A stretch of 64,000 bases of DNA from Vicugna vicugna (Eukaryota): positions 807,498 through 871,497 of the forward strand of contig MU058037.1 of the NCBI GenBank assembly GCA_013265495.1, written 5' to 3'. A program made the position numbers and the translations under genes. The notes below the pieces were generated by a model. The model was given only the letters and a program-made list of their open reading frames with translations. It ran no database searches and was not told the origin of the DNA. Shown here piece by piece: positions 1 through 64,000 of the stretch (position 1 is its first letter; every line of letters starts with the position of its first letter).

Positions 1-1440
1 TTATCATTATATAATGACCTTCTTTGTCTCTTTTTACCATTTTTAATTTAAATTCTATTTTGTCTGATATAAGTATAGATACTCCTACTTTTTATTTGGA
101 TACCACTTACTTCAAATACCTTTTTCCATCTCTTCACTCTCAGTCTACGTGTCTTCAAAGCTAAAGTGAGTTTCTTGTAGGCAGCATTTCTTTGTATCTT
201 GTTTTTTTGTGTGTTTGGTTTTTTATCCATTTAGCCATTTTACGGCTCTTGATCAGAGAATACAATCCATTTTTGTTTAATTATTGATAAATAAGGATTA
301 TTGTTGTTTTCTGATTACTTTTTAGATCCATTGTTCCTTGCTTCATATCCCACTAACTCTTGTGTTTTGATATATTGAGGCAACTATTCAAGCTCTGAGG
401 TGAGTTAAGAGGTTGCCACTGGCTGAGAACAGCTAGGTAGGACTGATAGCTTGGTTCCCTCCCTAAATAAGGCTGTAGGATGGGCTCCACTGTTGGATTC
501 TCTGATCAGGCTTACTAGGCATTCAGGACTAGGTACTATACTGAGCAACAGGTGGGACCTTGCATTAGCTTTCCTGTCCAGGCAGGGCAGCAAGATAGGA
601 CTTGCTTAGAGAAGCAGCTCCAAAGCCACTAAGGCTCTTTGTTTGTGGTCTTGATTCCAGCTGACTCATGCCTCAGGTTCCCTGGCCAAACAGGGCCAGT
701 GGCTTTGCTCTGAGGGTGATCAGCTCTGTCCACCTGCTTCTCAGCTTGAGCGTTGTTGGGTTATGCAGCTTCCAGGTGTTCTCACCAGCCCTTTGTGTCG
801 GCAGGTGTGGCTGTGACTCACCTCTTCTGCCTGGGTGTGAACAGACCAGGTTCCAGGGCTGGCAGAACTCCTTTGAGGGCCCAAATCAGGCAGACCTGCA
901 GCCCACTGAGTTCCCTGGTCAGACTGCACCACCAACTTGGTTCTGCAGATGAACAAAGCTACTGACGGGGACTACTACTTGGCTCTGCGGGTAGAAACTT
1001 AGTCTACCAAGATCTGAGTGTAAACCACTCCTCCCTTCCCTGTCATGATGAGATTCCTAGTAGTTGGGTCCTACAGATTCCCCCTCTGATCCCTGTGGGG
1101 CAAAACCAAACTAGGGGTTCCCATGAAGTAACCCACAATGCTGAGGGGGCTGGATTTCACCCCTGGGCTTTTCTCACTGGAGGAGCCAGAGGTTCAAGGG
1201 AGACCTCTCCAGGTGGTGCTGCTCTGGCCTTGGGGGAGGTGCAGTGTGATCAGCATATAGCCACTTCTCTTAACTTTCTAATGCACTCTGCCTTGGTTTC
1301 TGGGGTGCAGGGGTGCTTCAGCCTCACTCCCACATTCTAGGATTCTCTCTGTGTTATCCATGAATAGTTGTTAGTTGTTGTTCTTGGGAGGGGAGCTAAG
1401 TCAGGAGTGACCTGTCACCATCTTGGTGGTGTCACTCTCT
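1..1440 (-). mobile_element. Old LINE-1 5' portion: start of ORF2 (EN domain, about 1-370) joined directly to a 5' UTR (about 375-1440), with ORF1 missing
   Basis: Bases 1-230 resemble the antisense EN region of the young L1 at 30410-30640; ORF 48..230 reads 'RLRVKRWKKVF'. The element ends at CACCATCTTGGTGGTGTCACTCTCT, whose reverse complement is an L1-type 5' end with an AAGATGG YY1 core. Confidence 0.75.
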
Positions 1441-1838
1441 GAAGTATTTTTCTTAAAAAGATACTTTTTAAAAGAGAACTAAAAATAATTTCCTAGGTTT
1501 GACCCCCGAGTCTGAACAATACTTCTTGAACAAAACTAAACATAAAGCAGTTCACTTAAAGGTACTGAAAAAAAGTCATGGGGTCTCTAAGTTCAGAATA
1601 GCTTACATTTTGCTGTAAAGGAAATACTGATTTTCTGTATTTCCAACCATGACCTTGCCTTTGTGGTAACCATGGAAACTGCCTAAGTTGTGAGGCCTTG
1701 GTAAAGCCAACATGGCAGATTCATACTAAATTAGCTGGAGTAAATGACAAGGGGGGTGTAATCAGCATAACTGTTTATGTCCCTTGACTATCTAGTAGTT
1801 AGTGATCTCTGAGGCATTTCTTAACATCTTCCTCTGAT

Positions 1839-2005
1839 CCAGGAGTCCTCAAGCTTGGCTGCATGTTAGAATCTCATGAAAACTTTTAAAAATGCCAAGG
1901 GCCCATCTGTAGAGATACTGCTTTAATGTAGGTGAAACGTAGGCATCAGTATTTTTAAAAATCCCCAGATGATTCTAATGTGTAGCTGGGGTTGAGAACC
2001 ATTGT
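1839..2005. mobile_element. MER5-like hAT-Charlie MITE (MER5B-like)
   Basis: Contains CTCAAGCTTGGCTGCATGTTAGAATC and GATGATTCTAATGTGTAGCTGGGGTTGAGAACCATTG, which match recalled MER5 ends. Confidence 0.75.
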
Positions 2006-2304
2006 TCTAAACAAATATATACCTCTTCATTTGAGATATGCTAAGTAGAGATAAGGTGCCCAGAGGTAATTGTAACATCCCCTGAACTGGTTAATCAGTA
2101 CAGTTGCATCACATAACCTAAGAATGTGTGAAATAGATACCATATAGTGAAAGTCAGAGGGGCATTAGGAAGAATAGGACTAGTAGGAAACATACCAAAC
2201 TGAAGGTAGGTTGAATCCATGCGTTGGAAACACACCGGTGGAGGCAGTTTGCTGTTCTTGAAGGAGAATTATACAGGGACTCAAGCACAAATACTTACAT
2301 AAAC

Positions 2305-2415
2305 ATGGACCAGTCATTATCCTTATCTGGACCTCATTCACCTCATCTACAAAATAAGAGGACTTAATTCATTGATTTCCAATTCCCTTTGTCTTCTAAA
2401 ATTTTGTGGTTTCTA
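2305..2415 (+). mobile_element. MIR/MIR3 SINE fragment
   Basis: CCTCATTCACCTCATCTACAAAATAAG resembles the MIR core CCTCAGTTTCCTCATCTGTAAAATG. Confidence 0.55.
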
Positions 2416-2427
2416 AAATACAGAAGG

Positions 2428-2560
2428 ATTAAAACATGCTGTGCCAGGGCCCCTCCTCAAACCAGTTAAATCAGAAAGAACTTCCAGGAGTGGAGTGTGG
2501 ATGTCAGTATTTTTTAAGTGCTCCCAAGGAATTCTAATATTCAGTCAGCATTGGTAGCAG
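2428..2560. mobile_element. MER5-like fragment
   Basis: Contains TTAAATCAGAA, CAGTATTTTTTAAGTGCTCCCAAGGAATTCTAAT and is similar to 1839-2005. Confidence 0.6.
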
Positions 2561-3297
2561 TTAGACTTGAAGAACATGCTACAGTGCAGTTTTATGTGGA
2601 ATGAGAAAAAGGACAGAATAAAGTCTTTGAAGTTGAAAAAAACGGGGTAAAAATCACTAACACTTTTATAGGTTAATTAAAAACTCATAGTACCTTTTCC
2701 ACCTATTACTGATTTTTTCACTTTTACCACAGTCTTAGATCATGGTTCAGCATCTGTTTTCTCTCTTCTCTTTTGAACCTGTCTTACTGAGACATTTCAT
2801 TACCAATGAATATTTCATTTGAAAAATTGAGAAAGTGATCAAAAGCAGTATTACTTGGGAAATGGAATTTACAAGATCTATTGCTAAGAGAGATGTCACT
2901 GAAATTGTAATGGAATATATTTTATTTTAATTTTTACAGCTGTGAGGATGTGTGCTTTCAGTAAGTGTATATTAAAGGCAATTCACTGTAAAACTGTCAG
3001 CATCTGTAAAAAAAAAAAAAAGAGAGAGAGAAAGAGAAGACACAAGAAAACAGACTAAATTTAGTTAGAGAGAGGCTAAAGGCATCTGTTTTATTATATA
3101 AAGTTGTTGGGAGCATGGTAGCTTAGCCCAACAAAAAATTGGGCAAATGGCCAGTATCTGATGGGCAAAAAAAAAAAAATCTTTTCCAGAGGCAGTACAT
3201 TCACCCCCAACATCTTCAAGTCTTGGCCATTCTTCCCATTGTCTTAGAAGCAGTAAGAGTTTACTCCCAGAAATTACACCTCTTACAAGTCCTATCT

Positions 3298-3495
3298 GGA
3301 GCTGTGATGCCCCAAACAGTAGCTACTAGCCACATGTGCCTATATAAATTTAAAATTAAATTAACTAAAATTCAAAATTTAGTTCTTTTGTCCCACTGGC
3401 CACATTTCACATGCTTGATAACTATATGTGGGTGTTGGCTACCATACTGGATAGCAAAGAATATTTCCATCATCACAGAAAGTACTGGACAGGGT
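3298..3495. mobile_element. MER3 hAT-Charlie MITE
   Basis: GTAGCTACTAGCCACATGTG, GCCACATTTCA and GGCTACCATACTGGATAGC...TTTCCATCATCACAGAAAG are typical MER3 motifs; length is about 200 bp. Confidence 0.8.
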
Positions 3496-3774
3496 CTCAC
3501 AGGAGTCTTAGCAGTGTTAAAGTTAAACTTACTTGCTAACCAAAGGTAATTTCCTGTTCTTTCGGAGCCCTATAGTACATAAAGTCTATGGGTCTCAGTG
3601 TTCTCCTCTGACAAATGGATATGAAAATAATGCTTGACTCCAAAGGAAAGGTTATACAATTATGTTTCAGTATCCTAAGGAGCATAATTCTAAATAAAAA
3701 TCCTTACACATGAAAAACAACTATGTTAGAACTCATAATTGGAGGGGAAACTAAGGTGTAGTAATAGAAGGCTT

Positions 3775-3980
3775 ACCAGTATTTCTCAAAATATACTTTA
3801 TGTACCACTTGCTTTGGACTCCCCCCTCTCCTCTCCAGCCCCACTATTGTTTATTAAACATACAGATTTCTGTGCCTTATCCCAGAGTTAGTGAATCAGA
3901 ATATTTGAATGGAACCCATGACTGGGCATTTTAACAAATCCGCTGATGATGCTTATGCATACATACTATTTGAAAAAATG
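3775..3980. mobile_element. MER5A-like fragment
   Basis: Contains CAGTATTTCTCAAA, AAACATACAGATTTCTGTGCCTTATCCCAGAG, GAATCAGAAT and GCATTTTAACAA. Confidence 0.6.
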
Positions 3981-6697
3981 CCTTTTTGGGGAAAAAAAAT
4001 CATTTCTAATCCTCCCCAGCATCCCCCACTTTGTGTTTACATTTTAATGTGACTGATTTAATTTATCACTCCTTTTGGTCATTAGGTTATTTGCAAACCT
4101 GTTCACAAAGTCAGAGTTCTCTCCAACAGCGAGGTTACACTCATGATCCTGTAGAGAGTTAAATGGCAGTGTATTCCACACTCACTCCCGTGACTGGGCA
4201 GTACCAGTGACTTTTAGTAATTTTATTTTGCATATCTTGCATAAATTGCTCATTTGGGGCTAGCCAAATGATCACCTAGGAAATATTTCGCAGTTTCTGA
4301 AAGAAGCTGTTTCAATTGCAAACAGCAGGAAAACACAGCCATTAAAAGAGAAAGAATGCCTGTGTTTTTACAACAAAATAATTAGAAGCCATTACTGGCG
4401 CTGTTTAGATTTCAGTACCCCATCTATCTTACTTTCAATTAGAAACAGTGTGCCCAGATAGGAAGAGTCTGGCTAAACATGAGTGCATTTTGACTGTACT
4501 GTTTTGATAAAGTGTGACCCCACTGATAACATAGTCCATGCAATATTCTTTAAGTACAACTTGGTTGGCTGATACAAATTTTTGAGGTAAAGAGCTGGGT
4601 ACCAATTTCATGAATTTATATCCATTTATCCATCATGGTATTAGAATCTCAAAGATGAACTATTTAGTTTAAGCTCTACTTCTACCCAATGTCTGGATCA
4701 TTGCACAGCTTTCCCAGTACATGATAGTCCACCCTCCATTACAGCACTTTCAAAAAGGAGATCATCATTTCTTTGAAAGGAAGCCATTCCCACTCTGGGA
4801 CAGCACTGACTCATACACACTTCCTGTATCTTTTATCATGTGGCTCTAGTCCTGCCCTCTTGGACCACAAGGAGTAAACCTAATATCTCTTTACATGACA
4901 GCTTTCCCAAGACTGGAAAATTACTAGGGCATTTCCCCTTGTCATCACCATTGTGTATTCAGAAATACTTTCTTTTAACTAACATATTCTGGCTTTCAGC
5001 TTGTGGTGATGAAAATAGAACAAATCATTATAAATTTCTTCTACTTCAAAACACTTGCCCATATTATTATTCTTAATTTAGACAATGAAAGGTTGACAAT
5101 TCATAGTTGGTAATTCAAGGAGACTTAACCTGTAGCAAAGATTATCTTGACTAAAGAGGGTTTTTAAGAAAATATATCCATTTCGTCTAATGTTCAGTGG
5201 TCTATCGAATCTCTTTGCTAAAAGCTCAAAGTTTATTCAGTAATTCAGCTTATTTATTAAATGTCCGATTGCTACATGGAGGGACACAATCATGAGTAAG
5301 AAGCTTAAGATCTAGAAAAACATTTAGATACCTGTTATAATACAAATCTTAAGCACTGCCCTTTCATGAGTGCTCATTTAAAAGTGGCGCCACAGGCAGT
5401 GGTGGGGTAGAGCTTGGGGGTTCGAAGCAACAGAAAGGGCACTAATCTAGTTTCAGAGAGGTAAAATCTAATTTTGTAAGTCCAGCTCTGCCTTGTAAAT
5501 ATATCAAATGGCCTTCACCCAGTCACTGAGCCTGATTCGGCTGCCATTTTCAATGTTGCACCAACCTCATCAATTTGCATGCATTTTGTTGTAATCAGTT
5601 GAGAAGATGCTTGTATTTCTGTTAAAGAGAAGGAATAAATACAGATATAATAATAATCTGTATTTGCTGTATTTACACTTTACAAAGTTGCTTCTCAAAC
5701 ATTATATATATCCTTAAATATTTTCAAAGATTTGTGAACCCTTACTTCACTTGGGAGGGAAAGAAATGGCAGCTGAGATGGGATAGGCAGTCAATTTGAA
5801 AATTATTACAGTGATTTTTCATCATTATTTTCTGTGTAACCATTCCAGGTTGTTTTGTTAATGTCTGATGATGGTTTTTTTGGTTGTTGTTTTGTTTTGT
5901 TTTGTTTTGTTTTTGCCCAAAGTCAAGTCTGCTGTCTGCTGTCTACTTTGTAGATGCTAAAGCTAATTTAGTAGATTATGATAGCTCCTTCTCTTTAAAA
6001 GCCTAAGTTTTTTTTTTCACGGTAGATAAGCTTTTGCCAATTTCCAACCTTTGCCACACTGATCAAGTACCTGACTTTATTGCTTGACAGCAGGGAGCTT
6101 GTTTCCTCCAACCATTTTAAAAGTAGCTGCTGAAACATGAATATCAGAAGGAAAGTAAAGAGACCTCTTGAATCAGTAGCTTGATCCCTTTCTGTTCTAG
6201 TTCTCTTTTCCCAGATACATACTTCGTAATGTTTTGTTAGTTGAGTTTTAAGTGTCTCAAGAGGTGGTGAATCTGGCACTTCTTGGCAGCATATTTCACA
6301 GTCTAATAATCTTAATAGCTTTAATAGCCGTGGAATGTGTTTAATCCAGTCTTATTTGTTTCTATAGGTTAAAATTTCCCAAGGGCCTCTTGTCACCCTA
6401 GCAATTGGAATTTTTCAATGGTCTCAAGACTTTTTTTATTGCTTAAACTTTTACCTTTTATTTTTAGTGCCAAAAAAAAGGTTTGGAATGAGCTTTTTAG
6501 TTTGTCCTACAAAGGCCTTCCATGGTCACAACCAGGATCACTTGCAGCGTTCTTTTCTCAGCTTAATCCTACAGCTTTCTTCTTTTGTCCCCTCCCATCA
6601 AATTAAGTTAGTTCTCTATATCCTTATTTAGGTAGCAGTAATTAAAGTAGTGCCTGTAATTTACTCTGTGTTTACTACAAATCAGGTGGTGGGCTAC

Positions 6698-6900
6698 ATT
6701 ACGAGACTTCCTCGTCTCGGCACAGCTGACTTCACGGGTTGGATTAATTCCTTATTGTAGGGGACTGTCCACTATAAGATGGTGAACAGTATCCCTGGCT
6801 CCTATCTGCTAGATGTTGCCAGTAGCACCCCCAAGTTGTAACAACCAAAACTGTCCCCAGATGTTCCCTGGGGAGCAAAATTGCTCCTGAGAACCAGTGA
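6698..6900. mobile_element. MER20 hAT-Charlie MITE
   Basis: ATCCCTGGCTCCTATCTGCTAGATGTTGCCAGTAGCACCCCCAAGTTGTAACAACCAAAA and GCAAAATTGCTCCTGAGAACCAGTG are diagnostic of MER20. Confidence 0.85.
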
Positions 6901-7080
6901 CTTACATGATCTCTTACAAAATCCTTGTAAAACAAATGTTATTATCACAATTTTATAGCTGAAGAAAGTAAGATTAAAGGAGGATAAAAAAATTTTATCT
7001 AGAGTCATACGGTGAGCAAATGGAGAAGCCAAGATTCGAGCCCCTCTTCTGACTTCAAAGCTGATGATTTTCCTCCTGTC
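6901..7080 (-). mobile_element. MIR SINE
   Basis: ATTATCACAATTTTATAGCTGAAGAAAGTAAG and GGAGAAGCCAAGATTCGAGCCC match the antisense MIR core. Confidence 0.6.
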
Positions 7081-7777
7081 AGTACAAACTTACTTCAGTA
7101 GTATGTTCATAAAGTTAGTTTTGCTGAAATACTTTTATCACATTTGAGTTGAGTGGCATTTATTCTTCTTCACATTTCTTCAGTTTTTCTTCTTATTTAT
7201 TTTTCTATTTCATCTGAACTTTTAAATCTCCTACCTTAGAGGGAAATAATTCCCTCTACTGCTGTGTGAGGATCTTTTTTTTGTATTGTTATTAATCAGT
7301 ACTTTATCACTGTCTTTTCTGAAGCTAGGATGACTTACCTGAACTATCAAGAGCTCATTTTGTTTTAATTTTGACTTCTAAAGAATGTGGGATCCCTCCC
7401 CGCTTGCCTAGTCCACAAATTTCATTAGTCCTTCCTCTATTACATCAATAAAATATTTGCTATTCTGGATGGCATACTCCATTACATGTCTCTTCCCAAA
7501 ATAGCTTTCTATTGGATTTTTGACAGTTTACAATGCATTGATCCCACCTAATTCATAGCATCCCAGTTTTCCATAAAGATGGGATCAGGTGCTGAGGAAA
7601 AGCAGAAGAAAAGGATAATGAACAGGTAAGCAGTGTGACAGTAGCAGCAGCAGCAGTCACAGGAAAAGGCTGTATTCCTTCATCTCCTAGAGGCATATGC
7701 CTTAGGAAAATTATCTAAACACTACAAAATGCAGTTTGAACTCAGTCTTACTCAACACAAATGAAGACTATGAAATA

Positions 7778-8099
7778 TAGTTGACCCTTGAACAACACAA
7801 GAATTATGGATGCCAACTCCCCGCACAGTCAAAAATCCCTGTGCTGTGACCTCTGCCTCAAAAACAAAGGGATTGATAAATGACTCACCCAAGGGCAGGA
7901 AACTGAAACAGTTCGGGTAGGATCCTGACTCCAGCTCTAGTTCTTTGGATCCCACATATTGTGATCTCTAATTGAACACAAACTTACCCACACACTTAGT
8001 TAATTTAAAGATCTGTAATATGAAATTATTTTTATTTTAAAAAATCTGCGTATAAGTGGACCTGCGCAGCTCAAACCTGTGTTGTTCAGGGGTCAACTG
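7778..8099. mobile_element. Tigger2-family (TcMar) non-autonomous DNA transposon
   Basis: TIRs TAGTTGACCCTTGAACAACAC and GTGTTGTTCAGGGGTCAACTG are flanked by TA. The subterminal motif AAAATCTGCGTATAAGTGGACCTGCGCAG is present. Confidence 0.85.
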
Positions 8100-8127
8100 T
8101 ATATGATTTATACCTAGGCTTCAGATC

Positions 8128-9860
8128 CTTTTTTTTTTTAATATATATATCTTTATTGAAGTATAGTCAGTTTATAATGTTGTGTCAATTTCTGGTGTAC
8201 AGCATAATGCTTCAGTCATACATGAACATACATATATTCGTTTTCATATCCTTTTTCACCATAAGTTACTACAAGATATTGTGAGTATAGTTCCCTGTGC
8301 TATACAGTATGAACTTGTTTATTTTATATATATTAGTTAATATCTGCAAATCTCGAACTCCCAATTTATCCCTTACCACCCCTTTCCTGCCCTAGTAACC
8401 ATAAGTTTGTTTTCTATGTCTAGGAGTCTGTTTCTGTTTAGTAAATAAGTTCACTTGGCTTTATTTGTTTAGATTCCACATATAAGTGATATTGTATGGT
8501 ATTTTTCTTTCTCTTTCTGGCTTACTTAGAATGACGATCTCCAGGTCCATCCATGTTGCTGCAAATGGCATTATTTTGTTCTTTTTTATGGCTGAGTAGT
8601 AGTCCATTGTCTAAATATTCCACAACTTCTTTAACCAGTCATCTGTCCATGGACATGTAGGCTGCTTCCATGTCTTGGCTGTTGTAATTAGTGCTGCTAT
8701 GAACATTGGGGTGCATGTGTCTTTTTGAATTAAGGTTCCCTCTGGATATATGCCCAGGAGTGGGATTGCTAGATCATGTGGTAGGTCTATTTTCAGTCTT
8801 CTGAGAAATGTCCATACTGTATTCCATAATGGCTGCAGCAAACTGCATTCCCACCATCAGTGTACAAGGGTTCCCTTTTCTCCACAGCCTCTCCAGTATT
8901 TATCATTTGTGGACTTCTGAATGATGGCCATTCTGACTGGTGTGAGGTGATACCTCATTGTAGTTTTGATTTGCATTTCTCTAATAATTAGCAATATTGA
9001 GCATTTTTTCACGTGCCTATTGACTACTTGTATGTCTTCCTTGGAGAATTGTTTGTTTAGGTCTTATGCCCATTTTTGGATTGGGTTGTTTGTTTTTTTC
9101 TTATTAAGTTTCATGAGCTGTTTATATATTCTGGAAATTAAGCCTTTGTCAGTCTCATCTTTTGCAAATATTTTCTCCCATTCTATAGGTTGTCGTTTTG
9201 TTTTGCTTATGGTTTCCTTTGCTGTGCAGAAGCTTGTAAGTTTCATTAGGTCCTGCTTGTTTATTTTTGCTTTATTTCTGTTGCCTGGGTAGATTGCCCT
9301 AGGAGACCACTGTGAGATTTATGTCAGATAATGTTTTGCCTGTTTTCTTCTAAAAGGTTTACAGTGTCTTGTGTTATGTTTAAGTCTTTAAGCCATTTTG
9401 AGTTTATTTTTGTGTATTGTGTGAGGGAGTATTCTAACTTCATGGATTTATATGCAGCTGTCCAGTTTTCCCAAGAACATTTGCTGAAGATACTGTCGTT
9501 ACTCCATTGTATGTTCTTGCCTCCTTTGCCAAAAATTAATTGACCAGAAGTTTGTGGGTTTATTTCTGAGTGCTCTGTTCTGTTCCATTGATCCTTATGT
9601 CTGTTTTTGTGCCAATACCATGCTGTTTTGATTAATGTAGCTCTGTAGTATTGTCTAAAGTGTAGGAGGGTTATTCCTCCAGCTTCATTCTTTTTCTTGA
9701 GTATTGCTCTGGCAATTCTGTGTCTTTTGTAATTCCATATAAATTTTAGGATTATTTGTTCTAGCTCTGTGAAGAATATCCTGAGTAATTTGATAGGGAT
9801 CACATTAATCTGTAGATTGCTTTGGGTGGTATGGGCCATTTTAACAATATTAATTCTTGA
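8128..9860 (-). mobile_element. 5'-truncated LINE-1 (lineage-specific family): 3' part of ORF2, 3' UTR and poly(A)
   Basis: Poly(T) at 8128. Broken ORFs 9324..9839, 9064..9246 and 8611..8841 match the ORF2 C-terminus ([25 protein letters not shown]). Confidence 0.95.
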
Positions 9861-11207
9861 AATCCTTGTTTATACTTACTAGCTTCAGTGAGAAACCTGA
9901 TTTAGATTTTAAGAGTTCAGCAATGGGTCAAATGGTTTCAGAGGAAAAGAAGGACAAAATTCAATGTTAGTCCATCTTTTAAAATGTAGCCTAACAGACT
10001 TCACAGAAAACACTAAGCTGACAGAAAAAAAAAATAGATTCTCATTTTTCCCCTCTGGTGACTCTAATCACTCTGTCTTGAGGTCAACACTGCAGATGTA
10101 ACAGAATGAAAGTCACAGGTTTTAGAGAATGCCAAATAAGCCAAAGAACAAAACTACAACTGGACTGTAAAGTACTAAGGGACATCTGCTGGATTAATAA
10201 GGTTTTTTTTTTAGGGGTGACCAAAATAATGCATTTGTAAGATGTTTGGGTAAATTGAGTGTGACACCACAAGTCTCATATGGAACAAAGTTCATTCAAA
10301 TACTGGTGGTCTATGTATGTGGCATATGTTTCATAAACACATTTCTCTGACCAGCTGCAAACTATTTAATAACTGGATTACTGATCAAATATTTTGTAAA
10401 TAACCTGTGAGTTGATTGAATTCCATCTGTTTCCTTTTCCTGGTTTGCATGTGTAGGCGCATGAAAGTAACTTAAAACAACTGAATAGCAAGTGCTAAAA
10501 TGACACATTTCCTTTTGGCATCCAGATTGCCAGGACAGAATTTAGGGAATGAGAGAGGTAGGTTGATTTTGCACCCTTAAAGGTTTCTGTTTACTACTTT
10601 ACTATGCTTATCAACAGAACACATGTTTGTTTAAAAGACTCAGGAGGGTTAAGGAAAGAGCCTTGTAAACATTATGTAATGATATGAAAGCCCAGTATTG
10701 AAAATGTCATGACAGACATCTAGTAGAAACTGGGAAAAGAATGATCATTTCCCAAATAGTTAAATGTATGTGAAGTTGGGGGTGAAATACTAAATATTCT
10801 GGTTTTAAATTCAAGGTTTGCACATTTTTAACTGAAAGAAGTCATGGAGATAATGATTTGAGCTATGTTTAGTATCCAATGAACTAATCATTTTCTTATT
10901 AGTAAGTATCTCAGTCAACTTCCAGAATTCCCTTTGACTATATCAAAATATCCCAAGCAAGATGAGATGCTAACAAGTGAGTTTTTAGAATTCAGATTGG
11001 TTTAACAGATGTCACAAGTATCTGTGAATATTTAGGCATCAGAGACATGATAATGCTATGTGTTGATTCACTGTTACCAAAATTCTCATATTCTATGGGG
11101 GCTCCTTTTTGGGTTATGATTGAGGAAGATAAGGACATAAATAAAATCAGAGGTGAGTTATTTGGATCAATACAAATTGGACTATCTCTGTACCTCTATC
11201 ATAGCAA

Positions 11208-11670
11208 ATATCGTCTTGGGTTGAGTTCTCCCAAAAGCAAGCCCTGAGACAGGGATTTAAGCACTGATACTTTATGTGGAAGATGGTTCCAGCAGTGACT
11301 GAGAGGGCAAGGAGGAGCCAGAATAGGCAAGGGAAGGAAGCCAGTACAGGCTGCATGATGAACAGGTTCCCACTGAGAGCAAATGGAACAGTCCCAACAC
11401 TGGAAACTTCCAGGAGACAGTGGAGGAGATGCCTCTGAGCTGACCCACCCAAGTGCCAAGGAGGCTAATGGTATATATCTGTCAATTCTGGCTGTCCTTT
11501 ATGGACGACTGCCCGCAGAGGCAGAAGTCACCGGAGGTGGCCTGTCCTATGCGCAGCTTGAACAAGCTCCTGGGGTTGGAGACTGCCCTCTGGCAGAGAC
11601 ACACAGAAGCTTGTAGTAAGATGCCCTTGGCCCTTGAGTGGGACACAGACAGCATCTGTGATGGCACTAG
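11208..11670. mobile_element. ERVL-type solo LTR (LTR16-like)
   Basis: GTCTTGGGTTGAGTTCTCCCAAAAGCAAGCCCTGAGACAGGGATTT is a recalled LTR16-type terminus. It is homologous to 59408-59865 in this window. Confidence 0.65.
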
Positions 11671-14600
11671 TATTCCCTAAAATATCAACATGAAGCCCCT
11701 AAATGAAAAGTTCAAATGGGTTCGAGTTTGGGATCAGAAATGTGAAATCCAATTCCAGTTAACTGCTGTTTAAAAAAAAAAAAAGGAAACCAGTATTTTC
11801 CTGATATTCCTCAAAACTGCTCATACAGGAAAATCTACAGAACCCTTGTAAATTGATTCCCACACCATTTTTCCAGCCAAGGCTGTTGTATGCTATCTCA
11901 GTTTAAACAGAAAACCTCACTGGTTCTGACTTGCTTTTGTCAATTTGCTGATGTCCTGGGGTGCTTCATTTACACATGCACTTTCTAACTGAAAGAGTGG
12001 CCCTTGGAGAGAAGTCTTGGCAATCATTTTAATTAGCAGCAACTTGAAGACTGTCTTTTCTTTCTTCCCCCAGTAACCCTAATGAACTGAGAGATAAGCT
12101 TATAAAGTTTTGCCCCAAAGGTTTCTCAGCTGGCAGCTGATCAAAGTGTGCAGAGGCAATAATACTAGACAACTATTTCATTCTCAGGCTGATTTTTAAA
12201 CTATTAATTATAGTCAAGCTAAGAGGTGAAGGAAGGCCTGTGATTGCTAGAATCATTTATAAGTTGTCAACACTTTTTTGGTCTACCCTGAAACCTCAAA
12301 GAGTTCAAGGGAAAAAAATATTCATATGAATTCAGAAGATAAACTTTTTAAAATGTTCTTTACTCTCTGAGGAGCTTATCTCTGCACAACTATCCTTAAT
12401 AACTGTCCTTAATCTTTCTTGTCTCAGAGTTAAGGAAATCCTTAAATATGCAGCCATTTCAAAATTGAACAGAACCAGAACCGATGCTGAAATTATAAAG
12501 CACAAGACAGATGAAACATTCACTCACACCTGTACACTTTTGCTGCATTTTCACTTTAAATGAAGTTTTTTAGGTCCATTTCCACTTTGATCAGATTCTT
12601 GATTCTTTTAGGATGCTGCTGGTTTTTTTCTGTTGCTTTCTCTCACCTTCTTTGAGTCAGTCTTAGGCCAACTCTTAGAATAGATGCTCCAAGAAACTGC
12701 TTCATTGTATGTCACTACACTCTGATTCTTCTTTAAACTTACCTAAACACCTGTACCCTGGGTGGGCCAATACCGGGAGGAGATACTAAAGGGAAGGGCT
12801 TAGATGCAGAGCTCTATCTACCAAATAAGCCCTTTCTTGCAGGACAGAGCTTTCAAACTAGTTTTTTATAATCATTCTTTTGTTTCTCAGAAGCAAGTTG
12901 TCCACTGTTGTATTTTCAGTAACTAGTATCATTTTAGAGATGCTCTTTTTACTTGCAAGTCAGATGGCACATTTTAAGTCATCTCCTCTTATAAAATGCC
13001 AAGACAGCATTATATAAATTCAAGGCATGTACAATACTATGCACAATTCTTATTGAATAAAAATAGATCTTAGAGTCATATAGTTAGTGTCTACATGATC
13101 CTCTAACAACCCATGACGTATGAAACACTCAGGTGGTTAGGCAGGTTGTTTCAGCTCCATTAAACCAAGCATCCAGTGTACAGAGAAATCATTTAGGTAC
13201 TTGATTACATTGTTTTCACATTTGGTCTGTTGACTTGGCTTCATGGCAGTAAAACCCTGGAACCCCACTGACTCCCTGAAAATGTATTTATTTCTGACAA
13301 CAGAGCTATCTTCGAGCAACTTTTCTGCCATTTCCATAATGATTGGCATAGACCTTGACTATGTTACATGTCTGTGTTACTTGATCATAGGAAAAATAAT
13401 TCCAGGCTCAGTTAAAGATGAAGAAATGTTTAAAACAGAGCTTTGTGACTATTCTGAAATTATATTAAACAGTGCAAAGTAATGTCAAACTTGGGTTTTC
13501 CGGAAATATGAAGTCTCTCTTATTTTCAGAAAATAATTTGCAGAATTCTTTTGGACCATCTAATGAGATGCATTGCCAGCTATTGCATTTTATAAACTTG
13601 AAGAGGTTGAATGGTTTTTCCTTTCCTTGTCCAATCCAGTTCTCTTTAAGTGTTTCAAGCCAGCTTGGATTTCCTTGGCATCGCCGCATGTGGCTTTTCC
13701 AGGATTGTCTGATGGTACTGCTGTGAAATGTGATTAGGGAATTTGAGAGAGAAGGAAGTTGGCTGAAGGTCATTACCAATTAGATGAAAACTAAAGGCTA
13801 TGGAGCTACTCAAACAGAGTAATGAATAATTATCCAAACTTTGTGAAAGACATTTAGAATGTAATTTCATTGTGGGTTTTCATTAAATTGAAAAACGGCA
13901 GAACTATCAAGTCTGCCAGACACCCCAATACACTACTTCCATGGCAAGGCAATTTCCTGTTATCAGGAAGGAGTGGCTAGTGGGCTAAGGTTGGAGCAAG
14001 ATTGCAGAATTGCTTAAGCCATCATCAGTAGGTACCTCAATGGATAAGAGAAGCTCAAACCAAAGTGTGGCCCTCTAACCATCAATCCTAGTAGTCTCAC
14101 AGGCCTGAGCATGATGTTGCGACATCCTCCAACAGTTCCTTAGTTATTAGAGAAAATAAAAGGGTAGCCATCTCCTGAGACCAGCATCTGCCTCACCTAA
14201 TAGCAGGGGATTAGATTCTTTGCTTGTATCTCTAATAGGCTAATATAAAATACTAATTTGCCCCATTTTAAAATCATATTGCATATATTCCCTGTGAGCA
14301 TGCAGGTGTATAACAATGACTTAATTGTTCTGAAAGGTAAAATGTAAGCAACTATCCACAAAATTGGATTCTTTTCTCATGTGTTACTTTAATTACAGTC
14401 ATGTTAACAGCATCACCAGTTACATCATCCTATTTTTCTCAAAAGCAATATAATTATATATAAAAAATTCAAGCAGAGATGTGACCAAGCAAACCCAGAA
14501 ACGTGTGACTGGTTCTAGTGAGCTGAGAATGAATACTATTTAATATTTATCATTCAACTCTATAACCAAAAGGAAAATATAGTACTGTAAGTCTTAAGCA

Positions 14601-15084
14601 TTAAGAAGGAAAAGATATGCCAATCCCACCAGAAGAAACTGTTTCACCTAGAGTAGACCACAAAGAGTGGGAAAATTAGAGTCAAAGAATGAGTATAAAA
14701 TCCTCCATTAGAAACTGGAAGTCTGAATTTGAGACAGTGTTCAGTGATTTGGCCCAAATCACAAGCAACAGAAGCCTGTGATGAAGGTGGATATTCCAGG
14801 TCAGCCTTTTTCCATTTCTGAGTTATAGAATGCTTTGTAAAATTAGGCTGTGTTATGTCTCAGAAATTCATTGAAGTGTCCAAACATATCTGAGCTGGAG
14901 CTTCTAAAGGAGATAAAGCAGTCAAATGCATCTATATAAAACGGAAGAACTACACATCCATTCTGTGAAAAGAATTTCCACAGCAGCTATGAATCATAAG
15001 ATGAAAATTAGTCCTGTGTTTAACTGCAGGAAAACTAAATCCAAATTAAACTAATGTAGCATTGTCATTTTTACACACTAAACA

Positions 15085-16090
15085 AATATTATTAAGGAAA
15101 CAATCAACAGAGTGAAAAGGCCAACTACAGAATGGAAAAAATACTAGCAAATCACACATCTGATGAGAGGTTAATACCCAGAATATATAAGGCACTCCTC
15201 CAACTCCGTAGCAGAAGTAAATAAATAGCCTAATTTTAATATGGGTGAAGGAACTGAGTAAACATTTCTCCAAAGAAGACATACACATGACCAGCAGGTA
15301 TATGAAAAAGTGCTTAACCTCACTAATCATTAGGGAAATACAAATAAAACCACAATGAGATAACACCTCACACCTGTTAGGATGGCCATTATCAAAACTT
15401 AACAAGTGTTGGAAAGGATGTAGAGAAATTGGAAACCTTGTGCACTGTTAATGGGAATGAAAAATTATGTAGCCACTATGAAAAACAGTATGGAGGATCC
15501 TTAAAAAATTAAAAATGGAACCACTATATGATCCAACAATTCCACTTCTGGGTATTTATCCAAAAGAACTGAAATCATTATTTTGAAGAAGTATTTGGAT
15601 TCCCATGTTCACTGCAGCATTATTCACAATAGCCAAGATATGTAAGCAACCTAAATGTCTACCGACAGATGAATGGATAAATAAAATGTGGGAGATACAC
15701 ACACACATACACACACATACACACACACACAGGCTGTGTCTTAGGCATTAAAAATGAAGGAGATCCTATCATATGCAAAAGCATGGATGAACCTTGAAGA
15801 CATATGCTAAGTGTAATAAGTCAGTCACAGAGCGATAAACACTGCTTGATTCCACTTATTTGAGGTATCTGAAATGTCGGGCTCAGAAGAACACAGAATG
15901 ATGGTTGCCAAGAGCTGGGGGGAAATGGGGAATTGCTGTTCAGTGGGTATAAAATTTCAGTTATGCGAGACGAGTACGTTCTTTAGATCTGCTGTACAAC
16001 ATTGTGCCTATATTTAACATTACTGTGCTGTACACTTAAAAATTTGTTAATAGAATAAATCTTACGTGTGTTTTTTACTGCAATAAAAAA
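15085..16090 (+). mobile_element. LINE-1 3' end, L1MA8/L1MA9-like
   Basis: Degenerate ORF2 C-terminus followed by the 3' UTR AGATCTGCTGTACAACATTGTGCCTATA...TACACTTAAAAATTTGTTAA and an AATAAAAAAA tail. Confidence 0.9.
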
Positions 16091-16257
16091 AGTCTAACCA
16101 TTTCAGCCTATATGGAGATGATATGTCACTAGGACATATTCATTAGCTGGCACATAAATATAGAAAATCATGAATATCATTGTGATTGCAGAAAAACAAA
16201 GGATGATAGAATATGCATGATTATTTACTTGCCTTCATTTTATAAGAAAATAAGCTA

Positions 16258-16362
16258 TTTTTTAAACTTTTATTGAAATATAACATATACCCAAAATCAT
16301 AATCTGTGAATTATCAGAAAGTGAACACACTGAAGTAACTACCACTCAGATCAAGATAGCAA
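16258..16362 (-). mobile_element. Ancient L1ME-like 3' end fragment
   Basis: Contains TTTTATTGAAATATAACATATAC and AAGTGAACACACTGAAGTAACTACCACTCAGATCAAG. Confidence 0.55.
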
Positions 16363-16364
16363 AA

Positions 16365-19317
16365 CAACCGTTCTAACAGATGTTAAGTGATACCTCATCA
16401 AAGCTTTCATTTGCATTTCCCTGATGATGAGTGATGTTGAATATCTTTTCACGTACCTGTTGGGTATCTGTATGTCTTTGGAAAAATGTCTGTTCACATC
16501 TTCTGCCTATTTTTAATCAGATTGCTTGTTGCTATTGAGTTATATGAATTCTTTACATATTTTAGATATTAACCTCTCATCAAAGGTAAGATTTGCAAAT
16601 ATTTTCTTTCATTCAGTAAGCTGCCTTTTTGTTGATGTTTCGTTTGCTATACAGATGGTTTTTAGTTTGATGAGTACCAACGTTTATTTTTGCTTTTGTT
16701 GCCTTTGCTTTAGGAGTTGGATCCAAAAAATCATCACCAACACCAATATCAAGGTGCTTAATGCCTATGTTTTCTTCTTAAGAGTTTTACAGTTTCAGGA
16801 CTTATGGAAGTCTTTCAAGTCTTCAGTTCATTTTGAGTTAATTTTTGTGTATGGTGTACGATAGTGGTTAAGTTTAATTCTTTTGCACGTGGCTGTCCAG
16901 TTTTTCTAACACCATATGTTGAAAAAACTATCTTTTTCCCATTGTATATTCTTGGCTCCTTTGTTGTAAGTTAATTCACCTCATGATAGGTTTATTTCTG
17001 GGCTTTTTATTCTATTCCAGTGATCCATATGTCTATTTTTATGCCAATACCATACTGTTTTCATTGCTATAGTTGTGATACATTTGAAAACAGAGAGCTT
17101 GATGCCTCCAGCTTTGTTCTTATTTCTCAAGACTACTGTGGCTATTCAGGGTCTTTTTTGGTTCCATACAGAATTTTGGACTCTTTATTTTATATCTGTG
17201 AAAAATTGGAGTTTTGATAGGGATTGCATTGAATCTGTAGATTGCTTTGGGTGGTGTGGACATTTTAATGTTATCAGTTCTTCCAGTCCATGAGCATAGA
17301 ATATCTCTCCATTTATTTATATTTTTTCCATGAATGTCTTACAGTTTTCTGTGTACAGGTCTTTCACTTCCTTGGTTAAATTTATTTCTAGGAATTTTGT
17401 TCTCTTTGATGCAATTGTAAATAGGATTATTTTCTTAATTTCTCTTTCTGATAGTTAATTATTAGTATGTAGAAACACAACAGATTTTGTATCCTGTAAC
17501 TTCAGTGAATTTGTTCAGTAGTTCTAACAGGTTTTTTTTGGTGTTTTCTATATATAAAATCATATTGTTCACAGACAGTGACAGATTTACTTCTTCCCAA
17601 TTTGAATGCCTTTTCTTTCTTTTCCTTGCCTAATTGCTGTGATTAGGGTTTCCAATACTATGTTAAATAAAAGCGGTGAGAGTGGGCATCCTTATCTTGC
17701 TCCTGATCTCAGAAGAAAAGCATTTCACCACAGAATATGATGTTAGCTGGGCTTGACATAGATAGCCTTTATTGTGTTGAGGTGTATTCCTTGTTGTGAG
17801 TTTTTATCATAAATGGATGTTGAATTTTGTCAGATGTTTTTTCTGTGTCTTTTGAGATGACCATATGATTTTTATTCGTTTTTTAATGTGTTGTATCACT
17901 TTGATTGATTAATAGACATTAACCGTCATGCATCACTGGAATAAATCCCACTTGATCATGATGTATGATCTTTTTAATATATTATCGAATTTGGCTTACA
18001 AGTATTTTGCGGAGGATTTCTGTATCTATGTTCATCAGTGATACTGGCCTACAATTTTCTTTTCTTGTAGTGTCTTTGGTTTGGGTATCAGGATAATGCT
18101 GCTCCCATAGAACTAGTTGGGAAGCAGTCCCTCCTTTGCTGTTCTTGGAAGAGTTTGAGAAGGATTGGTATAATTCTTTGAATGTAGAATTCACCAGTTT
18201 TGGACTTTTGTTTATTGGGAGTTTTTGTTGTTGTTGTTGTTGTTGTTGTTGTTTTTTATTTCGTGGGTTCAGTCTCCTTACTAGTTATTGATCTGTTTCT
18301 ATTTCTTCATGATTCAGTCTTGGAAGGTTGTATATTTATAGAAATGTATCCGTTTACTTCTGGTTTGTCCAATTTGTTGGCATACAATTATTCTTAGTAG
18401 TCTCTTATGATGTTTCATATGTCTGTGGTATCAGTTGTAACATCTCCTCTTCCATTTCTGATTTTAATTATTTGAGCCCTCTCTGTTTTCTTGGTGAGTC
18501 TAGCTAAAGTTTGTCAATTTTGTTTATTTTTTTTCAGAACCAGCTCTTGGTTTTATTGATCTTTTCTATTTTCTTTTTAGTTTCTATTCATTTAATTCTA
18601 CTCTGATCTTTGTTATTTCCTTCCATCTCCTAACTTTGAGCTTCATTTGTTCTTCTTTTTCTAGTTCTTGAGGTATGAAGTTAGATTGTTTGCTTGAGAT
18701 CTTTCTTGTTTCTTAAGATAGGCATTTATTGCTATGAACTTCCCTCTTAGAACTGCTTTTGCTTTATCAGATAACTTTTGGTATGTTGTATTTCCATTTT
18801 CATCTGTCCTAAGGCCTTTTGGGATGTCTCCGTTTCTTTTTTTACTCCTTGGTTGTTCAGTAGCGTGTTGTTTACTCTCCACATATTTGTGAATTTTCCA
18901 GTTTTCTTCTTGTAATTGATTTCTGGTTTCACAGCATTGTGGTTGGAAAAGATGCTTGATATGATTTCAGTCTTCTTAAATTTAGTAAGTTTTGTTTTGT
19001 GGCCTAATGTGATCTATCCTATAGAATGTTCCATGTGTCCTTAGGAAGAATGGATAGATGCTGCCTTTGGATAGAATGTTCTATAGATATATAGATATAG
19101 ATATAGATATAGATATATAGAGATAGAGAGAGAGAGAGATATCTGTTGAGTCCATCTGGTATAATATGCCATTTAAGGTCGATATTTCCTTACTGATTTT
19201 TTTGCCTGGATGTTCTATCCATTGATATAAGTAATGAAGTTCCTTACTTTTATTCTGTTGTGGTCTGCTTTTCCATTTAGGACTGTTAATATCTGCTTTA
19301 TATATTTAGATGCCTTT
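16365..19317 (-). mobile_element. Old LINE-1 ORF2 segment (EN, RT and C-terminal region; degenerate)
   Basis: ORF remnants '[20 protein letters not shown]' (18661..18882) and 'TTRKENCRPVSLMNID' (17982..18194). It is colinear with the young L1 but has many indels, and contains (GTT)n and (ATATAG)n/(AG)n microsatellites. Confidence 0.9.
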
Positions 19318-19699
19318 AGAGTTCCAACAGAAATCCTTGAGTATATGTTAGGATTCCTCCCTCTTGATGGTTTTGAACTCAAATTTTCACCCTAGGATGC
19401 TTCTGAGTCTGTTGAAAGCTCTGTCCTACTTATAAGCCTGTCAGCAACTGCTTTTGGAATTGTCAAATATCTTGAGGTAAAAAGCAATGCCAAATGCCAG
19501 GCTCACTTCTCTGGCTTTTTCTTCTCTATAGGATCTTAGTGTGACTAATTTAATCCTTGCACCTTGATAGGTCTCCTGTACCTTCAAATAGATTCTTTTT
19601 TTTTAATATTTTGTTCTGATTTTCTAGTTGTTCTTAGTGAAAGACATGTTACATTGCCAAAATTTGATCTCCCTCTCAATCTGTGCACAGTAGACATAG

Positions 19700-19890
19700 G
19701 TGTACACCACATTTATTGAGTGCTTCCTAAGTGCTGGGCGCTAAACAAAAGGCTCATACTTGTTTGTATGATAATCCTCATAGTAACTCTGAGTTCAAGA
19801 ATTACCATTTTACAGATGAAGGTAAAGACACTGCCTAGGACTGTATACTTAGCAGTTTCCAGATGTGGAATTACATACATTTAGCAGTTA
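19700..19890 (-). mobile_element. MIR SINE
   Basis: Contains ATTTATTGAGTGCTT, AATCCTCATAGTAACTCTGAG and CCATTTTACAGATGAAGG. Confidence 0.7.
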
Positions 19891-20379
19891 TCTTTGTCCT
19901 CACAACTTATGCTAGATATCTGCAGTTATTTAATAATAAATGAGACAAGTTTGGGTTTTTATCCTTCACATACTAGAAAGTGCAGCTCTAGTCACAGTTA
20001 GAGAAGTTGAAACTTTCTTCAGTGCCTAGCATTATGCTTGGGTAATAGTTGATGTGCTGTATTTACTTCAACCTGTTTCTTCTTTTTTCTAATTTTTATT
20101 GGAAAAGTTTCCAGATGTACTAAAGAATATAGGATACAGTGAACCATAATGGATATATGACACAGTTTCAGTCACCATAAATATTTTTTATTTTAAAAAT
20201 CTATCCCCCTTTATCTTCTCCTTTGCTATGGCCTTTTAAACAATATCGTAGAGTTTACCCCCTAAATACTTCAGTTTGCATCTTTAAAAGTAAAATTACT
20301 TTTGCTTCATACTTTTAAAAGGTTCTACTGAATGTATGTCACTCAGATCAAACTAGAACTCTACTTTTCAGAAAAGCAT

Positions 20380-20895
20380 CAGCATCCCAGAAGTTCCATT
20401 CCGGGCATGCACTCAAGAGAATTGAATGCGTATGTTCACCAAAATGCATGTACGGAATGTTCATAGTAGCTATATTCACAATAGTCAAAAGTTTAAAACT
20501 ACCCAGTATCCAACAGGAATAGACAATATAAATGAAGGACAGTATATTCATACAACAGAATTACTGCCACGTGCAACAGCATGAGTGAATTTCACAGATA
20601 CAATGTTGAATAACAAATCAAAGAAAAATATATATACTGTGTTTTACCCTATTTATGTAAATTTCAGAAAGAGGCAGAATCAAGTCATGGTAGTAGCCTT
20701 GAGAAAAATGGATCACTTTGGGAAGGAGTGGTGACTGGGAGGGAGCCTTTCTGGGATGCTGGAAATCTTTTCTATTTTTTCTCAAGTGGTGATCACACAG
20801 GTGAATACCTATGTAAAATTTTATAGAATTTATACCCTTCACCCTTTATTGAAGTATTACACTATGCTTCAACGAAAAAGTAATTTTTAAAAAGA
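20380..20895 (+). mobile_element. Ancient L1ME-like 3' end
   Basis: Contains GAATGTTCATAGTAGCTATATTCACAATAG, GCAACAGCATGAGTGAATTTCACAGATACAATGTTG and GCCTTTCTGGGATGCTGGAAAT. Confidence 0.75.
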
Positions 20896-20916
20896 AGCAA
20901 CAAGTATGCTCTAGAT

Positions 20917-21255
20917 CAGGAGTTGGCAAAGTTTTTCTGTAAGGAGCCAGATAGCAAATGTTTTTAAGCTTTATGGGTCATAGAGTCTGTCACAGCTCCT
21001 TACTGCTGTTACAGTGCAAAAGCAGCCACGGATGGTGCATAAACTCATGAGTATGACTGTGTGGTGATAAAACTTTTGAGGTCGATAAATAGATTTCAGT
21101 TTGATATAATTTCTGTCACAAAATCTTATTCTTTGCACTTTTTTTCAACTATTTAAAAAATGTGAAAACCAGTCTTAGCTCATGAGACATACAAAAACAG
21201 GCCGTGGCCATGTGGGACTTCATTTGGACCACAGGCTGCAGTTTGCCAACCCCTG
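20917..21255. mobile_element. MER58B-like hAT-Charlie element
   Basis: TIRs CAGGAGTTGGCAAA and TTTGCCAACCCCTG bound 339 bp. The internal motif TTTCTGTAAGGAGCCAGATAGCAAAT is present. Confidence 0.85.
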
Positions 21256-21712
21256 TTCTACGTGTGCTTGTGTCTAAACACACCAGGAATGTATAGACGA
21301 ATATGGGCAAGAGAACGTGAGCAATTCTGGAATAGTCGAAGGCCAAATGAACTGGACATTCATGCGTGTAAGATTTATTTCAGGCTTTCTGCAATTGTAG
21401 GGAAAGATAAAAAGAGCCAGTGTTCCATGCTAACTGGTGACAGTGGTCAGTAACAGGAATGAATATGGTTATGTTCACACAATGATTTACCGTGAAAGTA
21501 AATAATGCTCTGGAATTGTTATCATGAGACCACAGTATAAGCATTTAACATTTTCTTCCCTCTGTGCTTTTTATTTACCTGAAACTTTGCAACAGTGATG
21601 ACAGTAGTAATTTGGGATTTCGGGGATGTCACTAAATGCAGGCAGCTTGTGCATGGAATGTCTCAGATGAACTTTCTTCACCAGCCCATCTCCAAAGCAG
21701 ACTTGTTTTATG

Positions 21713-21715
<3 letters not shown>

Positions 21716-21763
<48 letters not shown>
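21716..21763. repeat. Perfect (GT)24 microsatellite
   Basis: Read directly from the sequence. Confidence 0.97.
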
Positions 21764-21765
<2 letters not shown>

Positions 21766-23709
21766 CTTGGAGCTGTTCGTGGCAGTGATGATAATAATAC
21801 GACTTGCCATTTATATGGTGTTTTCTCCTTTCAAAGTTCTTCTCTCTAAAAAGAACCTAAAGGGTACATTTTAAATCAATCTTCTTTTCACAGCAGTAGA
21901 AGCCACACTTTTTAGTAAATCCAGAGAATCACTGTAGCCTTTTTGAAAATATGTACTTAGTTTGCTACCAGAAAGTTCTGGCTGTGACCAGCATTTTTCC
22001 TTCAAAAGCTGTGCATTTCACTTTTTTATTTTTGTCTCTTTTGTTCTTCCGTGGCACAAATTGCAATCAATTATATAAATGAAAGTTTCCTCACCTAACC
22101 CAATAGTCTGTTTTTATAGCTTGACTTCCTGGAATAGTAACATTAACAAAAATATTGTGTATCTGCTTAATCTGGATAGTTGTTTTTCCATGCTGCCAAA
22201 ATTTATTGAGATCATATGTGATGAGCACTACAGGAATAAGGAGTAATTAAATAAGAGCTTCCAGAGGGAGTTCACAGCCTTGTGCGAGAGACTTGGTGGA
22301 TAGGTCCCATCCCGATCCTTTATAGCTGGCTCCTGCTGAATACACTCCCACAGGCACATAGGTACCAGCTCCTGACAACAGTGCTTATTCCAAGCATTGC
22401 CTGGGATAATACACTGCTTTCTTGAATTGAATTTCTCTTCTCCTTGGCACCAGCTCCCTTCTACTGTCTGCTTCTGGCCTTGTGACTTTAACTATCTGCT
22501 TTGATTTGAACTCTTTGGCTTATAGAGTCAACTTCCTATTCAACTCAGCTATGCATCCTCCTTGATTCCAGCCCTGCTGAAGCTTCAGGGAAAAGAACTG
22601 CTCCATTAGTCCTGTACCCAAAGGACTGTGATAGCCCGGCTGACCTCTGGCCTGGGGAGAAGTTTCCGGGCATACACCACAAATAGGCATAATATAACTG
22701 AGTGGAACAACTGCAGCAAGGGCACAGAGGACTGAGCCAAATATCCCTGTTCAGATATTAGTAATTGTCTTGGTTTAATAGCTTCCTCAGAGCATAAATC
22801 TCCTCCTCCAAAACAGAGGAAATATCGGCAATAATCATGATTTTTGGCCTCTGTGATTTTTCCCTATATATATATATAAGCAAGTAGAGGTCAAAACCTT
22901 GCAGTCTGTAGATTGCCGTTCCATTGATAGTTTCCTCAGTTGCTACAATAAATTTTTGAAATCTGGTTCCCTTAATCTGTGAGTAGATGCCTATTCTCAT
23001 GCTTCAAGCTCAAGGAGTTTTCCATTTCTGAAAGGCTGTCTTTTCTTCCATTGACACAGCCTACTTTTGATTAAGCTGAGTGGAATGGCTGAGCCGGCAA
23101 ATAGAGCATCCAAAAGGACAGTCACAGTGAGGTGTTCTCTTTGTGGGACTCCGTCAGTTCAAGCAGGAAAATCGATGCATCGGAGTGGGGGAGAATACAA
23201 TAGCAGTCCAACATTAATGCTCAGGAGGCAGCAAAAAATACAAGGAGAAAAATGCACTCAACTTTGGCCATGCAGAGAAACAACAGGAGAGGTAGCTAAG
23301 CTTACCCTCATTCACTCAGAAGAGAATGTCCATTTGAGAGGCATTGCCAGGTTTACTTGTAGCTACTCTAGGTACTGAAAGAAGAGCCACATATTTAAAG
23401 TACCATGGGCTTTTAGAAGTCTTGGCCATCTTTGTCTTTCATCACACTTAGTTCGGAAAGAAAGCTAGGGAGTACTTGCTTTCCTAGTAACAAGAGTTGA
23501 GAAATGATGCGTTCGAGGAGGAGAAATTTGCATCATTGAGGCCAGAAATAGACCTTGTTAAAAGTGAATGGTTCCATTCAGCTGCCTTGCCCACTGAGTT
23601 GTACAGTTTCTGTTACACAAACCCTTAGACTTTGAAGGTCTCCCTATTAAAACTACTAATAGAAACTGCCTTGAAAGCAAATAATCCCTGTCTGGTCTCC
23701 CCAGCATTA

Positions 23710-23836
23710 CATTCTTTAAGCTTTTTTGGGGGTGGGGGGAGTAAGTAGGTTTATTTATTCATTAATGGAGGTACTGGGGACTGAACCCAGGACCTCGTGC
23801 ATGCTAAGCACTAAACCAGTGAGCTGTACCCTCCCC
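23710..23836 (-). mobile_element. vic-1-type camelid tRNA-derived SINE with TSD
   Basis: Reverse complement reads GGGGAGGGTACAGCTCACTGGTTTAGTGCTTAGCATGCACGAGGTCCTGGGTTCAGTCCCCAGTACCTCC (A and B boxes), then an AATAAATAAACCTACTTACTCCCCCC tail. The 19-bp TSD TCTGGTCTCCCCA(G/A)CATTA lies at 23691-23709 and 23837-23855. Confidence 0.9.
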
Positions 23837-23940
23837 TCTGGTCTCCCCAACATTAAAATCTAGAGGGAGCCTGGAAGAACTATGGAGGCTAATGTACAGA
23901 GTATTCCAAGAAAGGAGAAATCCTTCTCATGTTTTCCCTG

Positions 23941-24335
23941 TGTGAGTCAGCTATGCTACAACAATGGTGAATAACAAATTGACCCAAAATTCTGTGTCTT
24001 TAAACAGACCTGCAGGTTGGCTGTCCCTCAGCTGGGCCAAGTTGAACTCCAGGCTCAAGGTTTCAGTCTCTAAGTTGGAATAAGGCCTATTCCCACATGT
24101 CTCGACATTCTCCTTGGACCAGTGGCTTCCCATAATAGGCTGTTCTCATGGCAATCACAGGAATGCAAGAGGCTAAACCTGACCATGCAAGTAGTTTATA
24201 GCCTGTTAATGCTTTCTTGGCTGAAGCAAGTTACATGGCTAAGGCCAAAGTCAAGAGGTGAGGAAACAGACCCAGTTCACCATGAAGCCAGGGCAAGTAT
24301 GTGGATATATAAGGAAGGAAATGAAGTATTATGAG
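23941..24335 (-). mobile_element. MLT1 (MaLR) LTR, old subfamily
   Basis: Contains TGTGAGTCAGCTATGCTACAACAATGGTGAATAACAAA and TTGGCTGAAGCAAGTTACATGGCTAAGGCCAAAGTCAAG. Confidence 0.7.
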
Positions 24336-24577
24336 CAGTGCCCTCCCTTAACCGCCCAAATGGAAAGGATTTTCTCTGGTTGGAACTGGAAGGTTGCCAT
24401 AGTAATAGGGAATGTTTCTCTTTTGCTCATTTAAGAAGAAATAATCTAGTTGCTCACCTGACTAGCCTCACTCCATCTATTAAGGTCAGTGGGGTCTGAC
24501 TGCTTTCCTGGATTTTCTTACAACTTAGCGAGTTGAAAAAGAGAGGGAATGTTTTCTTCTATGGTCTCTAAAAAGCC

Positions 24578-24745
24578 TAGAGCTGTACTATCCAGCATGG
24601 TAGCCACTAGCCATTTGTGGCTGCCTGAATTTAAACTATTTAAAATGAAATAAAGTTTAAAATGTACCTCCTCAATTACACTAGCCCCATTTAAAGAATG
24701 CAGTCATTAAATACGGCTTGTGGTTACCACGCTGGGCAGTGCAGC
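24578..24745. mobile_element. MER3/MER33-like fragment
   Basis: Contains GCTGTACTATCCAGCATGGTAGCCACTAGCCATTTGTGGCT. Confidence 0.7.
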
Positions 24746-24840
24746 TCTATCATATCACCCCATTTATTACCTTCATAACATAGATCACACTCTAAAATCA
24801 TCTTATGTATTTGCCCACATATTTACTTGTTCTCTCCCCC

Positions 24841-25283
24841 TGTGGTAGACTGAATGACCCCCGCTAGAGAGACACACATCCTAATTCTCAGAACTTGTAA
24901 ATGTTACTGTTCATGAAAAAAAGGGACTTTGCAGATGTAACTGAGTTAAGGATCTTGAGTTGGGGAGATGATCTAGGCAGGCCCAGTGTAATCACAGGGG
25001 TCCTTATAAGAGGGAGTCACGAGGGTCAGAGACAAGGTGGTGTGATGATGGAAGGAGAGGGACAGATTTGAAGGTAGAGGAATGGGGACATGAGACATAG
25101 GATGAAGGCGACTTATACAAGCTAGAAGGGGCAAGGAAATGTACTTCCCTGGAGTCCCCAGAAGGAATACAGCCCTGTAGACCCATTTTAGACTTCTGAC
25201 CTGCATAACTGAAAGATAAGTTGGTGATTTTTAAGCCAGTAAGTTTGTGGTATTTTGTTACAGCAGCAATAGGAAACTGATAC
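24841..25283 (+). mobile_element. Complete MLT1B/C/D-like solo LTR inserted into an L2 fragment (L2 at about 24750-24840 and 25284-25420)
   Basis: TG...CA termini (TGTGGTAGACTGAAT ... AGCAGCAATAGGAAACTGATACA) with internal GGGACTTTGCAGATGTAA and TTTTAAGCCAGTAAGTTTGTGG. L2 3'-type sequence resumes at CCACTAGCATGTAAGGTCTATG. Confidence 0.85.
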
Positions 25284-25844
25284 AGTCTCCACTAGCATGT
25301 AAGGTCTATGTGGGAGGAACCATATTTGTCTCATCCACTATTTTATCTACAGGACCTAGCATAGTTCCTCTCGAAGAGCAGGCATTCTTAATTATTTGAG
25401 AAGTAATGAGTTTAAGGATAAAAGGCTAACAATTAGCTCCAAGAGGCCCTTCTAATGCAATATATCTTCCACAATCACGTGCTGCCTGTCTACAGTCTCC
25501 ACCACAGGAAGTCATCATTTCTTGCATCATATTTCTAGAAAATCACAACTGGGAGACATCAGATCAAAACAGAAGAGCATATTGAATGAGCGGTCACCGA
25601 AATTAATTGATCAGTTAGGCAAACAGTACAACAGACCCATGCAGAACAAAGAATAGTGAAGATCTGTAAAGGGGGGGGGATGCGTGCAGAGGGAGAAGGA
25701 GAGAAAAGGAAGAGCAAGCGCTCTGTAATGGGCACATCCATAACAATCAGCAGGTGTCTTGCACTTTGAAGCTGCAGTTCCCCTTCATATCTTTTAGCTC
25801 ACTTGAACTTGAACCATTCATATTAAGTAAGCAGACAGATATTA

Positions 25845-25970
25845 ATCCCATCAGCTTACAGAAACTGAGGCTCAGAGATGTTACCTGTCATGCTTATTGC
25901 ACTGCAAGTAGAAAGTGGCTCATATTCAAATCTCACAACTTGAAACCTAGTTTTCTTTCTGCTACGCTTG
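25845..25970 (-). mobile_element. MIR SINE
   Basis: Contains GAAACTGAGGCTCAGAGATGTTACCTG. Confidence 0.65.
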
Positions 25971-26909
25971 AAATGACATCAGGTGCAAAAGTATTGGGAA
26001 GGCACTGGAAAAATCCAGCATTTCTGTTTCAAATTCAATGTAGCATTTTTCTGCTCAGTTTGAGTCAAGGTATCTGGCAACTTTCAAGTCAAGGAAGACA
26101 ACTACAAAGACAGGCAGGCCACCCACTGAGTGGCTCAAATCACAGCCCACACAGTCCTCACCTACATCAGAGTCAAGTGCACTCACGTTTCAGAACTTAG
26201 AAACACAGCCTCCATTGAGGAGCACCCTGCTTGCAGCAGGGTATTTGGAAGCAAAGAAGCATGATTGTTTTGAACAAAATAGAAAGTGCAGTACATATAT
26301 TTAGCCAATTAAAATAAATGGTTGTATCTTAAATGGTTATGTAAGCTGTTACATCATAACCTTGATTTTGCTTCTTAGCCTGAGAAGCCTAAAATATTTA
26401 CTATCTTGCCCTTTAAGTAAACATTTGCCAATTTCTTTTTTAGATGAAAAGTGAGGTACTAACAGAGAGATGTTTTCCCTTCAGCCCTACCAGAGGAATG
26501 AGGATTGAAGGCCTAAATCTGTGTCTCACTGTGACTTCCTGTCTCCTTCTCTGTGATTCACTTCCTCCTTTCTTCATACAGAGAGGTTTTAGTCTCCTCT
26601 CTGTGGAGGAACAGAAAGCTAAAGAAGTGTTTGGATTTTTTTTTTAACATTTTTTATTGATTTATAATCATTTTACAATGTTGTGTCAAATTCCAGTGTT
26701 CAGCAGAATTTTTCAGTCATTCATGGACATATACACACTCATTGTCACATTTTTTTCTCTGTGAGTTATCATAACATTTTGTGTATATTTCCCTGTGCTA
26801 TACAGTGTAATCTTGTTTATCTATTCTACAATTTTGAAATCCCAGTCTATCCCTTCCCACCCTCTACCCCCCTGGTAACCACAAGTCTGTATTCTCTGTC
26901 CATGAGTCT

Positions 26910-29900
26910 TTAGATTCCACATATGAGCGATCTCATATGGTATTTTTCTTTCTCTTTCTGGCTTACTTCACTTAGAATGACATTCTCTAGGAGCATCCAT
27001 GTTGCTGCAAATGGCATTATGTTGTCGGTTTTTATGGCTGAGTAGTATTCCATTGTATAAATATACCACCTCTTCTTTATCCAGTCACCTGTTGATGGAC
27101 ATTTAGGCTGTTTCCATGTTTTGGCTATTGTAAATAGTGCTGCTATGAACATTGGGGTGCAGGTGTCATCCTGAAGTAGATTTCCTTCTGGATACAAGCC
27201 CAGGAGTGGGATTCCTGGGTCATATGGTAAGTCTATTCCTAGTCTTTTGAGGAATCTCCACACTGTTTTCCATAGTGGCTGCACCAAACTGCATTCCCAC
27301 CAGCAGTGTAGGAGGGTTCCCCTTTCTCCACAGCCTCTCCAGCATTTGTCATTTTTGGATTTTTGAATGACGGCCATTCTGACTGGTGTGAGGTGATACC
27401 TCATTGTAGTTTTGATTTGCATTTCTCTGATAATTAGTGATATTGAACATTTTTTCATGTGCTTTTTGATCATTTGTATGTCTTCCTTGGAGAATTGCTT
27501 GTTTAGGTCTTCTGCCCATTTTTGGATTGGGTTGTTTATTTTTTTCTTATTGAGTCGTATGAGCTGCTTATATATTTTGGAGATCAAGCCTTTGTCGGTT
27601 TCACTTGCAAAAATTTTCTCCCATTCCGTAGGTTTTCTTCTTGTTTTATTTCTGGTTTCCTTTGCTCTGCAGAAGCTTGTAAGTTTCATTAGGTCCCATT
27701 TGTTTATTCTTGCTTTTATTTCTTCTAGGAGAAAATTTTTGAAATGTATGTCAGATAATGTTTTGCCTATGTTTTCCTCTAGGAGGTTTATTGTATCTTG
27801 TCTTATGTTTAAGTCTTTAATCCATTTTGAGTTGATTTTTGTATATGGTGTAAGGGTGTGTTCTAGCTTCATTGTTTTACATGCTGCTGTCCAGTTTTCC
27901 CAACACCATTTGCTGAAGAGACTGTCTTTATTCCATTGTATATTCTTGCCTCCTTTGTCGAAGATGAGTTGACCAAAAGTTTGTGGGTTCATTTCTGGGC
28001 TCTCTATTCTGTTCCATTGGTCTATATGTCTGTTTTGGTACCAATACCATGCTGTCTTGATGACTGTAGCTCTATAGTATTGTCTGAAGTCTGGGAGAGT
28101 TATTCCTCCAGCCTCTTTCTTTCTCTTCAGTAATGCTTTAGCAATTCTAGGTCTTTGATGGTTCCATATAAATTTTATTATGATTTGTTCTAGTTCTGTG
28201 AAATATGTCCTGGGTAATTGGATAGGGATTGCATTAAATCTGTAGATTGCCTTGGGCAGTGTGACCATTTTAACAATATTGATTCTTCCAATCCAAGAGC
28301 ATGGAATATCTTTCCATTTTTTAAAGTCTTCTTTAATTTCCTTCATCAATGGTTTATAGTTTTCTGTGTATAATTCTTTCACCTCCTTGGTTAGATTTAT
28401 TCCCAGATATTTTATTACTTTGGGTGCTATTTTAAAGGGGATTGTTTCTTTACTTTCTTTTTCTGTTGATTTATCGTTAGTGTAAAGAAAGGCAACTGAT
28501 TTTTGAACATTAATTTTGTAACCTGCTACCTTGCTGAATTCTTCGATCAGCTCTAGTAGCTTTTTTGTGGACCTTTTAGGGTTTTCTATATATAGTAACA
28601 TGTCGTCAGCATATAATGACACTTTTACCTCTTCTTTTCCAATTTGGATCCCTTTTATTTCTTTCTCTTGCCTGATTGCTGTGGCTAGGACTTCCAGGAC
28701 TATATTGAATAGGAGTGGTGATAGTGGGCATCCTTGTCTTGTCCCAGATTTTAGTGGGAAGCTTTTGAGTTTTTCACCGTTGAGAACTATGCTGGCTATA
28801 GGTTTGTCATATATAGCTTTTATTATGTTGAGATATGTTCCCTCTATACCCACTTTGGCGAGAGTTTTTATCATAAATGGGTGTTGAATTTTATCAAATG
28901 CTTTTTCTGCATCGATTGAGATGATCATGTGGTTTTTGTCCTTTCTCTTGTTGATGTGATGTATTACATTGATTGATTTGCGTATGTTGAACCAGCCTTG
29001 TGTCCCTGGGATGAACCCCACTTGGTCATGATGTATAATCTTTTTTATGTGTTGTTGGATTCTATTTGCTAAAATTTTGGTGAGGATTTTGGCGTCTATG
29101 TTCATCAGTGATATTGGCCTATAATTCTCTTTTTTTGTAGTGTCTTTGCCTGGTTTTGGTATCAGGGTGATGGTGGCTTCATAGAATGAGTTTGGGAGTA
29201 TTCCCTCCTTTTCAATCGTCTGGAAGAGTTTGAGAAGGACTGGTATGAGTTCTTCTTTGTATGTTTGGTAGAATTCCCCGGTGAAGCCGTCCGGTCCTGG
29301 ACTTTTATTTGTAGGGAGGTTTTTAATTGCTATTTCTATTTCCTTTCTAGTGATCGGATTGTTCAAGTGTTCAGTTTCTTCTTGATTCAGTTTTGGTGGA
29401 CAGTATGTTTCCAGAAACTTGTCCATCTCCTCTAGGTTATCCAGTTTGGTTCCATATAGTTTTTCATAATATTCTCGTATGATATTCTGTATTTCTATTT
29501 TGTTTGTTGTAATTTCTCCATTTTCCTTTCTTATTTTGCTAATTTGTGCTCTCTCTTTTTTCTTCTTTGTGAGTTTGGCCAGAGGTTTGTCGATTTTATT
29601 TACTTTTTCAAAAAACCAGCTTTTGGTTTGGTTGATTTTTTCTATGGTCTTGTTAATCTCTATTGTATTTAATTCCTCTCTGATCTTTATTATTTCCTTC
29701 CTTCTGCTGCTTTTTGGGGCTTTTTGTTCTTCTTTTTCTAATTGATTCAGGTGGTGGGTTAACTTGTTTATTTGAGATTGTTCTTCTTTTTTGAGGAAGG
29801 CCTGTATCGCTATAAACTTCCCTCTTAGCACTGCCTTTGCTGTGTCCCATAGGTTTTGAGTGGTTGTGCTTTCATTATCATTTGTCTCAAGGTATTTTTT

Positions 29901-30707
29901 AATTTCAGCTTTGATTTCCTCATTGATCCATTGTTTTTTCAATAACATATTGTTTAATCTCCATGCTTTTCTTTTTTTCTCCTTTGTTTCTCTGTTGTTG
30001 ATTTCCAGTTTCATGGCATTGTGGTCAGTAAAGATGCTTGAGATAATTTCTATCTTCTTAAATTTGTTGAGGTTTCTTTTGTGTCCAAGTACATGATCGA
30101 TCCTGGAAAATGTTCCATGTGCACTTGAAAAGAATGTATATTCTATTTTTTGGGGGTGTAATGCTCTGAAAATATCCACCAAATCTAGTTTTTCTATTGT
30201 AGTATTTAATTTCTCTGTTGCCTTGTTTATTTTCTGTCTGGAAGATCTGTCTAGTGATGTTAATGCAGTGTTAAAATCTCCAACTATGATTGTATTCCCA
30301 TCAATATCCCCCTTTATCTCTGTTAGTAATTCTTGTATGTACTTAGGTGCTCCTATATTGGGTGCATATATATTAACGAGTGTAATATCTTCATCTTGTA
30401 TCACTCCTTTAATCATTATAAAATGTCCTTCTTTATCTTTCTTTATGGCCTTTGTTTTAAAGTCTATTTTGTCTGAAATCAGTACTGCAACACCTGCTTT
30501 TTTGGCTTTTCCATTTGCATGGAATATCCTTTTCCATCCTTTCACTCTCAATCTATATGTGTCCTTCTCCCTAAAGTGGGTCTCTTGTATGCAGCATATT
30601 GAAGGTTCTTGCTTTATTATCCAGTCTGCCACTCTATGTCTTTTGACTGGAGCATTTAGTCCATTAACATTTACAGTAATTAATGATAGATGTGTGTTTA
30701 TTGCCAT
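26910..30707 (-). CDS. LINE-1 ORF2p (endonuclease/reverse transcriptase), intact, 1265 aa
   Basis: APE-EN motifs NVNGLN, CIQETH, YAPN, GDFN, RIDH and TDH; PIP box [18 protein letters not shown] motifs [26 protein letters not shown] and KYLG; C-terminal [18 protein letters not shown]. Confidence 0.97.
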
Positions 30708-31104
30708 TTTGAACTTATCTTTGCAGTTGAATTGGTATATCCTCTTTGTTCCTTTCTTCTTCCTTTTGTGGTTTGGTAATTTTCCTTTGTATTATCATGG
30801 ATTTTATTTAATTTTTGTGACTCCCTTGTAAATTTTTGACTTGTGGTTACCCTTTTTTGTAAATCTATTAACCTATACCCGTTTTTAATAAACTGATAAT
30901 AACATGATCTCAAACCCATCCTACTGTTAAAAAAATTTAAAAAAGAAAGAAAAAAAATTCTATATTTCCCTGCCTCCCTCTCCCACTCTCAGTGATTTGT
31001 ATGTCTTCTTTTATAATTTCGTGTTTTCTTTATTTGTAATTCATGAGTTATCACCTTTCCAGTTGTACGTTTCTCATTTCTGTAGCATCCTGCTGCTTTT
31101 CTAT

Positions 31105-32008
31105 TTAGAATAGCCCTTTCAATATTTCTTTTAGCATGGGTTTAGTGTTGCTAAACTCCTGCAGCTTTTTTTTGTCTGTGAAACTCTTTATTTCTCCTTC
31201 TATCCTAAAGGATAGCCTTGCTGGATAAAGTATCCTAGGCTGCATCTTTTTTTCATTCAGGGCTTTGAATATATCTTGCCACTCCCTTCTGGCCTGTAGT
31301 GTTTGTGTAGAGAAATCAGCTGAGAGCCTTATGGGGGTTCCCTTGTAGTTCACTCTTTGCTTTTCTCTTGCTGCCTTTAGAATCATTTCTTTATCCTTGA
31401 CTCTGGCCATCTTGATTATGATATGTCTTGGTGTGGGTCTATTTGGGTTCTTCCTGTTTGGGACCCTCTGAGCTTCCTGTACTTGGATATCTGATTCCTT
31501 CTTTAAGTTTGGGAAGTTTTCAGTCATGATTTCTTCAAAAACCTTTTCAATCCCCTTTGATCCTTCTTCCCCTTCTGGGACCCCTATTATGCGAAGATTG
31601 GGATGCTTTATATTATCCCATAGGTCCCTTATGCTATTATCATTATTTTTTATTTGCTTATCTTGTAGTTCTTCTGAATGGGTGCTTTCTATGGCCCTGT
31701 CTTCTAGATCACTAATTTCGTTCCTCTGCATTAACTATTTGGCTTTGCACAGTTATTAGATCATTCCTCATCTCTGTCAATGAGTTTACCCATTCTGCTT
31801 GGCTCTTCTTTATAGCTTCAATTTCATTTTTGACATATTTTATCTCTCTAAGCACTATCTCTTTTAATTCCTTCAGCAATTTGATCACTCCTTTTTTGAA
31901 ATCTTGATCTAGTAGGCTATCGATGTCTATTTCATTGATCTTTCTTTCAGGGGATTCCTCTTGTTCTTTTAATTAGGAAAGGTTTCTCTGCTTCTTCATC
32001 TTGCTCAT
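31105..32008 (-). pseudogene. LINE-1 ORF1p, disrupted (about 300 aa when repaired)
   Basis: ATG at 32008 gives MSKMKKQRNLS*LKEQEESPE, with TAA at 31973-31975. An extra A at 31716-31718 shifts the frame. The downstream frame (31105..31731) encodes the RRM/CTD motifs NLRIIGVPE, ENFPNL, ARREW and YPARLS. Confidence 0.9.
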
Positions 32009-32405
32009 ACCTCTCTGGCACTGTGGTTTATGGAGTATCAGTTGTCTATTTTGGATCTTAAGGATTTTATCTATCTAATGCCTATTTAGGAATAGAACTT
32101 AGGAAAAAAAAAGAAAAAAATAAGAGAGAGAGAGAAAGATTTTTTAAAAGAAGGGAGAAAGAGGGTTTGAAAACAGTGTATAATGAATAATAGAAGAGCG
32201 AGTTGAAGCAGAGTATTATTCGGGTTGAGACGTCCTTTTAAAACCTTTGAAAAAGAAGGGGGGTAGATGAATAGATGTATCTGAAACCTGTGACTAATCA
32301 ATAACAGGACATCAAAACCCAAGAGAAATAGAAATGAATTAAGAAGTAAGAATTAAGAGAGTAATAGAAAATAGAACAGGTAAAAACAGATTTAAAAAAA
32401 AAGGG

Positions 32406-32961
32406 NNNNNNNNNNNNNNNNNNNNNNNNNNNNNNNNNNNNNNNNNNNNNNNNNNNNNNNNNNNNNNNNNNNNNNNNNNNNNNNNNNNNNNNNNNNNNNN
32501 NNNNNNNNNNNNNNNNNNNNNNNNNNNNNNNNNNNNNNNNNNNNNNNNNNNNNNNNNNNNNNNNNNNNNNNNNNNNNNNNNNNNNNNNNNNNNNNNNNNN
32601 NNNNNNNNNNNNNNNNNNNNNNNNNNNNNNNNNNNNNNNNNNNNNNNNNNNNNNNNNNNNNNNNNNNNNNNNNNNNNNNNNNNNNNNNNNNNNNNNNNNN
32701 NNNNNNNNNNNNNNNNNNNNNNNNNNNNNNNNNNNNNNNNNNNNNNNNNNNNNNNNNNNNNNNNNNNNNNNNNNNNNNNNNNNNNNNNNNNNNNNNNNNN
32801 NNNNNNNNNNNNNNNNNNNNNNNNNNNNNNNNNNNNNNNNNNNNNNNNNNNNNNNNNNNNNNNNNNNNNNNNNNNNNNNNNNNNNNNNNNNNNNNNNNNN
32901 NNNNNNNNNNNNNNNNNNNNNNNNNNNNNNNNNNNNNNNNNNNNNNNNNNNNNNNNNNNNN
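32406..32961. other. Assembly gap (556 N) inside the L1 5' UTR
   Basis: Run of N. Confidence 1.
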
Positions 32962-33319
32962 GTTTAACTTAGTTCTGTCAGACAAGGGCTGCTCTGTACA
33001 GATCCGAGCCTCGGAGGCTCCCCCTCCGTCCCGCTGGCCTCTCAGTTGGAGAGGGGAGACCCAGCGAGCGAGCGCCAGTCCTCCTTTGCCGCTCCCTCCC
33101 CGCGGGACCCGTCCCGCGCTGCTTTGCCTTTTGTTCTTTCTTTTTTCCTTTTCTCCTACCAGATTTTTGGCGTCTTTATCTTTTGAAGAGGGCGATGTTC
33201 TGTCGGAGTTCCGCAGGTGCTCTGGTTGGCTGAGTGGGTCTGTAGATGTGGGTCTTGGTGTATTTGTGGGAGACGGTGATTTACGAGCGTCCTTCTACTC
33301 CGCCATCTTGCCTCTTCTC
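32962..33319 (-). promoter_or_regulatory. L1 internal promoter: CpG-rich 5' UTR with a YY1-type site
   Basis: CGCCATCTTG at 33301-33310 (reverse complement CAAGATGGCG) sits about 10 nt from the element's 5' end. Many CpGs are retained compared with the flanks. Confidence 0.8.
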
Positions 33320-33339
33320 TGTTTGGATTTTTTTTTTAA

Positions 33340-33865
33340 TCGCTGCATAATGATCACTACAAACTTAGCTTCATAAAACAACAATTATTTTCTCTTCCTC
33401 CTCGTCGTCTCATAGTTATGGATGCTGATTGGGCTAAGCTAGGTGGTTCTTACTAGGAGTCCAGTGGTAGCTGGGGCTAAGTCCCTATAACAGGCATTCT
33501 CTGAGATGCCTGTCACCTAAACTGAAAGACTCAAACAGCTTAGGAATGGAACAGCCAGGACATCTCTATCTCTCTGTGCTCTCTCTAGCATGGTGGCTTC
33601 AGGTGAGCCATACTTCTTACATGGTTGCTCTGTGTGCCAAAGGTCTGAATCTAGAGAAAGAGAGCATGCCAGGTCAAGATTATACTGCCTGTCTGCTTTT
33701 TATAACCTAGCCTTGGTAGTCCTGTAGTATTACTGTGCCTATTCTCTACTGCTGCCATAGCAAATCATCACAGATTTAGTGGTTTAAACAACACAAAATT
33801 ACTATTTCATGGCTTTGTAGGTCAGATGTCCAGGTATGGTATGCATGGCTGGTTCCTCTGCTCCT
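33340..33865 (-). mobile_element. MLT1 LTR fragments (probably two elements)
   Basis: GCTGCATAATGATCACTACAAACTTAGC and CTGCTGCCATAGCAAATCATCACAGATTTAGTGGTTTAAACAACAC resemble antisense MLT1 3' termini. Confidence 0.65.
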
Positions 33866-33869
33866 GGTC

Positions 33870-34240
33870 CTACCAGCAATGCATGCTGTTCCCAGTTCTC
33901 CAGATTCTCACCAACACATGTATTTTCTGTTATTTTATTATTATTATTCCTATTACTACTACTATTATTACTATCCTCATGGGTGTGAAGTGGTACCCCA
34001 CTGTAGTTTTGAGTTTCATTTCCCTAATGATTAATGATATTGAGCATCATTTAATATGCTGAATTGCCATCTGTATATCTCTGAACAAATGTCTATTCAA
34101 GCCCTGTGCCATTTTTTAATTGGGTTGTCTTTTTAATTGTTGAGACATAGGAGTTCTTTATATATTCTGGATACCATACTCTTAACAGATAAATACTTTG
34201 CATATATTTCTTTCACTCTGGGTTATCTTTTTACTTTCCT
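33870..34240 (-). mobile_element. Old L1 ORF2 fragment; continues at about 38950-39635
   Basis: Contains GGGTGTGAAGTGGTACCCCACTGTAGTTTTG and GAGTTCTTTATATATTCTGGATA. The next colinear L1 sequence (CCTTTGAAGCAGAAAAGCTTCTAATTTTAATGAAGTC) appears at about 38965. Confidence 0.75.
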
Positions 34241-35584
34241 ATTTTTCCAACTTTATTGTATTAACATAGAACACTGTATAAGTGTAAAGTGTACAATTTG
34301 ATGATTTTATTTATTTATATACACACACATACACAGTGAGATGATTAACACAGTATATACTAGGTTAACACATCTCTCACGTCACATAGTTAGCATTTTT
34401 GTGTGTGTGGTAAGAACTTTTGAAATGTACTCTCTTAGCAACTTTCGGGTGTACAATAAAATATTGTTAACTATAATCATCATTCTGTACATTAGATCCC
34501 CAGAACTCATTCATTTTATAACTGGAAGTTTGGGCTGTTTGACCACCTTCACCCACTTCCTTTACCCATTCATCTCTTGATGGAAACACTTAAGTTGTTT
34601 TCATGTCTTGGCTAGTAAACAATACTGCAGTGAACATAGAGGTGCATATATCTCTTGAACATAGTGAAGAGATATGTTCCTTCTTTTCCTTATGATGTAC
34701 ACCCAGAAGTAAAAGTGCTGGATAGTATGGTAGTTCTATTTTTAAGTTTTCGAGGAATCTCCATACTGTCTTCCATAGGGACCACACCAATTGACAGTCC
34801 CACCAACAGTGCACAAGAGTTTCCTTTTCTCCATATCCTTATCAGTATTTGTTAACTCTTGTGTTTTTGATAATAACCATTTTAACAGATGTGAGGTGAT
34901 AGCGCACTGTAGTTTTGATCTGCATTTCCCTGATGGTGATGGTGAGCACCTTACCATGTACCTGTTGGCCACTGAATATCTTCTTTGGGAGAGTGTCTAT
35001 TCAGGCCTTTTGCCTATTTTTAATTGGATTATTTTTATTTTTGCTGTTGAATTGTATGTGTTCTTTATATATTTTAGATACTAGCTCCTTATCAGAAAGC
35101 TGGATTGCAAATTATTTTCTCCTACTTTGTAGGTTGCCTTCTCATTCTATTGATTGTTTCTTTTCATATGTTGCTTTTTAATTTGATGTAGTCCCACCTG
35201 GTTGTTTTTTTTTAATTTGTTGCTGTGCTTAAGGTATCATATCCAAAAAATCATTGCCAAGACCCATGTGAAGGAGCTTTTTTCCTATGTTTTCTTCCAG
35301 GAGTTGTATGGTTTCAGGCCTTACATTTAAGTCTTTAATCCACTTCAAGTTAATTTTTGTGCGTGGTGTAAGATAGGGGTGCAGTTTCATTCTTTTGCAC
35401 ATGGATATCCAGTTTTCCCAGTCCTACTTAGACTATCTTTTCCCCATTGTGTATTCTTGGTTCCCCTATCAAATATTAGTTGACCATACATGCATGGGTT
35501 TATTTATGGGCTGTCAATTCTGTTTCAGTGATCTTTGTGTCTGTTTTATGCCACTAGCATTCTGTTTTGATTACTATAGTTTTT
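34241..35584 (-). mobile_element. L1MA9-like 3' portion; continues at 38586-38945
   Basis: 3' UTR motif TACATTAGATCCCCAGAACTCATTCATTTTATAACTGGAAGTTTG and ORF2 remnant '[20 protein letters not shown]' (34590..34814). Confidence 0.85.
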
Positions 35585-38500
35585 CAAAATAGACTTTATT
35601 CTTTTAGAGCAGTTTCAGGTTCACAACAGAATTGAACAGAAAATACAGAGAGTTTGCACACAGCCCTCCCCACCCACACATACATACTCCCCTACCCTCA
35701 ACATCCCTCATCAGTGTGGCAGATTTGGTACAATTGATGAACCAACATGGGCACATTATTATTAACCCAAGTCCATAGTTCACATTAGGGTTCACTCTTG
35801 ATGTTGTACATTCTATGTGTTTGACAAATGCATATTGACACGTAGCCACCACTGTAGTATCATACAGAATAATTTCATTGCCCTAAAAATCCCTTGTGCT
35901 CCATCTGTTCATCCCTCCCTCCCTCCCTCCCTGTCCCCAAACCCCTGGAAACCATGATCTTTTTATTGTTTCTGTAGCTGTGCCTTTTCCAGAATGTCAT
36001 TTGGTTGGAATCATACAGTTTGTAGCCTTTTCAGGCTGGCTTCTTTCATTTAGTAATATGTCTTTTAAGCTTCTTCCATGTCTTTCATGGCTTGATAGGT
36101 CATTTTTTTTTACTACACATATATTTTTTAATTTACATATATGTACTGTTCCTTGTTTCTAAGAACGTTTAGATCTTTAGCTTTTTAAACTTACATAGTT
36201 ATCAAAGGAATAAAGACAAGCAGAAAATAAGAATTAACTCAAAAAGATACATACACCCTGCTGTTAACAGCAACATCATTTGTAATTGCCAAGATACTGA
36301 AGCATCCTAAGTGCACATCAATAGGTGAATAGATAATGAAGAGGCAGCATATATATACATACACATACACACACACATATATACATACACATATACATAA
36401 TGGAATACAAGTCACCCATTAAAAAAGGAGGACATTTTGCCATTTGCAGCCCTTCATTCACTTTTTTTTTTTCACTTCAAAAACCAGAATTTTATAACTG
36501 GCAGAGACATTTTCCGTTACACCAAAAACAACAAAATACCTGGAAATAAACTTAACCAAGGAGGTTACCTATACTCTGAAAACCAAAATGACACAAAGAA
36601 ATGGAAAGATTTCTTGTGCTCCTGGATTGGAAGAATCAATAGTGGCAAAATGGCCACACTACCCAAAGCAATCCACAGATCCAACGCAACCCCTATCAAA
36701 AAATACTCACAACACTCCTCACAGAACTAGAACAAACAATTCCAAAATGTATAAAGAATCACAAAAGACCCCTAACAGCCAAAGCAATCTTGTAGGTCTC
36801 TCTTTTTTCTTTTTCTTCTTCTCTTTTCGTATGGTTTGATGACTAGAGAAGGTCATTTAACATTTGTTGTAAAGCTGGTTTGGTGGTGCTGAAATCTTTT
36901 AGTGTTTGTTTATCTGTGAAGGTTTTGATTTCTCCATCGAGTCTGAACGAGAGCCTTGCTGGATAGAGTATTCTTGGTTGTAAGTTTCCCCTTTGCATCA
37001 CTTTAAATATATCCATGCCACTCCCTTCTGGCCTGTACAGTTTCTGCTTGAAAATCTGCTGATTCTTATGGGAGTTCCCTTGTATGTTATTTGTTGCTTT
37101 TCTCTTGCTAATTTTAATATTGTCTCCTTATCCTTAATTGTTGTCAATTAATGAACCTCTTTGCGTTCATTCTGTGTGGTACTTTGTGTTTCCAGGACTT
37201 GGGTGACTGTTTCCTTTCCCAAGTTGGGGACATTTTTGATTATTATCTCCCGCAAAATTTTCTCAGGTCCTTTCTCTCTTCTCGTTCTGAGACCCCTGTA
37301 ATGCGAGTATTAGAGCGCTTCAGGTTGTCCCAGAGTTCTCTTAAACTATCCTCATTCCTTTTTCTTTTTTCTTTTTTCTGTTCTGCAGTAGTGATTTCCA
37401 CTGATCTGTCTTCTAGCTCACTGATCGTTCTTCTGCCTCATGTAGTCTATTCTAGGTTCCTTCTAGTGTATTGTTCATTTCAGTGATTTTATTCTTCAAC
37501 TCTGGGTATTTATCTTTTCCAACTCTGTGGTAAAGACTTTGCTCTGTGCATCTATACTCCTCTTGAGTTCTCTGACCATCTTGGCCATCTTTACTTTAAA
37601 CTCTTCCTCAGATAATTTACCTATCTCCTCATCACTTATTTGTTCTTCTGGGATTTTATCATGGGCCTTGGCCTGGGAGATGTTTGTGGACTCCTTCCAC
37701 AGGCTTTGGGATTATTGTGTTCTTATTTCTGGTATCTGCCCCTTCTGGATGAAGCTGGACTAGAGGCTTATGCAGGTTTCCTGGCAGGAGGAGCAGTGGC
37801 CTGCCCACTGCAGGTAAAGTTTGGTCCTGGACCTCTGGTGGGTGGGTCTGTGTCTGGAGGCCTTTGTGGTTCAGGAGGTCTGCTGCTGGGTGGGGTTGTG
37901 TTCCCACCTTGGAGGTTGGCCTGAGGCTTCCCTACAGGCTGTTGGGTGCTAATGATGCAATCAAAATGTCAGCCTCTAGGAAAGCTCATGTAGATTAATA
38001 CTGCCAGAATATCCACCACCAGCTTTTATGTCCCCTGGGTGAGCCACAGCCGTCCTCCATGTCCCCAGGAGATCCTCCAAATCTAGCAGGCAGGCCTGGC
38101 CCAGGTTCGTATGAAATCACTGCCTCTGCCCTTGGACCTGGTGCACGTGAGTTTCCGTGTACGCTTCTCAAGCGAATGGGACTCTCCGTTTCCCCCCGTC
38201 CCGTCAGGCTCCCAGAGCCAAGTCCCCCAGTCCTTCAAAACCAGATGTCCTGGGGTCTCCTTCTCTTCCCAATGCCAGGACCCGAGCTGGGGAGCCTGAC
38301 GTGGGGCTTAGAGCTCTCACTCCTGTGGGAGGGCCTCTGCAACTTAACTAATCTTCAGGTGGTGGGTCACCCACCTTTGGGGGTATGTGGCCCAATTATG
38401 TCACCAGAGCACTCCTCCTACCGTCCTGCTGTGGTTCCCTCTTTATGTTTCCAGTTGCAGAAGATCTTTGCTAGGTTCCAGTCTTTTTTCCGATGGTTGT

Positions 38501-38585
38501 TTAGCAGTCAGTTGTGGTTTCGTTGTAGCCACGAGGAGAGGCGAGCTCATGGTCCTACCACTCTGCCATCTTGCCCGGAACTCCC
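35585..38585 (-). mobile_element. Composite L1: 5' UTR plus ORF1 remnant (36795-38585), a plus-strand patchwork (36120-36795) and an L1MC1-like 3' end (35585-36110), bounded by a TSD
   Basis: The 5' end reads GGGAGTTCCGGGCAAGATGGCAG (reverse complement). Antisense ORF1 similarity lies at 36880-37450. L1MC1-type TTTTAGAGCAGTTTCAGGTTCACAACAGAATTG is present. An 18-bp TSD lies at 35567-35584 and 38586-38603. Confidence 0.7.
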
Positions 38586-40499
38586 TTAATTACTATAGAT
38601 TTTGTAGTATCATTTTAAATCAGGACATATGATACCTCCAGCTTTGTTCTTATTTCTCAGGACTATGGCCATTCAGGGTCTTTTGTGGTTCCATATGAAA
38701 TTTAGGACTTTTTTTCCTCTTTCTGTACAGTATGCCACTGGAATTTTGATAGGGATTGCATTAAGATGGCTTTGGGTAGTGTGGAAATTTTAACAATATT
38801 TTCTGATCTGTGAACACAGGATATCTTTCCACCTCTTTGTGCATTTTTCAGTTTCTTTATCAGTGTTTTACAGTTGTCAGTGGACAGATATTTCACCTCC
38901 ATGGTTAAATTTATTCCCAAGTATTTTGTTGTTTTTCATGCTATTAGTCTTTTTCACGGTGATGCTCTCCTTTGAAGCAGAAAAGCTTCTAATTTTAATG
39001 AAGTCTAATTCGTCTGTTTTTCCTTTGTTCCTTGGGTTTTGGTGTCATATCTAAGAAATGGATACCTAATCCAAGGTTACAAGATTACTGTCTTCTAGGA
39101 TTTTTGTAGTTTCAGCCCTTACATTTAAATCTTTGATCCATTTGAGTTAATTTTTATATGTGATGTGAAGTAGGGATCCAAGTTCATTCTTCTGCCTGTG
39201 GATATTCAGTTATTTCATTATAGATACTGGTATTTCATATTGACTACAGTTTCTAAATGAAAAGACCATTCTTTCCCCCCATTGAATGTCTTGGTGCCCT
39301 TGTCAAAACTCACTTGTCCATAGATGTCTGAGTTTATTTCTGGGTTTCACTGATCTCTATCTATCCTTATGCCAGAACTACATACTGTCTTTATTATAGG
39401 TTTGTACTAACAGTGTAATTGGGAATTCTGAATGAGTCCATCAGCATTGTTCTTTCAAGATTGTTTTTAGCTCACCTCAGTCTGTAACATTTCCTTAAGA
39501 ATTTCAGGATCAGTGTATCAGTGTCTGCAAAAAAAAAAAAATGGCAGTTAAGAGTTTTGATAGGTACTGAATCTGTAGGTCAATTTGGGGAGTACTGCCA
39601 TCTGAACAATATTAAGGCTTCCATTCCATAAAATTAATAAAGCTTTTTTAAGCCATCAGTTTAAGGGCTGCTGCTGAACTGTTTTTTTAGGCCTCCAGAA
39701 TCTTGATGAGAATCACAAGTTGGGGTCTTTTTTTTCCATAGCTACCTCTGGATCCTGTCTGTCACTGTGAATGTAGGATTTTATAATGGAATGGCTTCTT
39801 CATCAATGGAGTAACAGAAATTCTGATATATTGGTAGTCAGAATGCAAAACAGAATCATCACTACGAAGGGTATTTTGGCAGTACCTATGAAATTTGCAG
39901 GATACCATGGGAGAGTTCCTCCCATGAATCCAGGCCAGCAAGCTTGTTTTCTGTCTCCCTCTTCCTGTTCCTTTAACTGAGGAAGTAGTCTTTTGCGAGA
40001 CCAACATTATGTATGTATGTTTCATTTCCAGCCGCCATGCTATCCAAGCCTACAGCCTTGTCGCCTGTCCCCAAGGTGGTGCTAAACACCAGCTTGCTAA
40101 GTTACTAAGACCAGCATTCATCCTGTCTTCATCTAGGGTACTCAGCCTCAGTTCAGGTACTTAGATCCTGGTTTTCAGTTTTCTTTTGGATTTTTTTCCC
40201 CTTGAGAATTTCCCTAATTTCATAAAAGCTCAACTATCCACTTAAAAGGCTATCGCGGTCCCCTTTTGCAACATTTCTAAGTACTTTTTAACAGGATGAT
40301 TTTTCTAGTTAACTAGTACAAGAAAATGCCTGAAGTATTTGTAAATGTAAACATATAGTAGATCAATAGACATAATTACAATACATAAATCTGATTGACA
40401 GACTTTATTTTCCCTATGTTATTTTTTAGTTGCTGTTTTTTTCCACCCCCAGTAAATTCTAATGAAGGCCTGTTGCCTGCCTAATAAGGAGGTCACTGA

Positions 40500-41330
40500 A
40501 TTGACCATATATAATTTTTTCCTTGGGAGTAACTCTTGATAGGTATGTGCTTACTGCCACTTAAGAAATTGTTTTCCTCGCTGTTTTGTAGTTTATCTGT
40601 GCTTTTCTTCTCTTGCTCTCTCCCTTGGTGATTTGAAGGTTGTCTGTAGTGTTATGGTTAGATTTATTTCTCTTTTGTGTATGTATATTTACTATAGGCT
40701 TTTGCTATGTGGTTACTGTGAGGCTTAGATAAAGTATATTTATAGCAGCCTATTTTTAAGTTGGTAAGTTGGAACACATTTTTACTCTCCCCGTTTTGTG
40801 ATGTCACAGTTTACATCTTTTTATCTTGCATATCCGTGAAGACATTACTTTGGTTATTGTTATTTTTTCTACTTTTGTTTTTTATCCTTCATACTAGATT
40901 TATAAGCTATTATTAGCCCATCACTGTTAAAACAGTGGAATATTCTGAATGTAAGTATATAATCCCTTTAATGGTGAAACTTTACTGTTACTAGTTAACA
41001 CCCTTTTGTTACAGTTTAAAGAAGTACATTTCCTATAATAAAGCTGGTCTACGAGTGCTACATTTCTTCAGCTTTGTTTGTCTGGAAACCTCTTTATCTT
41101 TCAATTCTGAGGGACAACTTTGCTGGATAGAGTATTTTGGTTGGTAATTTTTTTTTTTCTGTTCCTACTTTGTAGGTTTGTAGGCCAGAAGGGAGTTTTG
41201 TGATAGCTTCAAAGTTTCTGGTAAAAAAAATCTGCTGATGCACCTAGGGGGTTCCTTTGGATGTAACAAGGTTTTCTCGTGATGTATGTTTGTTTTAAGA
41301 TTAACTCTTGACAGTTTAATTAGACATAAA
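40500..41330 (-). mobile_element. Old L1 inter-ORF and ORF1 3' region fragment
   Basis: CAGCTTTGTTTGTCTGGAAACCTCTTTATC and GGGACAACTTTGCTGGATAGAGTATT match the antisense ORF1 C-terminus (YPAKLS) seen at 31160-31240. Confidence 0.7.
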
Positions 41331-41417
41331 CTTGGTTTCTTCGTGCGGTTCTCTTTTGATTACCGGCACGGGGGGCAGGAAAGATAAAGGTGCGTTTGGG
41401 GAAAGTAAGGTAGGTAT

Positions 41418-41480
41418 AGAGAGGCTGTAGGTCAGGGTCAGAGTGTAGGCCTAGCATGCAGGAGGTCCTGGGTTTAATTC
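41418..41480 (+). mobile_element. Degenerate or truncated vic-1-like SINE head (tRNA part only)
   Basis: GGCCTAGCATGCAGGAGGTCCTGGGTTTAATTC matches the reverse complement of 23770-23810. No tail or TSD is visible. Confidence 0.6.
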
Positions 41481-42129
41481 AGGAAGGGAGAGACGGGATT
41501 CAATACATCGTTCCCAGTATGGGAGAGAGGCTTACCCGTGCCCAAACCGGAGATCTCGTTTTCAACGTCTGTTGATTATCGTGATGTTGTGTGATGTCTT
41601 TCTCCCCTCCCCCACTCCCTAATTTATTTAAAGTACACCTCTTATAAACAGTACAGGGTTAGATCTGGCTTTTTTATACATTCTGATGTTCTCTGACTTA
41701 TATTGGAGTGTACAGTCTATTGTAGGTCTGCTACTTTATTATGTATTGTCTATTTAGTACCTCTGGCTTGCTTTATTTTGTTCCCTGCTCTTGCTTTCTT
41801 TGGATTATTCCAGTATTTTTTAGAATTCCATTTCAGTGTATCTACTGGCATTTGTTGTGTCTTCCTCTAAGTATTACAATATACATCATTAAGGGGTCAC
41901 AGTCCACTTAGAGGTGATACTGTACTACTTCATGTAAAATGTAGAAGTCTTACAATGATAAGGTCCATTTACCCCTCCCCGGGCTATTATACTTATCATA
42001 TGGATCTATATACCTTATTTGTCTTCTTCCAGAAGACATTCGGGAGAGAGTTCTGGGCTGGCAATCTTGAGGACGGCCTGAACGTGATGGACACAACATC
42101 ACCATCATCGCCATGGGGTAAGTAATGTG

Positions 42130-42430
42130 GCATAAAATACTTAGCCTGAATCTGATCATGCCTAGACAAGCAGGCAAATCCAAACTGAGAAACATTCTAC
42201 AAAGCAACTGGCCTGACCTCTCCTAAAATGTCAGCGTCATGACAAATCGGAGCAGGCTATATGAAACTTAATCATTACTGAGATAAAATACACATAAAAA
42301 AATATATATATTCATTTATAAAGATGTTAACACATAGATAAACATGTTACTGAAAATAAAGCAAATGTGGCAAAATGTTACATTAATTGCAGTTCTGCCC
42401 TAAGTCTGAAATTATTCTACAATAAGAAGC
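42130..42430 (+). mobile_element. Ancient L1MC/L1ME 3' UTR fragment
   Basis: Contains CCTGAATCTGATCATG, CAAATCCAAACTGAGAAACATTCTACAAAGCAACTGGCCTG and GCAAATGTGGCAAAATGTTA. Confidence 0.65.
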
Positions 42431-42730
42431 CAAGGACCCTTTTAACATTGGGTAAGTTAAATAAGTACAATATAAAATATTCTTTACAGAGTGATTGGGT
42501 AGAAGTGAAGGAGTCAGAGATTAACTGTTAGGAAGTGTGTGCAACTCAGTGAGCTAAAAGATTAGACTGCTCATTTCTTTGTCTTTTTAAACAAAACTTA
42601 GGACACTGTCCCCTTTTAAAAATGTATACAAGACATGGGACAGAGAGACTTTACCAGTGATGAGTATTTCATGGTTACACAGATCACCCAATATGACTTC
42701 ACTCATACTTCTCTTTAAAAAGTTATTGGG

Positions 42731-42835
42731 TGACAATGAATGTATGTATGTTCATGTATAACTGAAAAATTTTGCTCTACACTGGAATTTGATACAACAT
42801 TGTAAAATGACTATACTAACTCAAAAAAAAAGTTT
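42731..42835 (+). mobile_element. Severely 5'-truncated young L1 (about 105 bp of 3' UTR) with TSD
   Basis: Matches the reverse complement of 26648-26748 (TGACAATGA...CACTGGAATTTGATACAACATTGTAAAATGA). TSD AAAAAG(T/A)TATTGGG lies at 42717-42730 and 42836-42849. Confidence 0.9.
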
Positions 42836-43249
42836 AAAAAGATATTGGGGTTACAAAAAGAATGCAACTCTACCGGAAAATGGTTCAGCAACCCCCAGCC
42901 TTATCACATGAGGATGCACACTGCATTTTTTACACACCTGTGTGCATCCTTCAAGAAGATGGTGGGTTCTTTTCCCTTCTTAAGTGCAGCTGGCTTGTAC
43001 AGTTAGAAAAAACTCACCTTTGAATTCAGTCTTCTCAGAGAACAAACTTACTGACAACAGAGCCTATCCATTTTACTTTGGCAAGTTATCTCTTAGCCCA
43101 ACTCAGACACTGGTAAAAGCACTTCTGTCCTTCTGCCATGATCCTCTGAGCTCCACAAATCATCCAGCCCACGGCCTGACGGGTACTTTAATTTGGGTGC
43201 TTTCATGGGCATGCCACCTTTTCGCCAGTCTTGACAGGCCTAAAGAATT

Positions 43250-43890
43250 AATGCTTCAAGGAATTCACCCGAAACTGGGATGGTGGATCCTTGGTTTAGC
43301 TTCGGTGCAGCCTATATGATCAATCACTATTCTTGCTATACTTACGTAAATAATAAGGCCAAGTTTATTGAAATGGGGCATATTCTGTAAACCAATTAGT
43401 GTTAACTTGAATTATCTCTGATAGAAGGAGGGGTGATGGTGGGATCCAATATCTAACTGAATGTGAACTTGATGTAAAGTTCAGAGAAATCACTGTAATA
43501 GCTTTTAGATAATCTCTGTGCCTTTTGCTGTGTGGGCCACTCAGAAAACTTACCTGAACACCTGATGACCCAAACTGCAAAGAATGCTTAACCCCCACAT
43601 CTAGGTATCTTCTCTTCCCTGCTAGCTGCCCTCGGGACTCAGACTGGGTTTTCAGTGTGCACCAACCTTTCTTTTCCTTTTGTTTCCGTAGAAATGCCTT
43701 ATTAAATACCTGATTGCTCATACCATATAGGCCTAACTTTGGGAGCCCACCTCCTGAAATGAGACATACTGTTTGTTTTAATCTTGACAATAGGTCAGTT
43801 CAGTCAGAGACTGGTCAGTGACATATGGAGCAATCTGTAAACTTAGCTTCTGGACTGTGAAACTGCCTGGGGAAATTTCAAAGGCAGAGC
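43250..43890 (+). mobile_element. Probable ERV1 internal 3' remnant upstream of the MER34-like LTR
   Basis: It ends in a purine-rich PPT-like stretch (GGGGAAATTTCAAAGGCAGAGC) directly before the LTR TGA start. No env ORF is present and the left boundary is uncertain. Confidence 0.45.
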
Positions 43891-44140
43891 TGAAGGGGAG
43901 TAGAACCGGTCACCCTAAACTATGCCTCTTTGGCATAAGGACTATTTTAGGCCAACTGTGTTTTAGAAACAGCAGTCATAGGAAAAACTCTGAAAACCAA
44001 GCAGAAGTTACCTCTTTGTGAAAGAGAGAAACACATTTACAAGGGGAATTTTGTAACTGTCTCCTTCTCTGTACCAGGAAGAGGACGATGACTAAATCTC
44101 TCCTCAGTGGAGGCTGGCAGCAACTTGTATTTGCATAACA
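43891..44140 (+). mobile_element. MER34-like ERV1 LTR (3'-truncated)
   Basis: TGAAGGGGAG...CACCCTAAACTATGCCTCTTTGGCATAAGGACTATTTT, CTCTGAAAAC, AGAAGTTACC and ACCAGGAAGAGGACGATGACTAAATC match the recalled MER34 consensus. Confidence 0.8.
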
Positions 44141-45524
44141 ACTGGAACAAATGAAGATAACAAAATTAGACCTATGGGACAATTTCAAATAGGTAAGAAT
44201 ATGCTTAGAAAATAGTGTGACTAGACATATAACAAAATGTTAACAACATTTGCCTTTGGGTGGTATAGGATTATAGACATTTGTCCTTCTTGTACTCATT
44301 TTTAAAGTTACTGTATATAAATTTATTATTTTGTGATCAGGCAATATCTAGTAAATAATCTATACTCTCCCCTCTCTTATATACTGTAGGAATATGAAAT
44401 ATTTCTTTTTGATCTGACCCTTCTGCAATATGCAGAATTATGACATGAGAATAGTTCAACAAAGTCTGTCATATTTAGACTGCCCCACTGGTGAGCAGCG
44501 CCTCAGGACTACTTCAGTCTTCTGGCAGATCTCACCCCTGGACAGCACAGTGCTCTTCACTGAGCATTCCCTAGTGTCACTATCATTTCTAGAGGAACTT
44601 TGGTTCCAAACAAGAGCCCTCTTAACCCAGAGCTGGAATACCTTCTTTGAAGAAGTCTTGTACCTCACATTACCAGGTGTATACAGAAGAGGTATGTTTA
44701 ATGCTCTCTAATGCCATGAGCCCCTTATTGGAAATCTGGGATCATATAGCCCATTGATAATTCTGTTACCACAAGTTCTGAAAAACAAAAAAAAATGCTT
44801 TTCAAAATCTTTCAAGCCATAGTCTTTCTAGTGGAAAACCAAGTGAAAGTTGATTTTTTTCTAAGACATCTTCATCATTTTCTTTCTTTGCTGCTTTCAA
44901 AACAGCATTTCTCTAGCACCCTTACATTTTCTAAAGGTTTCAAATGTCAAGCTGTTTTAAATCTTACAAAAGCGTTTCAGGGCTCTCCTGGGCTGATATG
45001 CAAATTACAGTTTCACTTTAGATATTCCGACTCTACAGTGGGCATCAGTATGCTACTTATGGGTGGAAAATGCATTTGTATTTTGTTCTACTTTTGGCCC
45101 AGGCGGGTATGAATGGGGGAGTCAGGTGGCATGGCCATGAATAAGACAGTTTCATTATGTTTTGAGATTCTTAAATAAATCTATTTGGAACATAAGCTAG
45201 AACCAGCCAAGTCTCTAGGGAAGTCCTGCAAAAAATGAAACCATTTTGCATCCAAACCTCAAAGACATAAATTCATGAAATTGAAAACTGAGTATCACTT
45301 TTAGCCCCTTAGGAAGCCGCAGTAAGAGATTAAAAAGGGAAATTATGGCCCTTCTCTATCACTGAGCAGTCAGAGATTACCTTTGCTCTTTGGATGATTT
45401 GAAGTGGGGGAGTGGCACACTGCAGATGATTGGATCACTTTTTGTAATCTCAAAATGTGGTTTCCTGTTGAGTTTACATAAATTGAATACACTCAGGGAA
45501 AAATGGTCTCTAACTGCACTATGT

Positions 45525-45625
45525 TTGTGTTACAATGTCTTGCTTACCACTGTATCACCTGTGACTAGCACAGGCCCTGGCATAAAGAAGGCCTTCAATA
45601 ACTACTTGTGAAATAAATAAACTCT
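45525..45625 (+). mobile_element. L2 LINE 3' end
   Basis: Contains CACTGTATCACCTGTGACTAGCACAGGCCCTGGCATAAAG...CAATAACTACTTGTGAAATAAATAAA. Confidence 0.7.
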
Positions 45626-47304
45626 AGTTACTCTAGATTAAAAAAGAAGTTATCCTGAAGACACCAAAATGGAGATAATCAGAACTGCACTGGCACAAAA
45701 CATGACAAGAGAATCACAAAGGAAACCAAGTCTAATATTCTATATAGAAAAGTCCTCACCTGGAATTGGAAAAGCTCCATGAATGGCACCAGCTGCTGGT
45801 AAACCATTTGACTCTTCTTAGTTCCCTCATTTAGAAAGTGAGAGTGTTCTGGGTGTAAAATGTTCTAATTCTTTCTGAGGTTCTTCCTCTAAACCTCTCA
45901 GCCTTCCCCTCTGGACCAATAGATAAGTGAAGTGGTTCTTTTGCCAGTTTCCTTGCCTAGGATCAAGCTACTCTATGGGCCTTTCTAAAGATCACTTCTG
46001 TGTTCTATTTTAAGTGTCCTTCACATACAAGACTCTTGACCCATCTGAACTAGGTTATAATGCAAACCTCAAGTTCGCTGCACACTTTTCTGTCCTTATC
46101 TTAGCCTCTCTTCCATAGCAAGGAAACATCCTTGCAAGGCTGCTGCCCAAGGTGGAGCTCAAAGTCCACAGTGATACTTGGAATAAAGCCTTAGAGAATT
46201 TTAATTCATATCATTGGCCTTCCCGACCTGGTGTCTCGTAAAAACTCACAAACCTTGGACAAACTCAATCAACAACATAAACAAATCAACTATAACATAT
46301 CCTTTAAGATGATTGCATCTTCTCAAACCCCAAGATCTAAATAGAAGACATTTTGGAAATCTCATAGAATAGACTAGTGGCAGAATAGACTAGTGGCCTC
46401 TCAAACTAAACTTAGGGTCTTTCATCTTATTTGTGACTAATCTAGTGCCTGACATTTACAGGTATATTGAATACATTTATTACCTTCCAGAGAGAAATAC
46501 TTACTAGCATTCATCTGCTGTTTTTGTTTCCTTATCTGTGAGTTTTTCCCTTTCTCGTTTGCTTTCATAACTATCTTTGCCTCACACACGCATACAAATT
46601 TAGATACTGCATGAAAGAACTGTGACAACAACCATAAGAAATATAGCGACAGAGTAGACTATAGCACATGGAAATAGACATAATTTCTTATGCATACAAA
46701 ATTCCTGATTTCAAAACTAATGGTGAGATTTGTTCAGAGATACGATGACATATGAAGAATGTAACAGAAAACAGCAACAAGATGATGAGTGGAATGAAAT
46801 AACAATTGATCAGTATGTTTCTGGAATGGAATCTACCAAACAACTTACTTTCCTAGGTAATTAAATTTGTAGATTTTTAAAAGAATTCATATGTTATTTA
46901 TCGTCACAAGCATTAACTATTACTCTGACTTCACAAATGACAAAATGAAAGAGTTGTTTGTCTAAGAGTAAAACTGAGATCTTCAAACTGAAACTTCCAT
47001 CACCTTTTCAATATGCTCTGTAACATACTGTTAGCCAAAACTTAACCTAAACCACATTTGTTCTAAAGCATATTCATATACTTGATTCAGGAAGCAAGAT
47101 AGCTAAACATAGTAAATCATTTTGATAATATAGAAACAAAACAGTGTGATCTGATTATGGCAGGGGAAAAAAGCCCAGGCGGTTACTGTTATACATGAGA
47201 CTCATTTTAGTACAGATAGTAATTGCAAGGAACCATGGGGTGGAAAAAGGGTGCTGAGTTTTCAGTGCAAATGCCACCTCAAAGCATCAGAATGTTTCAA
47301 CATC

Positions 47305-48511
47305 GTCAGAACATTATCCAACATAAATTTAAGCAATGTTCTCCTAGGACAGTCTACCCAGGCAATAGAAATAAAAGCAAAAATAAACAAATGGGACCTA
47401 ATTAAACTCAAAAGCTTTGGCACAGCAAAGGAAACCATAAGCAAAACAAAAAGACAACCTATGGAATGGGAGAAAACATTTCCAAAAGATGAGACTGACA
47501 AGGTCTTAATTTCCAGAATATATAAACAGCTCATACAACTTAACAAAAAAACCAACAACCCAATCCAAAAATGGGCAGAAGACCTAAACAAGCAATTCTC
47601 CAAGGAAGACATACAAATGGCCAATTGGCACATGAAAAAATGCTCACTATCACTAATTATCATAGAAATGCAAATCAAAACTACAATGAGGTATCCCCTC
47701 ACACCAGTCAGAATGGCCATCATTTTAAAGTCCACAAATGACAAATGCTGGAGAGGCTGTGGAGAAAAGGGAACCCTCCTACACTGCTGGTGGGAATGCA
47801 GGTTGATGCAGCTGTTATGGAAAACAGTGTGGAGATGCCTTAAAAAGCCACAAATAGACTTACCATATGATCCAGCAATCCCACTTCTGGGTGTATATCT
47901 GAAAGGAACTGTAATGTGAAAAGATACATGCACCCCAATGTTCACAGCAGCACTATTTACAATAGCCAAGACATGGAAGCAACCTAAAAGTCCATAGATA
48001 GATGACTGGATAAAGCAGCTGTGGTGAATTTATACAATGGAATACTACTCAGACATAAAAAAGAATAAAATGCCATTTGCAGTAACATGGATGGACCTGG
48101 ACATAGTCATTCTAAGTGAAGTAAGCCAGAAAGAGAGAAAAATATCATATGATATCACTTATATGTGGAATCTAAAAAAAAAAAAGGAAAAGAGGACACT
48201 AATGAACTCATCTATAAAACAGATACAGATTTGCAGACATACTAAACAAACTTATGGTTACTGGGGAAAGGGAGTGGGAAGGGATAAATTTGGGAGTTTG
48301 AGATTTACAAATGTTAACCACTATATATAAAAATAGATTAAAAAAATTTCTTCTGTATAGCACAGGGAACTATGTTCAATATCGTGTAGTAACCTTTAAT
48401 GAAAAAGAATATGAAAATGAATATATGTATGTATATGCATGACTGGGACATTAAGCTGTACACCAGAAATTGATACATTATAACTGACTATATATATTTC
48501 AGTTTAAAAAA
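47305..48511 (+). mobile_element. 5'-truncated LINE-1 (lineage-specific) with a degenerate TSD
   Basis: ORF 47251..47919 matches the ORF2 C-terminus, followed by a 3' UTR and A-tail. TSD-like AATGTTTCAACATC (47291-47304) pairs with AAAGTTTCAACAAC (48512-48525). Confidence 0.95.
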
Positions 48512-49029
48512 AAAGTTTCAACAACCTTTGTACACATTATAAGTAAAATTTTAAATCACATCAGGAATGCTTGTAACAAATTAAAGTGCATGATCAGAGT
48601 ATCCATTTTGGAGGTTGGCACTAACATTGGCAAGACAGCTGTACCTTATTGCTTAAAATTACTCCTCAGTTTTCATTTAACCTAAGCAAAATACCTATAT
48701 GCAAAGAAAAAGCATACACATTCAAATATTGAAATATTTTGAAAACCAAATCTCCCAACTAATTGGCGAACTTGGAAGATTCAGGGAAAATGAAAGCAGA
48801 GTGACAGTTCTAACAGTGGCTGAGTATTTGGACCATTAGTCTCTTTTATACCTGAGATCCTAAGAGTCAATGAATCACATCTAAGTATCACAATTCTCCT
48901 TACTAGTTATTTTGATGTCTTGCTAAATGACCTTCCATAACTACCCTTACTGAATAATGGCTACATACCTTGGGCTGGAATTCAGGGCCATTCAAAAACT
49001 ACCTTTCAATCTCGTCCTTCACACACTAT

Positions 49030-49231
49030 CAGTGATGTGGAAAATCACGTCTTAAGAGTTTAAGAAACAAATCTGATTTGCAGTATTTGCCAGTTTTCAT
49101 GTTGTTAATACTCCCACTGTGACCAGTTTCAACCTACCAAGGATTTTCAACTGGCTTGCAAAAATCCCTGAATATTTAACAGTTGGCTCTATCTACCCTA
49201 TACCAGTTGATTCAGCTCAGGCACACCACTG
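49030..49231. mobile_element. MER63-like hAT-Blackjack MITE
   Basis: Termini CAGTGATGTG and CACACCACTG, with internal TATTTGCCAGTTTTCATGTTGTTAATACTCCCACTGTGACCAGTTTCAACCTACCAA. Confidence 0.75.
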
Positions 49232-49699
49232 ACTCACCCCATCTTCCAGTCAGATGAATTTATTGCAGCTCTACAAATATGCCTTTCGATTCCCTGTAAC
49301 AAACTATGCCTCCATGTATGTTGGAGTGAATCCCATTTCATATCAAATTCCTAACTACTCTTAAGTTTCAACCTAAACACATCTCCTTCTTTCTAATATC
49401 ACTGGGAGCTAATAAAACTTTACACATAATGATACTTTTTTTTTAAATCTGTATATTTTGCCATCTGTGTCAGGCAATGATACTTCTTAGATTCTTAGTT
49501 TGGGAATAACTGGCAAGTGGTTTTTCAGTGACATGTAAGGCAATGAATAAATAAGTAGAGTCCATAAGAGTGTATCTGAGGGTGATTTTGAGGCTTAAAA
49601 TTAAAAATAATACATGCAAATTAAAATTAGTTTGAATATGCATTCACTCGAAAATAATCCTCAGAAGTCACACTCATGAAATAAATAGTTCAATACTAT

Positions 49700-49925
49700 T
49701 AGTTTTGTCCTGGATCACTTGGGGTTCAAATACTCTCTCTACTACTTCCTGGCTGGTGATACTGGGCAAGTTATTTAATATCTCCAAGCCCCAGTTTGCT
49801 CATCTGTAAATTGGACATAATAATACCTATTCTCATTAAGTTAATGTGAGTATTGTGTAGAATAATATACGTAAAGCACGTAAAACAGTGCCTGGCACAT
49901 ACTCAGCATTCATTGCACACTTGTT
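49700..49925 (+). mobile_element. MIR SINE, near complete
   Basis: Contains GGGTTCAAATAC, TGGGCAAGTTATTTAA, CCCCAGTTTGCTCATCTGTAAATTGG and ACAGTGCCTGGCACATA. Confidence 0.9.
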
Positions 49926-52900
49926 AGTAATACTAAGTATAGTAATAACAATAGTGGAAAATAGTACCTATCACTGAAAAATAAATCTCAAACATTATAA
50001 ATAAAATGAAATAAATGAATGTTAAATAGGAAAAGGGAGAAATAGGTGACTATTTACAGTAATCACAAACACAGAATTTGTTGCCCCCTAGGCCTTAAAC
50101 TGAACCAAACACCAACTTTTAAAATCCTAGTAACTTAAAATCCTAGTATCCCCTCCTGTCCCACTTTTTCCTTACCAAATAAGTCCATCATTCTCCCCAC
50201 AACCTGCTTCATAGGTCCCAGGTAGTGTCCCACTGTACAATGCCAAAGCCGTAATCATGTTTCCAATGTCCACTTGTTAGAAACAAATTTTAAGATCAGC
50301 TTGTTGAAACCACTTCTAAGCCTGCAGCATTTACTTATCTATGGTACACATGGCCCCGACTCACATTAGCCTCAACAGCTTCAATGAAGTGTCCCCCTCA
50401 AATGCTAGACAGATGAACCCTGAAGGACATGGAACTGCTGACATTTCATCTAAACATATGACATTTTAAAAGGATTCTGGGTTACCCGCTTATTCCACAT
50501 TGGATAAATATGCTGCCTCCACTGTAAATCCTGATGGGTCAGAAGAAGATGAGTAAAAAGAAAACTCTTTGCTCATAAGTGAGAAAGAATAAGAAAATAC
50601 CCAGACACTCTGATCTAAAGAGAGTGTGTCTGCCTTTTCAGTTCACTGTGGAGATTGCTGAAAATACTGAAGGAAGAAAGTTAACAACTGATTGTCCCTT
50701 AGCAGAGAGCTGAGAAAGCACTGAGAAATGTGAGGGCCTCTCTTTGGCAACACGTATAGGGGAAATTAGGTATGTGAGACAAACAGTTGGAGATTATACT
50801 CCTACTTGGAACTTTCACATGTTTCACATAAATAATTCCAAAAATGAGTATTTTTAATGCCCGTCTCAGAATGGCATCTAATCTTTCACAATAATACAGA
50901 ATCTTGACAAACAGGAAGTATTTGATTGTATTGCAATCTCTCTCCATAGGAGTATCAACCAACTATCTTTTCAAAGAAGCCACTTGCTCAAGCTCACCAG
51001 CTACTCAGCAGCAACATGGAAACTGTCGCCAGGCCTCCTCAGGCTGCCGCCTCCTTAAGACACAAGAACAGTTAAGTTACACGCTGCCGTGTGACTCTAC
51101 AACAAAATAAGAGATCTGATAACATGTAAGGTTAGGGTGCAGGTCGACGGCTACTCTGAGACTGCAGGTTCCAGTGCGCCAGCCTCTGGGAATGTTCCAG
51201 TAGTGACTTGCCCAAGATTGCAGTGAGTCACGAGATAGGTCAGGAAGGCAACTTCAAGCTCCTGCTGAGACTCCAGTGGAAGAAACTGAGTCAGCTGAGC
51301 AGGAACAGACAGCAACTCTGAGCATTTCAGAGCAGATCCCACGGATGAGCTGGCTTCATTTAAGTGGCCTGAGGAAATCTCAGATCACTGGCTAGAGTTG
51401 AATGCAACGAGTAATTTCAAAGATTCAGTACTGGCAGCAGACTCTGTACATGTCTGTGAATACTGTGTGCCTTTGAATAGGCCGAAAACCTTCTCAAAAG
51501 GCCCCCTAGGTAGCATAGTCTTGCAGGAGTAGGGAATGAAATAGATGTAAGAAATCATTTCCATTTCCTCTCTTCCTTAGGCAGGAAATTCAAACAGATG
51601 AGGTTGTGTAGGGAGACGAGTTAACAATAAGAGATTAGGTCACGTGGGCAGGGATTAATTTAGAAGGCAGAGTCAACAGAGATGGGGTGACAAACGGGAA
51701 CAAAGAAAAGTTTGATGATCTAACCCCATAAAAAGGATGCCTTCAGTCAGAGGAAAGGGACCCTGCATCCAGAATTGTATTTTTGTTTTCAGCAAGTAGC
51801 AGGGAACCACTGAATCACTTGACCAAAGGTGGGAACTTAGAACAGCCATGAAATGGTAATGGCAGAGAAGAAAATTAAGGCAATGACTGTGAAATGACTC
51901 AGAAGTAAATGCCTCCGTTAGCATCTGTTTCTCAAGATTTAAAGACAAGAATCTCAGACCCTCTAATCATCCATTTCACAGGTTCTATCACGCTTTACCA
52001 CATAAAGCAGTCCCGGGCCCTACAAAGACCAGTGTTTCCCTAGCCTCTCCCTGACAACCTACCTTTGCTGGGAATAGGGTGCTGCGTATGACGGCTGCCC
52101 GCCAGCTTCCTGCTGAGGAGCAAATGGCTACAACTAAGCACTCCTTTCAAAACATCAGGGTGCTCAAGCCACTGGTTTGGTGCTCTCTTCCCTTGAGACC
52201 GTGTCACAATTCAAGGGCTATGGAGATTAAGAGCCCATTTAAGGAGACAGCCATAAAAGTTGAACATCATGCATTTCTAAGGATGTCACAGCAACTTGGT
52301 GATGAATGCACAAAATGGTTGTGTGTTGTGGGTCTTTGGGCAGAATCTCTCAAAGCTGGGAGATCAGGGTGGGGGTAGGATGTGTAAGTCTGTCCCTCAA
52401 CCTGGAGTCCTTGTGAGAGTGGGCTAAATGCTGGGCTCAGTCACCACCTGAAAGGATTAGTAGTTTTTCAGATAAATCATGGACATCCTAGAAGTCCTGC
52501 CTGCTAGTAAGTACACAGTTCGTTACACAGGATCATAAACCCTTGATAAGTTGCACAGTGGGTGCCCTCTAAAAATGTCCTAGTCAAGTAAGTGCCCAGC
52601 CCCCTGATCCTTCTCCAGATCATCCCCCACGGTCACCCCATCCCAGTGCATCACCTGAGGTGCTGAGGTACAGAGAGCTTTCACTGCTTCCCATCAGCAG
52701 TTGTCATGCCCCTATAAATTGTATAAACTAAGCAATTTCATGTAAACTATGCATCTTGTAATCATCCGGCAAAACTACAGCAATGACACATGTGTGTCTA
52801 TCTACACACATGTGTGGATAAATCCATTCACTGGATTTTTGTGATCTCAACACTGCAAAATACTAACTAAAATACATAATGTGCAGCTGGGGCTTCTCCC

Positions 52901-53709
52901 AAAATTCACCTCTCAGAAAGATACTCTCTCTAAACAAAATTAAAAGCAATAAACACACCACCTGGAAGTCATGCCTCATCCTTCCCTTATCACTGTGGCC
53001 TTCATCCAAGACATCATCTCATCTGGCCTGTCTCCCAGCCTCACGTCTGCCCACTGTGAGGTTACGTCACTCTAGGAGTGTTCCTCTTGCATGCTTTTGG
53101 CTTTCACTGAGAGCCCCATCTCCAGGCTGCCAGCTTCTCATTTGTCTCTTCAAAGCCTTCCCCACTAATGAATATGGAGGTTAGACAGACAAATGAGGGG
53201 ATAATTGAAGATGAGAGCCTGCTATAAAGATATTTCATTGATAAGGCCCATAACAATGTGGCCAAATGGGGCCAGATACCAAAATTCAATTTGTATACGT
53301 CTACATAGCTGGGCTCCCTGGCAAGGATCTGAAATACCAGTTTTGTCACTTACACGTCAGTAAGACTGCTCTGGGCAAACTGTACCAACTACATTGTCAT
53401 AGTCCTGTATTAAAAATTTCCCAGTTCCAAAAAGATGTAGTACATACTGTTCAAGAGACTAAATATGAGTTCTTTCCTTTCCTCTTCCTTATCATTTGTC
53501 ATAAATGATTCACATAAAAGCCTCTCTGTACACTGACTCACCCAGAGAAGTACCCAATTATGCCTTTCTTTCTAACGCAGTTCCCTCTTCATCATCAGTC
53601 TTGATCCTTCCTTCACAGACATCTCCAAGCCCGGCTACAGCCCAGTCCCTCAATAGCTGTGCTGTGAAATTTCATCAAGGCCTTTTGAAAAAGATAGAGG
53701 GTCGAGGGT

Positions 53710-53820
53710 TCAGTTGTGTGACTTGGGTAAGCTCGTTCATCTCTGAAGCTCAGTTTTCCAATCTGTTAAGGAGGGACATAGAGTAAATTATCATCAAGGT
53801 TCCCTTGAGATCTGAGAAGA
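53710..53820 (+). mobile_element. MIR/MIR3 fragment
   Basis: Contains GTTGTGTGACTTGGGTAAG...CTCTGAAGCTCAGTTTTCCAATCTGTTAA. Confidence 0.65.
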
Positions 53821-54341
53821 ACCAAAGATGCTGAAATAAAAGAGGGGGGAAAAGAGTAAGAGAGGTAATTAGCTTATCTGTCTCAGGAGCTTGTAAACTG
53901 CCCCTACTTTCCACTCTCCCTAAACTTGTCTCTGTCATCAAAAGCCCAGAGCCTTCCTATTTATCAAAACATACCATCAAGAAAGATACTGTCAGATATT
54001 GGCCTACACTATAAATGCTTCGAGATCAGAGACAATCTTTGTATTCTCAATGTTTAGACCCTAGCTCTCATCCTCTCAGTTCTTTAACTACTGAATGTGA
54101 TGTGTCTCCCAAGCATCTTTTAAATTAAAACCTTATCTCTAAATAGAATGAAAGATTTCATCTCCTAATAAAGAAATTTTAAGAGAAGTAGGGAATAGAG
54201 GATATTTATTACATAGCATCCTTTCTGTATGCCTGAAAATTGGTTCATTTTATTTTATTTTGGTCTAACCATGAAGCAGGTTAGAGAGCTGAAGTAGATC
54301 TAGGAAGAGAAACCCCTGGGAGACTGAGGGCAATCCCTACT

Positions 54342-54745
54342 TGTGTCAGTCAGATTCCTGGCAGGAAAGAGATGGGGGTGAGTCTTACAAAGGTCTATTT
54401 AAGGAAATCCAACAGTGGAGAATCCAGTACTCTGGAAATAGCACAGCAGGGAGCCATTAGCACTCAGGCTGGAAAAGGCCGGGGCCTAGCCCCCTGACAG
54501 GAGTTGTTGCCTTCAGCAGAGGAAGCCAAACCCCAGTGACAGGGCAGGAAGGGATCTGGGAGAACAAAAGCCCAGAGTCTCGTTCTCCTCCTGCCCACCT
54601 AGCTCTTACTGGGACCTCACCCTGGCCAAAACCAACGGGCAAGGGAGCCCATAGAGGCAATCTATGAAAATAAGCCTGCGGAGACAGAGTAGGTTGGAAA
54701 AAGCAGAAAGGAGCCCTGGAGTGACCAATGGGGAAGATGCCGCCC
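54342..54745. mobile_element. Old ERVL-type LTR fragment
   Basis: TGTGTCAGTCAGATTCCTGGCAGGAAAGAGATGG terminus and TGGCCAAAACCAACGGGCAAGGGAGCCC resemble LTR33/LTR16-group LTRs. Confidence 0.5.
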
Positions 54746-55861
54746 ACTACTCAGGCCACTCATGCCCAGCACAGCTCCCACGCACAGCTATGGCAGCAGA
54801 GCGCGGTTCTGACCCCTGCATCACAGGACCCTGTGTTCATCGCTCGTCTCCACACAATGGCCTCCAAGAAAATAAGAGCCAGAGTCCTCATGCCTAGGAT
54901 AAAATCAGAGTCTGTTCCTTTTGAAGCCACAGAGAAGTACCCCTACCGCATTTGAGCCTGGCCTGACGTGGGAGGCCCTGCGCTTTAAAGCCCTGGTGCC
55001 CGTTCGGCATAAGTAAGCCTCTGCGCTCCAGACGTGAGCCGTGTGGGCGTTGGAGTCCGTGCTCTTGCCCACAGCCCAGTCACACCTCAGCTGGCTTGAA
55101 AACTCCTTACAATGACCAAATCTGTGGAGTTTCAAGTCTACAGGCTTCCTTCTGTGAAGACAAAATAACCTGGGTGTCTTCTCAGATTGGATTCCTCTTT
55201 TGAAGAGGAAGCATTCTGGCAGAGAACTATAACTTCCTGTAGCGTCTAGCAAGTGCCTCTCGCTTGAAAGAAATAGGGTTTTGCCCCAAAGGGCTTTAGG
55301 AGGGAACACAAGCTAGAAAGATCGCTCAGAGCCACAAAAGCAGATACTCTCTCTCCCTCTTTTCTCCTTTTTTGTCTAATTTTGCTTTGGCCATAAAGCA
55401 TGAATCAGAGTGTAGAAATTAAAGTCCCATCTTGGCTTTAATGAAGTCCAATTTCAGTGCTGATGAAATCCCTGACAGCAATGTGGGCTTGTTTACTCTT
55501 CACTGAAAGGAATGCTCCGCCAGAATTCGTAGGAAAATAACCCTTTCCAAGAAGCTAATGGAATAAAAAAAAATGTTTTTAATCTCTTTGAAAAATATGC
55601 CAGAATAATCACAGATTCTCTATTAGCAAAAGTAAAATAGTACCCTTTCTTGTTTGCTTGGGAGCAAACTGTCAAAAGATTCTAGGTTTCAAAAGAAGGA
55701 TGGATTTAAGACAAGCCAGAATGATATCAAATTTCATGGAGTCCAGATGGTTCTGTCAGACTTGTCTTCAGCTGCTTGGTTTGTGATAATTTTTTTTTCC
55801 TAAGAGCTAAATAGATGTGGGTGATTGAAACAGAGCAAGCAAGCCCGGGAGTCCATCTGAA

Positions 55862-56130
55862 TCGTGGTAGTAAATGTTTTCAAATGTGGGCCCATCCTGA
55901 GCTCTACTTCTTTAACAGTTCTCCCCCTCTGAGAGGTGAGACTCTGAAGCCATGTCAGTGCGGTGCTCTTACCATGCAGTGACCCCAGCTAATTGGACCA
56001 AAAGTGGACACTTGACTCAGGGAAACCAATTCATAGTCTAGATTGGCAAGGAAAAATGTCTTTCACCATTTGGTGTTGGGACGTAGAAAGCTCAGGACAA
56101 ATAATGGTAGGCATTCATTTTGTAAACTGA
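55862..56130. mobile_element. LTR16/LTR33-like LTR, left part (right part at about 58057-58380), split by an L1
   Basis: Contains GCTAATTGGACCAAAAGTGGACACTTGACTCAGGG. The right part has TTCCAGGTCCTGTTTCCAGTCCC and CATCCTTGCCCTTGG. Confidence 0.55.
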
Positions 56131-56132
56131 TG

Positions 56133-58055
56133 TAAAGTGGATTGAAGAAAATAAAGAAATAATCCCTTTTAAAATTGCACCCAAAACAATAAAATACTTA
56201 GGAATAAATCTGAGCAAGGAGGTGAAAGACTTATAGAGAACTATAAAACATTTATTAAGGAAATTAAAGAAGACTTAAAGAAATGGAAAGATATCCCATT
56301 CTCTTGGATTGGAAGAATCAATATCGTTAAAATGGCCATACTGCCCAAGGCAATCTGCAGACTTAATGCAATCCCTATCAAATTACCCAGGACATTTTTC
56401 ACACAACTAGAACAAACAATATTTCACACAAACAAACAATCCTAAAGTTTATATAGAATCGCAAAAGACCCAGAATTGCCAAAGCAATATTGAAGAAAAA
56501 GAATGAAACTGGAGGACTAACCCTCCCAGACTGCAGACAATACTACAGAGCTAAATTCAAAACAGCATGGTATTGGCATAAAAACAGACATATGGATCAA
56601 TGGAACAGAATAGAGAGCGCAGAAATAAACCTGCAGGACCTATAGTCAATTAATCTCCAACAAAGGAGGCAAGAATACACAATGGAGAAAAGATAGTCTC
56701 TTCAGCAAGTGGTGTTGGGATAGCTGGAGAGCAGCATGTAAATCAGTGAAGTTAGAACACTCCCTCACACCAAACACAAAAATAAACTCAAAATGGCTTA
56801 AAGACTTAGGTGTAAGATAAGACATGATAAATCTCCTAGAAGAAAACACAGGCAAAATATTCTGACATAAATCTTAGCAATATTCTAGGGCAGTCCACCC
56901 AGGCAATGGAAATAAGAGCAAAAATAAACAAATGGGACCTAATTAAACTCATAAGCTTTTGCACAGCAAAGGAAACCACAAGCAAAACAAAAAGACAACC
57001 TATAGGATGGGAGAAAATATTTTCAAATGATGCGACTGACAATGGCTTAATTTCCAGAATATATAAACAGTTTATACAACTTAATAGCAAAAAAGACAAA
57101 CAACCCAATCCAAAAATGGGCAGAAGACCTAAACAAGCAACTCTCCAAGGAAGACATACGAATGGCCAAGAGACATATGAAAAAATGCTCAATATCACTA
57201 ATTATCAGAGAAATGCATATCAAAACTACAATAAGGTATCCCCTTACACCAGTCAGAATGGCCATCATTCCAAAGTCCACAAACAATAAATGCTGGAGAG
57301 GCTGTGGAGAAAAGGGAACCCTCCTACACTGCTGGTGGGAATGCAGGTTGGTGCAGCCACTGTGGAAAACAGTGTGGAGATTCCTCAAAAGACTAGGAAT
57401 AGACTTACCATACGACCCAGGAATCCCACTCCTGGGCATATATCCAGAAGGAACCCTACTTCAAAAGGACACCTGCACCCAATGTTCGTAGCAGCACTAT
57501 TTACAATAGCCAAGACATGGAAACAGCCTAAATGTCCATCAACAGGTGACTGGATAAAGAAGATGTGGTATATTTATACAATGGAATGTAATTCTGCCAT
57601 AAAACCAACCGACAACATAACACCATTTGCAGCAACATGGATGTCCCTGGAGAATGTCATTCTAAGTCAAGTCAGCCAGAAAGAGAAAGAAAAATACCAT
57701 ATGATATCAGTCATATGTGGAATCTAAAAAAGAAAATAGGACCCTATGACCTCATCTATAAAACAGAAAGAGACTCGCAGACATAGAAAACAAGCTTATG
57801 GTTACTGGGGAAAAGGGGTGGGAGGGAATAAATTTGGGAGTTTGAGATTTACAAATGTTAGCCACTATGTATAAAAATAGATTTTTAAAAAAGTTTCTTT
57901 CGTATAGCACTGGGAACCGTGTTCAGTATTTTGTAGTAACCTTTAATGGAAAAAAATATGAAAACAAATAAATGTATGTACATGCATGACTGGGACATTG
58001 TGCTGTACACCAGACGTTGACAGACTGTAATTGATTATACTTCAATTAAAAAAAA
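56133..58055 (+). mobile_element. 5'-truncated LINE-1 (lineage-specific), ORF2 frameshifted
   Basis: ORFs 56906..57289, 57162..57491 and 57290..57727 are ORF2 C-terminal pieces. The 3' UTR ends ACTTCAATTAAAAAAAA. Confidence 0.95.
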
Positions 58056-59019
58056 GTCAACTGAAGGCCACCATTTAGAGGCAGCTATGACATGCCATAT
58101 GTAAACATGGTGGAAGAATCAGCCTAAAGAGAGAGAGAAATACGAAGCCAATAACAGGGATTAGCAGATATAAAAGACCACATGGTCCCAAAGAGTGAAG
58201 TGAGTATAGCTAGGAGGGGTCTGCCTTCCCATCTATGTTGACTTTCCAGGTCCTGTTTCCAGTCCCTAGTGAGGCGGGAATACATCCTTGCCCTTGGCAT
58301 TGTCGACATGCCCTTGTATTCCTCCAGGGAATGTCCCCTTTTAGTTTAACCCACTTTGGATTTTACCAGCAAAATTACCTGAGGAGATAATTAACTCTGG
58401 AAAAAACCTCAATCAGGTATCTCAGGGCTTTAGCCTCCAGCAGCAATACCATGCAGGCACAGAGATTCCCACAGAAGTGTTCAGCCTGGTTCTCTAATAG
58501 CAAGACAGAGGACATCAAAGGGAATTTCTCTGCACAGTCAGAAGAGACAAGAGGATTGGCAGCTGTTCAGCAGAGGATGGAGTAACCCTGAGGCAGCTCT
58601 GAATGCCCCAGCACTGGAGGTGGGAGAGCTGGGGAGGGTACATATCAGAGGCAGGGCTTTCAAGGGACTTGGTTCGTTACTCTGTTCTCTGTTAACACTT
58701 TATACTTAGCAGAACTCCAAGAGCTGTGTTTACATTTTGCTGTCACCTGTAGCACTGCCTGTTTTATGCATCAACCTAAACTTCATTTTAACCACACCAA
58801 GCTTAGAACACACTAACCCTATCAAATCACACGTGTTTAATTCAGCCAGGATAAAAACCATTAAAGTTAAATTTTAAAGCAGCACCTTATAAAATATGTA
58901 ACATGTTCTACAAAATGACACGACGTACTTTCAGGTTTCAAAGCCCTTGCTTGCTGATTGTTCACATCATAGCACCAGGTAATGACTAAGTTGTGGGTTA
59001 CACGCCGTGGAGGCTCTCA

Positions 59020-59215
59020 CACATTATATTCCACTTTTGTCAGCCCTACAGCAGCCCTGTGAGCTCAGCAGGGCAGGCATTAATAAATTCATTGTCAGTG
59101 GAAAAAGCGAGGCTCAGTAAGTCAGCTGCAGCGACCCCAGGCTTTATGGCTAATACGTGAGCAAGTCAGGACACAGATTCAGAAGTTCTAACTCTAAAGC
59201 CTATAATCCTTTCCC
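59020..59215 (-). mobile_element. MIR SINE
   Basis: Contains CCCTACAGCAGCCCTGTGAG and GGAAAAAGCGAGGCTCAG. Confidence 0.55.
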
Positions 59216-59407
59216 CCAGAGAGGAAGTGCAGAATTGTACAGAATGTCTGAAACGCAGCCTTTATTGTGGGAACCTATTTCACGTGGGTTCTCACTGCAT
59301 TGTTTCCAGTTCATAAGACCTGAGAGCACTCCTTGAGAGGAAGACTGTGTCTGACTTGCACGCGGCTGCATGCCTAGCACCCTGAATGCTCCTAGGTACC
59401 TAAAAGG

Positions 59408-59865
59408 TGTGTGACTTGCATTGGGTTTCCCAAAAGCAAGCCCTGAGATAAGGATTTATGTGAAAATGGTTTATAAGGAGATGTTCCCAGGAAATCCATA
59501 GGGGACTAGGAAAATGAGACTAAGAGGAGGAGGAGGCCAAGCAAGGGCAGGACAGTGACTCCCACGGATCGGAACTGGCTCAGTCCCACCAGGGAGACAG
59601 TCTGACTTCAGAGTTGTCCCCATGAGGGGGCATGATGGCTGGAACATTTATTCCTTCTCACCTATCAATTACTGGTTAAGGGATGCCCACAAGGGGATGT
59701 AAATTCCCAGGCCCTTTTGGTTCTTCAGGCAAAGTGGGTTCTGGCAGCTTGAGGGCAACCCTTTGACAAAGAGACACAGATGCTGGCTTCAGGGAGTCAA
59801 AGGCACAAAAATTACAAAAAGATCCATGGGAACACGGACGGGGCACTGACAGCATCTGGCACAGG
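59408..59865. mobile_element. LTR16-like solo LTR inserted into an L2 3' end (L2 at about 59310-59405 and 59866-59895)
   Basis: GGGTTTCCCAAAAGCAAGCCCTGAGATAAGGATTT is shared with 11208-11670. The L2 tail TTCAATAAGTATTTCTTGAATGAAAGAA resumes immediately after it. Confidence 0.7.
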
Positions 59866-59964
59866 TTCAATAAGTATTTCTTGAATGAAAGAAATAGAGA
59901 CAGAAAGGAGGAAGGGCAGAAGGGCAGACTACTGTTTTCCACGTGCTTAGTGATATTACCTCAG

Positions 59965-60130
59965 CCAAATCTCCTGGCAACCCTTGCAGATAGATACGCT
60001 TTTCTCCATTGACTGATCAGGGAACTCAAGCTCAGAATGTTTAAGGAGTTTGCCTAAGGTTACGCAACTTATAATAATACAGCCCCAATTCAGACAGGTC
60101 CATCTAGCTTTACAGCCTCTGCACTTGGCC
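59965..60130 (-). mobile_element. MIR SINE
   Basis: Contains GGGAACTCAAGCTCAGAATGTTTAAGGAGTTTGCCTAAGGTTACGCAACT. Confidence 0.7.
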
Positions 60131-61629
60131 CTCCTGCACTCTGTCTCACCGAGCTGTCCTTCACGTGCCTGACCTCCATGGAAACTGCCCGCCTCCCTTT
60201 TCAACTCACCAAGAGTGAGCTGAGCTCTGCCAGGTCACAGTTTGGATCAGTCTGCATCCACGTTCTTGAGTCCCATGCATACTTCTTTTCTTATACTCTT
60301 AGACCTTGCCCATTTGAAACAGGATCCGGAAACAGCAACAACGAAAGAGTTGGACATATAGGCGATCAGATAAAAAGTGGTGGCCCATTCCTATGCGAAA
60401 GCAGTGAACGAAGCCAAGTCCTAATCAAGAATCTCGTCTCCTGAAATCTCCTGGCATTTTCAGCAGACTGCAGTTTTCTGAGAATGTCTGTGTTTTCCAG
60501 AGCATGTCTGCTCAGAATGTATGAGCCAACACCTCCTAGGGATTTTCCATCACTTGTTTATATTGTGCCTGGATCTACTCGAATGAGTTTATTATAAATA
60601 AGATAGAGTGGTGGGATTTTTTTCATGAATTGAGACTGAAAATTGGTTTTAAATATTGTTTTCTGCTTTAAACTAACTATAAATGGCATTTAGACTGATT
60701 GCACTATTAGTAGGTAAAGAGTGCTGAGTTTTTAAGGGATTACAACCTGATTTAATATAATTACGAAACCAAATTACAATCAGAAGGGTTGGGTAGGAGG
60801 TTGTAAGAAGCAGCCATTTCCTTTTTCCTGTATAATACTCAAGCCTATCCCATTAAACATTCAATTCTCTTTCAAAAGAAGAGAAAGAAGTAGAATTGCA
60901 CATGTTCCCAGAGCTTAGCACTCTAGTGTAACTCGCCTCTGCTCTCCTACAGGATCCCTCTGTCTATGATGGTTTCTCCGCCAGGAAAACACATCCATCC
61001 AGCTTGTCTCCTGAGACATCCTAACCACCCTCTTAACTTCAACTCTCCAACAGGACTGCTCTAAGGCGGACAGAGGTGGATGGCTCTATCTGGGGTCTGC
61101 CGTAGGGCGAAACTATGGAAGGAGATTGAATTCCATCTTTCCCTTCCTTTCTTGTGGTCCTTTAGCTTTTCAATGCCCTCCTCTTTCCCCACCAAGCTTC
61201 TCAAGTGCTCATACCTGACAGTGTTGATGACTGATTATTACTAAAGTTTTGAAGCTCTCTCAAAGGCATTTCCTTTTACAGGAGACCAAGCAGCAGCAGC
61301 AGTGACAACAAAACAAACCCAAACCCCCACAACGTTTAACCGAAAAGGAGATAAGACAGTGTGGCAGCCTCACGAGGACACGTGTCAGGATGAAGCTTCT
61401 CAAAGTGGCGCACAGAGGCTGTGATCTAGTTCGCCGACGGGGTATGTAAACAGAGGAGACGCCTGCACTTGTAGCAACTTTTAGTAAGAAATTTAACCAC
61501 ATTCATCATATCTGATTCATATAAAGCGAAAATTGCTCCTCCCCAAAATGGAAAAAATTCAACCCTGGCAACTAGGTCTCTTTTAATTTCCCTTTTAGAC
61601 ATCAAAATAACCTCAACTTTTTTTTCCAG

Positions 61630-61790
61630 CTGGCACACAGCTGACCACAGAAGCATAAGTCAGTCCCACAGAGCCTAGCTCACTTCAGGAGAATCATCCA
61701 GCCGCCCTATAGATTCATGAACAGTAATAAAGAGCTGTTATTTTAAGCCACTAAGTTTGGAGCAGTTTGTTTTACAGCAGCTGATATGGG
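61630..61790 (+). mobile_element. MLT1 LTR 3' fragment
   Basis: Contains AATAAAGAGCTGTTATTTTAAGCCACTAAGTTTGGAGCAGTTTGTTTACAGCAG. Confidence 0.65.
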
Positions 61791-63049
61791 GCTAACTGAT
61801 GTGGGGCTCGGTCTTCATCATAAACAAGCCAGCACTATGTAAAGCCCAAGCTCTACATACAAAAAAAACAGCAGCCCCTTGGAAGAAAGACACGTGTTCT
61901 TATACTAGGAATAACTAAGTAAACTACGTGCGCACATATAAAACCTGCTACACTGTGTTCCTTTATTATGTGATTTATCAAACATGAAAAGGGTAAGCTT
62001 GGACACTGCCCATAATTTATGAAAAGGTAGCTTTTAAATTATTATTTTGTTTTACGGAGATTGCAAACAGCCTACTTCAGCTCCCACCATCTTCACATTT
62101 TACCATTATTAAAACATTCTCTCATCTGTGACATCCTTGACTCATGTGACCCAGGGTCATTTTTCTGCTCCCTTTTTTTTTTTAAACTATCAGTTATTCT
62201 GGGTGACAAAAAGAAGGTGAAAGTGGCAGATGAATTTACCCTGAAAAATAGGCAAAGCCCTTCCCCTAGAGCTGATGCCTGAAATGACTCACAAGGTGTG
62301 CCCTTACCCACCCCACGTTAGTAAAGATGTCTATTCCTGATTCCTAGGCAATTTTCCCAGAAGTCATTTGAATGTGGCTTAGAGGCCCATCTATATGTTA
62401 TAGAAAACTGGCAATTACACATATCAGCTGTACCAGGGACTATGAATTTTCCAAATAGTAACATCAAAAGCCTGATGTTTTTCTAGAAAGTGTATGAATC
62501 CTATTTTTCCAATGCCCCAGGCCTCACCTCTTATCCATGGGAGCCATAATTTTTGAAACTACTACTTGGAATAACACCTGAGAAGTTTTCAAAGTGCTTC
62601 CAAATCTTACTTCATCTTCCTCACAGTCTTGACAGAGAGGAAACTAAGAATGAGAACAACTGTCTTGCCCAGGGTCACACCGGAGAGTTAAATGCAAGGA
62701 CTCATTTTTTTCACAAATTCCTATTTATTTTTCAAGCCCAATTTTACATATCACCTCCTCTGTGAAGCCTCCCAGACTCCACAGGCAAACAAAGGCTCCA
62801 TTCTCAGTGACCCTATAGTTCTTTATGATATGACTGTGTATTTTAGTTCTGGTAATGATGCCCTAGCTAGAAGGTGGTTTTCCAAGCCTCAGGAAAACCA
62901 TGTCTTGTTCATCTTATTCTCAGTGCTTTAGCATGAGACAAAGAGCTCTATGCATGTTTAGCAGAACCCTCATTAATTCACAGATGATGACTTTTTTAAT
63001 ACAAATCCTGTAAGTATCCTTTCACAGCAGTATATGGAAGCAGAAGAAC

Positions 63050-63200
63050 ACAGTGCCTAGAAGGTAAACAGGACTCAGGTTGAGTCCCAGTTCTGACACT
63101 CAGTAACTGAGTCACCTTGGATCAGCCACTTCACCTCACTGAGCCTCTGCTTCCTTACCTGCTAAGGATTTCTTCTACAACCACATGGTTAAGGCTAGTT
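63050..63200 (+). mobile_element. MIR SINE
   Basis: Contains GGTTGAGTCCCAGTTCTGACACT...ACCTTGGATCAGCCACTTCACCTCACTGAGCCTCTGCTTCCTTACCTG. Confidence 0.75.
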
Positions 63201-63229
63201 TCCAACAGTGAATATCAAAAAATCAATGG

Positions 63230-63792
63230 GAAAAGATACATGCACCCCAATGTTCACAGCAGCACTAATTTACAATAGCCAAGGCATGGAAGCAACCTAA
63301 GTGTCCACTGACAGATGGCTGGATAAAGAAGACAGGGTATACAGATACAATGGAATACTGCTCAGCCATAAAAAAGAATGAAATAATGCCATTTGCAGCA
63401 ACGCGGATGGACCTGGAGACCGTCATACTAAGTGAAGTAAGCCAGAAAGAGAAAGAAAAATGCCATGTATCACTCATATGTAGGATCTAAAAAAAATGAC
63501 ACAAATGAACTTATTTACAAAACAGAAACAGATTCATGGACATAGAAAACAAACTTCTGGTTACCAAAGGGGAAAGGGGGTGGAGGGGAATAAATTAGGA
63601 GTTTGGGATTAGCAGATGCAAACTACTATATATAAAATAGATAAACAACAAGGCCTCCTGTGTAGCACAGGGAACTGTAGTATCTTGTAACAAACCATAA
63701 TGAAAAAGAATATACGTATATGTAACTGAATCATTTTGCTGTCCACCAGAAACTAACAATATTGCCAATCAACTGTATTTCAATTTTTAAAA
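63230..63792 (+). mobile_element. LINE-1 3' end (older cetartiodactyl-type 3' UTR)
   Basis: Contains AAAGATACATGCACCCCAATGTTCACAGCAGCAC, GGAGTTTGGGATTAGCAGATGCAAACTACTATATATAAAATAGATAAACAACAAG and CACCAGAAACTAACA. Confidence 0.9.
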
Positions 63793-64000
63793 AGTGAACA
63801 GGAAAGAAAAGAGAGGCAAATAAAAAGAAGTGGTACAATGAGACCACTTTCTCTAGTTTCATCATGTGACAAGAACTGCAATAATTCAGAGACCCAGTGA
63901 TTACATTTCTAATTTTAATCATTCCGGGTATGACTTTCAAACTCCCACAACAGATGAAATGCTAGACTCTGGGCATGTAGTTGAATGAAAACACAATCAC

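Follow-up and report, generated by a model that had tools for sequence, protein, structure and literature searches.

L1 elements that combine an intact ORF2 with a disrupted ORF1 form a class of their own, ORF2-L1, in L1Base 2, where according to the database description 107 human and 563 mouse members are listed as potential drivers of Alu (PMC5210629). For camelids, supplementary Table 6 of a 2016 survey puts the number of ORF2-only L1s, counting fragments, at 186 for dromedary and 49 for wild camel (PMC5203782). The locus described here lies in a 64-kb stretch of DNA (the window), and the idea that an element of this composition may drive SINEs had been put forward for it; this idea is not new, being already embodied in the database class. 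As assembled, the locus has an open ORF2 and a disrupted ORF1 in a full-length L1, as ORF2-L1s do, and it falls outside the FLI-L1s of L1Base, in which ORF1 is uninterrupted. It differs from the ORF2-L1 class in that its ORF2 is six wrist residues short and is preceded by a 397-nt spacer, and camelids are unnamed among the species in the accessible part of the L1Base 2 description (PMC5210629). As it stands, the locus adds a single ORF2-L1 to the hundreds that a genome contains, and it marks recent camelid L1 activity.

Human L1 ORF2p (PDB 8UW3, 8SXT, 9HDO, 9K6G) is colinear with the window ORF2 over its full length (1956 bits), with EN, RT, wrist and Cys motifs in common, and the PUB Trp of the human protein, W1004, is kept. 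In contrast, the window ORF2 has YADD for FADD, and lacks approximately K997-M1002 as well as one residue near 1043. YADD is also present in the homolog P0026 and in one more of 120, and it was rejected as a lesion because P0026 carries it. The inter-ORF spacer, 63 nt in human L1, is long here for a mammal; those of pig, elephant, hyrax and opossum measure 423-719 nt, and the spacers of pig and other long-spacer mammalian L1s are likewise AT-rich with A runs, camelids not being among the long-spacer species named in the accessible text of that comparison (PMC5381506). The same source gives a range of 3,807-3,882 nt for ORF2 in 14 mammalian consensus sequences, below which the window ORF2 falls at 3798 nt with its stop (PMC5381506). 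Within the camelids, the window ORF1 is identical at 282 of 300 residues to P0121, a natural unbroken ORF1 of the young LINE-1 lineage, and the C-terminus of ORF2 is 88% identical to P0242, an exonised ORF2 piece from Camelus bactrianus. P0242 has a one-residue deletion in common with the window ORF2 but retains the six residues that are absent from it.

Results

Anatomy of the element

The locus is a young full-length L1 on the minus strand (33319-26648), with the anatomy and the lesions as first described (Table 1). It possesses an ORF2 with an APE endonuclease, a reverse transcriptase and a Cys-rich C-terminus, a Transposase_22-type ORF1 that is present 5' of ORF2 in broken form, a poly(A) signal, a TT/AAAA target-site duplication (TSD) and a GC-rich 5' UTR with promoter features, of whose 1311 bases 556 are unseen. 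The two copies of the TSD, TTAAAAAAAAAATCCAAACA, match at 20/20 positions (33339-33320 versus 26647-26628) and are thus perfect, as had been claimed; with the TT/AAAA site and both ORFs in L1 order, they bear out the description of the element as young and full-length. No separate poly(A) tail is distinguishable from the A10 of the TSD. It had also been stated that the 5' UTR keeps its YY1 site and CpGs. This is correct for the first 358 bp, which contain both, the motif CAAGATGGCGG being one that we take to be YY1-type; the statement does not extend to the bases within the gap, and the 5' end is joined to the body of the element solely through the scaffold and the TSD.

Table 1. Coordinates of the element and its parts within the window.
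Feature	Position	Strand	Remarks
TSD, 5' copy, 20 bp	33320..33339	-	L1-endonuclease-like TT/AAAA start
5' UTR, first 358 bp	32962..33319	-	GC 0.56; 21 CpG, observed/expected 0.74
Presumed YY1-type site, CAAGATGGCGG	33310-33300	-	within first 358 bp of 5' UTR
Assembly gap, 556 N	32406..32961	.	inside 5' UTR
5' UTR, 3' part, AT-rich	32009..32405	-	GC 0.32; 3 CpG
ORF1, 904 nt, broken	31105..32008	-	C-terminal part matches Transposase_22 and Tnp_22_dsRBD (Pfam)
Premature TAA, ORF1 codon 12	31973..31975	-	Q in P0121 and in 32/36 homologs aligned there
AAA run at ORF1 +1 frame shift	31716..31718	-	from comparison with P0121
208-aa ORF	31105..31731	-	own ATG; ends at normal ORF1 stop; at least 10 ATGs upstream
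Inter-ORF spacer, 397 nt	30708..31104	-	five ATGs
ORF2, 1265 aa, one open frame	26910..30707	-	EN, RT and Cys motifs present
18-bp in-frame deletion site, six residues	27723..27724	-	versus older window L1 copies
3-bp in-frame deletion site	27603..27604	-	common to P0242, an older Camelus bactrianus L1 piece
3' UTR, ~260 nt	26648..26909	-	two deletions versus older window copies; AATAAA at 26658
TSD, 3' copy	26628..26647	-	A10 inside doubles as sole tail

The lesions in ORF1

The extent of ORF1 from its ATG at 32008 to the stop at 31105 was reproduced, and the reading of its frame is confirmed by the alignment with the intact P0121 (300 aa). At position 12, P0121 and most homologs have Q where the window has the TAA, in agreement with the proposed origin of this stop from CAA. 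P0121 reads EERISDL across the break in the window frame, which goes +1 after codon 97, near 31717, and this supports the single extra A of the original prediction. The frameshift puts the start ATG of the 208-aa ORF in frame with the C-terminal half of ORF1. P0121 itself indicates that unbroken ORF1s of this lineage exist. The window and P0121 differ at 18 positions, and the homologs back P0121 at Q12, K18, R90, E116, E123 and R149 and, more weakly, at A86, R135 and R208; R90Q and R135H are compatible with CpG transitions. Among 84 strongly conserved ORF1 columns, three are broken in the window only and one in P0121 only. Searches with P0121 produced 121 and 185 pattern matches, none of which was confirmed as a locus.

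Fourteen read runs of whole-genome size, from five studies (10 marked "DNA?" and 4 of unknown kind), each contain 0.91-0.94 of 672 sampled words, and most of the element is therefore real sequence in other animals. The 6-9% of words that are missing from all 14 runs correspond to roughly 12-19 isolated changes, enough to hide both ORF1 lesions as errors or private alleles. An assembly artefact could take two forms: the lesions may be errors and the L1 wholly intact, or paralogous reads may have been assembled into a mosaic 5.8-kb body, so that the open ORF2 and the broken ORF1 never share a chromosome. We consider this unlikely, although it carries appreciable weight. Besides the missing words, it is favored by the gap that splits the element, by the extra ORF1 base, which extends an A run, by the lower observed/expected CpG ratio of ORF1 (0.09) than of ORF2 (0.20), and by the numbers of intact ORF2s reported across camelid assemblies (512, 50 and 0; PMC5203782), which in our view suggest a strong dependence on assembly method. 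A simple Poisson model with an assumed indel rate places up to ~1% of young copies in this exact state and gives 0.037 for both of two hits falling in ORF1; if the copy is ~0.2% from its family, two disabling ORF1 hits have a chance of about 2%, which raises the odds of assembly error. Against an artefact, the stop is of C-to-T type and lies in no homopolymer, and the lesions do not adjoin the gap, as had been supposed, but are ~430 and ~690 bp away from its edge. Further, broken conserved columns are alike in ORF1 (4/84) and ORF2 (27/578), with no visible mosaic boundary, and the multiple window-side changes in ORF1, some of them CpG-type, look more like real decay than like two lone errors.

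ORF2 and its wrist deletion

ORF2 matches Exo_endo_phos (aa 10-229) and RVT_1 (aa 516-772) in Pfam. Its endonuclease motifs are CIQETH 39, VGDFN 142, SRIDH 201 and TDHNA 227, those of the RT and Cys domains IDAEKAFD 598, YADDM 699, CWRGC 1122 and HCWWEC 1134, and the translation includes IQNIIREYY, presumably the PIP-type segment. The 27 of 578 conserved columns at which it differs show nearly all conservative changes, and other long ORF2s differ at 0-49. The prediction of an intact ORF2 thus holds as regards 1265 open codons with the motifs in place, but not as regards full length, given in-frame deletions of 18 bp and 3 bp; three older L1 copies in the window cover these sites, and both deletions are seen against every one of them. 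The ORF2 sequence was absent from the protein collection searched, and a 29-nt camelid ORF2 pattern matched nothing in contigs from metagenomes, genomes and viruses.

The 3-bp deletion, being present in P0242 as well, is a trait of the camelid lineage. The 18-bp deletion corresponds approximately to human K997-M1002, in the star cluster of the wrist domain, 8 residues before the PCNA-binding Trp. The star cluster is mutation-sensitive in human ORF2p, and by alignment the six missing residues fall in a region that is essential in the human protein, beside the PCNA-binding helix. The segment around the deletion was measured between anchors in 298 of 390 proteins, the other 92 missing one or both anchors; 288 of the 298 are 5-7 residues longer than the window ORF2, 8 are 1-4 longer, 2 exceed it by 10 or 32, and none is as short. 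In a phmmer search with the sequence around the deletion, none of the best 150 relatives exceeded 76% identity. An AlphaFold model of aa 790-1265 (mean pLDDT 50.7, pTM 0.38) is too poor to judge the deletion, and no inference was drawn from its Foldseek match to human ORF2p at a TM of only 0.22. Beside the deletion there are six substitutions in 27 sites (P 0.017, uncorrected), a cluster that is not exceptional, since two other 28-nt windows hold seven. We give slightly less than even weight to the idea that these six residues were lost throughout the youngest camelid L1 lineage and that it still retrotransposes. If the deletion is such a trait of the active camelid family, it would serve as an experiment of nature on the star cluster and the PUB region, which are mutation-sensitive in human ORF2p.

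Status of the locus

We favor, with moderate confidence, the view that this is a near-silent ORF2-L1, a recent camelid insertion in neutral decay whose disabling hits fell in ORF1 by chance and which contributes little or nothing to SINE mobilization. The TSD, the endonuclease-type site and the full-length anatomy show that the element, which belongs to the most recent L1 lineage of camelids, was inserted by target-primed reverse transcription. Neutral decay probably followed, with both disabling hits in ORF1 by chance; the absence of clear decay in ORF2 counts against this part. An L1 without ORF1p is unable to copy itself, and the earlier statement that this locus cannot move holds for the broken ORF1 as assembled, from which no ORF1p and hence no self-copying would be expected. 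If the locus is transcribed at all, ribosomes would halt at codon 12 of ORF1, and ORF2, normally reached by termination and reinitiation after ORF1, would by comparison with human L1 be translated at a level far below normal. Any ORF2p made here would also be short of the six wrist residues, and beside many other young L1s the locus would add little or nothing to SINE mobilization.

It had been proposed instead that the locus could supply ORF2p to vic-1 SINEs. The premise that ORF2p is the main requirement of pol III SINEs is supported (PMC2666806), and the ORF2 is open with its catalytic motifs. The inference skips steps, because a premature ORF1 stop greatly lowers ORF2p from bicistronic human L1 (PMC2951350; PMC4176336) because six residues of a region essential in human ORF2p are gone, and because it takes for granted that vic-1 is currently active and that the locus itself is transcribed; a literature search found no paper on vic-1 SINE activity. 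A SINE-driver role is therefore poorly supported. For the locus to be a true driver in trans, its CpG-rich promoter would have to be active, ORF2 would have to be translated without ORF1 through the spacer, by an IRES or by reinitiation after a short spacer ORF, the deletion would have to be a trait that the family tolerates, and vic-1-type SINE RNA would have to be mobilized by the resulting ORF2p. The spacer offers some encouragement, in that 32 of 36 long spacers are predicted to contain an IRES (PMC5381506). It also holds a 27-codon ORF whose end, at 30715, lies 7 nt short of the start codon of ORF2. The effect of human ORF1 stops may fail to transfer to an element with such a spacer, and if the spacer uncouples ORF2 from ORF1 the locus would bear on the reinitiation-versus-IRES question for L1 ORF2 translation. 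Six RNA runs contain 0.48-0.62 of the sampled words, shares that reflect the family and are unassignable to this copy. The substitution cluster is a weak hint of lineage remodeling, matched elsewhere as noted. As potential cargo, the window contains a simple, tRNA-like SINE flanked by a TSD of 19 bp, but it is the sole clear SINE in the 64 kb and, with 1 mismatch between its TSD copies, an older one; one Bactrian annotation leaves ~100,000 non-MIR SINEs (560,273 less 460,330), but other annotations give only ~1,500 to 9,500. The lack of any homolog with so short a segment and the sensitivity of the region also argue against a driver, and the survey's 326 two-ORF L1s in dromedary (PMC5203782) make a special one unnecessary. 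Taken together, we judge such a role improbable. The broader proposal that wrist loss in the youngest camelid L1, combined with a spacer freeing ORF2 from ORF1, makes ORF1-dead copies full-strength drivers of camelid tRNA SINEs is a shade more doubtful still.

That an ORF1-dead sub-lineage spreads by borrowing ORF1p from intact L1s, with ORF2 under selection and lesions common to many copies, is highly improbable. In its favor, ORF1 is doubly broken beside 3.8 kb of clean ORF2, and the window-specific ORF2 changes (32 synonymous, 40 nonsynonymous, 0 stops) are richer in synonymous sites than those of dead L1 copies in the window (25/45, 30/54 and 14/29). Against it, such an excess is expected anyway from descent from a selected master lineage, chance yields the pattern in ~1% of young copies, and no second copy with either lesion was found among 120 ORF1 matches, a weak test since these are proteins.

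The label tRNA-like for the window SINE comes from a loose A/B-box scan, with one convincing match among 22 printed, and is in part our assumption. Rfam (3 weak matches in the window, 5 in the SINE region) and ARAGORN, run over ~63 of the 64 kb, did not recognize the SINE as tRNA-like. The view that nearly all camelid SINEs are MIR is weakened by this element and by the Bactrian count given above.

Structure of the focal element

By all of the sequence features tested the locus is a LINE-1, and as assembled it would be classified as an ORF2-L1 (L1Base class; ORF2 intact, ORF1 disrupted) and not as a two-ORF intact element. The original prediction described a single 1265-codon ORF2 with its motifs retained, and this is borne out by the agreement of frame, Pfam domains and motif positions; the catalytic and Cys motifs are all in place, and a sequence comparison finds the frame colinear with human ORF2p. 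The two lesions reported in ORF1 were also recovered. Of 300 positions, 18 differ between the window ORF1 and P0121, a natural unbroken 300-aa ORF1 protein of the same lineage; P0121 carries Q at position 12 and reads continuously across the site of the frame break. The perfect TSD was confirmed as well, both 20-bp copies being TTAAAAAAAAAATCCAAACA, and the TSD and target site together show, at the level of sequence, insertion by TPRT. The 358 bp of 5' UTR ahead of the N gap hold 21 CpGs and a YY1-type site. The 5' flank of the element (33340-33830) looks like an old MLT1-type LTR, presumably the LTR into which the L1 inserted.

Coordinates of the focal L1 and of other repeats and ORFs in the window
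Feature	Position	Strand	Remarks
Focal L1	33319 to about 26648	minus	flanked by identical 20-bp TSD copies
5' UTR of focal L1		minus	1311 bp total, of which 556 bp are N
ORF1	904 nt from ATG 32008	minus	TAA at codon 12; frame shift after codon 97
ORF2	26910-30707	minus	single 1265-aa frame; endonuclease and RT Pfam domains
27-codon spacer ORF	30798-30715	minus	ends 7 nt before the ORF2 ATG
73-codon spacer ORF	30919-30698	minus	overlaps the ORF2 ATG out of frame
Simple SINE	23836-23710	minus	tRNA-like, about 127 bp
SINE TSD	23855-23837 and 23709-23691		19 bp, 1 mismatch
Older truncated L1 copies	8130-9865, 16368-19056, 47299-48512, 56145-58055, 63231-63758, 34560-37436		3' ends of camelid L1s, forming an age series

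Age of the element and reality of the lesions

Because the TSD is perfect and the older L1 copies in the window are only 68-85% alike to it, the focal element is young. Of 672 words sampled, a share of 0.91-0.94 is present in fourteen genome-sized runs (5 studies, 2 organisms), one of which may be the assembly's own source, and 0.48-0.62 in six RNA runs. These shares, which are element-wide totals, show the bulk of the sequence to be present in other animals and the family to be transcribed somewhere. The 6-9% of words missing from the genome-sized runs correspond to about 12-19 isolated changes, at positions that the share does not give.

We consider it probable that this is a young ORF2-L1 of an ordinary kind that has begun to decay and makes little or no useful ORF2p. 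A rather unlikely alternative is that an assembly error or mosaic lies behind the combination of a broken ORF1 and an open ORF2; the element does span an N gap, and for a copy that differs from its family by just 0.2% the computed chance of two hits in ORF1 is about 2%. However, the lesions are accompanied by other window-side changes in ORF1, two of them CpG-type, and 3 of 84 conserved ORF1 columns are broken in the window only; this indirect evidence favours real decay.

Mobility and translation of ORF2

L1 mobility in cis is reported to require ORF1p (PMC5203782), and for this reason the element would be immobile in cis. To this extent the original interpretation, a young full-length L1 that cannot move itself, stands; its further proposal, that the locus drives SINEs in trans, we regard as improbable. 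The proposal draws on the dependence of pol III SINE RNAs on ORF2p, pol II versions needing ORF1p too (PMC2666806). Against it, a stop in ORF1 left tagged ORF2p "greatly diminished" (PMC2951350), and translation of ORF2 is described as surviving only in-frame damage to ORF1 (PMC4176336). Translation of ORF2 is believed to begin by termination and reinitiation after ORF1 (PMC5972666).

Two putative escape routes for ORF2 translation exist in the sequence. The frameshift brings ATG 31731, which has at least 10 ATGs upstream, in frame with a 208-aa ORF that runs to the normal ORF1 stop, and a 397-nt spacer separates ORF1 from ORF2. For long spacers of this kind IRESs were predicted, not demonstrated, in 32 of 36 cases, and in the sole functional test described, on a megabat spacer, the spacer was dispensable (PMC5381506). 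The two short spacer ORFs could affect initiation at ORF2.

The partner SINE is likewise uncertain. The tRNA-like SINE, presumably vic-1-like, is the sole clear copy in 64 kb. A 33-bp stretch at 41443-41474 (+), 88% like its middle (E 1e-4), is perhaps a decayed or truncated copy. vic-1 is listed as a simple SINE of camels (PMC3531059); published counts of non-MIR SINEs run from about 1,500 (PMC8605555) to about 100,000 (PMC6675863). On present activity of vic-1 the literature searched, including bioRxiv 10.1101/2022.12.28.522108 by term, yielded nothing. A spreading ORF1-dead sub-lineage is very improbable.

A shortened wrist in ORF2

Deletions in ORF2 and in the 3' UTR are, from the sequence comparisons, an addition to the original description. 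Relative to the three older window copies that span the region, ORF2 has in-frame deletions of 18 bp and 3 bp, and the 3' UTR has two further deletions relative to older window copies. The 18-bp deletion maps to about human K997-M1002, inside both the wrist domain (863-1061; PMC10830420) and the "star cluster" (F952-C1020), whose residues are poorly conserved yet mutation-sensitive (bioRxiv 10.1101/721357). Shortly after it come W1011 and I1014, two residues that bind PCNA (PMC7617806). Segment length between two anchors was measurable in 298 of the 390 ORF2-type proteins gathered, and none of these 298 is as short as the focal ORF2; 288 are longer by 5-7 residues, eight by 1-4 and two by 10 or 32. 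Searches of the protein collection and contigs found no close ORF2 relative. The 27 sites beside the deletion hold six substitutions, a weak hint of lineage remodelling, but two other stretches of 28 nt hold seven. Only 27 of 578 conserved ORF2 columns differ, nearly all conservatively, and apart from the deletions ORF2 looks healthy. The shortened wrist and the long spacer are the lead worth keeping from this locus.

The 3-bp deletion is shared by P0242, an ORF2 piece from Camelus bactrianus that is 88% identical to the focal ORF2 and retains the six residues. It forms the C-terminal 270 aa of a GTF2F2 isoform model (XP_074234302.1), which probably reflects either an error of gene modelling or exonisation of an L1.
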